This document shows, one piece after another, positions 1 to 64,000 of a stretch of DNA of 64,000 nt. A model generated the notes under the pieces. The model worked only from the letters and a program-made list of their open reading frames with translations, did not search any database and was not told the DNA's origin. Made by a program: the position numbers and the translations under genes. This DNA comes from an uncultured Acidimicrobiaceae bacterium (GTDB taxonomy: Bacteria > Actinomycetota > Acidimicrobiia > Spongiisociales > UBA5794), in contig CAZDIQ010000001.1 of assembly GCA_964505525.1 (NCBI GenBank), positions 5,544-69,543 on the forward strand, read 5' to 3'. Positions within the stretch are counted from its first letter, which is position 1. The number at the start of each line of letters is the position of its first letter.

Positions 1-42
1 GACCGAGAACGTCGACATGCTCAACATGGCGACAGCCTACGA

Positions 43-3000
43 TCAGCCGCCAAGCTGTGCGAGGATGCCCGGCAGTTGCACATTGACCCGGTCGTCGACC
101 GTAGCAACCATCCGCGTCCGGACCGGGTCGCTGATACCAGCAGCAGCGAGCCGCCGATCGAACCCGGCGACGTCGAAACCCTGCAACTTCGACAACTGGA
201 ACGCCGCCTCCTGATCCGACATGTCGCCATACAGGCGCCGACCCTGAGTCGACGACCGCAACGTCGACGGTTCCACCCACGTCTTGCCCGGAGCGAACGA
301 CGGCTTGTCGGCACCCATCGCCCGGTACTGGCCGGAGCCGCCGACGTCAATCCGGTACAAGGTGCCACCAGACGTGAGGACGTTGTCGCCGCCCATCCCG
401 TACGCATCCCACGACGACGCCAACGCGTCAGCGTGGAACCCGTTACGTGCCTGCATCTGAATGTCCGGGGTCACGTCCGAACCGACGATCTTGCCGAGCG
501 AACCGTCCGGTTCCTGGATCGCCTTCTTCGCGATGAACGACCGGCCCTCATGATCGAAGATGGCGGTGTCGTCCACCGGGACGCCCAGCTGCCGGTACAG
601 CATCTGTGATGCCAACTCGGACTCGGCGTGCTGACGGGACTGGGCGGGCTTCACAAGATACTTCTGGCCGTCCTCGTCGCGGTACCAGCCGCCGCCGTTC
701 GAGCCGAGAGGGCCACCCGTCTTGTGCATCGCGTCGAACTCGGCCATCGACGACGGCATCGACGAGACAGGCGCATGAACCGCCTCCATCTCCGCTGCGG
801 CCGCCTTCTGCTTCTTCGTGTACGCCGCCTTCTGCCCCGGTGTCATCGAGTTGTAGTCGGTGGGCGGAACGGCCCCGCCGCTCTTGGTCCACTTCCCGTT
901 CGCGTCGCGAGGGACATCCCCCCCAGCAAACGCGAACGACACCGGGATACCCGACATCGCGATCCGTTGCGTCAACGACATCCCATGCCGTTTGCTGTCG
1001 ATCGACTCGCGGGCACCGAACAGACGGGCCTGGCCGAGCAGCTGAGTCATCGGCACCGAAACTTCAACGACACGCATCCGGCGCGGAGACTCACCGACCG
1101 ACAGCGTCGCCTCCGCCGCCCAACGATGATGCCCGTCGAGAATGAACCCGTCCGCTGACACCATGACCGGCTTATCGCCGGGCTCCATCCGGCCGGAATG
1201 AATCGCTGTGATCATCTGGCCGACCTTGCGGCCGTCCAGCTGGTTCTGCGTCGCACGCAGTTCGGCCGGGTCCTTCGTCGTCACCCGGCTAGTGATCCCC
1301 CGCTCACCGAGGTAACCGACGAAGTCATCAACCCGGTCCGACGGGATCTGCGGCATGTCATGACGAGCCAACTGATTGTCGGCCACCGCCCCGAACAGAT
1401 TCGGGTGACCGTCGATCGTCACCTTCGTCAAGTCGGACGAACCTGGCCGGGTACCCAACTCCTCGATCAACGGGACAGCAGCAGCCGAACCGACGGTCAC
1501 CTTGCCGCCGTCGATGATGACGTCTGCGTCACCGACTGCCGAGGCGTGAGCAACGCCACCGCCCCTCGCCCAGCGGCCCCACGAATCGCGGGGGACGTCC
1601 GACGACTTGAACACGACCGTCCCGGTGGCAGCAAACTCGCCGAGCCCAGACCCGCTCTCCACGATCGTCGCGCGCGGTTCCCGCTTCGAGATACCGGTGT
1701 TGTCGATCACGATCCACTCGTCCATCAAGCCGCGGGACGACCGGAAGTTCTCGAAGTTCTTCGTCGACCCGTTCGGCAGACGCGACTGTTCGATGTACGA
1801 ACCCGGCACGTAACGGCCGCCGTCCTGCCACCGCTTGAACGCGGACGCCTTCGACTCGGACACCGGGACCTTCACGAACACGCCACGCACCGAGTAGCCG
1901 TCGTTACGGAAGTTGCCGATATCACGGGCCGGACTCGACGCCATCGTCTTGTCGATGACGACGTTCATGCCACGAGCACGAGCCTCGATCACCATGCGGT
2001 CAGCGATGTGACCGGACTCGACATGCAGCAATGCGGCATGTTCCCCGTCCGTCATGCCCGGCACCCGTCGCACCATCCCCCGGTCCAACATCTCCTGCTT
2101 CACGCCGTCCGGGTCGATATGCAGGAAGCCGTCCGAGTCGACGAACGAACCACGCGTCTCGCGGCCACGATGGAAACCGTCAGGATGATTCAAGGCCGAA
2201 CCCTTACCTGCCCCCGGAGGCCCACCCAGGAACACGACCTCACGGTCGTAACGTGCGTCGCCGGACATCATCTTGTCGATGATCTCGTTGTGTTGTGCTG
2301 TGCGTTCAGCCGTCCATTCGTTGCCCGGCAACGCGTCATGTTGAGCGACCGTCGAAGCCGGGCCGTGCATATCCAGGTTCTCCAACACGGCGCTCCGGGC
2401 GTCGCCGACATCCGGGGCCGCAGCCAACCGATCGGAAAGATCGGAGATCGCCACATCAGTCTGAGCCGACGTAGCCCGACCAATCTGAGCGTCGCCGTGC
2501 AAGTCCGGGGCGCCGACCCCGCCCGCAGTCGGACCCTGCTGCGGTGCGCCCGGCGCCGAAGCGCACCCGGCACCCTTACACCACTTGCCGTCCGGTGCAC
2601 GCGGGACACCAGCCGTCGGGCCACCACCACGGTTACCACGGAACTCGGCGCGCTCGCCGCCGCAGGTAGGGCACACCGCGAACAACCGGAACGTGCGGAC
2701 CTGGTCACCCTCCCAGAACATGATCTCGTCGAACTCGACACGGCCGGAACCGTCACCGAGCGTCACGCCCCGAGACTTCTCGACGGTGAGCCCGGCCGCT
2801 GCCAGACTCGCAACCAACACCGACTGGGCGTCGCCCATCTCAACGAGCGGCCCCATCACGCCCTGACCGATCACGTCGCAGGAGAACGGGGCGACCCCCG
2901 CCGAGAACTCGTCCAACGACGCGGCGAGCACAGCAGCGTCGGCGTCGACAACAGCCGCCAGCGCAGTCACCTGATCGGATCGGAACGCGACGGTGAGCAC
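43..3000 (-). CDS. Polyvalent virion/cargo protein: zeta-toxin-like P-loop kinase + ParB-type nuclease + C-terminal kinase-like domain
   Basis: 985-aa ORF. Walker A 'VVFLGGPPGAGKGS' in a zeta-toxin/AAA-kinase-like context. 'ILDGHHRWAAEA' matches the ParB N-terminal nuclease DGHHR motif. C-terminal 'GGDNVLTSGG..YRIDVGGSG' resembles the HxDNxL / DFG catalytic loops of PI3/4-kinase or HipA-like kinases (weak). Carries three 'VPRDxxGKW' motifs and one 'TPGQKAAYTKK' motif shared with the neighbouring MuF protein. Confidence 0.6.
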   Translation of the reverse strand: MLTVAFRSDQVTALAAVVDADAAVLAASLDEFSAGVAPFSCDVIGQGVMGPLVEMGDAQSVLVASLAAAGLTVEKSRGVTLGDGSGRVEFDEIMFWEGDQVRTFRLFAVCPTCGGERAEFRGNRGGGPTAGVPRAPDGKWCKGAGCASAPGAPQQGPTAGGVGAPDLHGDAQIGRATSAQTDVAISDLSDRLAAAPDVGDARSAVLENLDMHGPASTVAQHDALPGNEWTAERTAQHNEIIDKMMSGDARYDREVVFLGGPPGAGKGSALNHPDGFHRGRETRGSFVDSDGFLHIDPDGVKQEMLDRGMVRRVPGMTDGEHAALLHVESGHIADRMVIEARARGMNVVIDKTMASSPARDIGNFRNDGYSVRGVFVKVPVSESKASAFKRWQDGGRYVPGSYIEQSRLPNGSTKNFENFRSSRGLMDEWIVIDNTGISKREPRATIVESGSGLGEFAATGTVVFKSSDVPRDSWGRWARGGGVAHASAVGDADVIIDGGKVTVGSAAAVPLIEELGTRPGSSDLTKVTIDGHPNLFGAVADNQLARHDMPQIPSDRVDDFVGYLGERGITSRVTTKDPAELRATQNQLDGRKVGQMITAIHSGRMEPGDKPVMVSADGFILDGHHRWAAEATLSVGESPRRMRVVEVSVPMTQLLGQARLFGARESIDSKRHGMSLTQRIAMSGIPVSFAFAGGDVPRDANGKWTKSGGAVPPTDYNSMTPGQKAAYTKKQKAAAAEMEAVHAPVSSMPSSMAEFDAMHKTGGPLGSNGGGWYRDEDGQKYLVKPAQSRQHAESELASQMLYRQLGVPVDDTAIFDHEGRSFIAKKAIQEPDGSLGKIVGSDVTPDIQMQARNGFHADALASSWDAYGMGGDNVLTSGGTLYRIDVGGSGQYRAMGADKPSFAPGKTWVEPSTLRSSTQGRRLYGDMSDQEAAFQLSKLQGFDVAGFDRRLAAAGISDPVRTRMVATVDDRVNVQLPGILAQLGG

Positions 3001-3013
3001 GACCAGATGCTAG

Positions 3014-3256
3014 TCAGACGGCATCCGGGAGAGCGTCGTACACGGCCCGCGCTTCCTCCTCGGTCATCAACCCGAGATGCTGCGCCGACGTGATCGTCGC
3101 GTTCGACACGTTGTTCACCACGTCAGCGCCGCCGTCCGTCTCCGGATACTGCGGGGTGTCCCGATACACGAACTGGGCTGCCGCCGCAGCACCAAACTCC
3201 TCCAACGTGAACTCGCCGTCATGCAACCGTTCGAGCAGAGCGAGGAGCTTGTTCAC
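3014..3256 (-). CDS. hypothetical small acidic protein (80 aa); possible immunity/chaperone for adjacent toxin proteins
   Basis: ORF with non-Arg-rich composition, sandwiched between the MazF-like and polyvalent genes and 3 nt upstream of the polyvalent gene. No recognisable motif. Confidence 0.35.
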   Translation of the reverse strand: MNKLLALLERLHDGEFTLEEFGAAAAAQFVYRDTPQYPETDGGADVVNNVSNATITSAQHLGLMTEEEARAVYDALPDAV

Positions 3257-3990
3257 GAATCCAGTGTACGAGAACGACCGACACGGAACCGGCGCATCCT
3301 CAGCTGCACCTTCGGTGCCCCCTGCCGTTCGGTCAGATTGTCGATGATGTCCTGGAACACCGGCTTCTTCACGTAGGCACCCTCACGCCGATAGTTGACG
3401 TCGTCGATCTGCACGAACCGGTCCAGCTTCAAGAACGACTCCCGCTCCGACTTGTCCCAGTCACCCGAACCGATCGACGGTCGGTCACCGTCACGCCCAG
3501 CCTTCGACGTCAACTGCACACCGACCAGGTTCTTGCCGTCCTTCGTCCGTCCGATGATCAGCACCGGACGGTCCTTCGACTGGCGCGGGTCCTCCTCGAA
3601 CGGCACCCTGGCCCACACGATCTCGCCGGGGTCGGCGTGACCGTCCGGGTGGCGCGGCCGGTACGCGATCCGAACGTCCTCGAACGGGACATCCGGAAGA
3701 ACACCAGCCGGACGCGTCGGACCGCCAGGCGGCGGCGGGATACGACGACCAGGCGGCGGCGGGATCGGACGACCGGAACCGCCCGGCCCACGAGTCCAGC
3801 GGCCATCCGAGTCGCGTGGCACATCAGCCGACCCGGCAGCGACCAAAGCCTCCTCGACCGGCGGATAGACGTACGGGTCGAAGTCCGGGTCGTCGTCAAC
3901 GATGTCCGCCCACCACTCGATCACCGTCGACGCGGCACCGTCGCTGACGATCTCCAACTCGGTGTCAGCCATCCGCGCTTGCGTACTCAT
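3253..3990 (-). CDS. MazF/PemK (Kid)-like mRNA-interferase toxin domain protein with N-terminal 'VPRD..GRW' motif and Pro-rich linker
   Basis: C-terminal 'GEIVWARVPFEEDPRQSKDRPVLIIGRTKDGKNLVGVQLTSKAG' aligns to the Kid/PemK core 'GEIWLVSLDPTAGHEQQGTRPVLIVTP...VVPVTSGG'. N-terminal ~110 aa contain 'ADVPRDSDGRWTRG' and 'RPIPPPPGRRIPPPPGG'. ATGA overlap with upstream MuF gene. Confidence 0.55.
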   Translation of the reverse strand: MSTQARMADTELEIVSDGAASTVIEWWADIVDDDPDFDPYVYPPVEEALVAAGSADVPRDSDGRWTRGPGGSGRPIPPPPGRRIPPPPGGPTRPAGVLPDVPFEDVRIAYRPRHPDGHADPGEIVWARVPFEEDPRQSKDRPVLIIGRTKDGKNLVGVQLTSKAGRDGDRPSIGSGDWDKSERESFLKLDRFVQIDDVNYRREGAYVKKPVFQDIIDNLTERQGAPKVQLRMRRFRVGRSRTLDS

Positions 3991-6900
3991 CAGTCGACCA
4001 ACTCCACTTCCATGTACCGGTAATGGCGTCCCTGGTTGCCGTAACTGTCGCCCGGCGTGATGTGATCAGAGATCATCGTCACTCGATACTTGCTGTTCGC
4101 GGGCATGATCGTCTCCGACTCGTGCGTGTAGGACACCAATGATGGCACCCGCCGCGAATCGGTGAGCTTCACGATGACACGACGGTTGCCATGATCGGAG
4201 AACGACTCGGCGATGTTGAGGTCAACCGACCATGACCCGAACCCCTTGTCGACGTAGACGTCGCCGACCTTCAAGTCCAATTCCTGCATCGTCGAACCCG
4301 AACCGGAACCCTTGCCCCGATACATCTGCCGGGGAGCCGGTGTCGCCGCAGGCCCCTTGTACGCCGACTTCATGTCGGCGACCTTCTTGGTCACAGCAGG
4401 GCCGTGACTCTCGCCGCGTTTCATCGTGCCGTTCATCGGCCCGTACCCGGACCCGCCATACGAGTCGATGGCATACCGCTGATCCGTCGTCAGCTTCGCT
4501 GATTGAGCCGACTGACGTTGCGAATGGTGACCCTTACCGACGTCCTCGCCCTTCAACGGTCCGGCAGCCTTCACCGAGTTCATGAACGACTCGCGCGCGG
4601 CGCCCCCGGTGTAGGTGTGGACCTCGTGCGCTCCAGCCGGACCGGACGTCTTCGCGCCCTTCAAGTTCTGGCCCTTCGTGTACGCCGCCTTCTGCCCGGA
4701 CGTCCACGAATCCCACTCCGGAGGCTTCGGAGTTTCGAACTTGTTCGGCTGCTTCGGGTTGTTCTTCTTCGTCCACGCCGCCTTCTGACCCGGAGACATC
4801 GACGACCAGTTCGCTGGCTTACCGACCGCGCCCGGCGCGGCGACAACCGGCACAGCCGTCGGCTTCGCCGGGAACCCGGAGGCCACCCCGTTCTGCATCT
4901 TCGCCGTCGCCAGATGCGAACGAGGGATCTGTTCGTCCTGATAACCGGACGCTTTCAAAGCAGAGACGTTCGCCTGATAGTCGGCCTCATGAAACTTGGC
5001 AAGCGACGCCCGTTCTTCCGGGGTGTGACTCGCCTTGACCTGATCGACGGACTTGCCGGAGTGGTGAGCGATCAGAGCGGCCCGCTTCTCATCCGACATG
5101 GCGTCGATCTGGTCATCGGTGAACATGACCCGAGCCCCCGTCGGGTTCGGGCCACCCGTCGGTCGACGTTCCCCCGTCTCACGCAACACGGCACGACGAG
5201 ACTCCCTCGGCCCGGCCGCGTGCCCGTCGTTGTAGCCCAACTGTTCGTTGAGCACCTTGCGGTCAGCGATGTGCTGATCGTTCATCGCGCGCATGGCGTC
5301 GCGACGCTCGTCCGGAGTTGACGGCGTCAGCTTCGGAGCGTTCTTCGCCAGGTAGGCGTCGACCGTCGCGTCCGACGCCCCGTCCACGTCCGGCTTGTCC
5401 AACGTCCTACCACCGTCGATCTTCGAGGAGATGTGGAACTGCTTCATCTCCTCCAATTCGGCGGCCTTCGCCAGCTTCTCCTGTTCGGCGTCGTACGCCG
5501 CCTGCTTCGCCGCGGCAGCCATAGCAGCGTTCTTCTTCTTCGTGGCGGCCGCCTTCTGCCCCGGCGTCATCGGAGACATGTCCATCTCCAACTGGCCGTT
5601 GCACTGTGCGCCTTTGCACCACTTCCCGGTCGGGTCGCGAGGCACCGCGGCAGCCGACGCGGTCACCGCCTCGATCCAGCCACCACAGTCCGGGCACATC
5701 ATCGACGCCGACGCGACCAACGGATCATCCAAGTCGTAGATGTGATCCGGGTCAACGACCTCACCGCCGACGATCCACTGGTCATACGCACCGAAGAACG
5801 GCGACACCCGCCGCGTCGCGAGGAGCCCCTGGACGGGCTGATCGAAGACGTCCAAGTCCGGGTCGTCCCAGCCAAGTGGGAACGCCACCACTTCGTCGTC
5901 GATCCGGTCAGTCGCCTCGGCCTCCGTGAGCGCGGCGAACCGGACACGAATCACCGACAGGCCAGCAGCCTCCCAGGACGGCCGTACCGGATACGGCTTC
6001 TCCCCGCGATGCTTGTTGCAGCCCGAGCATGACGGGATCAGGTTCGGGAACGACTTGATTCCACCGTACGATCCGCCTTCGTTCAACGTCAGGATCTTGT
6101 CCTGCTCCATCGACGCGTGACCGCCGCGTCCCTTCGGGGACGTCTTGATCCCGCAGTGAGTGCACGGCACATACCCGCGCTTGTTACCGCCGTACTCGTC
6201 GAACAAGGCTTCGCCGCGGGCGCGGCGTGTCGCCGCCGAACCACGGTTGTCGCCACCCGCCCGGCCCTTACCTTCCTTCGCTTTCTGGGCCTGCTCCTTA
6301 TTGTGGGCGATCTTCTCCGCTGACGGCTGCGGCACATCGCGGGCCTTCTGATTCGACAGGGCCTGCGTCTCGGCTAGCTCGGCTTCCGACGCGAACCATT
6401 CGGCCGGGGCCGACACACGAGCCTGCGGCGACTTCTTCGCGAACTCGGCCGCGTCCATCGTCTCCAACATCTGGCCTTCGTTGCACTGTGCGCCTTTGCA
6501 CCACTTCCCGGTCTGGTCGCGTGGCACCGCAGCGATCCCGGCAGCGAACTCCGACGGCACTTCTGGCAGGCCGCACCGGGCACATACCGAAACGGTCGAA
6601 GCGATGAGGACCTCGCCTGGCAGTGAGATGGGCTGAATGGTGTCTGAATCGACCGGTATGCCGTTCACGACGTACTGCGTGTAGTCCAGGTCATCGACAT
6701 AGTTGACGGTGAGAGGACCGACGAGAGTGGTCAACCGTGGCAGGTCGTCACGGGTGAGAGCGAAGTCGCCTCCGCCGATCATGTCCCAGCCGTAAGCCCG
6801 AGCCGACACGGTCTGACCGTCGACCCATCCGGCAGCGGCCACGAGCCCGCTAGCAGCCCGGAAACAGGACGTGCACGACGGCAGCAGATTCCCGGCAGCG

Positions 6901-8228
6901 AGCGACCCTCCCGCCGACCACGGCACGATCGGTTCCGGGACGATCATCGCCATCCCGGCCGTCGGGTCATCAGTCAGCTTCAACCCGCAATGCACACACG
7001 GCACGAAGCCACGGTCGTTCCCCCCGAACTCGGCGTACAGGTCCGAACGAGCCCGGTTCCGGGCAGTGACCGACGGTGCCCGCGTCGACCCGGACAACTC
7101 GACCCGGCCAGCACGGCCCCGCTTGTACCGGGCACGCTTCTGAGCGGCACCGAACACGGCCCGCGGCGAATAACCCTGCGCGGTGAGAACCGTGTCCGAG
7201 CCGCGCATCGTCGCTCGTAGCTGCTGGATCAGCTGACCACGAGTCATCGAATGACGACCGACAATCCCTTCACCGCGGGCGTAGGCGAGCAAGGTCGAAC
7301 GGTTCATCTGATCGAACCGGTCCGGGCAGTCCGGGCCTCCCGCCAACCCTTGCAGGCAGAGGGCGCGCAGCACCGCGGCTTGCAGTTCGCCACGGTTCAT
7401 CGTCGACCGGCCGTCGATCGACAAGGTTTGCGCCTTCGCTGTCAGTTCGGCCTTCGTCGCGCCGATCACGCGGCGGGCCTCGGAGCCTTCGACGTAGCCA
7501 AGCTCGCACCGGCAGTTCACCCTCAACTCGAACGGCAGCAGCGGGTCGCCGGGGTAGCGGGCCTGGTAGCCGCCGACTGTGAACGTCGACCCGAACGGGA
7601 CCGTTTCCTGGTCGGCTGCGGCATGCTCGAACCTGACCCGGATATCTCGTTGCGTGATCCAACGCAACGCCGCGGGCTGCGCGTCCTGCATCCCTTCGAA
7701 CAGGCCGCCGTTCGCTGCGCCCTGCAACTCGGTGCGAGCCACCTGATCGGCGATCGCGTCAGTGAACGGCCCGTCCGTCGTCAGTCCCTCGCGGACCGAG
7801 GCAGCATCCCATGCCAGCCCGGACTGTTCACGAGCAGCGATCCATTGATCGAGTCGCAACCGGATCGACGGGGCATAGTCGATCAGGCCAAGCAGTTCCG
7901 ACGCGGCATGACCTACCCGCAAACCGAGCACACCGAGCACACCGAACGTGAGCACCCCGGCCATCAGACCGTCCAAGGTGGCGTCGCCCATCTCGTCGGA
8001 GATGTGCTCGGTGATGATCTCCTCCCACTCGTCGTCGGTGATCAGCTGCTCGTCGTTCGCTGCGGCCGTGAGCGTGCCATGCCGGGCAGCGATCCGCGGG
8101 GCCACCAGGTCCGCGGCAGCCTGGTAGGCGCGCCGGAACGCTTCGAGGCCGACCAGCCATGTCTCGTCGTCGAGCAGCTGGACTGGTTCGGAGTCGACCG
8201 CTTCGGCCAAGTCCATCGCCACGGTCAC
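3990..8228 (-). CDS. MuF-like minor capsid protein / polymorphic toxin with C-terminal ADP-ribosyltransferase (exoenzyme R-S-E type) domain
   Basis: 1412-aa ORF immediately downstream of portal. 'ELRVNCRCELGYV' matches the MuF/SPP1 gp7 CRC signature. Two Cys-rich 'YVPCxHCG...NLxPSCxxC' modules. C-terminal ~200 aa carry 'YRG' (Arg), 'GFGSWS' (STS-like) and 'THESETI' (ExE), the ordered catalytic triad of C3/Vip2-type ARTs. Repeated 'VPRDxTGKWCKGAQCN' and 'PGQKAA(A/W/Y)TKK' motifs. Confidence 0.65.
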   Translation of the reverse strand: MTVAMDLAEAVDSEPVQLLDDETWLVGLEAFRRAYQAAADLVAPRIAARHGTLTAAANDEQLITDDEWEEIITEHISDEMGDATLDGLMAGVLTFGVLGVLGLRVGHAASELLGLIDYAPSIRLRLDQWIAAREQSGLAWDAASVREGLTTDGPFTDAIADQVARTELQGAANGGLFEGMQDAQPAALRWITQRDIRVRFEHAAADQETVPFGSTFTVGGYQARYPGDPLLPFELRVNCRCELGYVEGSEARRVIGATKAELTAKAQTLSIDGRSTMNRGELQAAVLRALCLQGLAGGPDCPDRFDQMNRSTLLAYARGEGIVGRHSMTRGQLIQQLRATMRGSDTVLTAQGYSPRAVFGAAQKRARYKRGRAGRVELSGSTRAPSVTARNRARSDLYAEFGGNDRGFVPCVHCGLKLTDDPTAGMAMIVPEPIVPWSAGGSLAAGNLLPSCTSCFRAASGLVAAAGWVDGQTVSARAYGWDMIGGGDFALTRDDLPRLTTLVGPLTVNYVDDLDYTQYVVNGIPVDSDTIQPISLPGEVLIASTVSVCARCGLPEVPSEFAAGIAAVPRDQTGKWCKGAQCNEGQMLETMDAAEFAKKSPQARVSAPAEWFASEAELAETQALSNQKARDVPQPSAEKIAHNKEQAQKAKEGKGRAGGDNRGSAATRRARGEALFDEYGGNKRGYVPCTHCGIKTSPKGRGGHASMEQDKILTLNEGGSYGGIKSFPNLIPSCSGCNKHRGEKPYPVRPSWEAAGLSVIRVRFAALTEAEATDRIDDEVVAFPLGWDDPDLDVFDQPVQGLLATRRVSPFFGAYDQWIVGGEVVDPDHIYDLDDPLVASASMMCPDCGGWIEAVTASAAAVPRDPTGKWCKGAQCNGQLEMDMSPMTPGQKAAATKKKNAAMAAAAKQAAYDAEQEKLAKAAELEEMKQFHISSKIDGGRTLDKPDVDGASDATVDAYLAKNAPKLTPSTPDERRDAMRAMNDQHIADRKVLNEQLGYNDGHAAGPRESRRAVLRETGERRPTGGPNPTGARVMFTDDQIDAMSDEKRAALIAHHSGKSVDQVKASHTPEERASLAKFHEADYQANVSALKASGYQDEQIPRSHLATAKMQNGVASGFPAKPTAVPVVAAPGAVGKPANWSSMSPGQKAAWTKKNNPKQPNKFETPKPPEWDSWTSGQKAAYTKGQNLKGAKTSGPAGAHEVHTYTGGAARESFMNSVKAAGPLKGEDVGKGHHSQRQSAQSAKLTTDQRYAIDSYGGSGYGPMNGTMKRGESHGPAVTKKVADMKSAYKGPAATPAPRQMYRGKGSGSGSTMQELDLKVGDVYVDKGFGSWSVDLNIAESFSDHGNRRVIVKLTDSRRVPSLVSYTHESETIMPANSKYRVTMISDHITPGDSYGNQGRHYRYMEVELVD

Positions 8229-10312
8229 ACTCCGACAGGAGCGAGGACAGCCTGCTCGACGATCCCCGCGACCATTGCCTGCGGGACGCGCAGCCCGTTG
8301 ACCGGACGGATATCACGCAACAGGTTGTCTTCGGCGTACTGCTGCATGTCCTCGGCCAGCCGGAACGCTGCGAACGATGCCCGGTCAGCAGCGTCGCGCG
8401 GTTCGAACCCGACTCCTTCCAGATAGTCGGACATCCAGGCCCGAGTCTGAATGGACAGTTCATCCCACGCGTCCTTCAACAGCACCTTCGGCGTCAGGGA
8501 GAACTCGGTCAACTCGCCAGCGGTGACCATCGACATGACCTGCGTCGCACGGACGTGCTTCACCCGGTCACGCAGGATCGGGTTCTTCGTCTTCGCCAGA
8601 TTCACGATCCGGTTCCCGGCGCGTTCCATCGCCCGGCCGAGAGCGGCGTCAGCGGCAGTCGTCAACCGTTCAACCATCATCGACGCGACCACAGCCTCAT
8701 CAACGTTCGCCGGTTCCTCCGAACCGGTAGCAGGCACAGTCTCATCGGGTGCCACCGGATCGTTCTCCGTCGTCTCGTTGTCGAGCGGGGTGCCGACCTG
8801 GCCGATCTGCTCCGCGTCGACGTCCTCCATGCCAGAGATCAACGGCAGCAACTTCGCGTACACCGCTGGCTGCGTCGACACCAGCTGCCACAGACGACGC
8901 TGACGGATCGTGTCCTTCGACGCCAGGTCGGCCTTGCTGAACCCGTTGGCCGTGAGAATCGCCTCGTCCGACAGCCAGTCAGCAAGGTCACGGGCCGACT
9001 TCGCTTCGTCATTCCGGGCGATGACCGGCGACGGATCAAACTCAACCTTGAACCCGGCGGCCTCCTCCTCAGACATGCCCTCGAACGCCATCAGCATCGG
9101 ACGCAGATACGAGTTCGTGATGAAGTCGGCGATCAGCTGCCCGATCGGCTGGATGTGCTTGACGATGAACTCGGCGTCGATGTTCGCTGCGGTCCAATGA
9201 TTCGCCGTCGACTTGCCGGACACGATCTCCGGAGGGGCGTCCAAGCCTGCCGCCAACCGGCCGAGCGCCTCTTGACGGAGCGACTGCAACGACAAGGCAT
9301 CCAGGTCGCGGGCCAGCACGATGATCTCAATCCCGGAGCCGCCCTCGCGGCGTGGCCCGGTGATCGCCAACGGCATTACCCGTGACGCCGACGTCGGGTC
9401 GAGCAGCGGGGCCGTCATGTGTTCGAACAGTTCGTCGACGAAGTCCGGTTCGCCGTCCTCGACGTCAGGGTCCGAGTCGTCGAGCGGCGTCGCGCCCATC
9501 ACCTGCAAGTCGTCCGGGATGTAGATGAGGTTCGCCGGGATACGCGACTTAGCGATGGCGTCGACCACCTGTGTGAGCGTGACGATCTCCTGCAAGATGG
9601 GCAGAACCCGGCGAACCTCAGAGTCAGCCAGATCCGAGTAACGCGGCGACGACCGCCAGATACGAGCCGTGTACGACTCGTCGTCCATCGGGACGGCCTC
9701 TGTGAAGTTCGCCCGCTTCCGCATCAACTTGCCTTCGGCGTCAACGTAGACCTCGTCGACCGACAGGAACTCCCACACCAAGTCCTGGTTCTCGTCGTTC
9801 GTGCCGCACAGATGCGCCTCACCCGTGCAGTACAAGTTCCAGGCGCAGCGGCGCACAAGGTCTTCCATGCCGCCCTGCGGGCCGACGAACGCCCGCATCA
9901 CGTTCGACGGCCGGTCGTCGTAGTCGTCGTCGGTTTCGTCCTTGTCGTCGATGGCCGGGTCGTTCGCCAGCCAGCTGGCCTGTTCCTTCGACCACTTCCG
10001 GACCGGGAACGAGCACAACGACACAGTGTTCGCCTGCAAGTTCAGCACCGCCCCGAGTTCCCCGACCTCGATCGCGAAGTCCATCGACTTCTGCTGCCAC
10101 GTCCGGTCGGTCTTCGACATGAGCCGACGCCGCGAACGGATGACCCGATCCTCGTCGCTGATCTTGCGGAGCGCCGACGACGACACTTTCGGGTTCCGGG
10201 ACGGTTGCTGCATCGCGAACTCGACCGGCTTCGTGGAGAACAGACGCTTCTTGCCCTCATCCAACGACACAGGCTTCTTCGGTTGACGCGCCATCGGCGT
10301 CACGCTACTCAA
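8225..10312 (-). CDS. portal protein
   Basis: 695-aa acidic protein directly upstream of the MuF gene; size, position and composition typical of portal proteins. No motif-level proof. Confidence 0.5.
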   Translation of the reverse strand: MSSVTPMARQPKKPVSLDEGKKRLFSTKPVEFAMQQPSRNPKVSSSALRKISDEDRVIRSRRRLMSKTDRTWQQKSMDFAIEVGELGAVLNLQANTVSLCSFPVRKWSKEQASWLANDPAIDDKDETDDDYDDRPSNVMRAFVGPQGGMEDLVRRCAWNLYCTGEAHLCGTNDENQDLVWEFLSVDEVYVDAEGKLMRKRANFTEAVPMDDESYTARIWRSSPRYSDLADSEVRRVLPILQEIVTLTQVVDAIAKSRIPANLIYIPDDLQVMGATPLDDSDPDVEDGEPDFVDELFEHMTAPLLDPTSASRVMPLAITGPRREGGSGIEIIVLARDLDALSLQSLRQEALGRLAAGLDAPPEIVSGKSTANHWTAANIDAEFIVKHIQPIGQLIADFITNSYLRPMLMAFEGMSEEEAAGFKVEFDPSPVIARNDEAKSARDLADWLSDEAILTANGFSKADLASKDTIRQRRLWQLVSTQPAVYAKLLPLISGMEDVDAEQIGQVGTPLDNETTENDPVAPDETVPATGSEEPANVDEAVVASMMVERLTTAADAALGRAMERAGNRIVNLAKTKNPILRDRVKHVRATQVMSMVTAGELTEFSLTPKVLLKDAWDELSIQTRAWMSDYLEGVGFEPRDAADRASFAAFRLAEDMQQYAEDNLLRDIRPVNGLRVPQAMVAGIVEQAVLAPVGV

Positions 10313-10326
10313 CCGCGGACAGAGAT

Positions 10327-11022
10327 TCAGCGACCGGCGACCAGCAGATCGCGGGCTTCGACCAGACGACGGAAGTCGTCGGCCGAACCGCCCGCGTCAG
10401 GATGCAACCGTTTCGCCGCCGTCCGGAACGCGGCCTCTACCTCATCGGCGTGGAACAACGCCGAGAACAGGACGTCGGCTTCCGTTTCCATGAACCGCTT
10501 CGCTTCGTCGTACGACATCGCGGCGGGCATCGGCATGCCCGAGCCGAGTTCGTTCCAGCCCTTGTACTGCTGACCGTCACGGGCGATGCCGTACCGGTCC
10601 ACGAGCCGCAGAGCTTCCAGTCCGAGAGCGACAGCGCGGACGTTGTCCTGCCACACAGGCCGCCCGCTGCCCCAAGGTGAGTGGATGAACTTGTCCGACG
10701 CATACCGCAACGGCCCGTACTGCGACTGGAACGAAACGATCACACCGTGATAGCCGGGCGGGCGGGCGTCGGCCCGGATGCCGCCGTCTCGACGGAAGTC
10801 CTTCGGACGGATGTCGACCTGCAACACGATCTCGCAACCCGCGGTGGCGATCATGTCGACCTCGCGGAACAGCAGGGACTTCGTCTGCGTCCACGTCGAG
10901 TCGAACCGGGACCGTTGCGGGTTCGGTTCACGCTTGAACGGCCACCCGGATTCGAACGGCCGGGCTACCAGCCGGTCAGTCACCGTCGTCCTTGCGGGCC
11001 TCGGCTTCGTCCGGTGTCTCAA
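10327..11022 (-). CDS. J-domain (DnaJ-like) protein
   Basis: C-terminal 'MSYDEAKRFMETEADVLFSALFHADEVEAAFRTAAKRLHPDAGGSADDFRRLVEARDLL' contains the invariant HPD tripeptide in J-domain helix II/III context. Confidence 0.6.
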   Translation of the reverse strand: MRHRTKPRPARTTVTDRLVARPFESGWPFKREPNPQRSRFDSTWTQTKSLLFREVDMIATAGCEIVLQVDIRPKDFRRDGGIRADARPPGYHGVIVSFQSQYGPLRYASDKFIHSPWGSGRPVWQDNVRAVALGLEALRLVDRYGIARDGQQYKGWNELGSGMPMPAAMSYDEAKRFMETEADVLFSALFHADEVEAAFRTAAKRLHPDAGGSADDFRRLVEARDLLVAGR

Positions 11023-11383
11023 CCACGATGTGTAGTTCGTCCTCGTCCAGTTCCTCCAAGTCGAAGCCCGGATACCACTGCACGAACGTCGACAGCAGCA
11101 GCGACCCGGCCAACGCGTTCAACACGACGCGGGGAAGCGGCAGCCGGTACAGGACGACGCAGCCGAGCGTCACCCAGAACCCGAGGCAGTGCGGGCAGCC
11201 GGTCAGATCGCCGAACCAGAACCGGATGCGAGTCCTCCGCATGTCGATCGAGCCGTCCTCACGGACCGATACCTCCGACAGCTTCTTCTCCAACACGGCG
11301 CGCGGCTTCTTGCCGATCTCCTCGAAGAACCATGCCCGGATGAGACGGGTAGCCGCCAACGCGGCCATCGCCGTGCGGATCAC
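10976..11383 (-). CDS. putative membrane protein
   Basis: Hydrophobic segments 'FWVTLGCVVLYRLPLPRVVLNALAGSLLLSTFVQW'; ATGA-type coupling to upstream gene. Confidence 0.35.
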   Translation of the reverse strand: MIRTAMAALAATRLIRAWFFEEIGKKPRAVLEKKLSEVSVREDGSIDMRRTRIRFWFGDLTGCPHCLGFWVTLGCVVLYRLPLPRVVLNALAGSLLLSTFVQWYPGFDLEELDEDELHIVVETPDEAEARKDDGD

Positions 11384-11820
11384 TTCGACCTGCCCTTCGT
11401 GGACTTGGTCTTCGGTTGCGGATTGAACCGTCGTTCGGTCTTCGGCTTCGACGGCAACACGGGCAGACCAGGGTCGTCGTCTTCCAACACGACGACCCCG
11501 ACCTGACGAGACTTCGACGGGACAGGCGGGTTCTCACCAAACATGGTGACGTACGCCGCCTGCGATTCGGGGGTGCGGAGCCGGTCGGTTTCACCGGCCC
11601 ACCACAGAATCGTCCGCCACTCCCAGGCACGGACACCGTTCACGTTGTCGTAGTCCGGTGGCGGCAACACACCACGACGGCGCATCATGTGCACCGACCG
11701 TTCCTGGACGCCGAGACGAGGCCCGATCTCCAACGCTCCGACCGGGTCCGGGTCACACGTCGGCGACGGTGGCACCGGTCGGTCGAATGGTCGCCACGTG
11801 CCGTTCGTGTCGTCGCTCAT
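11380..11820 (-). CDS. hypothetical protein, possible HTH DNA-binding
   Basis: Start placed at ATG with strong SD (GGAGGGAG) about 8 nt upstream. 'LEIGPRLGVQERSVHMMRRRGV' resembles an HTH. Confidence 0.4.
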   Translation of the reverse strand: MSDDTNGTWRPFDRPVPPSPTCDPDPVGALEIGPRLGVQERSVHMMRRRGVLPPPDYDNVNGVRAWEWRTILWWAGETDRLRTPESQAAYVTMFGENPPVPSKSRQVGVVVLEDDDPGLPVLPSKPKTERRFNPQPKTKSTKGRSK

Positions 11821-11859
11821 GGTGCTCCCTCCATCGGCCCGGCAATGTAGCACATCATG

Positions 11860-13935
11860 TCACGCCTCTCCGCCCAATGCTCGTTTCAGCAGACGGGCAA
11901 ACACTTCGCCGTAGGTCGACGTCGCAGCGATCTTCGCCTTGTCGCCGTCCGTGACAAACCGCATCTCCGCACGTTTCGTCGCCAGGACATCCATCCGGAT
12001 CTCGTCGATCGTGTCGACGCACACCAGATAGTGAGCGGCGATCGGATGCGGGTCGTTCATCCGCCACGCCGCCCGAGCATCAGCCTGATCGTGCTGGCCC
12101 GGTGTCCAGCACAGCTGCGCGTGCAGCACATTGTGCGCCTCAGTCAATGTGAGCCCCTCGCCCGCGGCGTCGATCTGTAGGACGATCGCCTGCAACGGCT
12201 CCAAGCCTTCGACGCCCTGGAACCGGTCGACGATCACGTCCCGGTCAGCGCGCTTCACCGACCCAGCGATGCGCGGTATCGGCGGGTCGACCGCCGTCGT
12301 CAACGCGTCGATCATGTCGATGTTCTCGGCGAACACCAGCAGCTTCTCCCCCGAGTCGAGGAAGTCGGCCGTCCATTCCTTCGCCGCGTGGATCTTCGCC
12401 TGCCCAGCCAACCGGCACAAGGTGTTCACCAGCATCAGCTGCGCCGCTGACCCCGCCTTCATCGCCGCGGCGACCGCCGCCGACTCCGGGTCCTGACCGA
12501 GTTCGATCGCCTTCTCGCGGGCCTTCGCCACGAGGAACTCCAGGAAGTTCTCCTCCGCCGCCCGATACTCGGCCAGCACAGCCGGGTCACCGTCGACGTA
12601 AGTGACCTGCGGGACGATCTCCGAAGTCCCGTCCTCGTTCAACACGCCGAGAGCCTTCAACACTTCGTCCGGGTCGGGACGCCAAGCGCACACCGTCCGC
12701 AACCGGCGCGACAGACGTTCGTCGGCGCGCAGCTGCTTCTTCGTTCCGAACTGGCCGCCCCGACCGATGATCGTCAACTGCGGGTGAACCTCATCCCGCT
12801 TGTTCCGGACCGGTGTCCCCGTCAACAGGTAACGGGGGGAGGCCATCGGCATCGACGCCGACACCGCCGCGACACCCTTCGTGCGACGGGTCCGCAGATT
12901 GATACAGCGATGACCCTCGTCGACGATCAACGACTTCACGCCGAGCGCTATGAACTGGTTCGACCAGGACGAGTCGCGGTCAGGGTCCCCGATGATGTCG
13001 TAGTTGCAGACCCAGTAGTCGGCCAGACGGTCGCCGAGCAGTTCCTTCGCCCGGCCGAGCCGATCCGCCTTGATCCCCTCACACACAACCGACGACCGGT
13101 GCGGGGTGATCGCCTTGATCTCGCGCGTCCAGTTCGTCTTCAACCCGGACGGTGGCACCACCAGACATGGGAACACGTCCTCACCCTGCGAGGCCAACTG
13201 TTCGAGAGCGGCGATCGCTACGGTCGTCTTGCCTGCGCCCATCGTGGCCCACGAGAAACACTGCCGCGCCGTGGCGAGATACTCGACACCGGGATGTTGG
13301 AACGGGCGAAGCTCGCGGACGACCTTGTCGGTCAGCAGCCAACCCTCCGAAGGTTCCAACGCCCGCGACAAGGCCAGCATCCGTTCGGCTTCCTCGATCG
13401 CCCGCGTCAGGTTCGACGCGTTCCCGACGAACTGCACCCTCGCTAGGACGCGCAGGTCGAGAACGACATCAGTGGCGTTCTCGTTCGGGATGAACCAACG
13501 GCCTGTCGCCATCTCCTGACGGCCGTCAGCCTTCTCCAACATCTGCCAGACGTCCTTACGGAACGGTCCCTCGACGATCAGTTGATCGCCCTCTGCTGAC
13601 ACCCGGTAAGGGAACTCGTCGGGTGACAGTTCAGGGATGGCCTTCACCGCTTGCGAGAGAACCCAGCCGTGTATGTGGGCCAGGTGGCGGATCTGTTGAA
13701 CGTTGCCGATGTGGATGGCCCACCGGTTCGCTTCCCGGTCGTATCGGTAGCCGGGGATCGACTTGATCGCCGTGATGTAGCCGTGGTGCTTCTCGGAGAA
13801 CTTGACGAACAACCACTGGCCGTCGCGGGTCACCACTCCGGCAACCCGGCGAGATCCGGTCTTCGTCGGCGCGGCGCGGCGCGTCGTACCGCCGCGTCGT
13901 GGAGTGCTGAACGGGAGAGCCTGACGGTTGTTCAT
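11860..13935 (-). CDS. SNF2-family DNA helicase
   Basis: Motifs 'GAGKT' (I), 'DEGH' (II), 'LTGTPVRN' (III) and C-terminal helicase motifs. Start moved to internal ATG (MNNRQ...) because the upstream 100 aa are Arg-rich overlap with the preceding gene. Confidence 0.75.
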   Translation of the reverse strand: MNNRQALPFSTPRRGGTTRRAAPTKTGSRRVAGVVTRDGQWLFVKFSEKHHGYITAIKSIPGYRYDREANRWAIHIGNVQQIRHLAHIHGWVLSQAVKAIPELSPDEFPYRVSAEGDQLIVEGPFRKDVWQMLEKADGRQEMATGRWFIPNENATDVVLDLRVLARVQFVGNASNLTRAIEEAERMLALSRALEPSEGWLLTDKVVRELRPFQHPGVEYLATARQCFSWATMGAGKTTVAIAALEQLASQGEDVFPCLVVPPSGLKTNWTREIKAITPHRSSVVCEGIKADRLGRAKELLGDRLADYWVCNYDIIGDPDRDSSWSNQFIALGVKSLIVDEGHRCINLRTRRTKGVAAVSASMPMASPRYLLTGTPVRNKRDEVHPQLTIIGRGGQFGTKKQLRADERLSRRLRTVCAWRPDPDEVLKALGVLNEDGTSEIVPQVTYVDGDPAVLAEYRAAEENFLEFLVAKAREKAIELGQDPESAAVAAAMKAGSAAQLMLVNTLCRLAGQAKIHAAKEWTADFLDSGEKLLVFAENIDMIDALTTAVDPPIPRIAGSVKRADRDVIVDRFQGVEGLEPLQAIVLQIDAAGEGLTLTEAHNVLHAQLCWTPGQHDQADARAAWRMNDPHPIAAHYLVCVDTIDEIRMDVLATKRAEMRFVTDGDKAKIAATSTYGEVFARLLKRALGGEA

Positions 13936-13954
13936 CGCAAGCGACGAGCGTAGG

Positions 13955-14698
13955 TCATCGTGCGACAGATTCGCAGAGTTCGATGGGGACGAGCAACGGG
14001 CCACTGCCAGTGTCCGGTTCGTTGCCCCAGCCTCGCGAACGGACGTCCACGGCGACGCCGATCCGTTCGCCTTCGTACATGATCCTGCCGACCGCTGGTC
14101 GTGGCTGCATCGCTCCCAACTGACCGTGGTCGGTGCCGTGCGGGGTCCGCCACCGGACCAGGCCGACGTCGTCAGCTTCGACGGTGGCGTGGCCGAGTTC
14201 GACCATCTCCGCGATCGACGCGTACTGGGCGTACATCCAGGCATCCTCGGCGTGGCGTTCGGCGGCGAGCTTCATGCCGTTCGAGGTCCGGTATTGGGAC
14301 TGGTCGTCACGGTCGTAGAACCCGAACTTGCCGTCGAACGCTGCCGGGTGCTGCTCGGCAAGTTCCGTCGCTGTGGTGACGGCCCAGGCATGTACCTTCG
14401 TGCGGACAGATTCCGATGCATCCTCGTAGCCGCAGTGACTGTCGTTCAGGCGACGGACCGCGCCGTACGACGAGACGTGCCATCCTCGTTCGCTGTCGAC
14501 CACGGTCAGCGAAGCGATGTCGTGGACGATGCCGTTCACTTCGATCGTGTGGCCGAGCCCGAACCGGTAGCCTCCGAACCGGACAGAACGTGTGAGCGCC
14601 GAGGTCAGGGCGTAGGCGACCGGCAGTGCGCCGAGCATCCGGTTGCCGACGACAAGGACTTCGGTCGGGGCGATGTCGCCCGCCAGCAGGACGTTCAT
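13955..14698 (-). CDS. hypothetical protein (247 aa)
   Basis: Clean ORF in operon, ATGA-coupled to neighbours; no recognisable motif. Confidence 0.4.
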   Translation of the reverse strand: MNVLLAGDIAPTEVLVVGNRMLGALPVAYALTSALTRSVRFGGYRFGLGHTIEVNGIVHDIASLTVVDSERGWHVSSYGAVRRLNDSHCGYEDASESVRTKVHAWAVTTATELAEQHPAAFDGKFGFYDRDDQSQYRTSNGMKLAAERHAEDAWMYAQYASIAEMVELGHATVEADDVGLVRWRTPHGTDHGQLGAMQPRPAVGRIMYEGERIGVAVDVRSRGWGNEPDTGSGPLLVPIELCESVAR

Positions 14699-14925
14699 TG
14701 TGGTTGCTCCATCAGGTCGGTTCGGTGGACGCGGGCTTCGTGGAACGTGACGTCACCGTCGCCGGTTGACGACGTCGCGCCGACCGAGCCGGTCACCGAA
14801 GCGGTGAGCGCAGCGGAACGGGCTTCGGCCAGGCAGTCGAGGCAGTCGTCGTGGAGCCAGGAGACGACCGTCCAGTAGTCCGGTTCAGTGCCGTCGTCGT
14901 TGTATTTGCCGATGCCGAACGTCAT
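14698..14925 (-). CDS. hypothetical small protein (about 76 aa)
   Basis: In-frame real-looking C-terminal part of track ORF 14695..15465; start ATG overlaps stop of upstream gene (ATGA). Confidence 0.35.
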
Positions 14926-16340
14926 GCTGCAACTCGATTCTTGCGTGTCCAGGCGGCCTTGCGGCCAGCGGTCCAGGTGTCGAAGTCGGCGGGCTTCTCG
15001 CCAGCGACGGTGACCGGAGCGGTCACGGCGACGGTGTGCTCCGGGCAGTGCGGCGTGTATCCCTTCGTGTCGGCGGTGGCGTACACGTCGTTGCGACAGC
15101 CCGACTGTTCGCACTGGTGAGCGACGAACGGGATCAGGTTCCCGTCGGCGTCGACCGGGGCCAGCTTGACCAGCTTGCATTCGGTCTGCTTGCCCCACTT
15201 CGGGTCGTCGATGTGGTTCTTCACCTTGCCGGTCCAACGGACCCGGTCGCCGACCCTGACGCCCCACAGGTCGTTGCCTGAACCGAACGTCGTGACGACG
15301 CCTTCGTCGGTCTGGACCGTGACCCGCTTCGAGGCGCCGTACGCCGTTTCGACGGTCAGTTCCACGATCACTTCGCCGATGACGACGATCTTCTCGCCGA
15401 CCTGGCCGATGAAGTTCTGGGGCCGTTCGGCCTTCGTCTCGGCCTCCTCGGTGTCCTTCCGCCACACGAACGGCAGAGCAGCCAGCAGGCCCGTCATGCG
15501 ACGGGAAACCTTCCCGGCGCTCAATGCCAGTTTGGCGTTGTAGATGAAGTCGCTGTCGTTCGCCGACTTCGTTTCCAGCCAGGCGACGACCTGATCGGCG
15601 TCGGCCCGACCGGCCGAGAGGTCGAAGCCATGAAACACTTCCGCCATCCGCTTCGCGGTCGTGCCGTAAGCGATCTCATCGGCCCGGTCACGGGTCGGCC
15701 AACCCTCGCTGGTCTTCGTGAAACCGTGGATGCGGGTCACCGCGGCGGCGATCGCGAGGTACTCCATCGGAAGAACGACGGGCTTCGCATGCCCCTGGAA
15801 GTCGTCGTCGTCGAAGAACCCGACGACCGCTTCACGGAGCCACAGGACGTTGGCCGGGTCGACACCGAGGAACTCCAACACGCAGGTCGTGCCGACAGCG
15901 AGCCACCGTTCGTCGTCGTGGCGGAACACGATCGTCGTGTTCCGTTTGACGTTGATCCCGCAGTGATCGCACAGCGAACCACGGAACCGGAACTCGTCCG
16001 GCAGGGCGATCTCGTCGGTGATCGCGCCGGGAAACAAGGCGACCCAGGCTTCACCGTCGACCAGAGTGTGGTCCAGGACGGCGATCGGAGCCCATCCGGC
16101 GTGGCGGGCTTCGAAGCCGTGGACGGTGACCTCGTCGTACTCGGTCCAGGTGCGCTTGATCCCGGTGACTTCGTCGTGTTCCTCGACGGTGACGATCTCG
16201 CCGAAGGTGACGGTGGCGGCCGGGGCGCCCAGTTTGGCGAGCCGCTTGTTCATCTTGACCAGCTTCTCGTTCACCTTCGCCGTGGCATCCGTGCGGATGC
16301 CGCGGACGGTGTGATCCACGGGGAACAGTTCAATCGTCAT
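14922..16340 (-). CDS. hypothetical protein (about 473 aa), Cys cluster, C-terminal 'TWTAGRKAAWTRKNRVAA' motif
   Basis: Long clean ORF preceded by conserved leader copy A (SD GAGAGGAAG). 'CDHCGINV...TTCVLEF' Cys motif. C-terminus shares the PGQKAA-TKK motif family. Confidence 0.5.
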   Translation of the reverse strand: MTIELFPVDHTVRGIRTDATAKVNEKLVKMNKRLAKLGAPAATVTFGEIVTVEEHDEVTGIKRTWTEYDEVTVHGFEARHAGWAPIAVLDHTLVDGEAWVALFPGAITDEIALPDEFRFRGSLCDHCGINVKRNTTIVFRHDDERWLAVGTTCVLEFLGVDPANVLWLREAVVGFFDDDDFQGHAKPVVLPMEYLAIAAAVTRIHGFTKTSEGWPTRDRADEIAYGTTAKRMAEVFHGFDLSAGRADADQVVAWLETKSANDSDFIYNAKLALSAGKVSRRMTGLLAALPFVWRKDTEEAETKAERPQNFIGQVGEKIVVIGEVIVELTVETAYGASKRVTVQTDEGVVTTFGSGNDLWGVRVGDRVRWTGKVKNHIDDPKWGKQTECKLVKLAPVDADGNLIPFVAHQCEQSGCRNDVYATADTKGYTPHCPEHTVAVTAPVTVAGEKPADFDTWTAGRKAAWTRKNRVAA

Positions 16341-16346
16341 GGGCAC

Positions 16347-16407
16347 TTCCTCTCTCGATCCGACAAAGTAAGTGTACCACGATCTGCTACAGAACGCAAC
16401 GGTCGGG
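16347..16407 (-). promoter_or_regulatory. conserved promoter/leader module copy A
   Basis: About 80% identical over 55 bp to 19680..19740; contains GTAcCA-N5-TGCTAC and SD GAGAGGAAG. Confidence 0.55.
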
Positions 16408-16770
16408 TCAGCGTTTCACGGCACCCGGTAGCTGTTCGATGTCGAGCAGGTCACGCCACACCCGGTGGAGAATCTGAGCGAACCCTCTCGAATGCTTCCG
16501 GAGGACCGCATCCTTGAAGTTGTCGTAGTCGATGTCCGCGGCTAGCTCGACGAGAGCAGCCTGCCACACGGTCCGTGGGATCGTAATGCGGTAGCGGTAG
16601 TCGGACTGACCGGGCTTCGATTCGACGATCTCGTCATCCCGATCGTCGAGCGCCTCGGTCTGCGTGAGAAAGACCAGGTCGGTGTACGACCTGGCCCGCA
16701 CCATGATGAGGTCAGGGTCGTCGCGGTGCTCGACCGCCGAGTACATGCCGAGAGTAGTGATGATCCACAT
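16408..16770 (-). CDS. hypothetical protein (120 aa)
   Basis: ORF between clamp gene and 473-aa gene. Confidence 0.4.
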   Translation of the reverse strand: MWIITTLGMYSAVEHRDDPDLIMVRARSYTDLVFLTQTEALDDRDDEIVESKPGQSDYRYRITIPRTVWQAALVELAADIDYDNFKDAVLRKHSRGFAQILHRVWRDLLDIEQLPGAVKR

Positions 16771-16783
16771 GTGTTTGAGCCTC

Positions 16784-17839
16784 TCAGTTCGGGCACCGGA
16801 CAGGCATCTGCAACAGAGTCCAGCCGGGGGCAGAGGGGTGGATCAGGACGGGCTTCAACTCGTCGAACACGGTGACCGTCACCGTGTCAGCGTCAGCCTC
16901 GGCCAGTACCTGACGGAGCAGTTTCGGGTTCAACGACACGGTCGGAACCTCCCGGTCAGTCTCAACGGGGATACCGGACTTCGATCCGGCGACGTCGCGC
17001 ATCGTGACCACCAGTTCGTCGTCAACGACAACGAACCTGGCCGACGCCCCTCCGGCCAGTTCCAGCTTGCCGAGACGGGCAGCGAGTTGACGACGGTCGA
17101 CCGTGAACGACGAACCGTACCCGGTCGGGATCAAGGCCTGCCAACTCGGGAACTCGCCGATCGTCTGACGGACCACAACAGACGTCGTGGCGTTGAAGAA
17201 GTGCACGGTGTCATTCGTTGCGAAGTCGACGTTCAGGTCGTCCCCGTCGAACATGGCGGCCACGATCTGGACACCGTCGCTGGGCAGCAGGACCGGCCTG
17301 CCGAAGTCGACGACATCGTCAACAACCATCAGACGGTACGAGTCCGTCGCGACCGCACGACCGGCGTCGAACAGCACCGACGTCAAGACAGCACGAGTCG
17401 GGTCAATCGACGCGGCCGTCGCGGCGAGACGGGCAGCCCGAGCGAACCCGGTCGAATCGACCTCAATGGGATCGTTCCGGTCCGGGATGACATACACCGG
17501 GTTCTCCATGAACGACAGCGAGTATTCCAAGTCGCCTGCGACCATGACGACCTCGTCGGACGTCACGTCGAGCGAGACACGTCCGGCGTGAGCCATCGCC
17601 CTCGCGAACCGCTTCAACAGCCCGGCGTCGACTGTGATCGTCGTCGCCTTCTTCCCGGCGACCGGGATCTTCGCCGACGCGGTCGTCATGTAGTCGGTCG
17701 CCGTGACCGTAACCCGTTGGTCACGGAACGCGAGAGTGATCGAACCGGCAGACGCCCTGCCGACAAGTGTCACCGCCTTAGCGAACGCGGTTGCGTCGGT
17801 AGTGAACGTGGCCGTCTTCACGGCGAGAGAAGTAGACAT
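16784..17839 (-). CDS. dnaN: DNA polymerase III beta sliding clamp (DnaN) homolog
   Basis: 'DSYRLMVV', 'FPSWQALIP', 'LNPKLLRQVL', 'KPVLIHP' correspond to conserved DnaN blocks. Start set at ATG (MSTSLAV) with AAAGGA SD. Confidence 0.65.
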   Translation of the reverse strand: MSTSLAVKTATFTTDATAFAKAVTLVGRASAGSITLAFRDQRVTVTATDYMTTASAKIPVAGKKATTITVDAGLLKRFARAMAHAGRVSLDVTSDEVVMVAGDLEYSLSFMENPVYVIPDRNDPIEVDSTGFARAARLAATAASIDPTRAVLTSVLFDAGRAVATDSYRLMVVDDVVDFGRPVLLPSDGVQIVAAMFDGDDLNVDFATNDTVHFFNATTSVVVRQTIGEFPSWQALIPTGYGSSFTVDRRQLAARLGKLELAGGASARFVVVDDELVVTMRDVAGSKSGIPVETDREVPTVSLNPKLLRQVLAEADADTVTVTVFDELKPVLIHPSAPGWTLLQMPVRCPN

Positions 17840-17853
17840 GGGTTGGGGTCCTT

Positions 17854-18657
17854 TCATTGCATGGATTGAGCTTCGGTGAGAAGCGGACCGTCGTAACCGA
17901 GTTCGGTCAACGTGTCCGACATTCTTCGAGTGAGATCGAGCAGCGCCGCAACGGATCGCTTCTGTCCGGTCATGGCTTTCGCCTTGTCGATCCACGGTTC
18001 AGGTTGCAACGCGAACCCGAACTGCATCTCGGCAGACTTGGCCTGTTCGGCGGCGATCTCGTCGACCAGTTTCCGGAAACGGACGGCCCCCATCCGAGGG
18101 TTCGCCAGCCACGCTTTCAAGCCGACCGACTGGTGGGCCGAGTCGAGTCGACGTAGCTCCAACGCTGCGGCAGGAGTGACCGCCTCAGCGTCGATCGCGG
18201 CTTGAACGTCGGAACCGAGTTCGAGCAGGTCGAGTCGCCACCGGACACGGAACTCGGCGACCCCCGCGATCGCAGCGATCTGTTCGACGGTCTGCCCGGC
18301 GTCGCGTCGTTTGCCGTAGGCGCGGGCTTCCTCCATGATCGACAAGTTCACGCGGCCGGTGTTCTCGGCGAGCATCAAATCGGCCTCGGCCTGTTCGTCG
18401 ACGTCGCGGATCGTCGCTTCGATCGTTACCCGGCCGAGCAGCTGATAGGCGCGCCAGCGGCGTTCCCCGGCGATCAGCCGGAAGCGGCCGTCGTCGAGTG
18501 GGCGCACCGCGATCGGTTCGGCGAGTCCGACCGCGGCGATCGACGCGGCCAACTGTTCGAGTTCGGCCAGGTCGAACACCTTCCGGTCGTTCGTGCCGGT
18601 GACGATCTGGTCGACCGGGATCGTGTCGACGTTCACTGGACGGTCACCATTCGGCAC
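17854..18657 (-). CDS. parB: ParB-like partition/nuclease-domain protein
   Basis: 'FRLIAGERRWRA' matches the ParB-N GERRxRA box, plus 'NLSIMEEARAY' in an HTH region. Confidence 0.6.
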   Translation of the reverse strand: MPNGDRPVNVDTIPVDQIVTGTNDRKVFDLAELEQLAASIAAVGLAEPIAVRPLDDGRFRLIAGERRWRAYQLLGRVTIEATIRDVDEQAEADLMLAENTGRVNLSIMEEARAYGKRRDAGQTVEQIAAIAGVAEFRVRWRLDLLELGSDVQAAIDAEAVTPAAALELRRLDSAHQSVGLKAWLANPRMGAVRFRKLVDEIAAEQAKSAEMQFGFALQPEPWIDKAKAMTGQKRSVAALLDLTRRMSDTLTELGYDGPLLTEAQSMQ

Positions 18658-19054
18658 CGTCGCGTTCGCCGAAGTGGTTGGGGCCGGAGCAGTTGATCGC
18701 CGACATGCCGTGCTCGCACTCCGCGAGTTCTTCGGCGGTGAGTGGGGGAGGTTCGTACCCTTCGGCGAGCAGGATGTCAGCGATCGCGTCGTACGCCGAC
18801 CACGGCGCGTACGGGAACACGGTCCGGTCGTCTACCGTGGTCCCGTCGGCCACAGCGACGATCAGGTACCGCTGCGGTGGACGCTGACCTGGTTCCTCCG
18901 GGAACCATGCGTCGTCGAAGTAGTCCTCGTCGTCGGCCGGGACGTACGGCTCGAACGCGACCGGCTTGATCGTGACCGGCACTCCGGCCGGGCTAACCCA
19001 CGTTTCGGTGGCAGGCATGCTCACCAGCCTTTCTGGTCGCACACGGCGACCCAC
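18644..19054 (-). CDS. hypothetical protein
   Basis: ORF, GTG or internal ATG start. Confidence 0.3.
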   Translation of the reverse strand: MGRRVRPERLVSMPATETWVSPAGVPVTIKPVAFEPYVPADDEDYFDDAWFPEEPGQRPPQRYLIVAVADGTTVDDRTVFPYAPWSAYDAIADILLAEGYEPPPLTAEELAECEHGMSAINCSGPNHFGERDGAEW

Positions 19055-19332
19055 TTGTCGATGGTCACACGGGCCAGGTTCTCGGCGTCGAGGCCGTACC
19101 CGCCGTGACCGGCCTCGGCGAGAACGGACGTCTTCGCACCGCGGGTCTTGCTGATGCGGACGGCGTACTCGTCCGACGGGAGGAGTTCGACGAACAGGTG
19201 GGCTGTCGCGTGGGCGAAGCCCATCTTGAAGCGGACGGTGTTGGCGTCGACAATCGTCGCCTCACGCAGTCCGAGTTCCATGAACGTCCGGATGCCCAGC
19301 TGGGCTTGAAGTTGGGCGTAGTCGATGCTCAT
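19021..19332 (-). CDS. hypothetical protein
   Basis: ORF in operon. Confidence 0.35.
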   Translation of the reverse strand: MSIDYAQLQAQLGIRTFMELGLREATIVDANTVRFKMGFAHATAHLFVELLPSDEYAVRISKTRGAKTSVLAEAGHGGYGLDAENLARVTIDKWVAVCDQKGW

Positions 19333-19673
19333 GCTGCGGCCCGCAGCTTCTTCGTGAGGGCGGCCTTCTGACCGGGGGTCAGTCCTTCGTACAGGTTGCT
19401 GACGTCCTCCTGGACGGCGACGAGACGCAGATTGACACCGACGGTGATCCGGTCGTCGTTCCGGAACGAGCGGGTCTTCTCGCGGCCGGGCTGCCCGCCG
19501 AACACGGTGAGTTCGGTGCCGCCGTGACGGGCGTACCGGAACTTGAATGGGAACTGTTCGCCGTCGACGTTGATCAACGCTCCGAGGGTCATCAGGTCAC
19601 CGGTCGTGGTGCTGGCGGTGGCCTCGTGGCCGAGGTTGACCTTCCCCATCTTGCGACTGGTTATTGCGGTCAT
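19329..19673 (-). CDS. hypothetical protein ending in 'LTPGQKAALTKKLRAAA'
   Basis: First gene after conserved leader copy B (SD GAAGGAG 7 nt from ATG); C-terminal shared motif. Confidence 0.5.
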   Translation of the reverse strand: MTAITSRKMGKVNLGHEATASTTTGDLMTLGALINVDGEQFPFKFRYARHGGTELTVFGGQPGREKTRSFRNDDRITVGVNLRLVAVQEDVSNLYEGLTPGQKAALTKKLRAAA

Positions 19674-19679
19674 CTGCAC

Positions 19680-19740
19680 TCCTTCTCTCTCGATCCGACA
19701 AGTTCAGTGTAGCAGGTCATGCTACGTAACGCAAATCGTG
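19680..19740 (-). promoter_or_regulatory. conserved promoter/leader module copy B
   Basis: Contains perfect GTAGCA-ggtca-TGCTAC (19709..19725) and SD GAAGGAG. Confidence 0.55.
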
Positions 19741-19822
19741 ATGCGAGAGAGCCCGCCCGGCCTGCCGGGTACAAACCGGCAACCGGACGGGCTCGACTCC
19801 CAGCGGACTGGGAGGAAGTTGC

Positions 19823-19858
19823 CTCCGGGGCGGTAGCGGGCGGACGCCACCCCGGAGG
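19823..19858 (-). terminator. GC-rich stem-loop (9-bp stem CCTCCGGGG/CCCCGGAGG), likely terminator of gene 19866..20135
   Basis: Perfect 9-bp inverted repeat 8 nt downstream (minus sense) of the stop codon; no U-tract, as is common in actinobacteria. Confidence 0.45.
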
Positions 19859-19865
19859 CGATCTG

Positions 19866-20135
19866 TCAGACGGACTTCCGTCGACGTGCAGCCACCGTAG
19901 CCGCGGCCCCGACACCGAGCACCAACGCCCCGGCCAGAGAGACGATCCGGGTCGCGTCAGAACCCGACGTCGCCAACTCGGCGGGAACGGTCGTCGGGGG
20001 AACAGTCGTGGTCGACACGGACGTCGCCGGGCATTCCGGGGACGGAACGTACGACTCGCAGTCGGCAGCAGAAACCGTCGGGGCCGCGACGAACGTGGCC
20101 ACCGCGGTGAGCAGGATCAGGATGCGGTCCATCAC
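19866..20135 (-). CDS. small secreted protein with sortase-type (LAxTG-like) C-terminal sorting signal
   Basis: N-terminal signal peptide 'ILILLTAVATFVAAPTVSA'; Thr/Pro-rich middle; C-terminal 'LATSG' + hydrophobic stretch + 'RRRKSV'. Confidence 0.45.
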   Translation of the reverse strand: MMDRILILLTAVATFVAAPTVSAADCESYVPSPECPATSVSTTTVPPTTVPAELATSGSDATRIVSLAGALVLGVGAAATVAARRRKSV

Positions 20136-20968
20136 AGCAATGTTGCCTGACCCACCGACACGGCCGTCCCGGCGATCGAATGACGGCCAGTCCAGCGGCC
20201 GACGACATCTTCTGTCCGGTCATCCGGATGCACCAACGGGTACTCCTCGATCAGCTGACCGTCCAACGTCATGCCCATCTCGGTGCGTGGGGCGGCGGAC
20301 TGTTTGAAGTAGAACGCGATCTCGGCAGCCGCGCATCGGTCGCGGACGTCGCGTGCCCAGTCATGATCCATCGGCCGGTAGCCGGGGCCGGACTCGCCGC
20401 CGACGATCACCCACTGGATGTTCGTCAGGTCAAGCGACGGGACCGGGCCGAGCATCGGCTCCACACTGAGGAAGTGAACGACCGCGGGGATCGACGTCAG
20501 GCTCTTGGTCCGGAACGTGTACCGGTCGTTCTCGATCGACGTCCCAACCCAGATGTTCGCCGGGACTTGTTTGAGGCCGTTGCGTGCCAGCCAGCCTTCC
20601 GAGTCTTCGGTGCCGTTGAAGTACGCGGCCATCAGCTGCGGCCGTTTCGTCAACACAAGATAGTCATGCTGGACGCGGAGCATCTGAGCGAAGATCGTGT
20701 CGCGCTGCTCGTCGTTGAAGTCGACGTGGAACAGATCCGACATCGAGTTGACGAACACACGAGACGGGCCAGACTTGCGAAGGAACTTCGACGGCTCACC
20801 GATCTTGTTCTCTTTGTAGGTCGGCGTGAACCCGTTGGGGAACGACCCCTTCCCGAACTTCGTGGTGATCGTCTCGGCGTAACAGTTGTCGCAGCCAGGC
20901 GAGATCTTGTCACATCCCGTCGTCGGATTCCAGGTGTGCTCCGCCCAGCGGATGCGAGTGTCTTTCAT
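20132..20968 (-). CDS. phage Gp37/Gp68 family three-Cys-motif protein (DUF5131)
   Basis: 'TWNPTTGCDKISPGCDNCYAE' and 'VFVNSMSDLFH' are the family signatures. Confidence 0.7.
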   Translation of the reverse strand: MKDTRIRWAEHTWNPTTGCDKISPGCDNCYAETITTKFGKGSFPNGFTPTYKENKIGEPSKFLRKSGPSRVFVNSMSDLFHVDFNDEQRDTIFAQMLRVQHDYLVLTKRPQLMAAYFNGTEDSEGWLARNGLKQVPANIWVGTSIENDRYTFRTKSLTSIPAVVHFLSVEPMLGPVPSLDLTNIQWVIVGGESGPGYRPMDHDWARDVRDRCAAAEIAFYFKQSAAPRTEMGMTLDGQLIEEYPLVHPDDRTEDVVGRWTGRHSIAGTAVSVGQATLL

Positions 20969-20998
20969 GGACCAAGTGTAGCACCACGGGCGACAGCA

Positions 20999-21583
20999 TC
21001 ACGACGGAGTGAATCCTTCGGGAATGAGAAGCTCGTACCGTTTGACCATGCCACCGTGAGAGAAGAACAGCAGCCGCGACTTCCGGTAGCCAAGCTTGTA
21101 CAGCCACGCCTCCCACAACTCGTCGGCGATTGTCGTGATCAACGTGACCGGTGCACCCTTCGGCAACGTGATGCCCAAGTCTTTCAAGATGATGTGCGGG
21201 ACAGGTCCGAGCGCACGAGCGATCCGTGTTGTCAACACCGGGGTCGTCGGAGCCTTCGCTGCGACGGTATTCAACTGGGTCGTCGGCCAGCCGTAAGCGT
21301 CCAAGTCGATCAGGTCGAACTTCGACAAGTCGAGCGCAACAAGCAGGCGAGCGTTGTCGACCTTCAACGTCCCGGCCCCACGTTCCTTGTGATCCGACCG
21401 ATACAGCTTCACGTCCCAACCGTCCGGCAGCACCGCCCTCGTCATGTCCCACAGACGGCCGTGGCCGTGGAACGCGTCCAACACCCGGATCGGCCGCGGA
21501 GTTCCGAGCAGTTCGACCGCCTCAACTCGGAGCGCGACCTTCGACGCGATGTGATCGTTGTCGGTCAGAGTCTGTTCGGTCAT
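20999..21583 (-). CDS. three-Cys-motif partner protein (TcmP-like, methyltransferase fold)
   Basis: Immediately upstream of and co-oriented with Gp37/Gp68. 'VLDAFHGHG' (SAM motif I-like) and 'LIDLDAYGWP' (motif IV-like). Confidence 0.5.
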   Translation of the reverse strand: MTEQTLTDNDHIASKVALRVEAVELLGTPRPIRVLDAFHGHGRLWDMTRAVLPDGWDVKLYRSDHKERGAGTLKVDNARLLVALDLSKFDLIDLDAYGWPTTQLNTVAAKAPTTPVLTTRIARALGPVPHIILKDLGITLPKGAPVTLITTIADELWEAWLYKLGYRKSRLLFFSHGGMVKRYELLIPEGFTPS

Positions 21584-22161
21584 CAGTTCACCGTCGAGCG
21601 GACCGTCACGCCGTCGATGCCGTCCAACTGGTCGAGGATCTCCGACACCCGATCCCACTCGTCGAGGTCGACCGACACGAGCACATGGGCACGCTTCAAC
21701 GGTTTCAAGTCGACCGACTTCGGCTTCTCGGCTGGCTCGTCGTCGGCTTCGGGCAGCAGGTCAGCGATCACCGCCGACAACGAGTCCGACAAGGTGCCCT
21801 GATCGACAAGTTCGTTCAACAGGTCCGAGTTGATCTCGGCCATGCTTCCGATCGGGTCCATCAACGCCAGCATCTCATTCTCCTCAGCCTCCGACAGTTC
21901 CACCCAAGCAACCGGGATCGGACCGTCCTGTGCGAGCCCGACACGCATGTGGCCGTCCACGACCAAGCCTGTCGTCCGGTTCACGATGACCGGCGCGACC
22001 CAGCCGACATCATCCAGCACCGACGTCATCGCAGCCTTCTGCTGATCGCCGTGCACCCGCGGGTTCCGCGGGTTGGCTTCCAACTCCGACGCGGTGATCT
22101 CGCCGTACTCGACGATCCGATTCCGCCACTTGGCGTCAACCTTCGGTTTGCGTACTGCCAT
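21583..22161 (-). CDS. ParB/Srx-like nuclease-domain protein
   Basis: 'VVDGHMRVGLA' resembles the ParB-N DGHHR core; acidic C-terminus. Confidence 0.45.
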   Translation of the reverse strand: MAVRKPKVDAKWRNRIVEYGEITASELEANPRNPRVHGDQQKAAMTSVLDDVGWVAPVIVNRTTGLVVDGHMRVGLAQDGPIPVAWVELSEAEENEMLALMDPIGSMAEINSDLLNELVDQGTLSDSLSAVIADLLPEADDEPAEKPKSVDLKPLKRAHVLVSVDLDEWDRVSEILDQLDGIDGVTVRSTVN

Positions 22162-22945
22162 CGCCCCATCTCACTTCTCTCATGGCGGCCTCATCACCGG
22201 CCGCCGCCTTGTATCGCTCCGCCAACTCGTACTGCTCCTGATGCCGGTCATGCCCGTACGTCTGCGTCAACGGCTGAGGATGCCACAGATGCCAGCAGGC
22301 GCCTTCAAGCCGGGTGTGCGGCCCCCACAGGGTGTCGACGGACAGACCGAACGACGTGTCGTCAGAACCCCACTTCGCGAACCGTTCGTCGTAGCCGGTC
22401 ACCGTCGCGAACGCGCCGCGCGGTACGACGACCATCCCGGACCAGGCGACGTTCTCGCCCACCCATTCGCAGTCCTCATCCGGCCACCGGATCGGCCTCG
22501 ACGGATGATCGCGCAGGACCCGTTCCGAAGCTCGACGGTTCAGCTTGACGTAGAAGCGGGGCATCACCCACGACGCCGCCCCGGACAGGACGAGGTCGGC
22601 GGCATGAACAATCCAATCCGGGTCGAACACGGTGTCCGCGTCGGCGATGACGAACACGTCACGCGCCGCCCTCGACGCCGCAAGGTTGATCGCCTTCGGA
22701 TGATTGAAGTCACCAGGATCTTGCCGACGCCCACCGCCGTCATCGGCGACGATCACTTCGACCGACGGCAACAGCGCCGCCCATCGCCGCGCCAGCCAAC
22801 GCCACGACGTAGTGCGATGCCCGCGATCCGGACGGTACGGGACCAGCACCGAGACATGAGGCTGGCTCACGCTACGCCCTTCGCCTGATTCCACCATTCC
22901 GGATGAGGACGGTCCGGGGAGTTCCGCCAGAACGTCGCCGCGCAC
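22136..22945 (-). CDS. family-2 glycosyltransferase
   Basis: 'VIVADDGGG', 'IADADTV', 'GYDERFAKWGSDDTSF' are GT-A signatures. Confidence 0.6.
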   Translation of the reverse strand: MRGDVLAELPGPSSSGMVESGEGRSVSQPHVSVLVPYRPDRGHRTTSWRWLARRWAALLPSVEVIVADDGGGRRQDPGDFNHPKAINLAASRAARDVFVIADADTVFDPDWIVHAADLVLSGAASWVMPRFYVKLNRRASERVLRDHPSRPIRWPDEDCEWVGENVAWSGMVVVPRGAFATVTGYDERFAKWGSDDTSFGLSVDTLWGPHTRLEGACWHLWHPQPLTQTYGHDRHQEQYELAERYKAAAGDEAAMREVRWGDGSTQTEG

Positions 22946-23457
22946 GACGGACAGAGCGGTCCGTGCCAGCCGCGGGCGTTCGTCTCATTCCCACAGTCCG
23001 GGGTCATGCACACCGTCGCCCACGGATCGAAACCCGCAGGCAGCACGATGTGAGCGTTCCGTTCGACGATCCACTGACACATGCCGACCAACTGTGCATG
23101 GATCAACGTCGACGACGGTGCATGCTTCCACGCCTTGAACAGAGCCTTCGTGTGCTTCCGGCACAGGCCGATCGTCTCGGCCCCGTTCTCGCAGTCCGAC
23201 ACGAGACACAACACCACAGGCGGCTCGCCGGAGAGAGCCCGGTCGACGACCTGCTCAATCGAGGACTCATCGACGAACAGGCCCGAAACGAGTTCGTGCA
23301 TGTTCCAGGTATGCCGGTTCGAGATCTTGCCGAGATAGCCCTTGCCGATGACCGGATCACCCCGCTTCAACCGGCGACGGGTCGTCGCTTCGGTCAAGCC
23401 AAGGAGATGGGCGACGGTGTCAATCCCAACGATGCGAGGCGGTGAGACAATCGGCAT
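22867..23457 (-). CDS. putative DNA-binding protein (N-terminal HTH, C-terminal Cys-rich)
   Basis: 'VAHLLGLTEATTRRRLKRG' HTH-like; 8 Cys in C-terminal half. Confidence 0.4.
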   Translation of the reverse strand: MPIVSPPRIVGIDTVAHLLGLTEATTRRRLKRGDPVIGKGYLGKISNRHTWNMHELVSGLFVDESSIEQVVDRALSGEPPVVLCLVSDCENGAETIGLCRKHTKALFKAWKHAPSSTLIHAQLVGMCQWIVERNAHIVLPAGFDPWATVCMTPDCGNETNARGWHGPLCPSCAATFWRNSPDRPHPEWWNQAKGVA

Positions 23458-23460
23458 AGC

Positions 23461-24516
23461 TCACAGAGGTTCTTCGCCGTTGTCGTCTTCGAGGTCGTCG
23501 AGGTCGTCGAACAACGGGCCGTCCAAGATGCAGACGTACTTGTCGTCTTCGAGAGCGATGGCGTTCAACTCAACCAGTTGATCGAGCAGCTGCTGGGCAC
23601 GTTCCGCCGACAAGTCCAAGTCGTCGGTGATGACCTGGACGGTCAAATGTCCGACCGTCGCGCCGTGGGCGTACACCTTCGCCAACTGGGCCTTCTCGGC
23701 TTCGGCCAGCATCCCATCATCGGATGCGTCCTCCGCGCCGAGGACCGAAGCAAGGAAGTCGTCGATCACGTCGCCGTAGTCCGATTCGATTATCAGGTCG
23801 ATGCCTTCCATCGACGGCATCGCGTTCACCGTCTCCTCCGACAGCTTCACCGGCATCACCAGGCCCGAGACGTTCACGTCGCCGGTCGCGTTGATCGAGA
23901 TCTTCGCGACGCCGTTCTGGCCGCCCAACGCGAACTCGATCGAAGCCTTGTCCCACAGGGCCGACAGCTTCCCGAGACGGAGGATGCCGTCCGCTCCGAA
24001 CCCGATCAGGCCGGTCGGCTTCCAGTCATGCCCGAACCACAACGCCCGCCACTCTGGGAACGCCCCCTCGAAGCGGGGAGTTTCGATCCGTTCGTCATAG
24101 GCGTTGTTCATCTGGAACCACACCGACGCCTGCGTCATCCCTTCGAACGAGCCCTGCGTCGACGCGTCGGACATCTCGCCGAAGCCGAGCGTGATCGACA
24201 CCGGAGTGTCCTCGCCGTCCTGTTTCGTCATCTGCTGCGCGTACTTCATCAGCCCCAGGACCCGTTGATCCGGGTCCGAGCAGATGGCAACCTCGTCGGG
24301 CAGGACGTCCGCTCCGGGCTCGGGGTCGTCGTAGCCGAGGACCGGAACCCACGCCTTCAACAGCAGATAGCCGTCCGTCGCGACCAGCCGGATGCCTTCG
24401 CCGTACATCTCGATCAGCGTCGACCGGTACAACGCCGGACGCTTCTCCTCGTTGCCGCAAGCGAGAGCTACCGAGTGCCAGGAACGGCCAAGCACCCAAG
24501 CGTTGAACTGCATCAT
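23461..24516 (-). CDS. second beta-clamp (DnaN)-like protein
   Basis: 'GIRLVATDGYLLLKAWV' matches the DnaN 'ATDGHRL' block. Start at tandem ATG with GAAGGAGA SD; first gene leftward from divergent promoter region. Confidence 0.45.
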   Translation of the reverse strand: MMQFNAWVLGRSWHSVALACGNEEKRPALYRSTLIEMYGEGIRLVATDGYLLLKAWVPVLGYDDPEPGADVLPDEVAICSDPDQRVLGLMKYAQQMTKQDGEDTPVSITLGFGEMSDASTQGSFEGMTQASVWFQMNNAYDERIETPRFEGAFPEWRALWFGHDWKPTGLIGFGADGILRLGKLSALWDKASIEFALGGQNGVAKISINATGDVNVSGLVMPVKLSEETVNAMPSMEGIDLIIESDYGDVIDDFLASVLGAEDASDDGMLAEAEKAQLAKVYAHGATVGHLTVQVITDDLDLSAERAQQLLDQLVELNAIALEDDKYVCILDGPLFDDLDDLEDDNGEEPL

Positions 24517-24604
24517 GTCTCCTTCGTCGGATTCCGGTCGGACGACAGGACCGTAGCACGAGTTGCGACATGTAGCATCCGGTGCTGCTACCGTCGCGTC
24601 GGTC
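24517..24604. promoter_or_regulatory. divergent promoter region between clamp-like operon and terS/terL with two GTAGCA palindromic sites
   Basis: GTAGCA-cgagt-TGCGAC (24553..24569) and GTAGCA-N8-TGCTAC (24572..24591). Confidence 0.5.
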
Positions 24605-25216
24605 ATGGCGAACAGGAAACGGAAGACGAAGGCGGAGCTTCAAGCCGAGGCCAAAGCCGCCGAGCAGGAACGGGTCGTGGTCTGGGCCGAACAGTTCGGG
24701 GCACCGATCGCGATTCTGCAAGGCTGGAACATCGACGACGGGACATGGCATCCTCAGTCACCGGTCGGGCTCATGTTGCAGGCCATCGCCTCACGAGGGG
24801 CGCATATCACGACCGCCGCACAACTCGGAGGGCTGCGGAACATCATGCAGCTGATCGCCCGTGGTCACGAGTACATGGTCGACGCCGCCGAAGACCGGGC
24901 CTACATCCCGATCGACGTGCGTGTGTTCGTCGACCTGGTCGTTCAGATTGAGCAGGCCGAAGCGTTGATCGAAGTCGAACTCGTGAAGACGGTCCGGGAC
25001 GGGGCGAAGACCGACCCGAAGATCGCGTTGGCGATGCTGTCGCGACGGTTCGGTCAACGCTGGCGTGAACAGCAGGCCATCTTCACCGCCGACGAACACG
25101 ACGAACGTGACGCCGCCGTGTCGAAGGTGCTCGCGAACCCGGACGCGGCGTTGGCGCTCGCCGAGATCGCCCACGAAGTCGAAGACACGGTGCAGGAGCA
25201 CGAACGCGGTAGCTGA
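24605..25216 (+). CDS. terS: terminase small subunit (putative)
   Basis: Basic N-terminus 'MANRKRKTKAEL', about 200 aa, stop overlaps terL start (TGATG). Confidence 0.5.
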   Translation: MANRKRKTKAELQAEAKAAEQERVVVWAEQFGAPIAILQGWNIDDGTWHPQSPVGLMLQAIASRGAHITTAAQLGGLRNIMQLIARGHEYMVDAAEDRAYIPIDVRVFVDLVVQIEQAEALIEVELVKTVRDGAKTDPKIALAMLSRRFGQRWREQQAIFTADEHDERDAAVSKVLANPDAALALAEIAHEVEDTVQEHERGS

Positions 25217-26742
25217 TGCGTACCCACGACCTGGCCTCACGGGCGTGGAAGGCAATGCCCGACACGATGGGCCGCCGACTGTCCGACGGCACCTACACGG
25301 CACCGGAGCACGTCAAGCTCATCTCATGGCTGCTGACGTTGAACGCGAACCGGTACGTCCCGCGGCTCGGGATCTCGATGCCTCCGGGTTCAGGGAAGTC
25401 GGAGGTCATCGACTACTACGACTCGATCCACCTGTTGGAACACGACCCGCGACGAAGGATCATTCTCGCCTCCTACTCCGGTGAACTGGCCGAGGAACAA
25501 GGCAAACGGGTCCGCAACACGATCGAGTCGAACTATGACCTGCTCAACCTCCGGCTCATGCAAGACAGCCGGGCCGCTGACCGGTGGCGTACCACGATGG
25601 GCGGCGGGATGTGGACCGTCGGCATCGGCGGTTCGATCACCGGTCGCCGCGCGTCGAACTTGAAGATCGACGACCCGCACAAGAACTTCGCCGAAGCCAT
25701 GTCGATCAAGAACCAGGTCGACACCTGGAACTGGTACGGGTCCGTGGCCCGCACCCGCATGCTGCCCCGCTCGTCGCTGGCAGTCGTCCAAACCCGGTGG
25801 GCTGAGGGTGACCTGATCGGCCGGTTGAAGTCGAACGACGAAGGCAAAGACGACTGGCTGTTCGTGTCGCTCCCGGCGATCGCCGAGAAAGACGAGACGA
25901 TCGTCACCGTCCTCGGCGACTGGTATTACAAGCTCACCGCGATGGGCGTCACCCGGTTCCCGGTATGGGAACGGGAGAAAGGTCAAGCCCTGTGGCCCGA
26001 GTTGGAACCGGGGGTGCCGTGGTTCGACGAAACGGAGTACGCCGAGATCCGCGCCGACGTCGGCGAAGTCGTCTGGGCTGGGCTGTACCAGCAACGCCCG
26101 TCGCCCGCCGAGGGCAACCTGTTCAAACGATACGACTGGCGGCGTCTCGACGGGCCGATGCCAGCAGGCACCTACACGTACGTTCGGCGTTGGGACTTGG
26201 CGTCAGTCGAAGGGGGCGGTGACTGGACGGCCGGGATGCTCATGGCGATCAATCACGAGACACGGCACATCTACATCATCGACGCCCGCCGTGCCCGGCT
26301 CGGCCCGACCGAAGTCGAAGCGTTCGTGCACATGACCGCTGTGGAGGACCGCGACAACTACGGCACCGTTCTCACCCGCGTTGAACGCGAACCGGGATCG
26401 TCCGGCAAGAACGTCGAGACGAACTACATGGCGAACGTCCTCGCCGGGTTCCCCGCCAAGTTCCTGCCGTCAACCGGAGCGAAGGAGGTTCGAGCCCTGC
26501 CGTTGTCCGGTCAGGTAGGTGCCCGCAACGTGTACCTGTGCCGACGGGTCCGAGCGAACGGGGAGACGACGATCCCGGACTGGTGGGAGTGGCTGATCGA
26601 GGAAGCGGCCGTGTTCCCGAACGGCACACACGACGACCTCATCGACGTCGCCTCACTCGCCTACGTCGATCTGATCGAGGAACAACCGCGCCGGTCACGG
26701 ACGAAGGTCGGGTCGTCGGCCCGCAAGCAACTCGGGTTCTGA
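25216..26742 (+). CDS. terL: terminase large subunit
   Basis: Walker A 'GISMPPGSGKS', Walker B 'LKIDDPH', 'LYQQRP', C-terminal nuclease 'THDDLIDVASLA'. Confidence 0.9.
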   Translation: MRTHDLASRAWKAMPDTMGRRLSDGTYTAPEHVKLISWLLTLNANRYVPRLGISMPPGSGKSEVIDYYDSIHLLEHDPRRRIILASYSGELAEEQGKRVRNTIESNYDLLNLRLMQDSRAADRWRTTMGGGMWTVGIGGSITGRRASNLKIDDPHKNFAEAMSIKNQVDTWNWYGSVARTRMLPRSSLAVVQTRWAEGDLIGRLKSNDEGKDDWLFVSLPAIAEKDETIVTVLGDWYYKLTAMGVTRFPVWEREKGQALWPELEPGVPWFDETEYAEIRADVGEVVWAGLYQQRPSPAEGNLFKRYDWRRLDGPMPAGTYTYVRRWDLASVEGGGDWTAGMLMAINHETRHIYIIDARRARLGPTEVEAFVHMTAVEDRDNYGTVLTRVEREPGSSGKNVETNYMANVLAGFPAKFLPSTGAKEVRALPLSGQVGARNVYLCRRVRANGETTIPDWWEWLIEEAAVFPNGTHDDLIDVASLAYVDLIEEQPRRSRTKVGSSARKQLGF

Positions 26743-26844
26743 CGCGGCAGAGCCCCCGCACACCTACGGGGACTCTGGTGCCGTGATGGGGAGGAGTCGA
26801 ACCTCAACGGCTGGAGCCGTCTACGACGCATCTACGTCGCGGCA

Positions 26845-26876
26845 GGCACACCGTCAGCCTGCTGCCGCATCCGGCG
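26845..26876. terminator. imperfect GC hairpin in convergent region between terL and 26878..27096
   Basis: GGCAGGC...GCCTGCtGCC inverted repeat directly after minus-strand stop. Confidence 0.3.
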
Positions 26877-26877
26877 A

Positions 26878-27096
26878 TCAGTGATCGGAACCGACCGCTA
26901 CCCGCGACCGCAACGTCGCGACGTACTTCCCGTCGATCCGGTCCGGGTAGACGTGGAACGTGCAACCCGGCCACGCGTCGACGACACGCGTGCAGGCGTC
27001 GACCAGGGCGTCCCGGTCAGAGTTCGCTACGTCGACGGTCTGCGACGTGGCGAGTTCCGCGCACAGCCGTGCGACCTGTTCGTGAGTCATCGTCAT
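26878..27096 (-). CDS. hypothetical protein (72 aa)
   Basis: ORF 'MTMTHEQVARLCAEL...'. Confidence 0.4.
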   Translation of the reverse strand: MTMTHEQVARLCAELATSQTVDVANSDRDALVDACTRVVDAWPGCTFHVYPDRIDGKYVATLRSRVAVGSDH

Positions 27097-27167
27097 TGTG
27101 CACCCCCTCAGAATCCATGTCGTTCACCATGCTACATGCGGTAGCGGTTCATGGCAATGGGGATTCG

Positions 27168-27485
27168 TCAGTACGACCAGCCGGGCTTGTCGACCACGTC
27201 CGCCCACGCCCGCGCGCCGTGGCGTTGACCGGCGCCGAGGCCGAGGATGCGGGAACAGTCCACGCAGCGCCGGTCGATCGGTGGAGGCCACGTCGCGGTG
27301 ATCGACATGTCCGGCTGCCCGGCGATGTCCCACAGCAACGGGAACGCGTCGGAGCCGCACACGGTGCGCTGCTCGCGGCGCGACCTGTCCCAGTCGATCG
27401 GTGGCCGCAGCGACGCGTGGATCGTCGTATGGGACGTCAACGCCAGACACACATGGTCGTCGAGGATCGGAAACAACAGGCCCAT
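27168..27485 (-). CDS. hypothetical protein (105 aa)
   Basis: Low-Arg ORF coupled 3 nt after upstream gene. Confidence 0.3.
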   Translation of the reverse strand: MGLLFPILDDHVCLALTSHTTIHASLRPPIDWDRSRREQRTVCGSDAFPLLWDIAGQPDMSITATWPPPIDRRCVDCSRILGLGAGQRHGARAWADVVDKPGWSY

Positions 27486-27500
27486 GTTTCACGTGGCACA
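27485..27500. promoter_or_regulatory. parS-like site TGTTTCACGTGGCACA (14/16 to TGTTTCACGTGAAACA)
   Basis: Direct comparison to the canonical chromosomal parS. Confidence 0.4.
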
Positions 27501-27944
27501 TGAAGGGGCAGGGGGTGCCGACGGTGGGCTGGACGGTGGCGGCCAGTTCGACGGGCGACGCGGGGACCGCGGGTCGATCGCCCAACCCAACCATCCGGAC
27601 GTGACCCCCAACTCGTCTGGAGGGTCAAGGTTACGCAACGTCGGTTCGGCCAGGCCGTTGCCGTCATCGTCGATCTGCTGCACTTGGATCGTCACGGACC
27701 CGGACGCCCGCCACTCGTTGCGTTGCGTTGTGAACGGGACGCCGTGCTCGTCCTCGTTCAACGTGCCGATCGTGACGAGCGTCTCCTCCAACCCGAAGTC
27801 GAGCACCTTGTACCGGGACAAGCCGTAGACGAGATGATCTTCGCGCCACAGGTTCTCGAAGGTGACCTTGCCGTCGACGGACCGGAGCGGGATGTCGATG
27901 TGTGGCAGGTTCAATCGCTGTACACGGCGGGTCGGTTTAGCCAT
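27489..27944 (-). CDS. hypothetical protein (151 aa)
   Basis: ORF. Confidence 0.4.
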   Translation of the reverse strand: MAKPTRRVQRLNLPHIDIPLRSVDGKVTFENLWREDHLVYGLSRYKVLDFGLEETLVTIGTLNEDEHGVPFTTQRNEWRASGSVTIQVQQIDDDGNGLAEPTLRNLDPPDELGVTSGWLGWAIDPRSPRRPSNWPPPSSPPSAPPAPSCAT

Positions 27945-27971
27945 GATCGAAGCGTACGACCCGGCCCGACA

Positions 27972-28655
27972 TCACCGAGCGGTGCCCCATGCCGGGACGG
28001 CAGCATCGCAGCGTAGAGCGGCGATGCAATGCTCGGTGCGGTCGGCGCGGATGACCCACACGGTCCAGCCGACCGGTTCGCCGTCGCGGCTGTGGCAGCG
28101 CATCTCCATCGTCCACGACCCGGCGCGCCACAAACGGCCGATGACATCAATCCAGGACTGCCATTCGTCGTCTGATTCCCACGGGACGGTCCGGCCTAAT
28201 GCTGCGACCTCGCCGCTCGTCATGGACCGGAAGCGGCGATAGTCGACGCCTTCGAGAGACGCCGCGATGGCGGCGATCTCGGCCAGCTGATGGTCGTCGG
28301 ACAGGACCGCGATCTTGTGGATGCCGGTCAACGGGCGGGGGACGTCGCGTTGGCGGCGGGCGACCGTCAGGAACAGGGCAGTCGGATCGCCGACCGGTGT
28401 GCCCGACAGGACGGTCGGGGCGGTACGTGGCGTGTTGAACCAGCGGGTGTCCACCCGGATGACAGGGCAGCCGATCAGGGTGTCACCGGACCAGATTCGG
28501 GCGTAGCCGGAGACGATGAGCGCACGAGCGGTCCGTCGGATGCGGGCTGTTGACTGTTCAGTCCAGGCCGGTTCGTGGTAGACGGAGCCGGACAGGTTCG
28601 ACAACGACAGCCACTCCCACATGGATTGCACGAGGCGGAAGTCGTCTACCGGCAT
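27972..28655 (-). CDS. hypothetical protein (227 aa)
   Basis: ORF. Confidence 0.4.
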   Translation of the reverse strand: MPVDDFRLVQSMWEWLSLSNLSGSVYHEPAWTEQSTARIRRTARALIVSGYARIWSGDTLIGCPVIRVDTRWFNTPRTAPTVLSGTPVGDPTALFLTVARRQRDVPRPLTGIHKIAVLSDDHQLAEIAAIAASLEGVDYRRFRSMTSGEVAALGRTVPWESDDEWQSWIDVIGRLWRAGSWTMEMRCHSRDGEPVGWTVWVIRADRTEHCIAALRCDAAVPAWGTAR

Positions 28656-28833
28656 CGCACCAGGACGCTACTTGACGTCGGAAGTGGAGTGTGGCCCGGC
28701 GCAACCCTGCGGTCACGCCGAGCCTCACTCGGCACTGGGTTCCGGCTCTGAAACTGAGCTTGTCGGATCAGAAGTCAGGAGCCGTAGGCCCAGTGACAAC
28801 AGTGTAGGCGTGGGGGCGACAGTGTCGTCAACG

Positions 28834-30183
28834 TCAGAACACTTCGTCCTGATTGTGCGGCCGGTAGTCGCTCGCCGGGACGCCGCCGTATCGGGCACCG
28901 AACAGCGTCGAGCCGTAACGGAGCGGGTCGTTGCGGTCCTCGACCGACCAAGGCAGCCGTTTGTCGGCACCGCGGATCACAGTCGACGGCAGCCAGATGT
29001 CCGAGTCGCGGGGGACACGGAACTGTTTGACGGTCATCTCGACCCCGGTGCCGCCAGGGACGATCCTGGTCGACGTGTCGTCGTCGGGCGGATGAATCGA
29101 GAAACCGACGTCAGGCCAGTCAACCCATCGTTCGGAGCCTCCCGGCGCGCCGTGGTCACCGCGGGAGAAGTGGGCTTCCAACGCGATCGCGAAGCCGTAC
29201 CGGGCCGACAAGGTATTCAGCGTGGCATGCAACGCGAGGGCGGCTGTCTCATAGTTCTCGCCGGGTTTCATCATCGACATGTACTTGATCGGCCCCATGA
29301 CAAGCACCTGCGGCTGGGACCGTTGGATCGCGGCTTCGAGCGCGGCGAGTCCTTCCGGGGATCGGATGTCGATCCCGCCAGGCCGGTGCAGCAACGCGGG
29401 CCGTCGAAGGTCGAACACGGAGTGCGAGTCGACTGAGCGTTGCAGCCCGAACAGGATGGTCCGAGTCGACGACGTGATATCCCAAGCCCCCGCTTCTAGC
29501 TCGACGATCAAGGCGCGGCGTTCCTGTTCGGTTCGTTGCCCCGTCCACGGGTGCACGCCATTCTCGGCGCAGTACCCGATCTGGCGGAGCAGCGTCGACT
29601 TGCCGATCCCTGCCTTCGCGACGACGAGCAGGCGTTGCCCGCGGCGCAGGAGGCCACGCGCGATCCACGGTTGGACTTCGTCTCGGTCTTCGCCGGAGTC
29701 CAAGGTCGCCATGTCGTCGTAGTAGCCGTGGATGATCGAGTCGGCGTGACGGCGTAACAGTTCTGACTCGGCCAACTGATCCGACACGGTGCGGGCCACG
29801 TCGACGGCTTGTTCTTGTGCGTATCCGGCGTCGGTGAGACGTGCCCCGATGACGATGAGCGCCCGCGACTTCGAATGGTCGAGCACGACCTGCGCGTATC
29901 GGCCGACGTTCGACACCGCTGGCGTTTCGTTCATCAGTTCCGTCAGCCAAACGATCGCGTCGTGCTGGTCCGGGATGCCAGCCGCGACGACAACCTGGTC
30001 CACTCGTTCGCCTGCGGCGGTGAGCGTGGCGATCGCATGGAACGCTGCCTGGTGTTGCGGGGCGTAGAAGTCGGCTGACGTCAACGCTGCTGTCGCTGTC
30101 TCGCAGGCTTCTCGTGCTATCAGGCACGACCCGATGACGGCACGTTCGGCGTTGAGGTCGTGCGGTGGGATGCGGTCAGCCAT
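28834..30183 (-). CDS. dnaB: DnaB-like replicative helicase
   Basis: N-terminal 'IPPHDLNAERAVIGSCLI' (DnaB N domain), Walker A 'VVAKAGIGKST', RecA-fold C-terminal. Confidence 0.65.
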   Translation of the reverse strand: MADRIPPHDLNAERAVIGSCLIAREACETATAALTSADFYAPQHQAAFHAIATLTAAGERVDQVVVAAGIPDQHDAIVWLTELMNETPAVSNVGRYAQVVLDHSKSRALIVIGARLTDAGYAQEQAVDVARTVSDQLAESELLRRHADSIIHGYYDDMATLDSGEDRDEVQPWIARGLLRRGQRLLVVAKAGIGKSTLLRQIGYCAENGVHPWTGQRTEQERRALIVELEAGAWDITSSTRTILFGLQRSVDSHSVFDLRRPALLHRPGGIDIRSPEGLAALEAAIQRSQPQVLVMGPIKYMSMMKPGENYETAALALHATLNTLSARYGFAIALEAHFSRGDHGAPGGSERWVDWPDVGFSIHPPDDDTSTRIVPGGTGVEMTVKQFRVPRDSDIWLPSTVIRGADKRLPWSVEDRNDPLRYGSTLFGARYGGVPASDYRPHNQDEVF

Positions 30184-30709
30184 CCGCGGGAACGAGTTCG
30201 ATCGTCAGCGGGCCGTGCACGATCCGATGCTCGATGCCGACCATCACCGAGATGAACTTCGCGAGGTCGATCGCTTCGAGCCGTCCGTCGAGTTCCAGGT
30301 CGTTCCTGATCCCTGCGATGTCGTCGGCCAGCTGGGAGGCAGCGAGCGCCGGGTCGGACTGGACGATGCGCTTGTATCGCTCCTCCTGCTCGATCAGCAG
30401 GTTGTCCCGGTGGTCGGATTCCATCACCCGGATCAGCAGATCGACTCGCCTCGCTCGGCGTGCCCCCATGTCGGCGGCATGCTCGATGATCGCTGACGGC
30501 AAGATGTCCTGCGGGGACGTGGTCAGCATCATCGCCTTGATCGCGGTCATCACGTCATCGACGATGATCCGGCCGTGCTTCGTCCCGGCGATCAGATGCT
30601 GCCACACCTTGCGTTGCAAGTCCTTGCGGGCCGGGTCCAACCAGCTGGGCCGGTTGAGCATCACAGCGTACGCCTGGACGGACTGGTCGATCACGAGTGT
30701 GTCATTCAT
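30176..30709 (-). CDS. hypothetical protein (177 aa)
   Basis: ORF between initiator and helicase; could be a helicase loader. Confidence 0.35.
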   Translation of the reverse strand: MNDTLVIDQSVQAYAVMLNRPSWLDPARKDLQRKVWQHLIAGTKHGRIIVDDVMTAIKAMMLTTSPQDILPSAIIEHAADMGARRARRVDLLIRVMESDHRDNLLIEQEERYKRIVQSDPALAASQLADDIAGIRNDLELDGRLEAIDLAKFISVMVGIEHRIVHGPLTIELVPADG

Positions 30710-31787
30710 CGTTGGCCTCCGGAAGCTGATGGAAGCTAGAGCTTCGCGCTCGTTCCGACATCACTTGCCGCAATGCCCGAACCTTCGCCACCTGCTCTAC
30801 GGACACGTCAGCGATGATCGCCACGGTCGCATCGTCGCCTCCGCGGGCGATCTGGTTGTCGGCGGTGATGAACCACTTCTCGCCGCGGGCCTGGGCTTTG
30901 TCTCGCACGATCTGCCAGGCCCCGTCGAAGTCGCCGCGGGCGATCGCGGCGTCCATCTCGTCGACCTGGGCCATCTCGATCGCCTTGTCGATCCCGGCCG
31001 CCGTGATCGCCGCGACCTCAACCGAACCAATCTCGTCGGTCCAGCGACGATCGTTCAGCCACGTCGAAGCATGCGGCCGTTTCGAGTGCGGGGTCTTCGC
31101 CTGCTCCCACCAGCGGCCCCGCGCGATGGCCGCGTCGATGATCACCTGCGGGTCCACCTTGTCCTTCATCGCCTTCGCCCACGCGCGCTGAGCCGGAGCC
31201 TTACCATCCTTCGTCCGCGGATAGATCGACCAGAACTCATCAAACCGATCAGCAACTTCAACACGCTCCACCGCAGGTGGAGCAAGCCCCAAGTCCAACG
31301 AAGGAGCCGCGGTGTTGTTCTCCTGATCTTCTTCTGTTGTTCTAGTAGAAGCGGTCACCACATGACCAGGCCCTGGTCGTGCCATGACCGGGGCCTGGTC
31401 ACCACATGACCGGGCTTCGTCGACCCTGGTCACCACATGACCAGGGTCGCCTTCCCATACAGCGTGGTCGAACCAGATGACCCATCGCTTGCCGCCCTCG
31501 CCCTGCGGTATCTGAATCGTCTCTAACTCGATGATGCCCGCAGTGACCAGCGTGGCGACAGCCGCGCTCACCTTGCCCGACGAGATCTTCAATCTGGCGG
31601 CGATGGAGTTCCTGGTGACGTTCTCCTCGTACCCGTCAGCGTGCGACGCGAGCCACACAGCGATACGGAACGCGTACGGATCGAGCGACATGTCCTCGGT
31701 CCGCCAATTGGGGGTGCTCGTCCAGCCTCGACGGCCCTTCGATCGGATAGCACCTGGCGTAGAGGCGGGGCGGATGTTAGAGTTCAT
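30702..31787 (-). CDS. putative replication initiator (winged-HTH) containing iterons
   Basis: N-terminal 'NSIAARLKISSGKVSAAVATLVTAGIIE' wHTH; gene sits upstream of dnaB-like; the coding sequence contains 4-5 GGTCACCACATGACC repeats. Confidence 0.5.
   Translation of the reverse strand: MNSNIRPASTPGAIRSKGRRGWTSTPNWRTEDMSLDPYAFRIAVWLASHADGYEENVTRNSIAARLKISSGKVSAAVATLVTAGIIELETIQIPQGEGGKRWVIWFDHAVWEGDPGHVVTRVDEARSCGDQAPVMARPGPGHVVTASTRTTEEDQENNTAAPSLDLGLAPPAVERVEVADRFDEFWSIYPRTKDGKAPAQRAWAKAMKDKVDPQVIIDAAIARGRWWEQAKTPHSKRPHASTWLNDRRWTDEIGSVEVAAITAAGIDKAIEMAQVDEMDAAIARGDFDGAWQIVRDKAQARGEKWFITADNQIARGGDDATVAIIADVSVEQVAKVRALRQVMSERARSSSFHQLPEANDE
31354..31483. repeat. iteron array: GGTCA-N5-TGACC palindromes at 31354, 31376, 31398, 31429 (+ variant 31467)
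   Basis: Three exact copies of GGTCACCACATGACC, one GGTCGTGCCATGACC, one GGTCGAACCAGATGACC; first three spaced 22 bp. Confidence 0.7.
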
Positions 31788-31867
31788 CTGTTCCTTTCGA
31801 TCTCATCGGGTACGGGTCCTCCCACGCTCATGGATTGGTTGGAGTGCCATGCGGATGGCTTCTGTCA

Positions 31868-31906
31868 GCGAACCCCGGTCGGCCTCGAAGCCCGGCCGGG
31901 GTTCGC
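31868..31906. promoter_or_regulatory. 11-bp perfect inverted repeat GCGAACCCCGG/CCGGGGTTCGC (17-nt spacer) in divergent region
   Basis: Seen directly in sequence between initiator start (31787) and plus-strand small genes (32005). Confidence 0.5.
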
Positions 31907-32004
31907 TCGTTCTCACGAGCTTCCGAGCATCGCGCGAGCCACGACGGGATGCAAGAACAACACACCTGTAGTTCACATGTCGCCATGACAGATACGGTTC
32001 CGAC

Positions 32005-32199
32005 ATGCAGCCACTCGTCGTCGTACCCCACCACGTCGGCATCGGCGAAACCAGCCTCGACGGCAAGAAACTCGGTGTGCTCTGCATCAAAGGCGCCGAC
32101 ATCACCGGCCGCATCTCCATCGACGTCGTCCTCGACATGCCCACACTCGGCCAAGTCGTCGCCGCTCTCGACGAACTACGAATGAGCATGATCGAGTGA
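32005..32199 (+). CDS. hypothetical small protein (64 aa)
   Basis: ORF, first of three plus-strand genes. Confidence 0.35.
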   Translation: MQPLVVVPHHVGIGETSLDGKKLGVLCIKGADITGRISIDVVLDMPTLGQVVAALDELRMSMIE

Positions 32200-32417
32200 T
32201 GTGGTGCATCCACACCAACGACGACGGCCGGTTCCGGTTCGCTACCAGCGGCCCCCTCACCGTCACGTCCGTCGACGCATGGCTCCACGCCGATACCGCC
32301 GCCGCGCAACAATGGCAGGTACCGGACGACAACGACCGCACCGTGCAGTTGAAGTTCATGCACGCAACCGGGCTCACGGCAAACGTCGGAGCAGTCATCA
32401 CACATGAGGGAGCCTGA
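32196..32417 (+). CDS. hypothetical small protein (73 aa)
   Basis: ORF, ATGA-coupled. Confidence 0.35.
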   Translation: MMWCIHTNDDGRFRFATSGPLTVTSVDAWLHADTAAAQQWQVPDDNDRTVQLKFMHATGLTANVGAVITHEGA

Positions 32418-32778
32418 CATGGCAGCATTCCGAACCGGCACCGGCAAGACCGAAGACGCACCGAAGGTGCTCGGCCAACCAGACGGCCGCCCACCGATCT
32501 TCGTCGAAGCGACCGGCAGCTACGAAAGCCTCCGCGTCCGCGACCGGCGCTGGGTCACCGGCAGCGCCGTCCCACGAGGACTCGCGGTCGGTGTGCTCGT
32601 CGAGATCCAAGTCCAAACAGCGAAAGCCAAGCCCGTCGACGTCGACGTCGTGATCACACCAGCCAAGCAGGCCCCCGCCAAGGCCGCAGCGAAGGCACCC
32701 GTCAAGAAGGCTGCGCCGGTCAAGAAGGCGGCAGCGAAGAAGACTCCGGCGAAGAAGGCGGCTCCTCGATCGAAGTGA
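32404..32778 (+). CDS. DNA-binding protein with Ala/Lys/Pro-rich histone H1 / HupB-like C-terminal tail
   Basis: C-terminal 'PAKQAPAKAAAKAPVKKAAPVKKAAAKKTPAKKAAP' repeats. Confidence 0.5.
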   Translation: MREPDMAAFRTGTGKTEDAPKVLGQPDGRPPIFVEATGSYESLRVRDRRWVTGSAVPRGLAVGVLVEIQVQTAKAKPVDVDVVITPAKQAPAKAAAKAPVKKAAPVKKAAAKKTPAKKAAPRSK

Positions 32779-33937
32779 GATAGGACGCCGCGCTGGCCTC
32801 CATCTCGCCGACAGCATTCATCAGTTCGACCCGCGACGGCTGTTCCACCCGCCATACCACCGCGGACGGGACACGCTTCTCAGTCGGCGCGGACGGCATC
32901 ACGTCGTCGAAGATCGGTTCCTCACGCAACGTGACCTCGTACAGCATCGGCCGTTCGTGCCGTGCCGCGTACATGAGAGCGTTCTTCCGGTCCGTCGTGA
33001 TGTACACCATCGTCTTGTCCGACGCGTCGAGGCCAGGCCACACACCAGTCTCTGACGGTGGCAGCAGAATGTCACCGCGCTTCAAGCCGTGGCGACCGCC
33101 ATGCCACCAACGGACCCGCTGCCACCACTCCATCGCGTTCGTGCCGTCGCGGCGTTCCATGAACACGCCCATCGCTTCACGGATCGCCGCCAACGGATCA
33201 GTCCCCGTTGGCACCCGGAGATGCACGCCAGAATGCGCCCATTCGGCCTGTGGGGCCGGTGAGGCGTCGACCGCGTCATCCGGGTCGTGTGAGAGCGGAG
33301 TGAACTCCACGACCTCCACCGGTCGTCCACCGGATACGCCGTTCTGAGCAGCCCAGGCGGTCGCCCACGCCTCACCCGCGGCTTGGCGCATCGCTTCGGC
33401 CTGCCACGGCGACACGATCAGCCGCAACGGTTCGAACGGGTCCGTCGGCTTCGAGAACATCGCGAGCGTCTTCGCGACCTCCTCGACGATGTCGATGTTC
33501 GTCGTGTCGTCGTACACGAACTGGTGCACCCACCAGCCTTCATCCCAGTCATCGTCGACCGGCTGCGAGTAGCGGCGCAGGATCGCCTTGCCCGGCCGTC
33601 GCGGTGGAGGCCCGTACTGGTCAGCGAGACTGCCGACAACAATGTCGCGTTCCGTCTCCGACAGTGCGAGCAGCGCGTCGACCAGCTGCTTCATCAAAGG
33701 TTCGTTCAACGGCGTCCAGTCGTCGCTGCCCGCCTCGGCCCAACTGTTCCACGAGGCCCGTTCCTTCCAACACCATTCGATGTGATGGTCCTCGGTGTTG
33801 TCGTCGTCCACGACGCTGTGCAACGCGCCACCGACCCCGTTGCCGGGCTGGTCATACCACTCGCGGACCAGCATGGCGCAGTCCCACATCGCGTCGGTGA
33901 CGTCGATGTCCATGAACTCCATGTCATCCTCGCTCAT
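32720..33937 (-). CDS. Arr-family (rifampin ADP-ribosyltransferase-like) domain fusion protein
   Basis: C-terminal 'WWHGGRHGLKRGDILLPP...VYITTDRKNALMYAARH...PMLYEVTLREEPIFDDV' aligns with Arr blocks 'FYHGTKANLAIGDLL...IYFSALMEPAVWGA...GYIYIVEPTGPFEDDP'. N-terminal about 270 aa unknown. Confidence 0.55.
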   Translation of the reverse strand: MSEDDMEFMDIDVTDAMWDCAMLVREWYDQPGNGVGGALHSVVDDDNTEDHHIEWCWKERASWNSWAEAGSDDWTPLNEPLMKQLVDALLALSETERDIVVGSLADQYGPPPRRPGKAILRRYSQPVDDDWDEGWWVHQFVYDDTTNIDIVEEVAKTLAMFSKPTDPFEPLRLIVSPWQAEAMRQAAGEAWATAWAAQNGVSGGRPVEVVEFTPLSHDPDDAVDASPAPQAEWAHSGVHLRVPTGTDPLAAIREAMGVFMERRDGTNAMEWWQRVRWWHGGRHGLKRGDILLPPSETGVWPGLDASDKTMVYITTDRKNALMYAARHERPMLYEVTLREEPIFDDVMPSAPTEKRVPSAVVWRVEQPSRVELMNAVGEMEASAASYLTSIEEPPSSPESSSLPPS

Positions 33938-34626
33938 GACAGCACAATGTGAATGTTGCGGCCGCAGCCGTCCGTGCCCGAAGGCGCCCACGTGACACCA
34001 GGCAGATACTCGCCGCCCGGCGCGACCTCACCAGTCTCCGTGTCGACCACAGGCGGCCGCCAGAACTGGCCGGACTCGAACTGGCCGAACGGCTTCCGCC
34101 ACGCAGCACCGGCCGGGATGACCACATGCTCACCGCTGGTCGACACGATCACCTGTTCCAACTCGCCGTCGGCGATCATCCGATCAAGTTTGGCCCGCAG
34201 CTTCTTCACGTCGACCTTCGGTTTCCACGACACGAGATCCGGGTCCAGATCCTCCCAGTAGTTCCCGGCCCGTTCGTCGTCGACGGTCAACACCGGTTTC
34301 GTCTGGTTCGACGAGATCGTCCCGTTCGGGGTACCAATCTTCGTCTTGTCGAAGTCGAGGAACGACCGGACCGCGTACTGTTCGACCGTCGACCGCAACC
34401 AATCCAACCGGCGCCGGGTCGGCCCCACGACTCGTTCCTTCTGCTCCGACAAGCGGGCCAGTTCGTTCTGATGCAGGATCTCGTACTCGGCGATCCGGTT
34501 CGTCAACCGGCGCATCGCCGCCAACATGCGCGACACCGTTTCCAGGTTCGCTTCGGATGCGTCAGGGATGGATGGTTCGGCGTCCGGGTCGTCCCAGTCG
34601 ACGTCGTCGAACAGTTCGTACGTCAT
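33934..34626 (-). CDS. hypothetical protein (230 aa)
   Basis: ORF, ATGA-coupled to Arr-like gene. Confidence 0.4.
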   Translation of the reverse strand: MTYELFDDVDWDDPDAEPSIPDASEANLETVSRMLAAMRRLTNRIAEYEILHQNELARLSEQKERVVGPTRRRLDWLRSTVEQYAVRSFLDFDKTKIGTPNGTISSNQTKPVLTVDDERAGNYWEDLDPDLVSWKPKVDVKKLRAKLDRMIADGELEQVIVSTSGEHVVIPAGAAWRKPFGQFESGQFWRPPVVDTETGEVAPGGEYLPGVTWAPSGTDGCGRNIHIVLS

Positions 34627-34655
34627 CGCCTCATCATGCCCGCGAGGGCGACAAG

Positions 34656-34862
34656 TCAGGCTTCGACAAGATGGATCGTCGCGCCCGGATGCGCCTTCAC
34701 CAACGCAGCCGCGCCAGTCACCGTCGAGAACGAGTCGAGCAGTTCGTCACCCAACCGGACGTCATACTTCGGATGGGCAATCCCTGCGGTCGCCGCCGCC
34801 AACGCCGCCTTCCGAGCAGCGGCCCGCTTAGCACACGTACTGCAATCACTGCCTTTAGCCAT
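34656..34862 (-). CDS. hypothetical small protein (68 aa)
   Basis: ORF. Confidence 0.3.
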   Translation of the reverse strand: MAKGSDCSTCAKRAAARKAALAAATAGIAHPKYDVRLGDELLDSFSTVTGAAALVKAHPGATIHLVEA

Positions 34863-34924
34863 CGCCGCGAGGATACCGCGGAGGCCGTCGACGCATCGTG
34901 ATCGTCACAGACCACAGACCGGCT

Positions 34925-35323
34925 TCACTCGACCGGCCACGCGTGCGACCCCGGATGATCCTTGATCGACGCCGCCGCCTCAGAGATCGTGTCGAACGTG
35001 CCCCACACCGTCCCCGACGTGTCGTCACGGACCTGATAACGGGCAGGGACTTCCACCTGCACACTCGACCACATCACCAGACGACCCCCAGCGACAGCGC
35101 GAGCCTCCGCCACCGTGTCGAACATGACGTCGAGCCCGGCCACCGAGTACGCCGACCGGTTGACCGTCACCGTAGTCGGCAGTTTCCGTTTCCGCTTGGC
35201 ACAGTCCGCGCACTCCACGACGTTGACCGTACCCGACAACCCGTCAGTCCTGTCGTTCGTAACGAACGACCAGACCTCCAGACATGCCCTGCACCAGAGT
35301 TGGAGAGGAGTTGGCGCCATGCG
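34925..35323 (-). CDS. hypothetical Cys-motif protein (start uncertain)
   Basis: 'VECADCAKRKRK' region real-looking; upstream part overlaps tail gene so start may be a GTG/TTG near 35225-35237. Confidence 0.25.
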   Translation of the reverse strand, partial: RMAPTPLQLWCRACLEVWSFVTNDRTDGLSGTVNVVECADCAKRKRKLPTTVTVNRSAYSVAGLDVMFDTVAEARAVAGGRLVMWSSVQVEVPARYQVRDDTSGTVWGTFDTISEAAASIKDHPGSHAWPVE

Positions 35324-36623
35324 CCCCATACCCCAGACCACGCGGCTCCGAGAACGCGCCGATCGTTGCCCCCGATCCGCGCCCAGCACCACCACCGCAG
35401 TGATACACAACGGCCCCGGACCAGTGCCATGCCGATGGATACCCGTCCCCCCCTGCGCCTGGAGTCGTCCCGGTATTATCGCCACCGTCGCTCAATGCCC
35501 CGCCGCCGCCACCACCGGCCTGGCTGGCGGTGCCAGTGCCACCCAAATGGTAGTAGGGGCCGCTGGAAGCATTGGGGGCAACATTGCCGCCGTTGACACT
35601 TGCCGAGAACGACGTGAAGTTCGGGGTGAACCCATCGGCGGTGTACCCCTCGAACGAGTTCCGCTTGTTCACGATGGAGGCCACACCGACTCCCTTCACG
35701 AGAGACGTGGTGCTGGTGGGTGCTGGGTGTCCGAACACGGGAATGATCTCTCCGGCCCCGCCGCCGCCACCACGGTTCACGTTGGTGCCGCCCCGCGACT
35801 GCTCACCGCCGCCGATCAGGAGAAAGTCAATCGTGGCTGGAAGGGCGGCCCCCGAGATCGGGTTCATGTGCGCGGTGAAGTTCGCCTTGTCGGCGTTGGT
35901 GTTGCCGGTGTTGATCCAGTGGTAGCAATAGTCGGAGTCGTACCATGTGCGAATCCCGGCAGATTGACTCGTGAACACGTACGAGAACGGGTTGTAAGCG
36001 GGCGCAGCGAAGTACGCATCCCAGTAGGCGAACGTGGCCGGATCGGGCTCCCCTCGGGCGAAGACGAACCCGACAAGACCCGCCTCTGGTGGGCTGTCCG
36101 GGGCAGCGAAGGTGCTTGTGAGCCCGAACTGCACATTCACTCCGTTCGCGTTCGGTACCAACGCGCACGAATTGACCCCTCCCGTCCTGGTGGGACTGAC
36201 AGGAGTGTCGTCGACCCATATGGTCGATCCGCCATCGACTGGGTCGTAGGTTGCGACCCACGAGTCCCAGTTCGTGCCCGAGATGACGTTACTGATGACC
36301 GAGCCGCCCGCCTGGAAGTTGATCCCGACGTTCGACGCTGCGAGGAACCCGATCCGCGACGATGTGCCGGTGTTGACGTCAGGCCACCCCAGCGCCGCTC
36401 GCTGTAGCGTGGCCCCGTTGGCCTTCCTGAACGCCATCACAGTGAACGGGCCGTCGCATGGTGGACCTCCGAAGTGGTTGGTCCAGTTCCCGACGATGTT
36501 CCCCAAGGCGACCACCGAGTTCAGGGTGTCGTTGTTGCCTGAGATGATCAGATCGAAGTCCGACCCAGCGATTCCTTGATTCTCAATGACCTGATCGTCG
36601 GTCATCCCGTTCCAACTGCGCAT
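35244..36623 (-). CDS. Gly-rich minor tail protein
   Basis: Poly-Gly tracts 'GGGGGAGE', 'GGGGGGALSDGGDNTGTTPGAGGDGY' typical of actinophage minor tail proteins; N-terminal 124 aa of track ORF are Arg-rich and excluded. Confidence 0.5.
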   Translation of the reverse strand: MRSWNGMTDDQVIENQGIAGSDFDLIISGNNDTLNSVVALGNIVGNWTNHFGGPPCDGPFTVMAFRKANGATLQRAALGWPDVNTGTSSRIGFLAASNVGINFQAGGSVISNVISGTNWDSWVATYDPVDGGSTIWVDDTPVSPTRTGGVNSCALVPNANGVNVQFGLTSTFAAPDSPPEAGLVGFVFARGEPDPATFAYWDAYFAAPAYNPFSYVFTSQSAGIRTWYDSDYCYHWINTGNTNADKANFTAHMNPISGAALPATIDFLLIGGGEQSRGGTNVNRGGGGGAGEIIPVFGHPAPTSTTSLVKGVGVASIVNKRNSFEGYTADGFTPNFTSFSASVNGGNVAPNASSGPYYHLGGTGTASQAGGGGGGALSDGGDNTGTTPGAGGDGYPSAWHWSGAVVYHCGGGAGRGSGATIGAFSEPRGLGYGAHGANSSPTLVQGMSGGLVVRYERQD

Positions 36624-36703
36624 GTCCCAGACGATCAGAGCGTCGCGGAGCGGTTCGATCGGATGCACAACCAGAGGGTCGCCAGCGTTGAAGCGTTGCC
36701 GTC

Positions 36704-37114
36704 TCACGCCAAGCCGATCCACATTCCGCGTGACGCGCCGCCCCCGAAACTGGCGACATCCAGCGACACCAACGCGCCCGGCGGGACGGAGACAGACAGC
36801 GCGCCGCCCCCGTTGCCGCTGATCGACAGCGTCTGCGCGGTCACACCGTTGACTCGAACGTTCACCGACAATGCCGACGTGTTGACGATCAGCGATGCAT
36901 ACCAGATCGACAGGCTCGTCCCAGCGAACGACAGGATGCCCGGCGACTCGTCGGTGTAGTTGATCAGCCCCGGCCACGAAAACTGGAACGGCCACTCCGA
37001 CCCGCCGCCACCGCCGCCACCGGCCTGTTGACGAATACGACGATCGGCCCTGTTCGGTGCCGGATCGAACAGAGGCTCCGACGCCGGAGAGAACCGCGAC
37101 GACCGGCCGCTCAC
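36704..37114 (-). CDS. Gly-rich minor tail protein (136 aa)
   Basis: 'QQAGGGGGGGSEW', ATGA-coupled to upstream tail gene. Confidence 0.4.
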   Translation of the reverse strand: MSGRSSRFSPASEPLFDPAPNRADRRIRQQAGGGGGGGSEWPFQFSWPGLINYTDESPGILSFAGTSLSIWYASLIVNTSALSVNVRVNGVTAQTLSISGNGGGALSVSVPPGALVSLDVASFGGGASRGMWIGLA

Positions 37115-39036
37115 TCCGTCACCCCCAACGCCTTCGAGAACGCCATCTGCGAGTTCCGGTACTTCGTGTCACCCACAAGCCCTTGCCCGATGCCCTTCAA
37201 CAATTCGAACTGCTCACGCTGCTGCAAATTGATCCGGGCGTTCAACTCCAACGTGATGTCCGCCCGACCCATGTCGGTCTGGACGACCGTGATCGCATGC
37301 ACCTGATACTGGGTCAGGACACCAGTCGGACCGGGACACCCAACCTGATTCCCGACCGAGTACGCGTCGTACGGTGAGTCCGCTTCGCCGAGCGGGTCGA
37401 TCGCGACCACGACCGCATACTTCGGGTTGGCGTTCTCCTCCAACATCACTCCCGCCTGGGACAATGCGTCGTTCAACGTCGGAGCGTCGACGGTCATGAA
37501 CCCCTCGTACTGACCCCACAACGCCTGCGACGCCACATCCTCAATCTCGAAGTAGCCGGACGTCCACTTCACCAGATACCTGTTCCGAGGCTGCACCTGC
37601 GGCACGAACGACAACGACCGGATCGTCTGCGTGTCGACGTCATGCGTGACCTGATAATCGATACCGGAGGGCGTAGCGATCGACCCCTGCACGAACATCT
37701 GCAACAACTTCGTGCCCGGCCTGACCCGCCAATCCACCCACCCTTGATCGACCAGACCGCCAAGCAGATCGAGGACACTGTTCCCGATCGCGATCGAGTA
37801 GCCAGGCAGATACTCCCACGGGTTGCCGAGCGAATCGTTCCAGTCGGTGAAGTCGGTAGCGAACCCGGACAACGCACCGCGGGCCTGTACCTCGCCGATC
37901 GCGTCAAGCATGATCTGGCCCGGCGTCCATCCCGGATCAGGCACCGGATACGGCAACGCGATCCACGACCCGTCGGTGACAACGATGTTCTCAACCGGGT
38001 CAGCGTGATCGTCCAGCCGGGCGACTGCGCACATGAACCCGCCAGGGTTGTAGAACTCCGGAGGCCATTCCGAGTTCACTACCAACGCCGCCAACGTGTA
38101 CGTCCCTGCGGGCAACGTCATGTCGACCCGCTTGTATTCCTGCCAGCAGTGCATGTTGACCAGTTCACCGAGGATCGGCGTGCCGTCGAGGTACAGCGTG
38201 TAGTAGTTGTCGCCGGTGACGAAGATGCCGACGTTCGTTTCGCTGGTCAAGGTGAACACCCGTCGGAAGTAGTTCTTGCCGGGCGGCTGCAAGTCGTCCT
38301 GCCCCCAGATCCAGTAGGCGTCCGGGATCGGCCAGCCGATCGGTGCAGGCACCGGAACGATCTCGACGACGTCCTCCTCACCGTCAAGTTCGGTCGTGTA
38401 TTCCAGGAACGAGAACCGGCCAGGGTCGATCACGTTCGCCTTGTATCCGACAGTGGCCGGGACCCAACCGCCGAGGTTGGGGTAGTCCGGCGACGCGAAC
38501 GTGTACAGCCGATGCTGCGCGTTGACTGGATTCTCCAACCCCTTCGGCGGGTAGACGATCGCCTCGTCTAGCAGGGTGGCCCGGCCCTGCCCGGCCGCCG
38601 TAATCCGCTCACCGGCTTCCTCGCTTTCCGTCAACGCCACAATCTGTGGAGGTTGAAGGATCTCCCAGGTGAACACGACGTCACCGAACATGTAGCAGCG
38701 AACCTCACGGCCGGGGACCAGCTGCGCGGCGTCTGGATCGTCACGTTGGATCGTGAGCCGCCCTGAGCCGACGTCGTTCAACGTGTCCTGGAACTGCACC
38801 CCCGTCTGGGTCGACAACGTCGAGATGAACGTCCCTGACGCGGACCACAGTTCGGCGTACATCGACGGCACGAACGGGTCAGGATCAGGGTCGGCGTTAC
38901 GGACCGAGATACCAGCCACCGGGGTAGCCCCGTCGAACGAGGCCAAGTCGAGAATGTTCGTCTGTGGTGGCCCGACCGCAATCGGGCCGACGACCGCGGT
39001 TTCACCGTCGAATGACGCCAGATCAAGCTCGACCAT
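37111..39036 (-). CDS. minor tail protein (641 aa)
   Basis: Large ORF downstream of tape measure. Confidence 0.5.
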   Translation of the reverse strand: MVELDLASFDGETAVVGPIAVGPPQTNILDLASFDGATPVAGISVRNADPDPDPFVPSMYAELWSASGTFISTLSTQTGVQFQDTLNDVGSGRLTIQRDDPDAAQLVPGREVRCYMFGDVVFTWEILQPPQIVALTESEEAGERITAAGQGRATLLDEAIVYPPKGLENPVNAQHRLYTFASPDYPNLGGWVPATVGYKANVIDPGRFSFLEYTTELDGEEDVVEIVPVPAPIGWPIPDAYWIWGQDDLQPPGKNYFRRVFTLTSETNVGIFVTGDNYYTLYLDGTPILGELVNMHCWQEYKRVDMTLPAGTYTLAALVVNSEWPPEFYNPGGFMCAVARLDDHADPVENIVVTDGSWIALPYPVPDPGWTPGQIMLDAIGEVQARGALSGFATDFTDWNDSLGNPWEYLPGYSIAIGNSVLDLLGGLVDQGWVDWRVRPGTKLLQMFVQGSIATPSGIDYQVTHDVDTQTIRSLSFVPQVQPRNRYLVKWTSGYFEIEDVASQALWGQYEGFMTVDAPTLNDALSQAGVMLEENANPKYAVVVAIDPLGEADSPYDAYSVGNQVGCPGPTGVLTQYQVHAITVVQTDMGRADITLELNARINLQQREQFELLKGIGQGLVGDTKYRNSQMAFSKALGVTE

Positions 39037-39048
39037 GCCAGCCTTCGT

Positions 39049-39459
39049 TTACAGTCGGAACATCTTCGTCGTGCCGTTCGACCAGCGGACGATCACATCC
39101 CCACCGTCCGTTTCGACGTCGATCATCGCCGCCGACGCGAGCGTGTCGTAGAAGATCACCACCCGCGACGTCGCCGCGGAACCGGTCCACTGATAGACGA
39201 TGATCGACCGGATGTCATCACCTGCGCCGACCGCGGTGAACGTGACGTCGTTCGCGTCGCACACACCGTGCACGTTCGTCTTGCCGGACAGGTTGGCCGA
39301 GGCGACGATGACGCTGCCCGACACATCGTCGTAGAACTCGTCGGCGGCGTCGTAGCTGTAGGTGTCGTCCATGAGGGCGCACCGCCAGTCGCTGCCGGTG
39401 AAGTCCAGGTCGCCGTCGGCGAACGCCTGCCGCGACAGCGGGTACATCTGGTTGGACAT
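39049..39459 (-). CDS. minor tail protein (136 aa)
   Basis: Position after TMP. Confidence 0.4.
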   Translation of the reverse strand: MSNQMYPLSRQAFADGDLDFTGSDWRCALMDDTYSYDAADEFYDDVSGSVIVASANLSGKTNVHGVCDANDVTFTAVGAGDDIRSIIVYQWTGSAATSRVVIFYDTLASAAMIDVETDGGDVIVRWSNGTTKMFRL

Positions 39460-39495
39460 GGCCGCAGCCTATGCGATCGGCCGACGAGGGCCGGG

Positions 39496-39996
39496 TTACG
39501 AGCCGACGAGCACGAACCGGCCAGCCGGAACGGTCAACGTCACCCGATACACGGCGTAGCCGGGGTCCTCGACTGGGTTCACAGCACGAGGCAACGTGAA
39601 CTTGACGTCGGCCTTCATCTTCGTGGCCCCGTCCGGCAACGTCAACGTCGCCGGGATCGTGCCACGCCCCGTCGTGACCGGCCCGAAAGCGCCCGAGATG
39701 AGGGTCTGCAAGTTGGCCCACAATCCCATCCACGCGTCGTCGTGTGCCACCCCGTTCTGGTCGGCGTACCCATTCACGAACAAAGTCAACTCGTAGTCCG
39801 ATTCGTCATACCGCGACGGATACGACCGTTGACCGGCCGCGGTCGGCAACAGCACCGAGTCCGCCCGGATCGCATGCTCAACCCACAAGGCTTGCAGGTC
39901 AGTGATGTCCCAGGCCGGGCAGTTCAACGGGAAGTCGTCATCGCCGACGTCGAGCGCGCCGAGGCACCCGTACTCGTTCTCACACCACCCGGCCAT
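39496..39996 (-). CDS. minor tail protein (166 aa)
   Basis: Start overlaps TMP stop. Confidence 0.4.
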   Translation of the reverse strand: MAGWCENEYGCLGALDVGDDDFPLNCPAWDITDLQALWVEHAIRADSVLLPTAAGQRSYPSRYDESDYELTLFVNGYADQNGVAHDDAWMGLWANLQTLISGAFGPVTTGRGTIPATLTLPDGATKMKADVKFTLPRAVNPVEDPGYAVYRVTLTVPAGRFVLVGS

Positions 39997-42900
39997 CAGA
40001 ACTCCTCATCCCAGTCGATCCTGCCCGCGCCCAGGTCGGACAGCTGCGACACGATACGCGTCGCCGTCTTATGTGCGTTCTTCGCTTCGTTCACCGTGAT
40101 CTGCTCGACGTTCACCGACCGGTCCATCGAACGCGATACCGCCTGACGTGCCGCCGCCGACGGCACCAAAGGACGTCCCCCACGGGAACCGTGCGCGACG
40201 TCAGCGGACACCGGGTCCCTACGAGACAAGGCCAGCCCGAACATTTCGGCCACCTGCGACAGCACCTTCTCAGATTGGCGACGCTTCCGCACCCCCAACG
40301 GGATGTACGCCTCGCCACCGGTTTCCGGCTCGGCAAAGACCCGCCACGCCCCGGCCGGTGCCATGTGGGCCGTATGGTTCTCGCGGACCCCACCGTTCCG
40401 GAAGAACAGGAGGCCACCGTCAGCGAACGGGATGCCACCACCGTTTGCCGAGACACGCTGGTTCCGTCCCGCGCTCTCAACTTGCAACGCTTCAAGGATC
40501 TGCCGGTCCCGTTCGGAGATGACGACGTTCACGTTCACCGGCACTTCGATCCCCGCGGCAGCCGCGATGTTCGCGGCTGTGATCGCCGCCTCAACAGCTT
40601 CCTGCATCTTCGTCGACAGCAGGTCCGGTTGGATCAGATTGTCGACCAGCTGCTGCGCGATCGCCGGGTCGAGCCCACCAGCCGTCAACTGGTTCGTCAA
40701 GTCCTGCGACGCCGACGCCAGGAACAGCTGGGCGGCGGTCGCGCCTTGCGTCTCGAAGATGCCCTGAGCCTGAGACAGAATCCCGTTGATCGTCGGCGCG
40801 AGCGTGTCCTGGAACAGCTGCTTCGATTCTTCGGTCGGCGCGGCCAGGATGAACTGGTACAGGCCGATCCCGGCCTCAGCGGCCTGCTGCTTCACGATGT
40901 CGAGCAGCCCGCCAGGGTTCGACAAGTCGATGCCACCGAGCCGGGCTTCCAACTCGTCCAGTTCCCGCAACGCGTCATCAAGGTTGCGTTGAGCCTTCTC
41001 AGCGTCCTGGAACACGAGCGCCCGTTCACGTTCAAGCGCCGCCGCGCCGACCGTCGCGCCAGCGGCACGGGCCGCTTCGATCCGGGCGTCGAGAATGTCG
41101 GCTTCGGTCTGGGCGTCGGCCTGTTCGCGGGCGACGTCCGCGCGTAGATCGGCGATCGTGTCGCGCTGATCGTTGATATCTTCGATCAGCCGCTTGGCTT
41201 CCTCCTGAGCCTTCTTGAATCCGTCGGAGTCGACCAACCCGAGCAACGCCGATGAGATCCCAGCGATGTCCGTCTCGATGTTCTGGCGGGCGACGGTGAG
41301 CGACAGGTTCTTGTCGAGCCCGGAGAACGCTGTCGACACCAACTTCGTCGCGGCCTCAACCCCCTTCAACGCCTCCTCGTATGCCTCCTCCAAGTCTTTG
41401 ACGCTCTTGGCTTCGTCGTCGAGCAGCTGCTGCCGTTCCTTCGCGACCCCGGCCATGTACCGCTGGTTCGCCGCGTAGGCGTCGGCCATCGTCTTGTAGG
41501 ACTTACCGGTCTGGTCGGCGTCAAACTCGGCGCGGGTTCGCAGGGAGTCGAGCACAGGGGAAACGACCCGGTCAATCTCATCAAGTCGTCCAGCGATACG
41601 GGCGACGTCCTCGACGTTGACGATGCGGTTGGCCAACCCTCCCTCGTAGACGTACAACGAGTCGAGGAACGCTGCAATGTCGGCGTCGGTGCCTGCCAGA
41701 AGCTCCTTCAACTCGTCACGATTGATCCGCACCCCGTTCGGCAGCCCGGACAGCAGTTCCTCCATGAAGTCGGTGTCCAGCTGCTGGGACAGGAACTCGT
41801 CGAACGACTCGGTGTCAATGACGTCCTCGGCGGTCAGCTTCTGGGCTTCGGTGATACCGAAGGCTTCACCGAACTCGGTGCGGATCGTGTCGGCGAGCGT
41901 TTCGACGGTCGCCTGGAACTCCTCGGCTTCACGCTTCCCGGCTTGCAGCTGACCGACGATCGCACCGATCGCGGTCGCCCCGACAGCCAACCCCAGCCCG
42001 ATCGGTCCACCGGCCGCGAACCCTGCGGCGGCCGACCCGACCGCCGACACGAACGACGTCACCTTCCCTGCGGTGTCATCGGCGGCGAACCCGATCCCGG
42101 AGATGGCCCCGACGATCGCGGCCGACCCGACGACCGCGGCCGACGAGAACTTCTTGACCGCACCACCAGCGGTATCCATCGACGTCGTCGTCGTCTCCAC
42201 AGCGGCGCCTGCTTCGCTCGCGGCCTTCGCCGTGCCAGGCAGCACCGCCGAGAACCGGGAGAACGACGCCGTGATCGACGTGATCGTCCCAGCGACCCCT
42301 TGTGCGGCCTTGAACGCGACGAAGGCAGTCACCATCGAGGTCAGTACAGGGACTGGGATGATCTCCAAGACGTCGGCGAGAGCGGTGAGCCCCGGCACCA
42401 GAATTGACGCCAACGTCGTACCGGTCTGGGCGACGGCGGGGCCAAGCTCAGCGATGATCCGACCGATCTCTGGCAGCACCCGCCCCATCAACGGCAACAG
42501 TTGAGTGATAACCGGCACGACCCCTTCGAGGGCTGAGCCGAGCCCCGTGAACAATCCTTCGAACGCTGGCGCGAGAGCGAGGCCGAGGTCGTCGACCAAC
42601 GGAAGGATCTGGGGGATGAGCCCCTCGAACGACCGGGCCAGGGCAGGCCCGATGGCCTTCAACGCAATGTCGACCTGACCCTCCAACGGGCCGAGAGCGT
42701 CCGCGACCAAGGTCGACACACCAGAAAACGCGGAGATCAGGTTCAGCTGGATCGTGTCACCGAACGCGGACAGCTTGCCTTGCAAGGTTTCAGCAGCCGC
42801 TTCGATCGACCCGGCGACACCAGGGAACTCCTGCATCCGTTCGAGCAGAATGTCGACGGCGTCTTCCCCGGTGATCGCCCCGTCCTTGATCTTCTCCTGA

Positions 42901-44159
42901 GCCTCCTGGAACGACACTCCAAACCGCTCAGCGACCCCTTCGGCCAGCTGCATCTCGGTGTTGAAGCCAGGCAGAGTCGACGTGATCTGGCGCAGGTCCT
43001 GCGTCAACGGCTTGACACTGGTACGAATCTGGCCGAGCGCGAGCGTCAGCCGACCGAACGCCTCCGGGCTGCTGTTGCCGAGCAACGCGACGATCGCCCC
43101 CAGATCCTTGACGGTCGGGACGACCTCCTCAGCGGTGATACCAATCGCGAGCAGCTGACGGGCAGTGTTCGCGAGGGTTTGCGTGTCGAACGGTGACGGG
43201 ATCGCGAACGCTTGCAGTTCCTTGAACAAGACGTCGGCCTGTTCCGCGGAGCCGAGGATGTTCTCGAACGACTTGATCGTCCCTTCGAGCGCGGCCGCCG
43301 ACTGGACACCCATGACAGTGATCGCTGCGCCAGCCGCGCCGATCGCCGCGACCCCGCCGACTGCCAGGAACCCGAGACGACTGACGAGTCGCCCGATCCC
43401 ACCATTATTCGACGCGGCCTTGTCAGCGACCGCGTCGACCGCTTCGATCTGTGCGGCAGCCGACGCGATCCCGTTGACATCGAACTGAATGTCGATATCT
43501 CGACCGTCCAACGCGGCGACAGCCGCGGTGACCGTCGACAATTGAGACAACGCCGTCGCCGCGTCGACGTCCACGTCGATGTCGACCGGCTGGCCGGACA
43601 CGGCCGTGATGAGCGTCGAGATACGAGCCAGTTCCGCCCGTGCCCCAGCGTCACGGACGATCGGATCAATGATGATCGTGTCCGACTCGACCGACTTCGC
43701 GATAGCCGCCAACCGGAGCAGAGCGGCGTTGGCTTCCTCGATCTGGTCCGTGCGGAGATCGGCCTGCAACTTGATCGTGTCGAACGCGTTGAGGCCAGCG
43801 ACAAGCTGGGCGATGTCACCGCGGGCGGTAGCCAGGTCAAGCTTGACCGGGATATCAATCCCGACTGCCTCGGCCGCCGCCTTGACCCCGGCGATCTCGC
43901 GGGCCATCGGCGCGGTGTCGGCATCGACCGGGACCGTGATCCCACCGGCCGCAGCAGTCCGTTGCAGGACGGCAAGCTCACGACGAATCTCGGCCCGCAC
44001 CTTCGACAAGTCAACGGTGACACCGATGTTGACCTTCGCCTGCTCCTCCAACGTCCGCATCTCTTGCAGCAGACGTCGACGGATAGCGGCGATGTCCCGC
44101 AGCAGCTTCTCGTCAGAGAGCCGAAGGTCACCGGTTGCGGTCGCCAGCGGATCTGCCAC
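39996..44159 (-). CDS. tape measure protein
   Basis: 1387 aa, Ala/Gly/Leu-rich coiled-coil-like, internal hydrophobic segment, GVT start; largest tail gene. Confidence 0.8.
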   Translation of the reverse strand: MADPLATATGDLRLSDEKLLRDIAAIRRRLLQEMRTLEEQAKVNIGVTVDLSKVRAEIRRELAVLQRTAAAGGITVPVDADTAPMAREIAGVKAAAEAVGIDIPVKLDLATARGDIAQLVAGLNAFDTIKLQADLRTDQIEEANAALLRLAAIAKSVESDTIIIDPIVRDAGARAELARISTLITAVSGQPVDIDVDVDAATALSQLSTVTAAVAALDGRDIDIQFDVNGIASAAAQIEAVDAVADKAASNNGGIGRLVSRLGFLAVGGVAAIGAAGAAITVMGVQSAAALEGTIKSFENILGSAEQADVLFKELQAFAIPSPFDTQTLANTARQLLAIGITAEEVVPTVKDLGAIVALLGNSSPEAFGRLTLALGQIRTSVKPLTQDLRQITSTLPGFNTEMQLAEGVAERFGVSFQEAQEKIKDGAITGEDAVDILLERMQEFPGVAGSIEAAAETLQGKLSAFGDTIQLNLISAFSGVSTLVADALGPLEGQVDIALKAIGPALARSFEGLIPQILPLVDDLGLALAPAFEGLFTGLGSALEGVVPVITQLLPLMGRVLPEIGRIIAELGPAVAQTGTTLASILVPGLTALADVLEIIPVPVLTSMVTAFVAFKAAQGVAGTITSITASFSRFSAVLPGTAKAASEAGAAVETTTTSMDTAGGAVKKFSSAAVVGSAAIVGAISGIGFAADDTAGKVTSFVSAVGSAAAGFAAGGPIGLGLAVGATAIGAIVGQLQAGKREAEEFQATVETLADTIRTEFGEAFGITEAQKLTAEDVIDTESFDEFLSQQLDTDFMEELLSGLPNGVRINRDELKELLAGTDADIAAFLDSLYVYEGGLANRIVNVEDVARIAGRLDEIDRVVSPVLDSLRTRAEFDADQTGKSYKTMADAYAANQRYMAGVAKERQQLLDDEAKSVKDLEEAYEEALKGVEAATKLVSTAFSGLDKNLSLTVARQNIETDIAGISSALLGLVDSDGFKKAQEEAKRLIEDINDQRDTIADLRADVAREQADAQTEADILDARIEAARAAGATVGAAALERERALVFQDAEKAQRNLDDALRELDELEARLGGIDLSNPGGLLDIVKQQAAEAGIGLYQFILAAPTEESKQLFQDTLAPTINGILSQAQGIFETQGATAAQLFLASASQDLTNQLTAGGLDPAIAQQLVDNLIQPDLLSTKMQEAVEAAITAANIAAAAGIEVPVNVNVVISERDRQILEALQVESAGRNQRVSANGGGIPFADGGLLFFRNGGVRENHTAHMAPAGAWRVFAEPETGGEAYIPLGVRKRRQSEKVLSQVAEMFGLALSRRDPVSADVAHGSRGGRPLVPSAAARQAVSRSMDRSVNVEQITVNEAKNAHKTATRIVSQLSDLGAGRIDWDEEF

Positions 44160-44385
44160 GCTGGAACACTAACCGCCTCGGTGCCAGGCCGGATGGAGCG
44201 TCACCCGAACAGGTCGTCGGCCTGCTTCAACTGGGCCTGCTTGCGTTGCTCGACGAGGAACTCGTCTTCGACGATCGGGATTCCGAACTTCTTCGCCATG
44301 TCCTTCCACATGCGGCGACGTTCGGCTTCCTTCGGGTACACCCGTTCCATCTGGTAGACGGCGACGATCGCCGCGTCGCGCAGAG

Positions 44386-44949
44386 TCAGTCCGTGGAGGT
44401 TGATTCCGTGGAGTCGCCATCTAGCCCAGATGCCGGGGTTCCCGACGAGGGCGATGGCGGTGGCAGCAACGTAGGGTCCACGGACGCGACGGCCTCTACC
44501 TCCTTCTGCACCCGTCCGAGAACGACTTCTTCAAGCCAAACTCGGAGGGCTCGAACCTCGGCCGGGTCACCGTTGAGTAGCAGCGGGCCGAGTTCGTCCA
44601 CGTCTCGTTCGTCGATGAGCAGAAGACTCTGGTTGACCACCTTGCGCCATTCCTCGGCTTCCTCCTTGACGGCGAGTTCCCGAGAATCGTTCAGCATCTT
44701 CATCAGTTCTTCGTCCGTGACAGAGTCGTCCGCGGCCATCGCCAGTTCACGCCGGGCGCGCCGGGCACGTTCCACGACATGGGCTTGCAGTTGCGCGGAG
44801 ATCGACTCGTATTCCAAGTGCCCGTCGTAGCTGTACGACGCCTTCGCCCGGAACTGCTTCACGCTGACTTCATGCGTGGCCGGGTCGACGACACCCCACT
44901 CGAACGTCTTGCCTACGAACTTGACACCGAACTTTGGGATATCTGCCAT
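44386..44949 (-). CDS. tail assembly chaperone (G); -1 frame continues open to about 44201
   Basis: Directly upstream of TMP; the -1 frame is open from about 44530 to a stop at about 44201-44203 and encodes 'AIALVGNPGIWARWRLHGINLHGLTLRDAAIVAVYQMERVYPKEAERRRMWKDMAKKFGIPIVEDEFLVEQRKQAQLKQADDLFG'. Confidence 0.5.
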   Translation of the reverse strand: MADIPKFGVKFVGKTFEWGVVDPATHEVSVKQFRAKASYSYDGHLEYESISAQLQAHVVERARRARRELAMAADDSVTDEELMKMLNDSRELAVKEEAEEWRKVVNQSLLLIDERDVDELGPLLLNGDPAEVRALRVWLEEVVLGRVQKEVEAVASVDPTLLPPPSPSSGTPASGLDGDSTESTSTD

Positions 44950-44979
44950 GCCGGGATCGTAGCATCGGCTGCGACAGTG

Positions 44980-45288
44980 TCAGCGAGGGTGGCGTTGCAC
45001 CTTCCGGAAGCCGAGCCGACGGAACGTCGAGTAGAAGAACGGCCGCGCCTTCACCGGCCGCACACGACGAGCGAACACGACCACCCCCGCCTTGTTCACC
45101 CACCGCAACGCCTTCGCCTTCTTCGGGAAGATCCATCCGTGCCCCTCATGCACGTACACCCCATACTTCACGCGGGTGTAGAACGTGACGACGAACCCCC
45201 CGGCGACACGAACCGGCCGCAAGATGCCGGACTGATCACGCATGCGTCCGGTGTCGTACGGCTCCTCGGCGCGCAGCACCGCCAACAT
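44980..45288 (-). CDS. putative head-tail connector/tail completion protein (102 aa)
   Basis: Small basic protein in structural operon. Confidence 0.3.
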   Translation of the reverse strand: MLAVLRAEEPYDTGRMRDQSGILRPVRVAGGFVVTFYTRVKYGVYVHEGHGWIFPKKAKALRWVNKAGVVVFARRVRPVKARPFFYSTFRRLGFRKVQRHPR

Positions 45289-45341
45289 CTGCTTGTTATT
45301 CGCGACCCACCAGGCGTCGGCGAGTTCGCGTTCGAACTGCT

Positions 45342-45590
45342 CTACGGCCCGCTGGTCGATGTCGACTCTGGCGATGGCTCGGCTCCTTCCACGACGACCA
45401 CAACGTCGGCCGCTGCGTCCGGTACGGCACGCGTGCGCGGCTTCCGTTCTTTCGGTAGCACCAGTTCAACGGCGTGCCCCGCGGCGATGAACCGGTCAAC
45501 TCGATCGTCGTCCCACGACTTCGCGTCGAATATCGACCCGACCGGGCCTTGCGTCAGGAACGGCCGTTGAATTATCAGACGTCTGCCCAC
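45342..45590 (-). CDS. hypothetical structural protein (82 aa)
   Basis: ORF. Confidence 0.3.
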   Translation of the reverse strand: MGRRLIIQRPFLTQGPVGSIFDAKSWDDDRVDRFIAAGHAVELVLPKERKPRTRAVPDAAADVVVVVEGAEPSPESTSTSGP

Positions 45591-45605
45591 AGAACTCTCC
45601 TTCTC

Positions 45606-46094
45606 TCAGGAACCAGTGTTGCACGGATCGCAGAACGTGACGTCGACTGACAGACGCATCGTCCACCCGGCGCAGTTCCCCATCGGCGGGTCGTCAGTCA
45701 ACGACACGAACCTGATCCACTGGTTCCACGGCGCGCAACACTTGATCGCCGCCAAGGCTTCCCAGCCGGACGCGACGAGTTCCATGCCGTCGATCGACAG
45801 TTTCTCCGCTGACCGTGCCTTCCCGGACTTCGTGTTCGACATGAAGCACTGCGAGTAGATGACGTCAACTTCGGTGCGTAGCTGCATGCACTTCGTCGAC
45901 ATCGCCGCCTCACCACCGGCCGGTGACGTCGACACTTCCTCAACGCGCAGCACGCACGGCGCCGAGCAGCATTCGATCGTCTCGCCGGAGCCAGTGGACC
46001 CGGTATGAACTTCCATACCGGGGCACAATTCTCCGAGGCAGTCGACGATGCGAGCCAACGCGTGCGCCGGGGACGGGAAACCCTTGACTGCCAC
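45606..46094 (-). CDS. Cys-rich hypothetical protein (162 aa, 12 Cys)
   Basis: ORF. Confidence 0.4.
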   Translation of the reverse strand: MAVKGFPSPAHALARIVDCLGELCPGMEVHTGSTGSGETIECCSAPCVLRVEEVSTSPAGGEAAMSTKCMQLRTEVDVIYSQCFMSNTKSGKARSAEKLSIDGMELVASGWEALAAIKCCAPWNQWIRFVSLTDDPPMGNCAGWTMRLSVDVTFCDPCNTGS

Positions 46095-46177
46095 GGGGGA
46101 ACCTTACCCTCGGACGCGACGTGCCCCCGGCATCAGTCAGGCCGGGGGCACGTCTGTAGTCGCTAGGAGGCGAAAGG

Positions 46178-46897
46178 TCAGCTGCCGGTTTCAATCGGCG
46201 AGAACACGCACGCCGACTCGGTGTCTTCTGGCGGGCAGTCAATGAACCGGGTGTACTGCCATCCGACGCCGTCGTTGATCGCCTCGAACGTGTCCTCGTC
46301 GGCCCACGCCGACAGGTAAGTCGGCAGTTCACCGACCGTCGAGTAGTTCCCGAAGATGGACGCCGAAACGGCCGACTGGCCGGTCATCACGAGGTCCGGG
46401 ACGTCGTCACCGTTGTACGTCGCGGCCGTGGTCTGCGCCCACTGTTCGAGGCGAGGGATGAGCACCGCCCGGCACTGCGGCTGCTCGCCGGGAACGCAGG
46501 AGTCCGACGTCGGCTCGAAGATGATCTCCAACGCGACCGAGGTCGTACCGGCGATGTTCACGTCGATGAACCCGACGATGTCCTCACCGTCGTACTGGAT
46601 CGTCTTGTATCCGGTCGCGGCTTCGAACAGCGGGTTCGACCCACAGAACGTGATCGCGTACGAGAACCCGTTGTCGGTCGGGTTCGGACGAGGCTTGTTA
46701 CAGGTCCGGCCCGACACGACCTTCGTGGGGGTCGTCGTCGGGATGTCGACGTTGCGGGTGATCTCCAACGTCTGGATCGCGTCAGCGAGGCCCTTCAACG
46801 CTGGCGTGTCGTTCTCGATGTCGGTCGGGATACGACCGCACTCGTCGAGGACGAACACCGTCATGCGACGGATCACCTGGGAATCGAAACAGGTCAC
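46178..46897 (-). CDS. putative major tail protein (239 aa)
   Basis: Size/position only. Confidence 0.3.
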   Translation of the reverse strand: MTCFDSQVIRRMTVFVLDECGRIPTDIENDTPALKGLADAIQTLEITRNVDIPTTTPTKVVSGRTCNKPRPNPTDNGFSYAITFCGSNPLFEAATGYKTIQYDGEDIVGFIDVNIAGTTSVALEIIFEPTSDSCVPGEQPQCRAVLIPRLEQWAQTTAATYNGDDVPDLVMTGQSAVSASIFGNYSTVGELPTYLSAWADEDTFEAINDGVGWQYTRFIDCPPEDTESACVFSPIETGS

Positions 46898-46967
46898 GGT
46901 TGTACCTCCGAGTTACGGCCGTTCATGGACGGCATCTTAGACACGGCCAACAGGCCGATCGCGGACT

Positions 46968-47783
46968 TCACGACCCGCCGCTCGCTGGACGGACAAGGCG
47001 GCCACGCTTCGGTGCGTCAGCGCGACGAACCCTCGGCCGCTTCTTCACGCCGTGCGGGTTGACGGCACGAATCCAGTAGTCGACGAGCAGCAGGCCGGTG
47101 AGTCCTTGATCGAGGAACGACATCGGGTCGAGAAACCCGACGGTCACACCCTGCCGGGTGACGGTCGCTACCCGTTCCGGGAGCCCACACTCGTCGGGGC
47201 AGACAACCGCTTTCGTGATCTCACAGGCCAGTCTGGCGGCAGCGAGTTCACCACCGGCTGGGACGTCGCGACCCCAAACGTAGGTGACTTCCCACGAGCC
47301 GGGCTGTCCCGGTTCGGCTTCCTGGTCTTGGCAACGCGGCCACGGGTCGCCGTCGACGCGGATCAGCAGCGGCCCCAGCTTCGACGTGCCGAGACGGTAC
47401 GCGGCAGGATCGAGAGTGTCGCCGTCGATGACGACCGACACGATCTCGGTGATCCGCTTCGACGGGAGCAACAGCTTCTCGACCCGCCCACACGAGCAGT
47501 TCCCGTATCCACAACCTCCGCACAGGTATGGGTACAACTGGAAACCTTCGACCAACGGCCAACCGGTCGGGGCCGGGCACGGCTCCGGAGTGTCGCACGG
47601 CTGGATCGTTTCGGTGCACAGCCCGAACCGGCGTCCGGTCGCAGCCCACAGGATCTCGATCGCGAACTGGGTTGCCAACTCGACGAGCAACGGGTCCGGG
47701 TCGTCGCAGTCTTCGCAGGCGATGTCAGCGACCGGCCACCAGCACGGCGCAGTGCCGTCGTCCTCGGCGCTCCATGTCGTCAC
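46968..47783 (-). CDS. Cys-rich hypothetical protein (271 aa), possible Zn-binding structural protein
   Basis: 'YLCGGCGYGNCSCG', 'CPDECGLPE'. Confidence 0.4.
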   Translation of the reverse strand: MTTWSAEDDGTAPCWWPVADIACEDCDDPDPLLVELATQFAIEILWAATGRRFGLCTETIQPCDTPEPCPAPTGWPLVEGFQLYPYLCGGCGYGNCSCGRVEKLLLPSKRITEIVSVVIDGDTLDPAAYRLGTSKLGPLLIRVDGDPWPRCQDQEAEPGQPGSWEVTYVWGRDVPAGGELAAARLACEITKAVVCPDECGLPERVATVTRQGVTVGFLDPMSFLDQGLTGLLLVDYWIRAVNPHGVKKRPRVRRADAPKRGRLVRPASGGS

Positions 47784-47793
47784 ACGGGTGACG

Positions 47794-48495
47794 CTACTCG
47801 GATTCGATCGGGTCCTCGCGGAACTCGTTGAGCAGGGCTTCCATCATCTCCGGTTTGCGGCGGGCGAGCCGATACCTGTTCCGCAGAGCGAGGCCGACGT
47901 CGGAACCGACGGCCCGGTCGCGGCGAGGCGGCGTCGGATGCCACAGATGGATGCAATCTCTCGGTGCCCGGTGGACCGGTCCGGCGAGCGTCGTGAGCGC
48001 CATCCCCCACGCTTCGTCCTCCTGACCCCAGCCAACGAACCGCGAGTCGAGCGGCACCTGCTGGTACAGGTTGGCGCGCATCACGACGCAGCCGCCCCCG
48101 GTGACCGCCGTGTACGGACGTTCGGCGTGATGCTTCGGTCCGATCTGATGCAAGCCGAGCGTCCCCGCGAGCAGCTGTTCAGTGGCGGCACGGGTGAGCC
48201 GAACGACACGACGGTGAGGCATGGCCCAACGAGATGAACCCTGACGGACCGCGGTGATCGCCTGGTCGATGGCAGGAACAACGACATCGGCGTCGGTGAT
48301 GACGAGCACGTCGTCAGGGTCCGGTTCGATCACCGAGAGCGCGGCGTCGACGGCGAGCGCCTTGCACCACGGTTCGTCATGCAGGTTGCCGACCGACACC
48401 TGGAACCCGGCGTCCATCCATCTGGCCCCGACGAAGTTGAGGGCGTCGGCCCGGTGCCGGTCGTCGCCGCCGTACGGGATGACCACTCGGATCAC
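47794..48495 (-). CDS. glycosyltransferase (GT-A fold), GTG start
   Basis: 'VIRVVIPYGGDDRHR', 'VITDADVV'; N-terminal 70 aa of track ORF are antisense-like and excluded. Confidence 0.5.
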   Translation of the reverse strand: MIRVVIPYGGDDRHRADALNFVGARWMDAGFQVSVGNLHDEPWCKALAVDAALSVIEPDPDDVLVITDADVVVPAIDQAITAVRQGSSRWAMPHRRVVRLTRAATEQLLAGTLGLHQIGPKHHAERPYTAVTGGGCVVMRANLYQQVPLDSRFVGWGQEDEAWGMALTTLAGPVHRAPRDCIHLWHPTPPRRDRAVGSDVGLALRNRYRLARRKPEMMEALLNEFREDPIESE

Positions 48496-48710
48496 GGCAC
48501 GACATCCAGGAAACCGGGGATGTCCTCGGTGAACTTGACGCCGTGCCGTTCGAGGATGGCTTCGACGTCGATACCGCACAGGCAGACGTCCCGGTCGGTG
48601 GCCCAGTCTTCCCACGGTTCCCAGTCCCAGTCGGCTTCGGTCACCGGCCAACCAGCCGCGGCCATTCCGTGCACCCCTGAGATCCACTGGCCGCCAGGCA
48701 GCACCACCAT
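48492..48710 (-). CDS. hypothetical small protein (72 aa)
   Basis: Real-looking C-terminal part of ORF 48492..48920. Confidence 0.3.
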   Translation of the reverse strand: MVVLPGGQWISGVHGMAAAGWPVTEADWDWEPWEDWATDRDVCLCGIDVEAILERHGVKFTEDIPGFLDVVP

Positions 48711-48720
48711 CGTGCACACG

Positions 48721-49536
48721 TCAGAACCCTTGCACCGGGGCCGGGTCGTAGATGAGCGGCGGCTGAACATCACCGTCAATTTCGATCGCTGCGCGGGGAC
48801 GGTCCCGGTAGAACCAGCGGTGGAACAGTTCGTCGATCGTTTCGTCGTCGAACTGGCCCCACTGCCGCCAGTGTGCACCGTACATCGGGTCGAGGTCGGT
48901 GGCCTGATAGGCGGCAGCACCGTTACGGATCTTCGACAGGACCTGCTCGACCGAACGGTACGGGAAGTGACGGACGACGAGCGCCGGATTGAACAACGGC
49001 TGCCACTGGTCGTAGACAGCGCCGTGGTTGCCCATCTCGATCACCAGAGACTCGTGCCAGCGCACCGCGACCTTCGGGAACTTCCCTGGAGTGGTGCGCC
49101 GCCAACCGATGCGGAGCACCGGGTCGGGTTCGTCCGGGTCTTCGGCGGTGCACACATGGTCGTACAAGTCGGCGGGCACCACCATGTACGGGTTCGGGAT
49201 GCCAGCCAACGTGTCCGCGATCCGAGGAGCGAACGGCGAGTACCAGATCTCGTCGGCGTCGAACGGGACGATCCAGTCGGCGTCGAACATGTCGTGAGCC
49301 ATCCGGGCGAGGCCGGTCATCTTCGTCGACTGGTAGTAGCCGACTTCGTCGTCAAGCAGCTGCATCGACGGGATGTTGAGGTCGGCCAACGTTTCTTGGA
49401 TGATCTCCCCGGTGCCGTCGGTCGACATGTTGTCGGCGACGATCAACGCGTCGACCTGCGTCGCCATGTGCCGGATCGTCGTCGCGATGACATCGGCTTC
49501 ATCCTTCACCATCGTGCAACCGACTGTCGTCGTCAT
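48721..49536 (-). CDS. family-2 glycosyltransferase
   Basis: 'TMVKDEADVIATTIRHMATQVDALIVADNMSTDGTGEI'. Confidence 0.6.
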   Translation of the reverse strand: MTTTVGCTMVKDEADVIATTIRHMATQVDALIVADNMSTDGTGEIIQETLADLNIPSMQLLDDEVGYYQSTKMTGLARMAHDMFDADWIVPFDADEIWYSPFAPRIADTLAGIPNPYMVVPADLYDHVCTAEDPDEPDPVLRIGWRRTTPGKFPKVAVRWHESLVIEMGNHGAVYDQWQPLFNPALVVRHFPYRSVEQVLSKIRNGAAAYQATDLDPMYGAHWRQWGQFDDETIDELFHRWFYRDRPRAAIEIDGDVQPPLIYDPAPVQGF

Positions 49537-50174
49537 CGGCCTGCCTTCCGGACGTGGTCCCACAGGACCGGGTGGACCATCGGCAGCACGTAGCTGCTGT
49601 TGAGGTCGAAGACCAAGTCCTGGCGCCAGGCGATCAGCAGGTTCTGCCGATACCAGTTCTCGATCTCGTCGTCGTCCCATATCTCGTATCGCAGGTCACC
49701 GGACACACGGAAACCCGACACGTGGAACTGGGACTGCCAGTAGCCGGGCCATTGCTCGTTCAGATGACCGGTGCCACCCTGACCGGGGATCGCAGCCGAG
49801 AAGACGACGACCGGGGCAGCAGCGCACAGTTCACGGATGAACGAGTCGGCCCTGGACCGGTGCAGGTGTTCAGCGACCTCCAAGCAGACGGCCACATCGA
49901 ACGAGTCGGCGAGCCAGTCAAGCGAACCCTTCTTGCCGAGGTCGGCCCGATAGTACCGGTCGCCGAGCGGTGAGCCGTCACCGTCATGACCGTCGACACC
50001 GACGACCTCCCAGCCATGTCCGGCGAACTCGTGAGCCCACCATCCTTCGCCACAACCGACGTCGAGCAGACGCCCAGGTTCCAATGCCAGCCGGTCGATG
50101 AGGAACGGGACCAGCGCCGCCGCCGACGACTTGATCCCCTCTCGGATCACGTCATAGAAGTGTGCGTCGTACAT
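49533..50174 (-). CDS. class I SAM-dependent methyltransferase
   Basis: 'LLDVGCGEGWW' motif I, 'AVCLEVAEHL' motif II/post-I. Confidence 0.65.
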   Translation of the reverse strand: MYDAHFYDVIREGIKSSAAALVPFLIDRLALEPGRLLDVGCGEGWWAHEFAGHGWEVVGVDGHDGDGSPLGDRYYRADLGKKGSLDWLADSFDVAVCLEVAEHLHRSRADSFIRELCAAAPVVVFSAAIPGQGGTGHLNEQWPGYWQSQFHVSGFRVSGDLRYEIWDDDEIENWYRQNLLIAWRQDLVFDLNSSYVLPMVHPVLWDHVRKAGR

Positions 50175-50836
50175 CAGAGTCCTCTCGCTTCGTGGGTTTG
50201 CCGGTAATAGTCGTCGCCGTCCTCGGTGACGTTGAGGTATTCCATCGTCGGACGACTAGAGAACACACGGGTATAGCCGCGAGCCCAGACGTCACGCGTC
50301 AACTGCTGATCTTCTCCCGAGGCTTCCGGCGTCCAGATGATCTCCTCGTAGCGGAGGCCCTCATCCCACAACGAACGCCGGATGATCGAAGCCCCACCGA
50401 CCGGCCACGTCGGCCAGAACGCCGTCTCCTCGTCGCCGGACGCGATCAACCCGTACTGGCCGACTCCCGGATCTTTGAACGCTTCCACGACGTCGTCGCA
50501 CCAGCCGGGCAGGAACCGGGTGTCGTTGTCGATCCGATGCAGCAGCGTGGCTTCTGGCGGTGCAAGGTCGAACCCACGGTTAGTGGCATAGCCGGGGTAC
50601 ATGTTGACGCGCAGCAACAACACACGGACGGGGAGGGAGCCGAGCCATTCCTGGACGTCGCGGCGGGAACCGTTGTCGACGATGACCAACGAGTACGGCA
50701 ACGTGACAGTCGCCAGGTACGACTCCAACGTCTCAGCGGTCAAGTCGCGCCGGTTGTACGAGACGATCACCGAGTGGATGTGATGGACGGTCAATAGCCG
50801 GTTCCGTTCCGTTCGAGGCCGGTGTGATGAACCCAC
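50174..50836 (-). CDS. family-2 glycosyltransferase
   Basis: 'HSVIVSYNRRDLTAETLESY', 'LVIVDNGS'. Confidence 0.6.
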   Translation of the reverse strand: MGSSHRPRTERNRLLTVHHIHSVIVSYNRRDLTAETLESYLATVTLPYSLVIVDNGSRRDVQEWLGSLPVRVLLLRVNMYPGYATNRGFDLAPPEATLLHRIDNDTRFLPGWCDDVVEAFKDPGVGQYGLIASGDEETAFWPTWPVGGASIIRRSLWDEGLRYEEIIWTPEASGEDQQLTRDVWARGYTRVFSSRPTMEYLNVTEDGDDYYRQTHEARGL

Positions 50837-51486
50837 GGGGCGTCGTTACGGGCACCCCAGTACGCGAACCGGTATCCGGCTTCGCGCAACATCATCGTGA
50901 ACTGGCCTTCGGACTGTTCCCCTTCGGGCCAAGCGAAGTCGAACAGACTCTTGCGGTAGATGCACGGGTTCGTGGTGAAGAACAGGCTGTGCTCCAACCA
51001 GCGGTCGCCGTACATCGTCAGCAGTTCCAGGAACGCTTCCGGGTTCGCTTCGACCACGCCGCCAGCGGCCTTCTCGACCGGGTTCCACGCTTGCCGTCGC
51101 AGCGCGACCTGCGCGATGTTGGGATACGAGTCGAGGAGTTCGATCATGCCGTCCAACGGGATCAGCCGGTTGAACGTGAAGTCGTCCTCCAAGTGGAAGA
51201 TGTAGTCGGCTTCCGTCTCGGTTTGCAACACGGACCAGGCGGTACGGATCGCTCCACCGAACCCTTGACGACCGCGGGCATGGAACACGAGCGTCCATGT
51301 CGGGAACATCGACCGTAGCCAACGGTGGTTCTCCTCGTCACCGGAGTCGTCGTACAACCAACGTTCAGTGACCGCCCCGTACGGGACGTTCAGTTCGAAC
51401 GATGCGATCGTGTCGGCGATGTGCTCGCGGCGGCCGTCGGTGATCACCAAGGCTGCGACGTTCCGCCTCGGCCCGTCAATGGTCAT
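50791..51486 (-). CDS. glycosyltransferase-like protein
   Basis: 'YIFHLEDDFTF' DxD-like. Confidence 0.45.
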   Translation of the reverse strand: MTIDGPRRNVAALVITDGRREHIADTIASFELNVPYGAVTERWLYDDSGDEENHRWLRSMFPTWTLVFHARGRQGFGGAIRTAWSVLQTETEADYIFHLEDDFTFNRLIPLDGMIELLDSYPNIAQVALRRQAWNPVEKAAGGVVEANPEAFLELLTMYGDRWLEHSLFFTTNPCIYRKSLFDFAWPEGEQSEGQFTMMLREAGYRFAYWGARNDAPWVHHTGLERNGTGY

Positions 51487-52144
51487 GTCGCTCCTGTCTC
51501 TTCTGTTCGAGGGCTTGGCCGTCAGCAACACCCTTGTCGTAGGCCCGTTGCCGGACCATCACCCCGGCATCCGCTGCGCCCCTCAACAGGGCGACGCATT
51601 CCTCCTGGGTCAACGGGTCCGGGTGGTTGGTGACAGCCTTCACGACGGCCCGACACCGGGCCCCGTTCACGGCGAGCAGTCCCCAACCTTCCGGTAGTTC
51701 CGGGACGATGCGGTCAGCGAGCGGCTTCGGCGCGGCGATCCAGAACCGGTGTGCCCGGCGTCGCCATTCCTCGTTCTTCGTCAGGTCCGGGGTGACCACG
51801 CGGGCGACGGTTCCAGGTCCTCCGTGGTGGTTCGCCATCCAACTGTCAGCGGCGATCTGCTTCAACGCTGCGACCGTCACCCGACTGTGATGGTTCTCGA
51901 CACGCCCGTCCGGCCAGGTCGTCGTGTAGGTGATCGACTCGATCTCCTTCCGCCAGTCCGAATAGGAAACCTTCACTTCCACCGCGTCCATCTCGTACCG
52001 GTTCGATCGCCACAACGCGAGGACGAGCACATCAATCTTCGCCCGATACGACAACGTCGGATGCAGGCAGGCTTCCCGCAGGTGCAGGTACTTGCCGTCC
52101 GGCCAACGGCCGACCAGGGCGGCCTTCACGTCCTCCGCGGTCAT
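51476..52144 (-). CDS. MmcB-like PD-(D/E)xK nuclease family protein
   Basis: 'VGRWPDGKYLHLRE...RAKIDVLVLALW...DAVEVKVSYSDWRKE...RFWIAAP' follows the MmcB pattern. Confidence 0.45.
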   Translation of the reverse strand: MTAEDVKAALVGRWPDGKYLHLREACLHPTLSYRAKIDVLVLALWRSNRYEMDAVEVKVSYSDWRKEIESITYTTTWPDGRVENHHSRVTVAALKQIAADSWMANHHGGPGTVARVVTPDLTKNEEWRRRAHRFWIAAPKPLADRIVPELPEGWGLLAVNGARCRAVVKAVTNHPDPLTQEECVALLRGAADAGVMVRQRAYDKGVADGQALEQKRQERHDH

Positions 52145-52764
52145 CTTGCTAGCGGCCATCGACCCTCCGCCAGCCAGGCGTCGTGCGACGCGATGATCTT
52201 GTCGCGCAGCTTGCGGTCGCCAGCCGCCGACCTGTTCCTGCCGCCCTCACGGGGCACCTGATAGACCGAGTCCACGAACATCAGGTTCGCTCCGGTGATG
52301 AACGCGCGGCGGAACAGCGACCAGTCCTCCCATGCCTCCTCATCCCAGAAGCCTCCGACATCGTCGAACACGGACCGGTGGATCGCTGTGCCGATCGGGC
52401 ACGGGTTCATCGTCCGAATGTCCCGCTCCTGGAAGTGCACAGGCTTCCCGCCACGATGCTGCAAACGGGGGACCATGAGACGACCCCACGGTCCGCCGAC
52501 CTTCTCCATCGTCGCGATATAGCCGGGGGCGAGCGCGTCGTCGGCGTCGAGGAACACGATCCAACCCTGCGGGTCGAACTCGGCCACCGCCTGATTACGG
52601 GCCTGACCGCAGGACTCCGGTTGGTCATGGTGGTACACGCGGACCGGGACCGGCCGGTCGCCTTTGTGGCGGGTCTGTGTAGCCGCTGACGGCACAGCCC
52701 GCCCCATCGCCAGGTCATGCCACTTGCGGTCGCCGTACGTGGCGACGATGACGGTCACGTCCAT
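52141..52764 (-). CDS. family-2 glycosyltransferase
   Basis: 'VTVIVATYGDRKW', 'IVFLDADDAL'. Confidence 0.6.
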   Translation of the reverse strand: MDVTVIVATYGDRKWHDLAMGRAVPSAATQTRHKGDRPVPVRVYHHDQPESCGQARNQAVAEFDPQGWIVFLDADDALAPGYIATMEKVGGPWGRLMVPRLQHRGGKPVHFQERDIRTMNPCPIGTAIHRSVFDDVGGFWDEEAWEDWSLFRRAFITGANLMFVDSVYQVPREGGRNRSAAGDRKLRDKIIASHDAWLAEGRWPLAR

Positions 52765-53007
52765 CTAGAGCCACGTCTCCATGATGACCGGGTCGTCGCT
52801 GGGGGCACGTTCGATCCTCGTCAGGCCCATGTGCCGCATCTCGTCGCGTATTACCTCGACGTCGCCTGCCAGCACGAACTCGCCGTCGCTGGTTCGTGCC
52901 CCGTCAGCAGTGATCGTCCAACGTCGGGCGACGAACCATTCCGGGGCGTCACTCGGATGATCGTAGACCGTCCAGAGTGCCATCGCATCCGGGTCCTCGT
53001 CGCTCAT
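52765..53007 (-). CDS. hypothetical small acidic protein
   Basis: ORF. Confidence 0.3.
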   Translation of the reverse strand: MSDEDPDAMALWTVYDHPSDAPEWFVARRWTITADGARTSDGEFVLAGDVEVIRDEMRHMGLTRIERAPSDDPVIMETWL

Positions 53008-53687
53008 GCCCACAGATGCTTCCGTTTCGCGTAGACAATCCTCCCGGTCCGCATCCGACGTGGCTCGTCCCGGTACATCTTGTCGAGCGGGGCCTTACCC
53101 CACGACGGGTGCAGATGCTCGACGACCGAGTCGTCGGCGAACACCCACGCACCACGCGACTTCGCTGTTTCAACGAACTCGTCGTCGACGAACTCGTGCG
53201 GATACCCCTCGTGCAACACGAGGCCACACCGGTCGATCGTGCCGAACTGGTCGGCGTAGGAACGACGCACGAACGAATGTGTGGCGTGCTTCCCGGCGAT
53301 CACCCGCGGTGACCCGAGATCCTGTGTGCCGACGACACCGACCGTCGGGTCGTCGAAGTAGGCGAGCCCGGCTTCCAGCCAGCCCTCATGGAAGTGCAGG
53401 TCGTCGGCGGCCAGGAACAGGACCGGTTCGACGGTGGCCCGGTATCCGTGGTTGATCTTCTTCGCGTAGTCGCCGATGTGGGCGGCCTTCATCGTCGACT
53501 GACCGACCGAAGTCCTGTTCTCGGCGATGACGTCGTCCACTTCTGCGATCACCGCCGTGTCACCGCTGGTCGTCAGGAACTCGACATGCACCCGACGTAG
53601 ATCGGTGGCATCGGCGAGCGAATCGAAGAACGGGCGGACTCGATGCGGCCGTTGCAACAGAGGGACCAGGATCGCGACGTCAGGCAC
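53004..53687 (-). CDS. glycosyltransferase-like protein
   Basis: 'VAILVPLLQRPHRV', 'FLAADDLHF'. Confidence 0.5.
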   Translation of the reverse strand: MPDVAILVPLLQRPHRVRPFFDSLADATDLRRVHVEFLTTSGDTAVIAEVDDVIAENRTSVGQSTMKAAHIGDYAKKINHGYRATVEPVLFLAADDLHFHEGWLEAGLAYFDDPTVGVVGTQDLGSPRVIAGKHATHSFVRRSYADQFGTIDRCGLVLHEGYPHEFVDDEFVETAKSRGAWVFADDSVVEHLHPSWGKAPLDKMYRDEPRRMRTGRIVYAKRKHLWA

Positions 53688-53717
53688 GACGTCAGTGTGG
53701 CATGTCGACCGACAGCA

Positions 53718-54131
53718 TCATCCGTCGTTGAGACGGCGTTGCATGTCGGCGATCGTCGCTTCGTGCCGTTCGATCGTGGCTTCCATGTCCCGGATCTGTC
53801 GAGACGACGTGACCTCGTACGCCAAGAACTCGCGGCGCGTCAACATGTACTTCTCGTCCTTCGCTATCGCCTCGGCCTCCAACTGGTCGATACGGGCGCG
53901 GAGCTTGTTGTTCTCCTCGACGTAGAAGTTCGTGAACTCCCGCTGGTACTTCATCATCCACCGGACGATGAAGAACACGCCGGTCACACCGGACGTGGCA
54001 AGCAGGACGATCGCGGGAAGGTTGGCGTCCTGCAACGTCTCGGTCAGCCCCCCAGGATCAGCGGTCGCCGTGGTAAGGATCAGATGGGCGACGTCAATCG
54101 GGTTCACCGCGGGCACCCCACACCTGCACAT
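53718..54131 (-). CDS. membrane/coiled-coil protein
   Basis: TM 'AIVLLATSGVTGVFFIVRWMM' then coiled coil. Confidence 0.3.
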   Translation of the reverse strand: MCRCGVPAVNPIDVAHLILTTATADPGGLTETLQDANLPAIVLLATSGVTGVFFIVRWMMKYQREFTNFYVEENNKLRARIDQLEAEAIAKDEKYMLTRREFLAYEVTSSRQIRDMEATIERHEATIADMQRRLNDG

Positions 54132-54531
54132 CGGCTTGGCGGCGGGAGATCGCGACAAGGTTCAGGAACCCGAACACGAGAGTGGTCCCCCCGATCAACG
54201 TCCACACCGACGCGGCTGTCATCCGTGCCCGCATGTCGTAGTCCACTCCGAACAGCAGCACTTCGGAAGCGCGCAGCAGCAGCCCGACGGCGATCGTCGC
54301 CGACGAGAAGATCGTCATGTCGATCGACGTCGTACGGAACCACCAGAGCCCGGCGACGATCGCGAGAACCATGAACGGGATCGGCCGGAGCCAGCCGTCG
54401 AGCAGCACACCGTTCGCGACGACAGCGTTCCAGGCGAGCATCACACCGATCATCGCGATCCACACTCTCAGCCCGGTGTTCACCCGATGCAACGGGTGTT
54501 CCATTGGCAGGTGGTCGGCCGGGTGTTCCAT
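54094..54531 (-). CDS. multi-pass membrane protein (holin candidate)
   Basis: Four hydrophobic helices; follows endolysin. Confidence 0.4.
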   Translation of the reverse strand: MEHPADHLPMEHPLHRVNTGLRVWIAMIGVMLAWNAVVANGVLLDGWLRPIPFMVLAIVAGLWWFRTTSIDMTIFSSATIAVGLLLRASEVLLFGVDYDMRARMTAASVWTLIGGTTLVFGFLNLVAISRRQADVQVWGARGEPD

Positions 54532-54947
54532 CAGTCCGTTTCGCATGCGATCACCGCGTCCGCTCGTTCGAGGGCGAGCGTTTCGAGTTCGCCCGTCACT
54601 TGGTCCAGTTCGGCTGCTATCGCATCGAGAGGTTCGCCACGAGCCAGCAGCACCAGTCCCTCGGCGATGAGGGCGTCCATCTCGCCGTGCTTGATCGCGA
54701 AGTCCGACGCGATCTGTGACCGGCATCCCAGTTCGATACGTAGTTCGCCGTTGATCTTCTGTTGCTCGTCGACGTCGTTCTGGGCTGACGACGCGATCTG
54801 TAACACGCCGACCAGAGATATGACCATCACCAAGATGACCACGACCAGGCAGAACACCGAGAAGTACATGGTGCGCTGCCCGATGTGGCGCAGCTGCTCG
54901 TTCTCGGCGATCGGATCATGCCCATCCGACCGGGGGGTCACCGACAT
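54531..54947 (-). CDS. single-pass membrane protein (holin/spanin candidate)
   Basis: TM 'FSVFCLVVVILVMVISLVGVL' + coiled coil. Confidence 0.4.
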   Translation of the reverse strand: MSVTPRSDGHDPIAENEQLRHIGQRTMYFSVFCLVVVILVMVISLVGVLQIASSAQNDVDEQQKINGELRIELGCRSQIASDFAIKHGEMDALIAEGLVLLARGEPLDAIAAELDQVTGELETLALERADAVIACETD

Positions 54948-54989
54948 GCCCTCACCCTACCCACCACGCTCGGTGGGCAAGCGGACCCG

Positions 54990-56021
54990 TCAGGACACCC
55001 GCGGGTACACGCCGATCAGGTCCACCAGGACATGGATCGGAGTCGGCTGACCGTTGCCGCCGTCGTTCGCTCCCATCAGGATCGTGCCGTCCGGTTGAAG
55101 CGGGAACGGGCGGGCGTTGTCGACGACCTGCCACGGCTGAAAGTTGTTGAACGACGTCGACGCGTTCACACTCATGTAGCCGGGCCGGGCCTGGGCGATG
55201 GCGGTGACGTTCACCATCACCGCCGAATGCTTGACCGGGTCGACTCCGGTCGGCACAGCGAACAGGGCGGCCGGAAGCCGGTTCCCTGCGGTCCGCGAGT
55301 CGTAGATGCGGCGTTCGTCGGTCATGATGATGTCTCCCAGTTTGAGAACGATGCCAGGGTCCGGGCCAGGACCAGGGTCGGGCGGGATCGGCGGTGAGAG
55401 GTACTCAGACAGCCGCAGACGCCACATGGAGGCGTTCCACGGGTCGTACAGGCCGTTGAACGGCTCAGCGTCCCACGCGCCGGACGGGTCGATCTTGCGG
55501 CCACGCGGGGTCGCGTACTCGAAGTGGGTTGTGACCTGGCCGACATGCCAGCCACGGTTACGGAGCAACGCTGTGGAGACGCGGCCCCGGAAGTCGATGA
55601 GCCCGTCCGGCCAGTCCTCGAACGGCCCGCACCCTTCGATCCCGATCGACGAGCCGTTCCCGGCTGGCGCACCCCAGACGTAGCTGCCTACCCCGGCGTG
55701 GTTGCTGCGGCCCGCAGCGATGAGGATGACGTGCGGGTCCAAGTTCTTACCGGTCCACTTCACACCCGGCCGAGTCGCGGTGACCAGCAGCTGCGAGATC
55801 GGGCCCGGCGCGACCGTGTTCCCGGCGATGATCCCGTTGATACAGGACTGCGGGTCGTGACCGACCCGGCACATGCAGGCGGTGTGATGCTCGACGATCC
55901 CGGACGGGAAGAACGCGCCGGGCCGGTAGCTCGACGCCCATCCGGGCACGGTGATGATCTTCGGCTTCACGACCGGGTCCGCCTGCAACGCGGGCAGCAT
56001 CCACAACGCCAGATCAGGCAT
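54990..56021 (-). CDS. endolysin, N-acetylmuramoyl-L-alanine amidase (Amidase_2/PGRP) domain
   Basis: 'VEHHTA', 'RSNHAGVG', 'SSIGIEGCG', 'THFEYA..RKIDP' correspond to Amidase_2 zinc-binding blocks. Confidence 0.65.
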   Translation of the reverse strand: MPDLALWMLPALQADPVVKPKIITVPGWASSYRPGAFFPSGIVEHHTACMCRVGHDPQSCINGIIAGNTVAPGPISQLLVTATRPGVKWTGKNLDPHVILIAAGRSNHAGVGSYVWGAPAGNGSSIGIEGCGPFEDWPDGLIDFRGRVSTALLRNRGWHVGQVTTHFEYATPRGRKIDPSGAWDAEPFNGLYDPWNASMWRLRLSEYLSPPIPPDPGPGPDPGIVLKLGDIIMTDERRIYDSRTAGNRLPAALFAVPTGVDPVKHSAVMVNVTAIAQARPGYMSVNASTSFNNFQPWQVVDNARPFPLQPDGTILMGANDGGNGQPTPIHVLVDLIGVYPRVS

Positions 56022-56232
56022 GCGGGAACTCCACCGTCTGGCCGGTCGTACGGCCAGGGACGTAGTCGATCTCCGGGAGCGTGTCGGGCACGTCCGGGAC
56101 CGGCACCCCGAACGCCTCCGCGGCCTCGTGCAGTTCGGCCTTGTACGCCTCGACAGCTACGGAGTCATCGACATCCTCGTCGAAGTCGTCGAACGTGTTC
56201 TCGTCGGTCACGGAGAGCACGCTACCCGTCAC
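56014..56232 (-). CDS. hypothetical small acidic protein
   Basis: ORF. Confidence 0.3.
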   Translation of the reverse strand: MTGSVLSVTDENTFDDFDEDVDDSVAVEAYKAELHEAAEAFGVPVPDVPDTLPEIDYVPGRTTGQTVEFPHA

Positions 56233-56279
56233 CCGACAGCGCCCGCTCGTCCTCGAACAAGCGGGCGCGCCGTGGAACG

Positions 56280-56742
56280 TCAGTCAGGCGATGGACCGAT
56301 ACCGAAGTTCGGGAACAGCTTCGGGTCTGGTTGACTCGGTCCGGTCGTCGAAGATGTGACACCGAACGGCTTGTAGATGCCGAGGTACATGCCGACCGAG
56401 ATGACGAAGCCGATCAGCCAGGTGATGATCACAGGTTCGGTCAGGGCGAGGGAGCCGTCACCGACGGTGTTGTTCACGATGAGAGCGTTCAAGGCGTTCA
56501 ACGCGAGAGTGATCAGCGCCTTCCATTTCGCGGCGAGCGCAGCGGTCGTGGCGATGCCGTTGACGATCGGGATGACCGCGGCGACGAGCAACGACACCGC
56601 CAACGCGGACAGGCGTAGCTCGGCGACCGTGTCACCCGGATCGACGTCAGCCGCCGACGCGACGAGCGGCGCGGCGCACCAGGCGACGAAGGCCAGCAGG
56701 AACGCTGCGAGCAGCATCCGCCAGCGGGTGGTGAGGTTCATG
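56280..56742 (-). CDS. membrane protein with signal peptide
   Basis: 'MLLAAFLLAFVAWCAAPLVASA' + 3 TM. Confidence 0.4.
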
Positions 56743-56802
56743 GTCGAGACTCCTTCGGTAGATGGTTCGACGAGAACCAGCATGACACGCGAAGCGGTCA
56801 GG

Positions 56803-58479
56803 TCAGGTGAACTCCATCGTGTACGAGATCCGCATCGCATCATCCACCGTCTTCTCGATCGGATCAGGCAGCAGGGAACGGGACGCGAAGTTCGGTTCGT
56901 CGGTGAACGCGTGGAAGCTGACGTTCGCGACACCGTTCGCGGGACCTTGCGTAGCGTCTTGCACCCAGATTGCCCCGTCCATCGCGACAAGCCGAGGCCC
57001 CGCGATGCTGATTCCTACCGGTTCCGTGGTCGGGGTGAAGGACGCAATCGGGGACCACGGGTCCGTTGCGACAGACGAGTTGTTGTTGGCGACGGACGGA
57101 ACGAAGGTATCAACGTCGTATGGGCCACGGTTACTTTGGATACTGGTGGTCCCTGATTGGGGTGAAGCCAACGTCAGTGATGCACTCGCCTGCGCGTAGA
57201 CGACGAGCACCCCAGCCCACGCTCCGGTCTGATCGACGTTGAAGATGAACCCATCCAACGTCTTGATCCACAGGAATGTGCCGTCCCATTCGACGCCGGT
57301 CATCTGGCGGGCGGCTGCATCAACCGTCGGGAAGCTGGCGGGAAGACCGGTCACAGCGATCGTTGAGATGATGCTCCCGTCGGAAGCATCAATCTTGTAC
57401 AGCCGAGACGTCGTACCTGCGGCGACGGAACCGACAGCCCAGATGTCGGTGCCGTCGTAGGTGACGTCCAGCAGGTATGACTCAGTAGTAAACGTCGCTG
57501 CGTTCGCGTTGGAGTAGGTCAACGATCCACCGTTGGTGACACGTCGCACGAAAGGTCGGCGGCCGGTCGTCGAACCGGTCGAACCGACTGCGATCCAGTC
57601 TGTGCCGATGCGGTGCAACCCGAGGGTCGTGAACGTTGCTGCGGCGATGGCGTTCCCACCGACTCCGGCAGCGAAAGCGGCGGCGCTCTCATCGGCGGCT
57701 GCGTCGACGGTGTAGTTGCCGTTGACGTCGAACGTCACGTTGTAGGAGATCAGCTTACGACCCGACGCGGAGATCGAAAGCTGGTACAGCTTCCCTGATC
57801 CCGGATCATAGTAGGAAGCCATGTCATTGATCGCTGTCCCGAGAGTCAGGAATTGAGTCGAACTACCCGAGAGGACGCCGTTGGACCATCCAACTGTCGA
57901 CGAGTACCGGCGCGAGTACAGGGCGACGTCACAGATGAGCGGGTCACCGGACGCTGACGACCAATAGAGACGTCGCCAGCCGACCGACTGGAAGATGCCG
58001 TTGCCGTTCCCGGTGGTCCATTCCCACGCGAACCCTGCCGAGTCCGGACCGACCGTGCACAACGACGGCACAACCAAACCCTGCTTCGCCGACGGTGCTG
58101 CCTGCCCCCACTTGTGTGCCCACGCGATGACATCACCGAACGCGAACATGTCCGTCGGGTCTTCCGCCGTGTCATCAGTCCAGCAGGCAAGATGATCATT
58201 CGAGAGCCGTTTCGCTGACCGCGGGTCGCGGCCCTTCTCATCCAACGTGATCCCGTCCAGTGGCGCGGCCAGCCCCCACGTCCACGCCAGACGTTGCAGG
58301 GCCTTCGCGTACCGTTCCCACTGGACGGTGTTGACGTAGTTGTCGGCCTCTTGTCGTTCCTTCACGCGGCCACGCGAGTCGAGTAGTTCGACCCGGACGC
58401 GGCCCTTGACGCGCAGGTTCGGGGTGTTGACGATCTCGGCGATCTGTCCTGCGGCACGGCGGTCATCAAGCTTCATGGA
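56803..58479 (-). CDS. putative tail fibre/receptor-binding protein
   Basis: Ser/Thr/Gly-rich beta-rich sequence; start at MKLDDRRAAG. Confidence 0.4.
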   Translation of the reverse strand, partial: SMKLDDRRAAGQIAEIVNTPNLRVKGRVRVELLDSRGRVKERQEADNYVNTVQWERYAKALQRLAWTWGLAAPLDGITLDEKGRDPRSAKRLSNDHLACWTDDTAEDPTDMFAFGDVIAWAHKWGQAAPSAKQGLVVPSLCTVGPDSAGFAWEWTTGNGNGIFQSVGWRRLYWSSASGDPLICDVALYSRRYSSTVGWSNGVLSGSSTQFLTLGTAINDMASYYDPGSGKLYQLSISASGRKLISYNVTFDVNGNYTVDAAADESAAAFAAGVGGNAIAAATFTTLGLHRIGTDWIAVGSTGSTTGRRPFVRRVTNGGSLTYSNANAATFTTESYLLDVTYDGTDIWAVGSVAAGTTSRLYKIDASDGSIISTIAVTGLPASFPTVDAAARQMTGVEWDGTFLWIKTLDGFIFNVDQTGAWAGVLVVYAQASASLTLASPQSGTTSIQSNRGPYDVDTFVPSVANNNSSVATDPWSPIASFTPTTEPVGISIAGPRLVAMDGAIWVQDATQGPANGVANVSFHAFTDEPNFASRSLLPDPIEKTVDDAMRISYTMEFT

Positions 58480-58531
58480 CGTCTCCTTGGATGTGAATCG
58501 TACGGTGCCCGAACAGGCATGGTGGTGATCG

Positions 58532-61500
58532 TCATTCCGGGAACCCAGGGAAGCCGTCCGCCACCCGCAACGGCCCGTAGTAATCGAACCACACGGTCTG
58601 ACCGTTGATATAGGCACCGTTCAGCACCTGGGTGACCCCCTCGTGCTCGAATGACGCGGACAGGGACTCGCGGTCGCTGATGTTCAGGTAACACATCCCC
58701 ACCAAATAATCTTCGATGCCTTCGTCGTACAGTTCGGCCGGGATCGGGATGACATCAACGAACGTCTGATACTTGTAAGGCCGTCGCTGACCGTTGGCGT
58801 ACACGACACCCGAGGTCGACATACCGCCAAACGGCTGATCCAGCAAGTTGAGGAAGTTGAAAATCGACGATTCCTTGATCACATCGACCACAACAGGCGA
58901 TTCCGGATCGGACAGGTCGATCGAGGCGATGCTGGAGCCGACGTCTTCGCAGCGCACCACGGCCCAGCCCGGCCCATCAATCATCACGTACGAGTTATCG
59001 TTCAAGCTGATCGTGACGTTCTCGGTTGCGGCCACGAACGGGGCGGTGGGGTCGGACACGTCGATCAACAGCAGGATGCCGTCATCGTTGGAGTCCGCGC
59101 CACAAGCGATGTAGATGTGGCCGTCCATGACGTGCATGCGGGAGAGGTCGCCATCCGCGAGCGGCACGGTGGTGAGCGACCCGATAATCGACATGTCGGC
59201 CGGGTCCGAGACGTCGACAACGAACAACACTCCACCGTCTTCGGCAAGGTTCGAGTCGACGACCCACAGGTATGCGAGCCCCGCGTGGAGGCCGAACGCG
59301 ACCGACTTGATCACCGCGTAGAAGCCCGTCGCAGCATCCATGTCGATCTCCGACAGAACGATCCCGTCGGCGTCGTATGCGGACAGCATGGACGCGTAGT
59401 CGTTGTCTGTGTCCCAACGTTGGATGAACGCGACCTGCTCGGTCGCCGCGAGCAGCAGCCCGTCGGATGGTCCCGCCCCGATAGAGAACGTGACCTCCGT
59501 GATCGGGTCATCGTCCGGCAGCAACTGGGTGAAGCTGACCGTAACGGGATCGCCCCACTCAGCGGTGATCACCTTGCCGCCAGGCGTGATACCCAACCAC
59601 CGCCAGTCCTCCGGCATGTCCCACGACCCGACCTTGAACCCGGAGCCGCCCCCCACTTCGACGGGGATCGGCGCGGACCATTCCGACTTGCCTCCGGCGT
59701 TCACCGACCGAATCCGGTAGGCGTACGAACCGGGCGGAACTTCTGCTGACGAGAAGATCGGCCCCCACCAGATCGGTCCACCCGGTGCAGGCACATACGT
59801 CCCGCCACCCGTCGACACTTCAACCTCGTACCAGACGGCACCCGGCACCGGAGGCCATTCGATCGTGACTGTCGACCCGTCGACATCGACCACAGCTTCG
59901 GACTCGTCGACCGGGATCGGCGCGATCCAACCGTCCACCTGCGCTGCTTCCATCAACGAACCGATCTGTTCCTCTGTGAGCACACCCGTGAAGATGGCGA
60001 AGAAAGCGTGACCGCCCGCCACCGAGTTGTTCAGGGAGTACGACGAGGCGAGCCACAGATCCGCCGTGTCGTTGGGGACGGTACCCGTAGCTCCGGAGAA
60101 GTCGGTCTTGCCGAGCGGCGTGTTCGAGTTCTTGTACTGCTCAATCGTGGCGGCGTCGGTGTTGCCGTCCATCGTGACGCAGAATGCCTGCCACGCGTTC
60201 AAGCCAACTGCGGCAGTGGGCGCCGTCGCGCGCCGCAGGATGCCGCCGTTCGCGATCATGAGTTCGCTGATCAGCTGGCCGGTCGGATTGAGTCGAACAG
60301 CGAACTCGTTGCGTTGGTTGGGCGCCACACCCTTGCCCCAGAACCGCTTGTCGTCGAGCGTGATCGGCCGTGACAGCCAGAACAGGGTGATGCCCGAAGA
60401 TCCCGGCGTCCAGGCGTCGGCATCCGGGATGACGACGGCCGACGAGATCATTTGCACAAACCGATCGGAGATCGGCCCCTGCACCGCCCGGTAGGTCACC
60501 CCCCCGGCCGTGGTGCTGTGTCGGGCGTTGCCGGAGGAGTCCTGCATTTGCCCTGAGGCGTCGTTCAGCTTCCAGAACCCGGTCGGCGTCAACGCCAGGA
60601 TGGCGGCGCTCAACGCGGGTGAGAACACGTCGACCTGCGGTTCGTCGTCGACGTCCAAGACGGTGTAGTCGATGTTCTCGGTCGCGTCGACGTCGATCAC
60701 ATCCAACAGTTCCACGACAGCCGTATCGTCCACCGCGAGCACGTCGTACGGAACCTCATCGTCCACGTCGAAGTCGATCTCCGGTGGAATGACCAACTCG
60801 AACGTGCAGATGCCACGGAGGCTGTTGGAGGAAGGGCCGAACTGCATCGTCCGTATCGGCGCGGCCCCACCATCCGGATCTTCTTCCCACGCAATCAGGG
60901 TTCCGTAGCCATCCGACAGTGAGTTCTGCTTCAACAGTTCGGTCGCCACGTCGAAGCTCGTGAACGTCAAGGTGTTGTATCCGTGCGCGAAGTACATGAC
61001 GGTGCTCGGCGCACGCTGCAACGCCAACGCAGGGGATGACGCAAGGTTGACGTTCGCGCGCCGCGCGTCAACCGCCGCACCCAACTGTGCCGGAGAAGTG
61101 CGAATGCACACCGCTCCGGACGAGGCTGTGGTTCCCGACGCGATCGGGACCGGTCCCGTCTCGTCGCCGACCGCGCTGGGCAGATGGCTGATCGTCATGA
61201 CGTAACCCGAGCCGTACGACGTCTGCGTGAACACATCCGTGAACCCGACATAGGTCGGCAACGAGAACCCCCATTGAAGAACCCACAGCGACTCGCCGGG
61301 CTGGATTCCGTCCGGGTAGGAAAGCGTCCGGGGGGACGCCGGTCCGGATGTCGTGACGTCGTAGATGATCGGCGGATTCGGGAGCGTCTCAGCACAGACC
61401 GGGGCCGACCACGGCGACATGCTCTCCGGGCCGATGGCTCGGACCCGATAGCAGTATTCGGTGCCTTCGTCGAGGCCCGTCTCCTCGAACGACGTGCCCA

Positions 61501-61729
61501 CGAACGGTGACCCGGCCACAGCGTTCCAGGAGCCACCGTCGATCGACACCTGGACCGCGTAGCCGGTCGCGTCGTCGACCGCGTCCCAGGAGACGAATAT
61601 CTTGTCGTCGTCCTCGGCTATGACGGTCAGCCCGGCCGGTGTCGGGAACGGCGGCCCACTGGTGACCCCGGTGCCTTGTGACCCTTCACGGAGCCCGGTG
61701 CCGTTCGACCCCGCCCGTACGCCGGTCAC
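58532..61729 (-). CDS. large fibre-like protein with FN3, LamG/ConA-like and LVIVD beta-propeller repeats
   Basis: FN3 ('TGYAVQVSIDGGSWNA...EYCYRVRAIG', 'VWYEVEVSTGGGTYV...YAYRIRSVNAGGKSEWSAP'), LamG-like ('ITLFWLSRP...NEFAVRLNPTGQL'), LVIVD-like repeats ('LFVVDVSDP','LLLIDVSDP','SIASIDLSDP'). Confidence 0.55.
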   Translation of the reverse strand: MTGVRAGSNGTGLREGSQGTGVTSGPPFPTPAGLTVIAEDDDKIFVSWDAVDDATGYAVQVSIDGGSWNAVAGSPFVGTSFEETGLDEGTEYCYRVRAIGPESMSPWSAPVCAETLPNPPIIYDVTTSGPASPRTLSYPDGIQPGESLWVLQWGFSLPTYVGFTDVFTQTSYGSGYVMTISHLPSAVGDETGPVPIASGTTASSGAVCIRTSPAQLGAAVDARRANVNLASSPALALQRAPSTVMYFAHGYNTLTFTSFDVATELLKQNSLSDGYGTLIAWEEDPDGGAAPIRTMQFGPSSNSLRGICTFELVIPPEIDFDVDDEVPYDVLAVDDTAVVELLDVIDVDATENIDYTVLDVDDEPQVDVFSPALSAAILALTPTGFWKLNDASGQMQDSSGNARHSTTAGGVTYRAVQGPISDRFVQMISSAVVIPDADAWTPGSSGITLFWLSRPITLDDKRFWGKGVAPNQRNEFAVRLNPTGQLISELMIANGGILRRATAPTAAVGLNAWQAFCVTMDGNTDAATIEQYKNSNTPLGKTDFSGATGTVPNDTADLWLASSYSLNNSVAGGHAFFAIFTGVLTEEQIGSLMEAAQVDGWIAPIPVDESEAVVDVDGSTVTIEWPPVPGAVWYEVEVSTGGGTYVPAPGGPIWWGPIFSSAEVPPGSYAYRIRSVNAGGKSEWSAPIPVEVGGGSGFKVGSWDMPEDWRWLGITPGGKVITAEWGDPVTVSFTQLLPDDDPITEVTFSIGAGPSDGLLLAATEQVAFIQRWDTDNDYASMLSAYDADGIVLSEIDMDAATGFYAVIKSVAFGLHAGLAYLWVVDSNLAEDGGVLFVVDVSDPADMSIIGSLTTVPLADGDLSRMHVMDGHIYIACGADSNDDGILLLIDVSDPTAPFVAATENVTISLNDNSYVMIDGPGWAVVRCEDVGSSIASIDLSDPESPVVVDVIKESSIFNFLNLLDQPFGGMSTSGVVYANGQRRPYKYQTFVDVIPIPAELYDEGIEDYLVGMCYLNISDRESLSASFEHEGVTQVLNGAYINGQTVWFDYYGPLRVADGFPGFPE

Positions 61730-61732
61730 GGC

Positions 61733-62983
61733 TTACGGCTCCGTGATGTAAAGAACGCCGACGACGGAGCCTGCCTCGACAGTGACGAACAGATCCTGCG
61801 ACGGCAACGGCGTCGGGAACGCCCACGTGACCGTCTCACCGATCGCCAAGTTGATCGGGATGAACGGATCAGCCGAGCCGTCGACACCGAACCGAACGTA
61901 CACCGTCGACACATCCTCAGCCGTGTTCTCGATCGACCAGCCATGCAACGCACCCTCATAGGCCGTGTCATCCGAGACAGCGATGACCGACGCCACCCCC
62001 ATCCGACCCGACACCAACGTCTGCGAAAACAGTAGCTGCGCTTCGACGTCCTCGTCAGTCCAACCCTCCGACGTGTTCGCCAGCAACACTTCGATCTGAC
62101 CGGTCGTCCACGCCCCATCCCCGCCACCGCCGCCACCACCGCCGAGCGCGGAGACATCAACCAGGACACCGAAATGGCAGCACGGATCGAAGTTGGCTGC
62201 CGCGAACCGTTCCGCCCGATACTCGATCCGGTTGTGCCGGTAATCAGTCGCCTCCGTCAGCGTGTCCGGGTAGACGGTGATGTCACCGAGCCGATACTGG
62301 ACCGGGCCGGTCGCATAGACCCACATCGTCCCGGTTTCCGGGGTCGCGTTGTCCGGGCCGAGGCCCGGATAACCAGTCCCAGCGACGACAATGTCGCCAC
62401 GGTTCGGGGTGACGATACGTTGCCCGTCCGTCTCGACAGCGGAATCAGCGAACCAGGCGTCAGCGATCAACGTCGGGGCGTGGATCATCCCGCGGCCACC
62501 ATGCGCGCAATCCGACAGGGCCTGACTGAGCGTCGCGAGTGCCGTGACCGGGTCGAGCGGCGCTCCCCCGGCAAGGACTTCCGCGCCTGCCGTCAGGTGA
62601 GCATTGTCCGGCTTCAACGTGCCGGTCCACAGTTCGTACTCCAACGCCTTCGACGACGCCGCGTCCAGCTGGCGTCGGGCACGCCCGGCGTAGTCCTGTG
62701 TCGAGAACCCGACCGCCGAACATTCGAACGCCGACTCGACAATGAACGGGTCCGTGTCGTAGCAGTCCAAGTTCTCCGGGGCGGCCGACTTCGACGGCGG
62801 TTCGCCTTCGGGCCACGTGTCGCAGTCCGGGTCCCACAGGCCGACCTCGACACAGTTCTCCGGGCAGACAGTGAAACCAAGCTCCCAACGGGTCGGGTCC
62901 GTCGCGGCGACAGCCGACAACACCAGCCCATGCTTGGCTCCGGTCGCCGGGATCGGGTTGGCGATTGCGTACAGACCTGGCAT
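61733..62983 (-). CDS. structural protein with poly-Gly tract (416 aa)
   Basis: 'SALGGGGGGGGDGAW'. Confidence 0.35.
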   Translation of the reverse strand: MPGLYAIANPIPATGAKHGLVLSAVAATDPTRWELGFTVCPENCVEVGLWDPDCDTWPEGEPPSKSAAPENLDCYDTDPFIVESAFECSAVGFSTQDYAGRARRQLDAASSKALEYELWTGTLKPDNAHLTAGAEVLAGGAPLDPVTALATLSQALSDCAHGGRGMIHAPTLIADAWFADSAVETDGQRIVTPNRGDIVVAGTGYPGLGPDNATPETGTMWVYATGPVQYRLGDITVYPDTLTEATDYRHNRIEYRAERFAAANFDPCCHFGVLVDVSALGGGGGGGGDGAWTTGQIEVLLANTSEGWTDEDVEAQLLFSQTLVSGRMGVASVIAVSDDTAYEGALHGWSIENTAEDVSTVYVRFGVDGSADPFIPINLAIGETVTWAFPTPLPSQDLFVTVEAGSVVGVLYITEP

Positions 62984-63159
62984 CAGTAGTCCCCTACCCC
63001 GGTGACGTCGGCGTTCATGCGAGCGATCCTAACGACGCCGCACCGCTTCGGGTGGGAACCCTGTAGCCGACGGGACCCGACACGCGGGATGGCCCCGACA
63101 TTGCTGCCGGGGCCATCCACTCGCTGTGCAGCCTCTCGGCCGCTATGTGATGTCCAGGG

Positions 63160-63915
63160 TCAGCTGGACCCGCAAGCCCGCAGCGCCGAGGCGTACGGTG
63201 CACGGGCACCCGACGGGCAAACCACCGAGTCGATGCGGACCGATTCGCAACCGAGCATCGCGAAGCCGATCCACTCCTCCATGAACATGGCGAAGTCGTT
63301 CGTCTTGTTGAGCGTGTGGTCACGGACCAGGCCGAGGTCGAGAGTGCCGCCGTCGAGCCGGACGAACGTGCCCGGCGCAAACAGGAAGCTCGTGACTTCC
63401 AGCGGGAAGTCGTTGAGGTCACCCTCGATCTGCGGGTCGGCGAGCGTGTTCAACGCCTCGGTCGACGTCGGGTCGTCGTAGTAGAACGTGACGTCCAGGT
63501 TCCGGACCGAAAGCGCTTCGGTCACGGCCGAGTCCGGCACGTTCATGTAGTCGAGGCCCTGCGACCCGTCGTTGAACAGGTCGGCCTTGACCAGATCGAT
63601 CGACCAGTCCGGCATCAGAGCGTTGAGACGTGCCCCTCGCGGCATGTGGTGACGCTTCCGGTAGCCGACCGCTGCGACCGTCAGGTCGTAGAGCAGGCTA
63701 CGAGAAGCACCGTACGAGCCGATGCCGTTGGCGTGCGTCGAATGCGCGTCGATGGCGTCGAGGTAGTACCTCTGCTTCTTCAACGTGAACTGGACGGCGA
63801 CGTCCTCCTGGAAGTTCTCGATCAACTCCGGGAACGTCCGGTATTGGAGGTTGTCGAACAGCGTGCACTGCGTGATCGCCTCCACGAGCACTTCGTCGAT
63901 CTCCGGGCATGTCAC
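63160..63915 (-). CDS. hypothetical structural protein (possibly capsid-related; may extend beyond window)
   Basis: ORF at window edge. Confidence 0.25.
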   Translation of the reverse strand: MTCPEIDEVLVEAITQCTLFDNLQYRTFPELIENFQEDVAVQFTLKKQRYYLDAIDAHSTHANGIGSYGASRSLLYDLTVAAVGYRKRHHMPRGARLNALMPDWSIDLVKADLFNDGSQGLDYMNVPDSAVTEALSVRNLDVTFYYDDPTSTEALNTLADPQIEGDLNDFPLEVTSFLFAPGTFVRLDGGTLDLGLVRDHTLNKTNDFAMFMEEWIGFAMLGCESVRIDSVVCPSGARAPYASALRACGSS

Positions 63916-64000
63916 CCGGTCGCACGGCTTCTCGACGAGCGGGTTGGTCTGCGCCGAGTCCTCGCAGTCGTAGAAGCCGATCGCGCCAGCGCCTGCGATG

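Follow-up and report, generated by a model that had tools for sequence, protein, structure and literature searches.

What does a short, almost identical sequence do in front of two different operons of the same phage? The two sites in question lie on the minus strand of a 64,000-nt stretch of DNA (the window), and a first-pass annotation of that stretch described them as a repeated promoter/leader module, some 80% identical, in which a palindromic operator controls a pair of operons. The identity holds, at 78-82% for positions 16347-16399 versus 19680-19734 upstream of minus-strand genes, and the idea of a repeated promoter/leader module ahead of operons is supported, with the module confined to intergenic DNA. 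The operator and the restriction to a pair fared less well, and the most distinctive part of the module had been left out of the account.

Two bounded copies of one cassette

Read on the coding strand, each copy consists of TTGCGT, 3 nt, GTAGCA, 5 nt, TG(C/G)TACACT, 6 nt, GTCGGATCGA, a purine-rich Shine-Dalgarno (SD) tract, and the ATG. Copy 2 (19674..19734, minus strand) lies upstream of a gene for a 114-aa protein (ATG 19673). Its -35 hexamer TTGCGT occupies 19734-19729, followed by the spacer element GTAGCA (19725-19720), an extended -10 made of TGC (19714-19712) and TACACT (19711-19706), a 6-nt discriminator (19705-19700), the leader tag GTCGGATCGA (19699-19690, with G19699 as the predicted +1), and the SD GAGAGAAGGAG (19689-19679). 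Copy 1 (16341..16399, minus strand) precedes a gene for a 472-aa protein (ATG 16340) and comprises TTGCGT (16399-16394), GTAGCA (16390-16385), TGG (16379-16377), TACACT (16376-16371), the discriminator (16370-16365), the tag GTCGGATCGA (16364-16355, predicted +1 at G16364), and the SD GAGAGGAAG. The purine-rich SD tracts reported before both ATGs are thus present, as are both start codons and the length of 114 aa, while the larger product measures 472 rather than the 473 aa first given.

The copies are identical at 42 of 54 positions (78%) from the -35 to the SD and at 37 of 45 (82%) from the -35 to +10, and the likeness ends at the ATG on one side and at the -35 on the other. In the flanks, taken as 60 nt on the upstream side and the opening 60 nt of each gene, identity is only 62-67%, which is about the global-alignment level for these flanks, and the flanking pairs show no other sign of relatedness. 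Because the flanks reach only this level and the likeness is bounded by the -35 and the ATG, a longer duplicated coding segment, which the first-pass annotation had named as the finding that would speak against its reading, was ruled out. When the window was searched with TTGCGTTNNGTAGCANNNNNTGSTACACT, allowing up to three mismatches, exactly copies 1 and 2 were matched, versus 0.00 in 100 dinucleotide shuffles; a search with CTTGTCGGATCGAGAGAG matched the same two sites.

A family in this genome and in related phages

The two sites are not a pair controlling two operons but members of a family that reaches related phages. At least six copies occur in the 79.7 kb covered of a genome of about 100 kb, four of them just outside the window, and a further 12 are found in at least five related metagenomic phages, giving a comparison set of 18 instances. 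In this genome, all six copies have a -35 beginning with TTG, a 17-nt spacer, TGn, TACACT, 6 (once 7) nt, and GTCGGATC(G/A)A. Across the 18 instances, GT, TG, TA-CA-T, and GTCGGA are invariant, and the N3, N5, and N6 stretches are variable.

Among the relatives, the cassette stands ahead of the homologue of the 114-aa, DUF7246-like gene in L003, L004, L005/6, and L007-12, although the protein is only 51-61% identical in relatives keeping the cassette. Six copies lie on one 71-kb IMG/VR contig, which keeps the 20-nt block GTCGCACACCGTGGTACACT but has no recognisable -35 in any of its six copies; the -35 is therefore not part of the conserved core. Conservation in such distant relatives shows that the cassette is under selection.

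The family was delimited conservatively. A loose pattern scan of IMG/VR returned 60 matches, mostly chance occurrences in low-G+C contigs, and only high-G+C, TG-containing matches were retained; an exact 17-mer match in the same database (L001) was chance-like. Relatives found through DUF5131 alone (L075-L079) are without the cassette, so the cassette family is narrower than the DUF5131 gene. Relatives of the 472-aa and 114-aa proteins numbered none in IMG/VR and two in the metagenome scan, and a literature search for cassette sequences returned unrelated primers only.

A dispersed, multi-copy element need not be a promoter, and it might instead be a ParB centromere, a replication iteron, a packaging signal, or a recently copied small mobile element, particularly as the genome carries genes for two ParB-N-domain proteins and has a ParB operon behind copy 2. 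This is, however, extremely unlikely. The copies are all intergenic and point at the downstream gene, ending 12-21 nt before its start codon, with an absolute strand bias (6 vs 0); their variable blocks mark them as old rather than as recent transpositions; no terminal repeats or target duplications were found; and their position ahead of orthologues at 51-61% protein identity argues for vertical inheritance. Two scans of 185,579 bacterial genomes found no cassette copies, the one match, in a Paracoccaceae MAG, looking like chance, and these empty scans also speak against a prophage or host-genome origin.

A probable promoter of the extended -10 class

The cassette is probably a housekeeping-sigma promoter, with a -35, a 17-nt spacer, and an extended -10, joined to a short unstructured leader of 24-26 nt at the window's two sites. 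Its -10 is TACACT in all six copies of this genome and TACACT or TACAAT in all 18 instances across phages, each directly preceded by TGC, TGG, or TGA. A -35 stands at 17 nt in six of six copies here (TTGACA, TTGACG, TTGCAA, and, three times, TTGCGT), and its absence from the IMG/VR relative is tolerated by the extended -10 class. The cassette thereby combines the three features of SigA/sigma-70 extended -10 promoters, namely TANNNT, TGN, and a TTGACA-like -35 at 16-18 nt. A generic sigma-70 scan of positions 1-9000 of L080 picked out two cassette copies and nothing else: TTGACA-17-TACACT (10/12, with TG) and TTGACG-17-TACACT (9/12, with TG). The window's own two copies fail such a generic scan, TTGCGT matching TTGACA at 3 of 6 positions. 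TACACT itself occurs nine times on one strand and not at all on the other (shuffles 3.5 ± 1.8), always in promoter context (9/9), and TGNTACACT is distributed 7 vs 0. A sigma-54 or ECF-type reading of the motif was ruled out on spacing and because sigma-54 is not known from actinobacteria.

Conservation that extends from roughly -26 as far as +10 and includes an invariant TACACT and initial transcribed sequence could also suggest that the block from GT(A/C)GCA to +10 serves as promoter for an RNA polymerase or sigma factor of the phage itself, and that its likeness to a host promoter is partial or coincidental. T7-type phage-polymerase promoters are conserved through +6, and the IMG/VR relative keeps its 20-nt block without a -35. 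Such a reading is nevertheless very unlikely, given that the proteins scanned against Pfam and PHROGs include no RNA polymerase or sigma domain, that six of six copies have a good -35 at exactly 17 nt together with TGn, as the host sigma needs, and that N5 and N6 vary freely within the genome, unlike the promoters of single-subunit polymerases.

The housekeeping-sigma reading also accords with the known actinobacterial SigA/sigma-70 class, which shares TGnTAnnnT and the TTGACA-like -35 at 17 nt with the cassette and includes leaderless relatives with a start codon 6 nt after the -10. Unlike that class, the cassette has TACACT as its -10, a fixed GT(A/C)GC(A/C) in the spacer, and a first ten transcribed bases conserved across divergent phages, none of which sigma demands. 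In Mycobacterium tuberculosis, TANNNT is found 7-12 bp upstream of start sites and -35 motifs are mostly absent, and promoters with a TGN extended -10 are rare (7%) and the strongest (PMC3898074). The near-invariant TACACT exceeds what TANNNT needs, and this could reflect a dedicated phage factor rather than host sigma alone.

A second promoter class and the predicted start site

GT(A/C)GC(A/C) and the -10 are common to the cassettes and to a second set of promoters (class ii), which have no -35, are mostly leaderless, and lie ahead of the head, tail, and portal operons, preceding the major head protein, the tape measure, and the portal. At four sites in this genome, an ATG or GTG begins exactly 6 nt past the -10. 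On the minus strand, these are 20969..20994 (tGTCGCC-cgtgg-TGC-TACACT, 6 nt, ATG of the DUF5131 gene), which is conserved in L003, L004, and L007/8; 44950..44975 (tGTCGCA-gccga-TGC-TACGAT, 6 nt, ATG 44949), upstream of the tape-measure/tail operon; and 3257..3282 (tGTCGGT-cgttc-TCG-TACACT, 6 nt, GTG 3256), where the GTG begins an 80-aa gene with a 985-aa Zeta-toxin-domain protein next. On the plus strand, 31979..32004 (tGTCGCC-atgac-AGA-TACGGT, 6 nt) leads into ATG 32005 of the first small plus-strand gene. Two more minus-strand sites are 11844..11863 (GTGACA-tgatg-TGC-TACATT), upstream of a 146-aa gene (ATG 11820) and the portal operon, and 24550..24569 (tGTCGCA-actcg-TGC-TACGGT), upstream of a 351-aa gene (ATG 24516). 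Finally, an orphan site at 28820-28801 (minus strand; tGTCGCC-cccac-GCC-TACACT) has no start codon at +1.

The 6-nt register recurs upstream of DUF5131 in three related lineages (L003, L004, and L007/8), and when it is applied to the cassette, the predicted +1 is the G of the tag. Transcription would thus start on that G. Specifically, RNA polymerase carrying the host's housekeeping sigma would bind the -35 (TTGACA, TTGACG, TTGCGT, or TTGCAA) and, across the 17-nt spacer, the extended -10 TGnTACACT, and would initiate on the G that lies seven bases past the -10. The product would be an operon mRNA whose short unstructured leader begins 5'-GUCGGAUC(G/A)A and runs into the purine-rich SD. The promoter family itself is real; the start site, the sigma used, and the timing are what we infer from it.

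The element at -26

GT(A/C)GC(A/C) spans positions of about -26 to -21, a constant 8 nt ahead of the -10, and, like the tag at +1 to +10, it is conserved without being required by sigma itself. The pattern GT..C.-N5-NNN-TA[CT]..T has 15 matches versus 4.2 ± 2.0 in shuffles, 13 of the 15 on the gene strand. In the cassette, GT(A/C)GC(A/C) forms the left half of the 6-5-6 palindromes that the first-pass annotation had located correctly, perfect at 19709-19725 (GTAGCA-ggtca-TGCTAC) and with one mismatch at 16374-16390. The palindrome makes a poor case, however, for a dimeric operator: it is a composite, in which the right arm is TGN plus the TAC of the -10 and the left arm is the oriented, clade-conserved GT(A/C)GC(A/C), which is also found at the same distance from the -10 without dyad symmetry. 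The apparent palindrome would arise because GT(A/C)GC(A/C) resembles the reverse complement of TGC-TAC.

On the operator account, GTAGCA-N5-TGCTAC would be a 17-bp site over the -10, bound by a dimeric Cro/CI-like HTH regulator of the phage that switches the operons jointly. A 6-5-6 arrangement is the classic size for dimeric HTH operators, and the window holds seven dyads with two or fewer mismatches versus 0.51 expected, mostly at gene starts. Two of them, with their centres 19 bp apart, occupy the divergent region 24553-24588, where the second, GTAGCA-tccgg-TGCTGC at 24572-24588, faces the terminase genes and is displaced 3 nt in its spacing to the -10 (TACCGT). The arms nonetheless behave differently, the right one always being TG(C/G)TAC and the left one GTAGCA, GTCGCA, GTCGCC, GTGACA, or GTCGGT; the sites are oriented, and of the six cassette copies just one has a perfect palindrome. 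In relatives, GTCGCA is paired with TGGTAC (4/6 complementary) in six of six copies, which shows no co-variation between the half-sites; GTGCCT and GTGTCG also occur with TGGTAC, and the dyad symmetry expected of a Cro/CI-type operator is not kept in relatives. With no HTH repressor in about 45 proteins scanned, and no integrase or prophage copies, a dyad operator is unlikely.

A different comparison is offered by PafBC, whose motif tGTCgg(N10)tA(N3)T has its 5' part at -23 to -28, lacks a -35, and keeps GTC strictly conserved (PMC8635444). These "hybrid" promoters share with class ii an oriented, non-palindromic tGTCG at a fixed distance from the -10 and the absence of a -35, and it is conceivable that a WYL activator, either the host's ssDNA-sensing PafBC or a phage analogue, recruits RNAP-SigA through the element at -26, timing the late genes and modulating the cassettes. 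The class ii sites read tGTCGC(A/C), tGTCGGT, or tGTCGGC and then TACNNT, with the preceding T in 7 of 7 and GTC in 7 of 8, as well as in the relatives, and sigma adaptation has been suggested as perhaps common in mycobacteria (PMC8635444). On the other hand, the G-to-T offset is 14 rather than 15 at each site, both here and in the relatives, so that the spacing is one base shorter, and the fifth base is usually C, not G. Five of the six cassettes have GTA in place of GTC, which loses one of the two guanines read by PafB, and they carry a -35 that would occupy sigma region 4. Moreover, the proteins scanned include no WYL-domain protein, nothing links the phage sites to DNA damage, and a literature search found no paper tying PafBC to phage promoters. 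A mechanism of the PafBC type is accordingly rather unlikely here. The conserved, oriented GT(A/C)GC(A/C) suggests a binding site for a transcription factor specific to the clade, encoded by phage or host, that would contact polymerase beside the -10.

The leader tag and a candidate antisense RNA

The part of the cassette overlooked at first is the 10-nt tag GTCGGATCRA at the predicted start of the transcript. It occurs six times in the 79.7 kb, all on the gene strand and in cassettes only, where about 0.15 per strand would be expected. Its distance from the -10 is fixed, whereas that from its end to the ATG varies (12-21 nt across the 18 instances, 13-16 nt in this genome's six, with leaders of 23-26 nt); by position, the tag is tied to the promoter and not to the ribosome site. 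Pairing with the 16S 3' tail as an extended SD was rejected from the geometry, GAUC lying 5' of the SD and not 3', and a Dam/GATC methylation switch in the tag was set aside, as GATC occurs at its expected frequency (O/E 1.01). The leader RNA folds worse than its shuffles in six of six copies (z = +0.7 to +1.9). A structured RNA, riboswitch, or known RNA family was thus discounted: no Rfam family reached the gathering score in the window, 19600-19900 gave chance-level matches only (E ≥ 0.12), and no tRNA was found. It is tempting to suggest that the tag marks transcripts or start sites for common control by one factor, which might be a protein on the start-site DNA, or a protein or RNA acting on the 5' end of the mRNA.

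A candidate for the latter follows the orphan class ii promoter, where 28690..28820 (minus strand) would give a strongly structured RNA (z = -4.9). Its first hairpin bears CUCCUGACUUCUGAUCCGAC, antisense to the part of the cassette leaders from the tag through the SD. The predicted duplexes with all six leaders reach -23 to -30 kcal/mol, versus -15 to -21 for shuffled RNA, and 0.3-2% of shuffles do as well as the CUCCUGACUUCUGAUCCGAC-leader duplexes. The link of this RNA to the cassette is speculative. One could combine the observations into a single scheme, in which an activator resembling those of sigma adaptation reads tGTCGC/GTAGCA 8 nt from the -10 and defines all promoters of the clade, GUCGGAUCRA labels the early mRNAs only, and a late antisense RNA from 28820 silences them jointly, but as a whole, this scheme is quite improbable.

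Operons headed by the cassette

The 114-aa protein encoded first after copy 2 (19329..19673, minus strand) has a weak DUF7246 match and a conserved C-terminal LTPGQKAALTKRLRAAA. Its predicted structure (pLDDT 88.7) is a small SH3/KOW-like beta-barrel plus two helices, for which no significant PDB match was found and only the SH3/KOW-like barrel class can be named. The operon it heads encodes a ParB-like protein (17854-18636) and a sliding clamp (16784-17839). Between the stop of the upstream gene and copy 2, three consecutive G+C-rich hairpins (19741..19860, minus strand; MFE -82.5 kcal/mol, z = -5.8) probably form a terminator/insulator cluster at the operon boundary. Copy 1 is followed by the gene of the 472-aa protein (14922..16340, minus strand; phrog_2319, function unassigned), with an SNF2-type helicase (11860-14244) downstream. 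Taken together, the operons headed by cassettes are non-structural, covering Ku, ligase, ParB/clamp, the 472-aa protein/SNF2 helicase, and DUF2786. Since these are operons of DNA metabolism, the cassettes most likely form an early or middle promoter class.

The two first genes had also been said to end in a shared PGQKAA-TKK motif. A shared C-terminal peptide is real, but in a looser form than described (TPGQKAALTKKLRAAA versus TAGRKAAWTRKNRVAA, each running to the stop), and its association with the cassette is coincidental: the peptide is absent from the first genes of the other four cassettes, and the motif occurs six times in four proteins, two of them large virion-type proteins.

The phage, its host, and the search for a regulator

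The genome is that of a previously unseen phage of high-G+C bacteria, with no close relative of its lineage among 50,697 deposited phages. Its G+C content of 64% and the distant resemblance of its proteins to those of Mycobacterium, Gordonia, and Microbacterium phages suggest an actinobacterial host. The HTH proteins that the first-pass annotation had put forward as candidates, along with other small proteins, yielded no helix-turn-helix repressor in Pfam or PHROGs. More broadly, searches of about 45 proteins with the same two resources (about 80 of about 100 kb covered) found no repressor, sigma, WYL, or polymerase and no HTH_3/XRE-type match, many small ORFs having no detectable family. The sole wHTH is in a 361-aa protein beside DnaB, and no candidate reader of the -26 element or the tag emerged from this set.

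Known systems and significance

Families of early phage promoters that rely on the unmodified polymerase of the host likewise have multiple near-identical copies heading early-type operons; repeated phage promoters are ordinary and expected, and it is the two extra conserved elements that stand out. T4 middle promoters combine a MotA box at -30 with a sigma-70 -10 through sigma appropriation, and lambda PR' adds, to a Q-binding element in its spacer, a signal within the region transcribed first. The logic is common to all three, namely a host -10 with a phage-specific upstream or spacer element and, at PR', a functional initial transcribed sequence as well. Unlike in those systems, the cassette has other sequences at other positions, no AsiA, MotA, or Q homologue was found, and the tag has no -10-like hexamer able to pause sigma. 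The L5-type stoperators of Cluster A are also short, asymmetric intergenic repeats oriented with transcription, but each is a 13-bp site for a repressor (GGTGGMTGTCAAG), is not tied to a promoter, and belongs to a temperate phage. The tag, by contrast, is always 6-7 nt from the -10, and no repressor, integrase, or prophage copy was found. Finally, the SAS/ESAS repeats of Cluster K are asymmetric, oriented sequences directly upstream of many gene starts, conserved across sub-lineages and ahead of different gene families; they are sometimes paired with an imperfect 17-bp inverted repeat, and a host or phage RNA or protein was suggested to bind them (PMC3203893). SAS is a 13-mer, GGGATAGGAGCCC, that includes the SD and lies 3-8 nt before the start codon (PMC3203893). 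It is absent here, and GTCGGATCRA, locked to the -10 at a variable distance from the SD, has no sequence similarity to it.

The whole transcription plan of this phage can be read from its sequence, although the lineage is without a close relative among the deposited phages. The -26-like element common to both promoter classes resembles PafBC sigma adaptation but does not fit it, and if a phage or host factor reads this element, it would give a first case, in actinobacteria, of a phage promoter recognised in that way. Promoters of the host polymerase do not usually keep ten nucleotides constant at the start of the mRNA independently of the ribosome site, and the tag is a concrete starting point in looking for a new regulator, be it a protein or an RNA. 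The cassette itself is a compact, probably strong, and portable promoter plus leader for high-G+C hosts.

Phage Genome and Gene Content

The window is phage DNA (64% G+C) that encodes a portal (8225-10294), a terminase (24605-26742, plus strand) and a tape measure (39996-44060), together with an endolysin, an SNF2 helicase, DnaB, a sliding clamp, two ParB-N proteins, DUF5131 and Mu-Gam; large multi-domain virion-type proteins are also among its products. No close relative was found among deposited phages; the portal shares 24-30% identity with its counterparts in Mycobacterium, Gordonia, Microbacterium and Arthrobacter phages. The same sequence is present on public contigs, the longest of 100,320 bp. 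Gene calls are ambiguous at 27097-27971, where a 193-aa ORF on the plus strand and two ORFs on the minus strand are rival calls, all of them high in third-position G+C; the adjoining gap holds an everted GCTAC-cgcat-GTAGCA.

A Repeated Probable Promoter Cassette

The repeat is read on the minus strand, as the genes around both of its copies in the window run there. Copy 2, at 19734-19674, reads TTGCGT tac GTAGCA tgacc TGC TACACT gaactt GTCGGATCGA gagagaaggagtgcag ATG, and copy 1, at 16399-16341, reads TTGCGT tct GTAGCA gatcg TGG TACACT tacttt GTCGGATCGA gagaggaagtgccc ATG; the ATG codons at 19673 and 16340 start genes for proteins of 114 and 472 aa, respectively. A 24-position pattern matches just these two places in the window (0.00 in shuffles) and the modules are 78-82% identical, bearing out the first-pass annotation, which had described similar modules upstream of the two genes. 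The flanks score 62-67%, about the global-alignment level for these two flanking pairs, so the similarity is confined to the module and does not belong to a longer duplicated coding segment, a result that would have spoken against the annotation. The stretch immediately upstream of copy 2 (19741-19860, minus strand) folds into a row of three G+C-rich hairpins (MFE -82.5 kcal/mol, z = -5.8); none of them has a U-tract, and their presence is consistent with an operon boundary.

The same annotation had counted a pair of modules for two operons, and this number proved too low. When the window was joined to L080 and L082, public assemblies of the same phage that flank it, into a composite of 79,731 nt (both junctions checked), four further complete copies of the cassette were found in the flanking DNA. 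These are TTGACG tct GTCGCA tagcc TGC TACACT gttcctt GTCGGATCGA (L080:794-839), before a 120-aa gene and then Ku; TTGACA tcc GTAGCA tgtcg TGA TACACT tacctt GTCGGATCGA (L080:3055-3099), before a 73-aa zinc-ribbon gene and then a ligase; TTGCGT tcc GTAGCA tgtcg TGG TACACT tatctt GTCGGATCGA (L082:9526-9570), before a 119-aa gene; and TTGCAA ccc GTAGCA tcacc TGC TACACT aaggga GTCGGATCAA (L082:11846-11890), before a DUF2786/DUF7168 gene. When L080 1-9000 was scanned for generic sigma-70 promoters, the only two sites found were cassette copies. The tag, GTCGGATCRA, occurs six times in the composite, always on the gene strand and within a cassette (about 0.15 expected per strand), and TGNTACACT is divided seven to zero between the strands. 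Likewise, TACACT is found nine times on the gene strand, each time in promoter-like context, and never on the opposite strand (3.5 +/- 1.8 per strand in shuffles), a distribution that hints at selection against stray copies.

Past the high end of the window, Ku and ATP-dependent DNA/RNA ligase-like genes (L080 1218-2042 and 3767-4573) stand downstream of cassette copies. Together with the gene for a Mu Gam-like protein at window 33934-34527, they amount to the phage's own end-protection and end-joining kit.

Two Predicted Promoter Classes Share a Spacer Element

Palindromes of the form GTAGCA-N5-TGCTAC, which the first-pass annotation had read as likely operator sites, are overrepresented (seven in the window with up to two mismatches, 0.51 expected), and at first sight they resemble an operator regulon. 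When all occurrences of TGNTAYNNT are listed, every gene-upstream site carries GTnGC(A/C) five bases upstream, and the one within a coding region lacks it. A relaxed search with GT..C.-N5-NNN-TA[CT]..T gave 15 matches where shuffles gave 4.2 +/- 2.0; 13 of the 15 are on the gene strand, and the matches split into two classes: the six cassettes (class i), and promoters without a -35 that carry tGTCGC(A/C) or tGTCGGT (class ii). The right arm of the palindrome therefore reads as an extended -10 (TGC + TAC), and the left arm as an oriented element at about -26 to -21, apparently common to all promoters of the clade. Relatives combine GTCGCA with TGGTAC, in which four of six positions are complementary; thus, symmetry is not the conserved feature. 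The -26 element is more likely the site of a predicted polymerase-proximal factor than the operator of a dimeric repressor.

Class ii sites often have their start codon exactly six bases past the -10, as at 20968 (DUF5131), 44949 and 3256 (GTG) on the minus strand, at 32005 on the plus strand, and at L080:6334, an arrangement that predicts leaderless mRNAs. Other class ii sites have a leader (genes starting at 24516 and 11820), and the operons downstream of the class include those for the major head protein, tape measure and portal. The leaderless arrangement before DUF5131 is kept in three related lineages (metagenomic contigs L003, L004 and L007/8), and similar sites occur in L086, part of a 71-kb IMG/VR contig, and in contig L070. 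The gap between divergent genes at 24553-24588 contains two dyads spaced 19 bp from each other, GTAGCA-cgagt-TGCGAC and GTAGCA-tccgg-TGCTGC; the dyad that faces the terminase genes misses the register of its nearest -10 by 3 nt.

Start Site, Leader and Tag

Transcription is predicted to start at the seventh base past the -10, which in the cassettes would be the G of GTCGGATC, because the leaderless sister promoters fix the register. Start-site data from M. tuberculosis agree with this: there, start sites have TANNNT 7-12 bp upstream, most promoters lack a -35 motif, and those with TGN are the strongest (PMC3898074). Over all instances, the predicted leaders measure 22-31 nt, and all six that were tested fold worse than their shuffles. 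The tag stands at a fixed distance of 6 nt (occasionally 7) from the -10 and at a variable distance from the ATG, which argues that it is part of the promoter or of the transcript 5' end rather than of ribosome-site geometry. Its role may be that of a DNA site where transcription begins, of a mark on the 5' end of the RNA, or of an initial transcribed sequence with an intrinsic effect. GATC is not avoided in the genome, and no Rfam family was matched.

The tag's complement, AAUCCGAC, occurs in the leader of a 351-aa gene beside the terminase genes (24526-24533, minus strand), and in the equivalent divergent region of the IMG/VR relative (L086 3660-3700) the tag sequence makes up an inverted repeat of 12 bp without mismatches, CGTCGGATCTCG...CGAGATCCGACG. 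These may reflect chance or tag-related regulation of the region.

Another element that may bear on the tag lies at 28690-28820. Apart from the cassettes, the window contains a single extended match to the tag region, on the opposite strand (28747-28769) and within a 178-229-nt gap after dnaB. It is preceded by an orphan class ii promoter-like site, tGTCGCC cccac GCC TACACT (28820-28801, minus strand), whose +1 does not coincide with a start codon. The RNA predicted from this site would form two strong hairpins (z = -4.9), the first of which holds CUCCUGACUUCUGAUCCGAC, antisense to the tag through the Shine-Dalgarno sequence. Predicted duplexes with all six leaders reach -23 to -30 kcal/mol, relative to -15 to -21 kcal/mol for shuffled RNA, and are matched by 0.3-2% of shuffles. 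The element could be a regulatory anti-leader RNA, a decayed inverted cassette, or a second site for a putative tag-binding protein.

Conservation in Related Phages

Metagenomic contigs encode homologues of the 114-aa protein with 51-61% identity, and the cassette precedes their genes in L003, L004, L005/6 and L007-12/L073; some contigs (L005, L008) have a second copy before a different gene. Six copies lie on the 71-kb IMG/VR contig (L032, L043, L086); each of them reads GTCGCAcaccgTG(G/A)TACACT...GTCGGATC and lacks a recognisable -35. L070 has one copy. Over 18 instances, the GT that starts the spacer element, TG, TA-CA-T and GTCGGA are invariant, and the N3, N5 and N6 blocks vary. No copies were found in 185,579 bacterial genomes, and the cassette is missing from phages that share DUF5131 only.

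A Peptide Motif Independent of the Cassette

Four proteins carry the motif (M/L/W)(T/S)(P/A/S)G(Q/R)KAAxT(K/R)(K/G), six times in all: a 985-aa Zeta-toxin-domain protein, a 1408-aa protein with MuF-like and HNH regions, which has it three times, and the 114-aa and 472-aa proteins, which have it at their C-termini. The first two are large virion-type multi-domain proteins. The coding segments (about 800-880, 4666-4832, 5530-5603, 14925-14970 and 19332-19381, minus strand) form the window's largest direct-repeat families. A link between this peptide, noted at first as PGQKAA-TKK, and the DNA module did not hold: it is missing from the first gene behind each of the other four cassettes, so the two are independent. 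Homologues of the 114-aa protein conserve the motif strongly, one of them in duplicate; it is perhaps a shared interaction or targeting peptide. The 114-aa protein is modelled with confidence as a small SH3/KOW-like barrel with two helices (pLDDT 88.7), to which no solved structure is significantly related.

Proposed Mechanism

The best-supported reading of these sequences takes the cassette for an extended -10 promoter that is served by the host's housekeeping sigma factor and reused for non-structural operons. Host polymerase would use it repeatedly at these operons, and two putative recognition elements, the -26 element and the +1 to +10 tag, would be added to it. The closest analogue of the former is the "-26 element" of PafBC promoters, tGTCgg(N10)tA(N3)T, which lack a -35, act by sigma adaptation and have a strictly conserved GTC (PMC8635444). 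Membership in this type was rejected: the spacing here is shorter by one base at every site, and in this phage's cassettes GTA mostly takes the place of GTC and a -35 is present.

The original description, a repeated regulated promoter, was right in kind and mistaken as to copy number, the nature of the palindrome and the peptide link. Statements here about the cassette's activity, its timing and the readers of its extra elements are inferred from sequence. Repeated phage promoters are of a known kind; what is new here is a fixed -26 element common to two promoter classes, together with a conserved +1 to +10 tag.

Follow-up and report, generated by a model that had tools for sequence, protein, structure and literature searches.

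The window analysed here, a stretch of 64,000 nucleotides, contains six genes that run divergently from the terminase genes terS and terL; do these genes work together to modify nucleic acid? All six were found on the minus strand at 20132-24516, where a first-pass annotation had placed them (Table 1), and because homologues keep the same gene order in other contigs, they are real genes. Consistent with the operon that had been proposed, they are joined by overlapping or abutting stop and start codons. The clamp-like gene, whose ATG at 24516 follows an AAGGAG ribosome-binding site and marks the annotated end of the cluster, lies 3 nt from the Cys-rich gene, which overlaps the glycosyltransferase (GT) gene through a GTGA at 22870; the GT and ParB-like genes overlap by 26 nt, the ParB-like stop and the start of the methyltransferase-fold partner gene share an ATGA at 21583, and 30 nt separate the partner and DUF5131 genes. 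The DUF5131 gene is followed, right at its stop codon, by an 89-aa ORF, and further same-strand genes go on downstream of 20132, so the transcription unit extends past this point; terminator-like sites at the operon are no more numerous than expected by chance.

Table 1. Features of the operon and its flanks (positions in the window).
Feature	Position	Strand	Description
Divergent intergenic region, clamp-like gene / terS	24517..24604	.	conserved inverted repeat GACGGTAGCAC...GTGCTACGGTC
Clamp-like protein gene	23461..24516	-	351 aa; two beta-clamp-type domains, acidic linker, C-terminal helical/winged-helix part
Cys-rich protein gene	22867..23457	-	196 aa; HTH-like N-terminus, two CxxxxC...CxxH/C zinc-type clusters
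GT-A (GT2 / beta-4-GalT-like) glycosyltransferase gene	22136..22870	-	244 aa; start GTG 22870
ParB/Srx N-terminal-domain protein gene, without HTH domain	21583..22161	-	192 aa; core module gene 1
Class-I SAM methyltransferase-fold partner gene	20999..21583	-	194 aa; DLDAYGxP motif, no cysteine; core module gene 2
DUF5131 (Gp37/Gp68) radical SAM enzyme gene	20132..20968	-	278 aa; core module gene 3
Small ORF, putative secreted, sortase-substrate-like protein	19866..20135	-	89 aa; abuts DUF5131 stop codon

The operon had also been thought to share a divergent promoter with terS/terL. The divergent layout holds and is kept in related phages; a sigma-70-like consensus promoter was sought in the region between the clamp-like gene and terS and was not found; a shared promoter is not demonstrated. 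In this intergenic region, which holds the inverted repeat, GTGCTACGGT is invariant across four related phages, and its exact copy is unique in the window.

The Gp37/Gp68 gene is what it had been called: its product matches Pfam PF07505 (E 2e-76; 257 bits against a cut-off of 28.9), and the translation carries a Cys19-x6-Cys26-x2-Cys29 motif and a GGESG motif. Within the radical SAM superfamily, DUF5131 forms a subgroup (PMC9477430), and the enzyme weakly matches radical SAM mobile pair protein A in NCBIfam. The ParB/Srx-type identity of the upstream protein also stands. It matches PHROG ParB and DNA-methyltransferase families with E-values down to 9e-17 (phrog_498, the ParB portion of a DNA methyltransferase), shares 54% identity with the ParB domain at the N-terminus of Stenotrophomonas and Xanthomonas phage DNA methylases, and matches the N-terminal region of PADLOC MTase_II (E 1e-8); an NPR...G69xxR72 motif is conserved among 47 non-redundant homologues.

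The partner has no match in Pfam, PHROG or NCBIfam. Its AlphaFold model (pLDDT 88.5) adopts a class-I methyltransferase fold, and Foldseek against the PDB returns methyltransferases including Trm1 (3axs, 2dul; E about 3e-6), which has the best TM-scores among the top matches. In an alignment with Trm1, DLDAYGxP falls on the catalytic IDLDPFGSP; the motif contains D93 and D95, two of the four residues (with K15 and R19) that are invariant in 100 diverse family members. Weak, sub-threshold Pfam TRM matches appear in 45 of these 100; RsmJ, an N2-guanine rRNA methyltransferase, matches one family member and TRM5/TYW2 three. The partner belongs to a family without a model, which counts about 1030 clusters at 50% identity (E <= 1e-3) and has a Trm1-like DLDAYGxP motif. 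The TcmP-like identity assigned to it earlier is rejected: 23 members gave no match to TIGR04474 at E <= 10, no TcmP or PDC-M30A model matches the partner, and at 194 aa it is half the length of TcmP (365-400 aa). Aligned by hhalign, at a probability of only 15%, the partner and the N-terminal part of TcmP are collinear across motifs I and IV (DxFxGxG and D-x-[YWH]-G).

Which of the six genes belong together? The gene-neighbourhood comparison that had been suggested as a check was run on 52 non-redundant phage or metagenome loci whose partners are less than 80% identical. In every locus with enough flanking sequence (49/49), the partner is immediately preceded by a ParB-like ORF on its own strand, with an overlap of 1-41 nt in most, and a radical SAM gene, either DUF5131 or PA0069/SPL-like, adjoins the partner in 40 of the 52 (29 co-directional, 11 convergent); ten loci have ParB-like and partner genes with no radical SAM gene. 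The trio occurs in phages with a GC content of 30% to 72% and different TerL families, including Dulem virus 36; no cultured phage in a collection of 50,697 records has the partner, a point against the modification reading given below. The most frequent annotated neighbour is the terminase large subunit, a terminase-type gene lies 0.5-2.7 kb downstream in about 26 of the 52 loci (blast clustering), and C5 and N6/N4 DNA methylases and a SAM synthetase are also found nearby. These results show that the ParB-like protein, the partner and the radical SAM enzyme are a repeatedly co-inherited module of uncultured phages, usually beside DNA-packaging genes. The GT, Cys-rich and clamp-like genes are local: they share the transcription unit and lie outside the conserved module. 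The six genes are therefore not a single pathway.

What, then, does the trio do? We give a probability of about 45% to a ParB-assisted, SAM-dependent modification of DNA bases, made after replication and before packaging. The substrate would be a nucleic acid, most likely DNA, as every indirect line indicates: the ParB domain is closest to those fused to phage DNA methylases, the radical SAM clade contains spore photoproduct lyase (SPL), and DNA methylase, SAM synthetase and terminase genes are neighbours. We infer the following order and chemistry. The ParB-like protein, with an NTP-binding N-domain, a small C-terminal domain and no HTH, would bring the enzymes onto double-stranded DNA or activate them there. 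The partner, to which it is translationally coupled and which has intact SAM motifs and the amino-methyltransferase-type DLDAYGxP, would bind the base to be modified and attach a methyl group or another group derived from SAM, with an exocyclic amine as the most likely acceptor. The DUF5131 [4Fe-4S]/SAM enzyme would perform a radical step at that site, to build further on the modification or to make one in parallel. Judging from its motifs, the partner is probably active by itself, because they are kept in a clade that has no radical SAM gene. A role of the module in anti-restriction is plausible.

The first step would have precedents, as ParB-type proteins do likewise for other DNA-modifying enzymes. 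DpdB, for one, is a ParB-like ATPase that DpdA needs to insert 7-deazaguanine into DNA. A phage ParB-like protein is also required for the action of a T-dioxygenase on dsDNA (PMC13229309): as in the module, a short phage ParB homologue, ParB176, adjoins a post-replicative DNA-modifying enzyme, 5mYOX176, and it too has a nucleotide-binding domain and a C-terminal domain and no DNA-binding domain. 5mYOX176 is an Fe(II)/2-oxoglutarate dioxygenase, whereas the module has a methyltransferase fold and a radical SAM enzyme, and the two ParB groups are likened by description only. In the 5mYOX system, mutation of selected ParB NTP-binding residues brought no marked impairment of T oxidation (PMC13229309), which counts against the proposed ParB-assisted modification, as does a Pfam search with our ParB-like protein that gave no ParB_N or other match at E 0.01. 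The fusions of ParB domains and DNA methyltransferases in phages and plasmids (phrog_498; ParB_N + N6_N4_Mtase) offer a second likeness. They have the same ParB N-domain subtype, combine it with a SAM-dependent methyltransferase fold, and typically lie near the genome end and terminase. In contrast to these fusions, the module consists of two separate, translationally coupled proteins, its methyltransferase-fold protein is Trm1-like rather than N6_N4_Mtase, and the module usually has a radical SAM enzyme as well.

The pairing of DUF5131 with a SAM-methyltransferase-fold protein is also seen in the TcmP + Gp37/Gp68 pairs (TIGR04474 + PF07505), the PADLOC candidate PDC-M30, and the trio could be a minimal phage form of this candidate defence against competing phages or host immunity, one that for example modifies or damages foreign nucleic acid or the nucleotide pool and does not mark its own genome. 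The DUF5131 enzyme of the window matches PDC-M30B/PDC-M41B (E 1e-72), canonical TcmP matches PDC-M30A, the collinearity with TcmP described above fits, and co-directional and convergent, overlapping arrangements occur in both architectures. In Gordonia phage Angelique, a TcmP/DUF5131 pair sits between integrase and immunity repressor, a prophage-expressed position, and S. meliloti has TcmP close to the Hna defence gene (SMa2243, SMa2245); these bacterial and prophage contexts suggest a different kind of function and so count against DNA modification. Nevertheless, we consider a defence role unlikely. Every TcmP and PADLOC model fails on the partner, a ParB-like gene or short partner was found at 0 of 83 canonical TcmP loci (compared to a ParB-like gene at 49/49 module loci), and the radical SAM gene of the module is often PA0069-like and not DUF5131. 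In a wide variety of phages, the module is found next to genes for terminase and structural proteins and not, as the TcmP pairs are, in islands or immunity cassettes, and "PDC" is a candidate label only.

The nearest sequence and structure relatives of the partner, Trm1 and RsmJ, are RNA enzymes, which counts against a DNA substrate. The partner could accordingly be a Trm1-like N2-guanine (or similar) RNA methyltransferase that works with the radical SAM enzyme to remodel tRNA or rRNA of the host or the phage, by analogy with Trm5 and TYW1 in wyosine synthesis. Trm1 is the recurring weak family match and has the best TM-scores, and the class-I fold is common to it and the partner; all of these family matches, however, fall below the Pfam and NCBIfam thresholds. 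The partner is also much shorter than Trm1, a tRNA (guanine-N2)-dimethyltransferase (PF02005) of about 370-390 aa, and lacks its C-terminal RNA-binding domains; no tRNA genes were found in the window, and a ParB-type domain of the DNA-methylase-fused kind is an obligatory companion of the partner. This gene context points to DNA. We hold RNA modification to be quite improbable.

The company of terminase genes could also mean that the module is a packaging or repair accessory, which would mark or process pac/cos for terminase or repair lesions as SPL does before packaging. Among the neighbours, terminase genes occur most often, and this holds across unrelated TerL families; the operon here starts at the terS-divergent region with its conserved inverted repeat; and SPL, like genes annotated "DNA repair photolyase", belongs to the radical SAM clade. 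The radical SAM genes of the module are DUF5131 or PA0069/Rv2578c-like, the alternatives matching PA0069, Rv2578c and mobile pair protein B with E-values down to 1e-26; SPL, PA0069/Rv2578c and mobile pair proteins A and B fall in the same clade, with the scores of the module enzymes far below the family cut-offs. SPL acts on DNA and the other families are without assigned function; that the clade holds uncharacterised members or, for SPL, repair enzymes counts against the modification reading. Radical SAM repair cannot be the core function, however, because the 10 of 52 loci without the radical SAM gene keep the ParB-like and partner genes. The SPL matches are weak (best E 2.5e-4), it is not obvious what a methyltransferase fold would do in repair, and ordinary phage DNA methylases, too, typically adjoin terminase. 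We therefore regard a packaging or repair role as a poor candidate.

The GT2 assignment stands (Pfam Glycos_transf_2, 26.5 bits against a cut-off of 23.3; also Glyco_transf_7C; phrog_1721, E 9e-21). The closest setting is that of the actinophage cassettes (for example Phrappuccino gp142-145, prophiGD91-2 gp73-80), whose "galactosyl transferase" member, Phrappuccino gp144, is a full-length homologue (34% identity, E 4e-24). The GT of the window stands alone, without the companion GTs or sugar O-methyltransferase of the GT-GT-GT-methyltransferase cassettes, and the partner is unrelated to the class-I methyltransferase of these cassettes. Beta-4-GalT-like phage cassette enzymes are linked with virion protein glycosylation. 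The GT is missing from the corresponding operon in L091, L093 and L004 (partner identity 73%, 61% and about 53%) and was not found at 80+ distant module loci, a distribution that marks it, on sequence comparison, as a lineage-specific insertion outside the conserved module. The suggested glycosylated base is not supported, because the GT is missing in these three operons and resembles the actinophage glycan-cassette enzymes. It is thus very unlikely that the radical SAM enzyme and methyltransferase make a base acceptor for the GT to glycosylate: the GT gene sits between the Cys-rich and ParB-like genes and is translationally coupled, and phage GT-A enzymes that glycosylate 5hmC in DNA often adjoin ParB-like genes (bioRxiv 10.1101/2023.12.21.572611), but the scanned window genes include no 5mYOX or thymidylate-synthase-type gene for a hydroxymethyl acceptor, and it is virion protein to which Freeman et al. 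2023, as cited in PMC13313380, link such GTs.

The two remaining genes of the operon, homologues of which were not found at 80+ distant loci, are confined to close relatives. The Cys-rich protein has eight Cys in its two clusters and is 47% identical to an ORF at the same position in L004; the clusters bear out the earlier description, and DNA binding may be suggested by the HTH-like N-terminal stretch and a weak match to an HNH family (phrog_5351, E 7e-4). The clamp-like protein deserves its name: with its AlphaFold model (pLDDT 74), the top 50 Foldseek matches in the PDB are all DnaN beta sliding clamps (E about 3e-7). It has only about two clamp domains before the C-terminal part, and ATDGY and GxFPxWxxL motifs are common to it and the DnaN-like gene of the window. 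Its family comprises only 26 proteins, many with an FtsK_gamma domain. At the other end of the operon, the 89-aa ORF is also called as a gene in L003, and its product, with weak matches to NCBIfam LAXTG/LAVTG models, looks like a small secreted, sortase-substrate-like protein.

Three adjacent genes in the window encode a small ParB-like protein, a short protein with a methyltransferase fold (the partner) and a radical SAM enzyme of the DUF5131 (Gp37/Gp68) family. We read this trio, with a probability of roughly 0.45, as a putative system for ParB-assisted, SAM-dependent modification of phage DNA before packaging, whose substrate, order of steps and chemistry we infer. The genes around it specify terminase, portal, head-morphogenesis, tail, helicase, DnaB-like, ParB and DnaN-like products, and the window is therefore part of a large tailed-phage genome; it has a GC content of 64%, codes mostly on the minus strand and contains no tRNA genes. 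Logan assemblies and an NCBI contig of 100,320 bp encode proteins identical to those of the window. Megablast against 50,697 phage records returned a single near-identity match, a 90-bp stretch of DUF5131, and the best match of the terminase large subunit (TerL) in the phage collection is 34% identical, so this phage has no close cultured relative there.

The trio lies within six consecutive minus-strand ORFs, all of them present as the first-pass annotation had described. Their junctions are of operon type: downstream of an AAGGAG ribosome-binding site and the clamp-like ATG at 24516, there is a 3-nt gap between the clamp-like and Cys-rich genes, a GTGA overlap between the Cys-rich and glycosyltransferase genes, a 26-nt overlap between the glycosyltransferase and ParB-like genes, an ATGA overlap between the ParB-like and partner genes, and a 30-nt gap before DUF5131. 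The proposed linkage of the six genes holds, but the operon does not end at 20132; the unit runs on past it, and same-strand genes downstream of the next ORF reach ParB, the DnaN-like gene, helicase and portal. That next ORF, of 89 aa, abuts the stop codon of DUF5131. Its product combines a signal peptide with a Thr/Pro-rich stretch, the sequence LATSG, a hydrophobic helix and a tail of RRRK, and weakly matches LAXTG/LAVTG models of NCBIfam. Sortase-anchored surface proteins are laid out in this way, which is unusual in a phage.

Features of the window and of the compared loci
Feature	Sequence	Position	Strand	Remarks
DUF5131 / Gp37-Gp68	window	20132-20968	-	Pfam E 2e-76
Methyltransferase-fold partner	window	20999-21583	-	no library match; class-I methyltransferase fold
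ParB-N-like	window	21583-22161	-	PHROG ParB/DNA-methyltransferase families
GT-A glycosyltransferase	window	22136-22870	-	Glycos_transf_2 above threshold; phrog_1721 E 9e-21
Cys-rich protein	window	22867-23457	-	8 Cys, two zinc-type clusters
Clamp-like protein	window	23461-24516	-	the 50 best fold matches in PDB are all beta sliding clamps
89-aa ORF	window	19866-20135	-	
terS/clamp-like divergent intergenic sequence	window	24517-24604		inverted repeat
DnaN-like gene	window	16784-17839		
Full ParB with HTH	window	17854-18657		
Loci listed for the MuF-like/HNH observation	window	3990-8228	-	
	window	8225-10312	-	
	window	24605-26742	+	
Extra class-I methyltransferase	L093	8892-9467		Methyltransf_11 E 1.6e-14
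Same gene	L094	888-1463		
ParB-like + partner locus, no radical SAM gene	L017	2945-7924		
gp67, Mycobacterium phage Melissauren88	L002	4714-5910		cluster-F DUF5131 protein, 398 aa
gp42 + gp43, Gordonia phage Angelique	L182	3474-5326		convergent, overlapping

The operon was also said to start at a promoter shared with terS/terL. The divergence from terS/terL is real and is kept in related phages, but a shared promoter is not supported: promoter and terminator scans were uninformative on this high-GC sequence and we found no consensus promoter. The divergent intergenic sequence does carry a near-perfect 11-nt inverted repeat, GACGGTAGCAC...GTGCTACGGTC, and four related phages share its 10-mer GTGCTACGGT unchanged, the rest of the intergenic sequence having diverged. 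There is no exact second copy of the motif in the window, where near-matches are at chance level; the repeat may act as an operator or as a site related to pac/cos.

To define which genes belong together, we compared three related contigs, L091, L093 and L004, with partners 73%, 61% and ~53% identical to that of the window; L004 is a 121-kb contig with a TerL ~66% identical. In each, terL and terS are followed on the opposite strand by the clamp-like, Cys-rich and ParB-like genes, a variable slot and the partner, and DUF5131 comes next where the contigs extend (L004, and L094 for the L093 phage). The slot is empty in L091, holds a 116-aa gene in L004 and, in L093, a Methyltransf_11 gene encoding an extra class-I methyltransferase. 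The glycosyltransferase gene is absent from the operon in all three.

A profile search with the partner in 1.84 billion representative proteins yielded 1030 clusters at 50% identity (E <= 1e-3), nearly all of stand-alone proteins of 175-230 aa. We confirmed 170 loci on viral contigs, retrieved 80 of them and scored their neighbourhoods with iterated local HMMs, keeping 52 loci (GC 30-72%) in which partner identity stays below 80%. In all 49 loci whose upstream sequence extends for 500 nt or more, the gene directly upstream of the partner, on the same strand, is a ParB-like ORF, and in most of these the two genes overlap by 1-41 nt. The radical SAM gene adjoins the partner in 40 of the 52 loci (29 co-directional, 11 convergent), is found elsewhere in the locus in two and is absent from ten. 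The neighbourhoods therefore point to a conserved unit, the ParB-like and partner pair, usually with the radical SAM enzyme. Comparative genomics of this kind was named as a check in the first-pass annotation, and the module indeed recurs; the idea that all six genes form one pathway fares badly, with no clamp-like, Cys-rich or glycosyltransferase gene in any distant locus and no counterpart of the glycosyltransferase in the three relatives. The clamp-like and Cys-rich genes are lineage-specific, and the glycosyltransferase gene is specific to the window's phage. We rejected the clamp-like and Cys-rich genes as general components of the module; iterated HMM searches with them recover L004-type relatives only.

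One of the 52 loci belongs to Dulem virus 36, metagenome-derived from lemur faeces, in which the genes are annotated as ParB, hypothetical and "PA0069 family radical SAM protein". When we searched the phage collection by tblastn with three diverse partner queries, only this metagenomic genome matched; DUF5131 is present in 179 phage records, the short partner in a single record (again Dulem virus 36). One clade of ParB-like and partner pairs (L013, L016-L018, L025, L031, L038, L039) has no radical SAM gene within 6 kb. Upstream, as in L017, it has Amidoligase_2, GATase_6 and WhiB genes; three of the loci have a C5 DNA methylase immediately downstream.

The Gp37/Gp68 assignment was sound: PF07505 scores 257.1 bits against 28.9 and covers profile positions 2-243 of 243. 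The protein carries a predicted [4Fe-4S] cluster motif, C19-x6-C26-x2-C29, in TGCDKISPGCDNCYA. The radical SAM enzymes of the module are of two types, DUF5131 as in the window and a type that begins with IYEPxGxAREYSPLAxNxYxGCxHxCxYCY. We tested 19 of the latter, and each matches the models for PA0069, Rv2578c and radical SAM mobile pair protein B, with E as low as 1e-26 and scores that fall far short of the family cut-offs. Both fall in the region of the superfamily that contains spore photoproduct lyase (PMC9477430). A PDB sequence search with DUF5131 gave nothing significant, and one with a PA0069-like profile gave the generic radical SAM core only (E 6.7e-5) plus spurious nuclear-receptor matches. 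In the literature searched we found no functional studies of DUF5131, PF07505, COG4422, TcmP or radical SAM enzymes with ParB, and no described function for the DUF5131/Gp37-Gp68 or PA0069-like families. In the cluster-F protein gp67 of Melissauren88, the Pfam model is spread out across residues 42-392, which implies a large insertion; the annotation shows neither TcmP nor a short partner next to it.

The canonical counterpart is the pair of DUF5131 and TcmP. Of 83 TcmP loci from bacteria and plasmids, 76 have DUF5131 next to TcmP (50 convergent, 26 co-directional), and not one of the 83 has a ParB-like gene or a short partner. Together with the distribution of DUF5131 and the partner, these loci therefore define two architectures, and the window has the ParB-linked one, of which we found no description in the literature and databases searched. 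PADLOC labels DUF5131 as PDC-M30B/PDC-M41B and TcmP as PDC-M30A ("phage defence candidate"), and the S. meliloti TcmP (SMa2243) is listed beside the Hna defence gene (SMa2245). In Angelique, gp42 (DUF5131) and gp43 ("methyltransferase", which matches the TcmP profile at E 5.5e-41) sit between a tyrosine integrase and an immunity repressor, a prophage-expressed position that fits the PADLOC label. The alternative that we rate highest is that the trio is a conflict system related to PDC-M30. The window has a match to component B of that system (E 3.6e-71) and none to component A, leaving the system incomplete, and we consider this explanation improbable.

The absence of component A bears on the identity of the partner, which had been called TcmP-like. 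This designation did not survive: none of 23 family members matches TIGR04474 at E <= 10, and PDC-M30A does not match the partner, whereas a canonical TcmP control matches at E 1.5e-26. The partner has 194 aa, compared to 365-397 aa in the TcmP examples, and so falls short of the ~365-400 aa, including a C-terminal extension, typical of TcmP; it does adjoin a PF07505 protein, as TcmP does. With hhalign, the family alignment of 100 sequences aligns to 22 non-redundant TcmP sequences with a probability of 15% (E 1.7e-3) in an alignment that stays collinear across 175 columns and through both SAM motifs, and to three TcmP sequences with 26% over 32 columns; the two may have a remote common origin. 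A proposed kinship of the partner with the sugar O-methyltransferase of actinophage glycosyltransferase cassettes was rejected (hhalign probability 0.2%).

The AlphaFold model of the partner (pLDDT 88.5) has 222 PDB fold matches at E <= 1e-3; the 50 listed are nearly all SAM-dependent methyltransferases, Trm1 included, and of the top matches those to Trm1 reach the highest TM-scores. A BFVD search returned generic methyltransferases only (TM <= 0.54). The model thus indicates a class-I SAM-dependent methyltransferase fold, with predicted SAM binding. Motifs I (VLDAFHGHG) and IV (DLDAYGWP) are conserved; K15, R19, D93 and D95 are invariant in the family alignment, and motif I (VLDxFxGxG), N77, G98, P100 and Q103 nearly so. 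DLDAYGxP aligns with the catalytic IDLDPFGSP of Trm1. A motif IV of this type, in which a single residue separates an acidic from an aromatic residue and glycine follows, is found in methyltransferases that act on exocyclic amines. The family has no match above threshold in Pfam or NCBIfam, and the members tested also lack PHROG and PADLOC matches. Weak sub-threshold matches to the Pfam TRM model occur in 45 of 100 members (best E 6.5e-5); the window's partner scores 13.4 bits with PF02005 against a gathering threshold of 27, and the recurrent weak NCBIfam matches are to Trm1 models, with RsmJ in one member. Modification of RNA by the trio is favoured by this Trm1 likeness and opposed by the ParB-like gene next to the partner, and we judge it highly improbable.

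Modification of DNA is the reading that the ParB-like protein points to. Its ParB domain, noted earlier, was confirmed by seven PHROG ParB-type families (E 9e-17 to 6e-4); Pfam has nothing for it at E 0.01, and a distant homologue (L009) matches PF02195 at E 9.7e-5. Among known phages, the protein is most similar to the ParB domains at the N-termini of DNA methylases (54% identity, residues 4-121), and PADLOC aligns the protein to the N-terminus of a type II methyltransferase model. NPR...G69xxR72 and a C-terminal segment are kept in 47 homologues, GxxR being a putative nucleotide-binding motif. Canonical partition ParB has an HTH, and the window's other ParB has both domains; in contrast, the ParB-like protein, only 192 aa long, has no match to HTH_ParB (PF17762). 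This architecture resembles the ParB activators of phage thymine dioxygenase, an enzyme that needs such an activator to act on dsDNA (PMC13229309).

Building on these domain identities, folds, conserved motifs and gene linkage, DNA modification could proceed as follows. The ParB-like protein, held in fixed ratio with the partner by translational coupling, would load or activate the enzymes on replicated phage dsDNA. The partner would bind SAM and a flipped-out base and transfer a methyl group, or another group derived from SAM, the probable acceptor being an exocyclic amine. The radical SAM enzyme would then perform a radical step on the site of the partner's modification, and all of this would precede packaging by the adjoining terminase. 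Scanning 149 nearest neighbours in the 52 loci, we found that the commonest annotated neighbour of the module is indeed the terminase large subunit, from several unrelated families; a terminase-type gene lies 0.5-2.7 kb downstream and co-directional in ~26 of the 52 loci (blast clustering). Other neighbours are terS, WhiB (8), GATase (5), C5 DNA methylases (3), N6/N4 DNA methylases (3) and SAM synthetase (1). A role for the trio as a packaging or repair accessory would fit the same terminase neighbours and the spore photoproduct lyase region of the superfamily; its chances appear as slim as those of RNA modification.

A more specific form of the DNA-modification reading, which we find doubtful, is that the trio installs an undescribed base hypermodification just before packaging: radical SAM chemistry on a site alkylated by the partner, with the ParB-like protein as dsDNA loader, as an oxygen-independent counterpart of methyltransferase and TET/JBP dioxygenase pathways. 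Such a modification would be common among uncultured phages of habitats from gut to soil. Two kinds of gene set were known before, ParB-associated DNA-modification genes and TcmP/Gp37-Gp68 pairs; the trio of ParB-like protein, short Trm1-like partner and radical SAM enzyme is a new combination, widespread in uncultured phages and outside the curated family libraries. It is set apart from the look-alike bacterial TcmP/Gp37-Gp68 pair, and its partner defines an unmodelled methyltransferase-fold family of ~1000 clusters at 50% identity. Should the trio prove to modify DNA, the DUF5131/Gp37-Gp68 and PA0069-like radical SAM families would gain a function, and it would be the second case of ParB-type accessory factors for DNA-modifying enzymes, after the ParB-dependent T-dioxygenases of 2026. 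The trio lends itself to direct tests, which could bring to light a new DNA modification, perhaps new base chemistry relevant to restriction or CRISPR evasion and to enzymatic DNA-labelling tools.

Among the remaining operon genes, the GT2 assignment of the glycosyltransferase is supported by Glycos_transf_2 (26.5 bits against 23.3) and a DxD motif (IADADT); the protein is beta-4-GalT-like (Glyco_transf_7C match) and 34% identical to Phrappuccino gp144 over 204 residues (E 4e-24). In Phrappuccino and prophiGD91-2, the gp144-type gene sits within GT-GT-GT-methyltransferase cassettes, and the nearest relatives of the window's enzyme are such GalT-like actinophage cassette enzymes. Glycosyltransferase and methyltransferase genes of actinophages are taken to indicate virion glycosylation, according to what PMC13313380 cites of Freeman et al. 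2023. DNA-glycosylating phage GT-A enzymes do exist and accompany 5mYOX or ThyS-type enzymes (bioRxiv 10.1101/2023.12.21.572611). The window's enzyme differs from phage DNA glycosyltransferases (JGT-like, acting on 5hmC/5hmU) in that no 5mYOX or ThyS-type enzyme, which could supply a hydroxymethyl acceptor, is present among the window proteins scanned. Given this kinship, the lack of such an enzyme among the proteins scanned and the absence of the gene from relatives, the glycosylated base proposed earlier is unlikely, and the six-gene glyco-pathway is the least probable of the explanations; the idea is unsupported and the glycosyltransferase is best seen as a lineage-specific passenger.

The Cys-rich protein has two zinc-type clusters. 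The clamp-like protein owes its name to its fold, with no match to the DNA_pol3_beta models of DnaN in Pfam. In its model, clamp-type domains occupy only residues 1-220 (about two domains, compared to three in bacterial DnaN); beyond them come a linker and a C-terminal part of helical/winged-helix type. Its fold matches DnaN with a TM of ~0.41, and the model indicates a clamp-like protein that is not a DnaN orthologue. Its homologues often carry an FtsK_gamma domain, typically at the end. The window thus has two clamp-type genes that share a direction of transcription, this one and the DnaN-like gene, and likewise two ParB-type genes, one with the N-domain only and one full ParB. Elsewhere in the window, a 1412-aa ORF joins MuF-like head-morphogenesis and HNH-endonuclease regions, and terS/terL lie on the opposite strand, separated from portal by ~14 kb of replication-type genes, an odd layout for a packaging module.

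Follow-up and report, generated by a model that had tools for sequence, protein, structure and literature searches.

A promoter-proximal dyad motif at operon starts in an uncultivated actinobacterial phage lineage

The palindrome GTAGCA-N5-TGCTAC, which an earlier note on this DNA described as operator-like, is a real, non-random and promoter-proximal signal at operon starts of the 64-kb stretch of phage DNA analyzed here (hereafter, the window). One arm of the motif coincides with a predicted -10 element and the other arm mirrors it, and a plausible reading, though one that falls short of probable, is that these sites are host σA-type promoters that overlap a dyad operator, to which a dimeric regulator specific to the phage, most likely a repressor, would bind.

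Results

Occurrence of the motif

When the window was searched for GTAGCA-N5-TGCTAC (GTAGCANNNNNTGCTAC, allowing up to 2 mismatches), it was found that the palindrome occurs 7 times versus 0.51 expected, a count reached by 0 of 100 shuffled sequences, and that all 7 matches lie in intergenic DNA, which makes up 3.7% of the window under our own gene model. The recurrence at operon starts that the earlier note had proposed is therefore borne out. A perfect copy of this palindrome exists at a single place in the window (19706..19734), while the heptamer TGTAGCA is found 7 times versus 1.13 expected. An oriented form of the pattern, GT[AC]GC[AC]-N8-TAnnnT, has 8 matches versus 0.48 expected; 7 of these are intergenic (binomial p = 7e-10, a value that, like the other p-value given below, overstates independence because sites within and between genomes are linked by descent or duplication), and all face the downstream gene. 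The equal density in coding DNA that the earlier note had named as the argument against its proposal was not found, since the palindromes are exclusively intergenic and, for the hexamer TGT[CA]GC, the intergenic density in the window and six relatives is 4.2 times the coding density. The same motif was also recovered by an unbiased Gibbs sampler from 29 upstream regions of the window, which contains at least 14 promoter/dyad sites.

Architecture of the consensus

Read along the strand that is transcribed, which is mostly the minus strand, the sites share the consensus c-TGT(C/A)GCA-N5-TGC-TACAnT. Its right arm has the form of an extended -10 element (TGnTAnnnT), with the hexamer TACAnT at -12..-7. 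In an alignment of 47 sites, the conserved A of the hexamer is present in 95%, its first T in 68% and its last T in 78%; this last T has no mirror partner. The motif is oriented, with a left arm that is mostly TGTCGCA and a right arm, TGCTACA, that is followed by the unpartnered T. The TG that precedes the hexamer is present in about half of the class II sites and in 4 of 7 class I sites (classes defined below). The pattern TG-n-TA-nnn-T occurs 11 times in the window, and the 7 intergenic copies are all aimed at a downstream gene. At about 14 sites across seven genomes (the window and its relatives), an ATG or GTG start codon lies 6-7 nt past the hexamer, a spacing that implies leaderless mRNAs.

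The left arm occupies positions -27..-21, with an invariable 8 bp between it and the -10 hexamer; measured from box to -10, all 26 of the intergenic cases in register have a distance of 15, and none has 14 or 16. Six of the seven mirror positions in TGT(C/A)GCA-N5-TGC(T/G)ACA are complementary in the consensus, giving a 19-bp dyad that in its standard register spans -27..-9. Information content is distributed symmetrically, and the left-arm TGT (positions 2-4, 1.4-1.9 bits) is equal to the mirrored ACA (positions 18-20). Among the relatives aligned, the N5 between the arms varies freely and conservation is position-specific; the left arm is conserved like the -10 itself in the metagenomic relatives and in a Desertimonas flava prophage. 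TAC is found in 13 of 14 promoters that have a left box and in 2 of 16 leaderless promoters that lack it, but the TAG stop codons with which upstream genes end confound this comparison. The flanking positions 1 and 21 do not significantly extend the dyad (13 of 34 pairs complementary versus ~10 expected). By visual reading of the alignment, the inner TG of the right arm varies with no compensating change in the left arm, an observation that runs against an operator.

Two classes of sites

The C/A variant in the left arm divides the sites into two classes: TGTAGC sites (class I; GTA in 31% of all sites) and TGTCGC sites (class II, by definition those with GTC, 63%). All 7 class I sites have a TTGnnn -35 box at exactly 17 bp, whereas 23 of 24 class II sites have no -35 box (TTG at 16-18 bp), an association with a Fisher p of 3e-6 that is weaker than this value suggests if the class I sites represent, as they may, just 2-3 independent evolutionary origins. 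A pure repressor leaves this partition (7/7 versus 1/24) unexplained, and an activator box fits it better. About half of the class II sites lack both the -35 box and the extended -10 TG (alignment tally). For a gene of ~475 aa, the orthologous promoter is class I in the window and in relatives L006 and L008 and class II in L004 and L009, so the -35 box and the C/A base have switched together.

The classes also differ in symmetry, as 5.7 of 7 mirror positions are matched in class I and 4.5 of 7 in class II; the poor palindromes of class II are another observation that counts against an operator. Folding shows a similar difference, with a mean MFE of -6.4 kcal/mol versus -1.8 for shuffles in class I, and of -3.35 versus -2.39 in class II.

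Sites in the window

The sites that the earlier note placed at 24553..24569 (GTAGCACGAGTTGCGAC), 24572..24591 (GTAGCATCCGGTGCTGCTAC) and 11847..11863 (GTAGCACATCATGTCAC) are where it put them. Its remaining coordinates are correct as well: TGTAGC occupies 20977..20982, with the ATG at 20968 lying 8 nt away, and on the minus strand TGTAGCA occupies 27130..27136. The supposed half-site at 20977 is in fact part of a full site (20975..20996), and the sites that begin at 3263, 13947, 27951, 28801, 31978 (plus strand), 34633, 46101 and 53694 had been overlooked.

The first of the two adjacent sites is a class II promoter/dyad on the minus strand, ATGTCGCA-ACTCG-TGC-TACGGT (24550..24571; PWM score 21.4 bits, 0 mismatches), which is predicted to drive the clamp-like operon (23461..24516 and the genes downstream); at its ortholog in relative L001, an ATG follows 7 nt past the -10. 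The second, on the plus strand at 24571..24594, is an imperfect dyad, TGTAGCA-TCCGG-TGCTGCT, that runs into an extended -10 (TGCTACCGT, 24586..24594) and ends 10 nt before the terS ATG at 24605. Its register is atypical, with a box-to-(-10) distance of 18 and not 15, and L001 does not preserve the dyad part. On the minus strand, 23 nt upstream of gene 11380..11820, the site at 11844..11865 has TGCTACATT as its extended -10, and its left arm, GTGACAT, is degenerate. Among the orthologous promoters, those of L004, L008, L150 and L151 keep TGCTACAGT and none has the left box.

Both class I promoters of the window are on the minus strand. The one at 16371..16399 (25.3 bits) consists of a -35 TTGCGT (16394..16399), a 17-bp spacer with CTGTAGCA-GATCG-TGG and a -10 TACACT, and is followed by a conserved leader (TTGTCGGATCGAGAGAG, 16350..16366) and gene 14922..16340. 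The other, at 19706..19734, has the same -35 (19729..19734), spacer length and -10, with ACGTAGCA-TGACC-TGC in the spacer and a copy of the same leader at 19685..19701, so that the two are near-identical duplicates, leader included. The first gene of this second operon, which includes ParB-like and beta-clamp genes, probably starts at the ATG at 19673.

Several further class II promoters are on the minus strand. The full site at 20975..20996, CTGTCGCC-CGTGG-TGC-TACACT (24.6 bits), has the ATG of a DUF5131 gene (20132..20968) 6 nt past its -10, which implies a leaderless mRNA. The site at 44956..44977, CTGTCGCA-GCCGA-TGC-TACGAT (19.5 bits), has the ATG of 44386..44949 at the same distance; a 1387-aa gene downstream is a putative tape-measure gene, judged by its size and position. 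At 13947..13968, CTGTCGCA-CGATG-ACC-TACGCT (18.4 bits, 0 mismatches) overlaps the 3' end of 13955..14698, and the in-frame ATG at 13935, 11 nt past the -10, is likely where the SNF2 helicase gene really starts. The class II promoter CTGTCGCC-CCCAC-GCC-TACACT (28801..28822, 0 mismatches) lies in the gap that follows the DnaB gene and adjoins a second TGT-N13-ACA dyad (28823..28841). Class II-like promoters were found at 3263..3284 (GTGTCGGT-CGTTC-TCG-TACACT, 15.4 bits), inside the end of ORF 3253..3990 and 6 nt upstream of the GTG start of 3014..3256, and at 53694..53715 (CTGTCGGT-CGACA-TGC-CACACT, 16.8 bits), 6 nt upstream of the GTG start of a glycosyltransferase gene (53004..53687).

Weaker class II-like sites on the minus strand include TGTCGGG-N8-TACGCT (27951..27971, 2 mismatches), in the 57-nt gap upstream of 27489..27914; TGTCGCC-N8-CATGAT (34633..34653), 6 nt upstream of the ATG of a Mu-Gam-like gene (33934..34626); and CGTCGCG-N8-TAAGGT (46101..46121), which directly follows a hairpin with an 11-bp stem (46121..46151) and lies 6 nt upstream of the GTG of 45606..46094. 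On the plus strand, the class II promoter TGTCGCC-ATGAC-AGA-TACGGT (31978..31998) has a right arm that is not palindromic and an ATG 6 nt downstream (32005); its L001 ortholog (upstream of 9774) is TGTCGGC-N8-TACCGT, again with an ATG 6 nt later.

A further minus-strand dyad in a different register, TGTAGCA-TGGTG-AACGACA (27118..27136), lies within the site at 27116..27157 upstream of 26878..27096. Here it is the left arm that supplies the -10, TAGCAT (27129..27134), of a predicted TTGCCA-17-TAGCAT promoter for 26878..27096, and the dyad spans about -14..+5. This promoter (27157..27129) was the sole σ70-type match when 11000..30900 was scanned, and its TAGCAT is conserved at L001 5221. A plus-strand gene downstream of this site was considered and rejected as non-coding (coding score -18.7).

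Relatives and probable host

Syntenic relatives whose terL identity ranges from 88% to 49%, the D. flava prophage among them, also carry the motif. A megablast search of INPHARED returned just one 90-bp match and no near-identical phage, a tblastn search with terL found at most 34% identity to any cultured phage, and a terL scan of IMG/VR gave no match. The exact pattern TGTCGCA-N5-TGCTACAnT had 89 single matches in IMG/VR, which is about chance level, mostly in low-GC contigs, and so not informative for this lineage; the motif sites had no match in Rfam. A terL-profile scan of a genome collection identified one close genome, that of D. flava, and the host of this phage lineage is probably a member of the Acidimicrobiia.

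Candidate regulators

The best candidate regulator is a 146-aa protein specific to this phage group (11380..11820, minus strand), whose model (pLDDT 80) contains a MerR/excisionase-type winged helix but no MerR coiled-coil dimerization helix. Sequence comparison gave a weak match to phrog_597 ('DNA binding protein'), and the best hits of a fold search were MerR-family DNA-binding domains, RdfS, BldC and RacA. Each of these hits was weak (E-values of 0.2-1), and the MerR-like label is therefore a statement about predicted fold class and not about homology. Its own promoter alone appears to lack the left arm, and the left box is absent from this promoter and those of its homologs in 5 of 5 phages.

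A second candidate, of 196 aa (22867..23457, minus strand), is conserved inside the clamp-like operon, has homologs in L001, L004, L006 and L008, and is predicted to combine an N-terminal winged helix (pLDDT 80-91) with a Cys/His-rich C-terminal half; the remainder of the protein is poorly modelled. The third is a ParB-like protein (17854..18636, minus strand) within the class I operon, with ParB_N and HTH_ParB domains, a GERRWRA box and a homolog in the D. flava prophage locus (L010). Pfam scans, which covered about 69 of the 74 proteins of the window, detected neither an integrase nor a CI-like repressor, and their matches likewise included no WYL, MotA/AsiA-like or sigma protein, no RNA polymerase domain and no ParA gene.

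Discussion

A proposed promoter with a built-in operator

We propose that the motif is the standard promoter cassette of an uncultivated phage lineage, with promoter and operator in one. Host RNA polymerase would start transcription 6-7 nt downstream of TACAnT, often at the first base (A or G) of the start codon, which would make the mRNA leaderless, and the left arm, by mirroring the right, would create a 19-bp dyad to which a dimeric helix-turn-helix regulator specific to this phage group could bind. With the -10 itself serving as one of the half-sites, such a protein, once bound, should keep sigma region 2 away and silence the promoter, and it would thereby act as a genome-wide repressor, in lysogeny or as a temporal shut-off. 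Class I sites are near-perfect palindromes with a TTGnnn -35 at 17 bp, and class II sites have no -35 box.

The dyad character of the motif, with its six complementary mirror positions and symmetric information profile, would fit a dimeric regulator and is in keeping with that part of the earlier note which suggested a regulator binding site; what has to be added is that the (extended) -10 hexamer of the promoter, TGC-TACAnT, forms one of the arms, that the motif is oriented, and that there are two classes of it. Two half-sites with dyad symmetry lie about one helical turn apart and overlap the -10, as in an operator, and the dyad at 27118..27136, where the other arm gives the -10, suggests operator-like use in a second register. 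We know of no RNA polymerase or σA contact that reads bases -27..-21. Because TGCTACAnT is conserved in promoters that have no left arm, part of the apparent symmetry may simply be the extended -10 preferred by the host polymerase.

Alternative explanations

The main alternative, possible if rather unlikely, is that these are bipartite activator-dependent promoters, in which the heptamer TGTCGCA stands in for the missing -35 box as a '-26-type' element at -27..-21, and a phage or host factor bound there bridges to sigma region 4 so that RNA polymerase containing SigA can use class II, while class I would represent factor-independent early promoters in an early to middle/late cascade like that of T4 or PafBC. 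The link between the C/A variant and the -35 box, the joint switch of both at the promoter of the ~475-aa gene, the strict register of the box with the -10, and the many class II sites that lack both a -35 box and the extended -10 TG speak for this model, and the box holds a GTC triplet no more than 1 bp from the -26 element of PafBC promoters, tGTCgg(N10)tAnnnT, which are also -35-less (PMC8635444). Class I operons also encode DNA-binding candidates such as the ParB-like protein. However, the spacing is N9 and not the N10 of PafBC (26 cases at 15, none at 16), the proteins scanned in the window include no WYL, MotA/AsiA-like or sigma protein, the possibly few origins of class I weaken the covariation, and the model leaves unexplained the mirror symmetry with the -10 arm, the different register of the dyad at 27118..27136, and the conservation of TGTAGC across distant phages in the spacer of class I promoters that need no activator.

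A related conjecture, which we consider unlikely, is that class II reflects phage sigma adaptation or appropriation, in that a factor (the small MerR-like winged-helix protein, or host PafBC in a 1-bp-shorter register) would read TGTCGCA in place of the -35, and the same factor or a partner would shut class I early promoters through the TGTAGCA dyad, making a two-class temporal switch of one 22-bp cassette.

It is improbable that the motif is a promoter consensus and nothing else, that is, a 21-22 bp cassette which spread by duplication and recombination and is kept, with no dedicated regulator, since the host holoenzyme (with CarD/RbpA) uses it well, the palindrome being a by-product. The conservation of TGCTACAnT even where the left arm is missing, and the duplication of the class I promoter together with its leader, are in keeping with such a history, and many actinobacterial promoters work with a -10 box alone (PMC8635444); but the left-arm TGT matches the -10 A in conservation among phages whose terL identity is just 49%, and the free N5 makes this conservation position-specific rather than simple identity by descent.

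We regard as very improbable a parS-like loading site at which the ParB-type CTPase encoded at 17854..18636 would act in partition, condensation or KorB-like silencing, with only incidental promoter overlap. The protein has ParB_N and HTH_ParB domains and GERRWRA box, is encoded in a class I operon and has a D. flava prophage homolog, and the outer TGT...ACA resembles chromosomal parS; yet the half-sites of the parS consensus, TGTTNCAC-GTGNAACA, are contiguous and form a 16-bp palindrome, whereas the heptamers found here are split by a free N5. The TAnnnT register, the orientation to genes and the 6-7 nt to the start codon are properties of promoters, and the Pfam results for the window contain no ParA gene.

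A hairpin that acts in read-through transcripts or in supercoiled DNA, whether to terminate or attenuate transcription, as a site of RNase processing or as an N4-type hairpin promoter, is exceedingly improbable: class I sites do fold and the sites lie between co-oriented genes, but class II, the majority, has a fixed C·T mismatch in mid-stem and folds no better than shuffles, the arms show no compensatory changes in the alignment, no T-run follows, a terminator scan left the sites out, and neither an Rfam match nor an RNA polymerase domain in the Pfam matches was found. An intrinsic terminator or structured RNA was rejected on the class II folding energies, the terminator scan and the Rfam search. 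Promoters of the σ54 type (TGGCAC-N5-TTGC, with an invariant GG at -24 and GC at -12) were rejected as well, since the upstream box has GT and not GG and TAnnnT is present, and σ54 is not known from Actinobacteria; ECF and phage-RNA polymerase promoters were rejected because a TAnnnT hexamer is present and the scans found no RNA polymerase or sigma domain.

Implications

The motif allows promoters and operons to be mapped directly in a lineage of uncultivated ~100-kb phages that has no cultured relative, and predicts widespread leaderless transcription in these phages. If the proposed promoter with a built-in operator is correct, it offers a testable case of actinobacterial phages wiring genome-wide control into the -10 region; if the site is a repressor operator only, it is a routine yet useful annotation feature. 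The coupled switch of the -35 box and the base at -24 is in addition a clean natural experiment on -35-less initiation in Actinobacteria, a mechanism that is currently known in detail for PafBC only.

Comparison with known systems

The nearest parallels are operators that, in temperate phages, overlap the core promoter, together with the repressor sites that actinobacteriophages carry in many copies. The repressors of Cluster A (L5) phages bind many sites across the genome, the asymmetric 13-bp stoperators, which are mostly inside transcription units and not in promoters (PMC6550527). The motif described here is likewise a short, repeated phage site that is tied to the direction of transcription and has one presumed genome-wide regulator; it differs from stoperators in being a dyad, in being nearly always promoter-linked, and in having a half-site that is the -10 hexamer in fixed register. 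In phage phiC31, conserved inverted repeats reportedly serve as multi-copy repressor sites.

The Cluster O mycobacteriophages carry >30 copies of a 17-bp dyad, TGTTCGG-N3-CCGAACA (PMC4351075). Shared features are a 7-bp inverted repeat of the form TGT...ACA, present in many copies and mostly at gene starts or near them, as well as a beta clamp, a ParB-like protein, glycosyltransferases and divergent leaderless promoters. The sequence is different, however, and the spacer is N5 here and N3 in Cluster O, whose copies are invariant, have not been reported at the -10 and have no meaningful orientation. The phages themselves are unrelated in sequence, as terL identity to any cultured phage is at most 34%.

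PafBC-dependent promoters combine a SigA -10 (TAnnnT) with an element at about -26 in which GTC is strictly conserved, and have no -35 consensus (tGTCgg(N10)tAnnnT; PMC8635444). Class II promoters similarly pair a -10 box with an upstream GTC element and lack a -35 (23/24), in what is presumed to be the same host phylum, but their spacing is 1 bp shorter (TGTCGC-N9-TA versus tGTCgg-N10-tA), with 0 of 26 at the PafBC distance. The bases after GTCG also differ (CA versus g), a third of the sites have GTA, the motif is a dyad, and the window scan revealed no WYL protein.

Sigma appropriation by MotA/AsiA is another case in which a phage box replaces the -35 (PMC8635444). The present motif matches T4 middle promoters in this replacement, if it occurs here, and in existing side by side with presumed early promoters whose -35 is normal. 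T4 middle promoters have a MotA box at -30 and a σ70 -10 box, so the sequence and position of the box differ, no MotA/AsiA homologs were detected, and the analogy is one of architecture alone.

Operators of the MerR family, finally, are dyads in a -35/-10 spacer of 19-20 bp. The class I dyad also sits between the -35 and the -10, and the best candidate regulator has a predicted MerR-type winged helix; the differences are a class I spacer of an optimal 17 bp, a dyad that is centered at about -18 and covers -10 bases, and a candidate without the coiled-coil dimerization helix. Viewed alongside these systems, the motif looks like a familiar kind of phage control signal in an uncultivated actinobacterial phage lineage.

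A probable promoter motif in the intergenic DNA

The coordinates given in the earlier note for the palindrome GTAGCA-N5-TGCTAC were all correct on checking, and its suspicion of a non-random signal was borne out: with up to 2 mismatches allowed, 7 copies occur in the window against 0.51 expected, none of 100 shuffles reaches 7, and all 7 lie between genes. The heptamer TGTAGCA is present 7 times against 1.13 expected. A codon-bias gene model, several of whose start codons are provisional, places 74 genes in the window (64% GC) and leaves only 3.7% of it intergenic. The plus strand carries only terS/terL (24605..26742) and three small genes (32005..32778), so the sites need to be read in reverse complement, where they align as c-TGT(C/A)GCA-N5-TGC-TACAnT.

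Read in this way, the motif appears to be first of all the promoter itself, since its right arm is TG-n-TAnnnT, an extended -10 element, while the left arm, TGT(C/A)GCA at -27..-21, probably docks a regulator. The last T of the hexamer, present in 78% of sites, lacks a mirror partner, so the site is oriented and not a plain palindrome. The oriented form, GT[AC]GC[AC]-N8-TAnnnT, occurs 8 times against 0.48 expected; 7 of the 8 fall within the intergenic 3.7% (binomial p = 7e-10) and all point to the downstream gene. The earlier guess of a regulatory, promoter-proximal element was right. The window has 11 TGnTAnnnT sequences; the 7 that are intergenic are all aimed at the next gene. The same motif was recovered blind by a Gibbs sampler from 29 upstream regions, at 8.7 bits versus at most 8.2 for shuffled sets, a margin that is modest because the sampler makes every region contribute a site.

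At 14 sites in the window and six relatives, ATG or GTG lies 6-7 nt past the hexamer (in the window at 20968 (DUF5131), 44949, 32005 on the plus strand, 3256 and 53687). This is where a sigma-A polymerase would initiate, so the position of these codons indicates that the mRNAs should be leaderless, as mRNAs of Actinobacteria commonly are. For the SNF2 helicase the probable start is ATG 13935, 11 nt past the -10 of site 13947.

Conservation and two classes of site

Syntenic loci were fetched around terL and around homologs of the gene at 11380..11820, with terL identities of 88% (L001), 68% (L004), 66% (L006/L007), 61% (L008), 52% (L009) and 49% (L010/L100, a Desertimonas flava prophage), plus the further loci L150 and L151. 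All of them contain the motif, again ahead of genes and with unchanged orientation. Across 47 aligned oriented sites, the left-arm TGT carries 1.4-1.9 bits, as many as its mirror image ACA within the -10, the N5 varies freely, and the bases ahead of the left arm show no general conservation. In 26 intergenic cases TAnnnT begins exactly 15 positions after the first base of the box; distances of 14 and 16 do not occur. We know of no sigma-A holoenzyme contact that reads bases -27..-21, so their conservation calls for another protein.

Among 33 oriented sites with a canonical TA...T hexamer, TTGnnn stands exactly 17 bp upstream of the -10 in 7/7 TGTAGC sites (class I) versus 1/24 TGTCGC sites (class II), a contrast whose significance (Fisher p = 3e-6) overstates the evidence, because descent and duplication link the sites to one another and class I may have only 2-3 independent origins. 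Class I sites are good palindromes (5.7/7 mirror positions matched) and class II sites poorer ones (4.5/7, with a fixed C/T mismatch). The orthologous promoter of a ~475-aa gene (14922..16340, phrog_2319) belongs to class I in the window, L006 and L008 and to class II in L004 and L009, so the one base at -24 changed together with the -35 box.

The two class I sites of the window (16371..16399 and 19706..19734), which the earlier note had called leader copies, are followed on the minus strand by a conserved leader, ACTT..TTGTCGGATCGAGAGAG, and a Shine-Dalgarno sequence (16350..16366 and 19685..19701). The leader follows the ~475-aa gene promoter in the window and four relatives (among them L004 ~6430..6450, L006 ~2590..2612 and L009 ~10950..10970), the copy at 19685 being the second in the window. 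It begins 5 nt past the -10, has no Rfam match, and contains TGTCGGA, which shares 6/7 bases with the left-arm box 26 bp upstream. Downstream of the 19706 promoter, the gene caller starts the first gene at 19649, but ATG 19673 is the more probable start; an 88-aa ORF (19866..20132) with a signal-peptide-like N-terminus precedes a 216-bp gap.

Two observations concern sites elsewhere. Four IMG/VR contigs from unrelated-looking viruses (L031, L035, L092, L097; GC 0.51-0.60) each contain a closely similar motif twice (ATGTAACAGGTTATGCTACACT and ATGTCGCAATTAATGCTACATT are examples), so the cassette, or a convergent counterpart, may be present in another phage group. In L150, a 121-kb relative, back-to-back promoters in a divergent region (3218..3263) form a long palindrome, ACCGTAGCAC-N19-GTGCTACGGT, in which the extended -10s mirror each other and both lack a left box; this double promoter may hint at the origin of the short dyad.

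The phage and candidate regulators

Pfam and PHROGs matches identify the window as phage DNA: terminase, SNF2 helicase, DnaB, replication initiator, beta clamp, ParB-like protein, Mu-Gam, DUF5131, a glycosyltransferase block and large proteins with toxin-type domains. A scan of ~69 window proteins revealed no sigma factor, RNA polymerase, WYL protein or integrase. Metagenomic relatives are many (terL identity 88% down to 45%), and no cultured relative of the phage was found (terL identity at most 34%). The sole close relative in a named genome is a prophage of the isolate D. flava SYSU D60003, class Acidimicrobiia (NZ_QKYK01000003.1, 142597..164087), so the host is probably an actinobacterium of that class; the locus sits midway in a 385-kb contig, so the lineage includes an integrated prophage.

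Two clamp-like genes have the same length (351 aa): 16784..17839 weakly matches all three DNA_pol3_beta domains, and 23461..24516, conserved beside terS in relatives, has only a faint PHROGs processivity-factor match. The toxin-type domains lie in a single minus-strand block (43..3000, 3253..3990, 3990..8216) of proteins with a Zeta toxin (985 aa), a PemK/MazF-like domain (245 aa) and ADP-ribosyltransferase plus HNH (1408 aa), which may be ejected or virion-associated effectors. At 47794..53687, at least five family-2 glycosyltransferases and a methyltransferase resemble the sugar-modification block beside terL in the D. flava prophage (L010 1232..9300) and recall glycosyltransferase genes of Cluster O mycobacteriophages. 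Between 46178..46897 and 45606..46094, an 11-bp GC-rich stem (46121..46151, minus strand; GTGCCCCCGGC-N9-GCCGGGGGCAC) has the look of a terminator behind a highly expressed structural gene but lacks a T-run; a weak class II-like promoter lies directly 3' of it.

Three phage proteins are candidate regulators, and a host protein may instead fill this role. The product of 11380..11820 (146 aa, lineage-specific, 28 homologs) is modeled (pLDDT 80) as a beta-helix-helix-beta-beta-helix winged helix whose best structural matches, all weak, are MerR-family DNA-binding domains, the excisionase RdfS, BldC and RacA. Its promoter keeps a perfect TGCTACA(G/T)T and lacks the left box in 5/5 phages, as would be expected of a regulator expressed outside its own regulon. 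The N-terminus of the 22867..23457 product carries a similar winged helix; the protein also has a Cys/His-rich domain and is kept within the clamp-like operon in four relatives. The ParB-like protein (17854..18636), encoded in a class I operon, combines ParB_N and HTH_ParB domains with an intact CTP-binding box (LIAGERRWRAY); no ParA was detected in the window, and a homolog (44% identity) is present in the D. flava prophage.

Repressor, activator or bare promoter

Our tentative preference, somewhat short of probable, is that the motif is an operator for a dimeric repressor overlapping the promoter. Because the -10 itself serves as one of the two half-sites, a dimer bound there would keep sigma region 2 out. 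The consensus forms a dyad of 19 bp whose information profile is symmetric, and TAC, whose C mirrors the G of TGT, is found in 13/14 promoters with the box versus 2/16 box-less candidates, a control confounded by upstream TAG stop codons. A copy of this dyad at 27118..27136 stands in a different register, about -14..+5, at the sole sigma-70-type match of a tool scan of 11000..30900 (TTGCCA-17-TAGCAT, 27157..27129); the -10 TAGCAT is its other arm and is conserved in L001, and the opposite strand is non-coding. The integrated prophage shows that the lineage has temperate members, which also favors a repressor. Of the four sites in that prophage, three belong to class I and show a perfect, extended dyad, CTGTAG-N10-CTACAG.

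An activator box at the left arm is unlikely, yet it would fit the covariation of the -35 box with the C/A base, and the architecture is reminiscent of T4 middle promoters. The likeness to PafBC promoters is striking: these read tGTCgg(N10)tAnnnT, with a '-26 element' at -23..-28 and no -35 box, and the PafBC heterodimer inserts between DNA and sigma region 4 (PMC8635444). However, the phage spacing is N9, with 0 cases at N10, the bases after GTCG differ, one third of phage sites have GTA, and PafBC are WYL proteins, of which none was detected among the window proteins scanned. An activator also leaves unexplained the mirror symmetry, the TGTAGC conserved in class I spacers and the shifted-register site.

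A promoter cassette without any regulator is quite improbable, given position-specific conservation at -27..-25 beside a free N5. The small remainder is shared by ParB/parS sites, since parS palindromes are contiguous whereas the phage dyad is split, and by a hairpin or terminator, given that folding is no better in class II sites than in shuffles (-3.35 vs -2.39 kcal/mol), that a terminator scan does not pick the motif sites and that there is no Rfam match. A sigma-54 promoter is ruled out by the box GT in place of the invariant GG, by the TAnnnT hexamer and by the phylum, Actinobacteria, from which sigma-54 is, to our knowledge, absent.

Comparison with known systems

For the repressor that we prefer, two parallels were counted: many-site repressors are a known actinobacteriophage theme, and Cluster O phages also have multi-copy dyads, of unknown function. 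The feature worth experiment is the linked trade of a -35 box for one base at -24. The motif appears to be a phage-specific promoter/operator cassette, and such cassettes are already known in kind.
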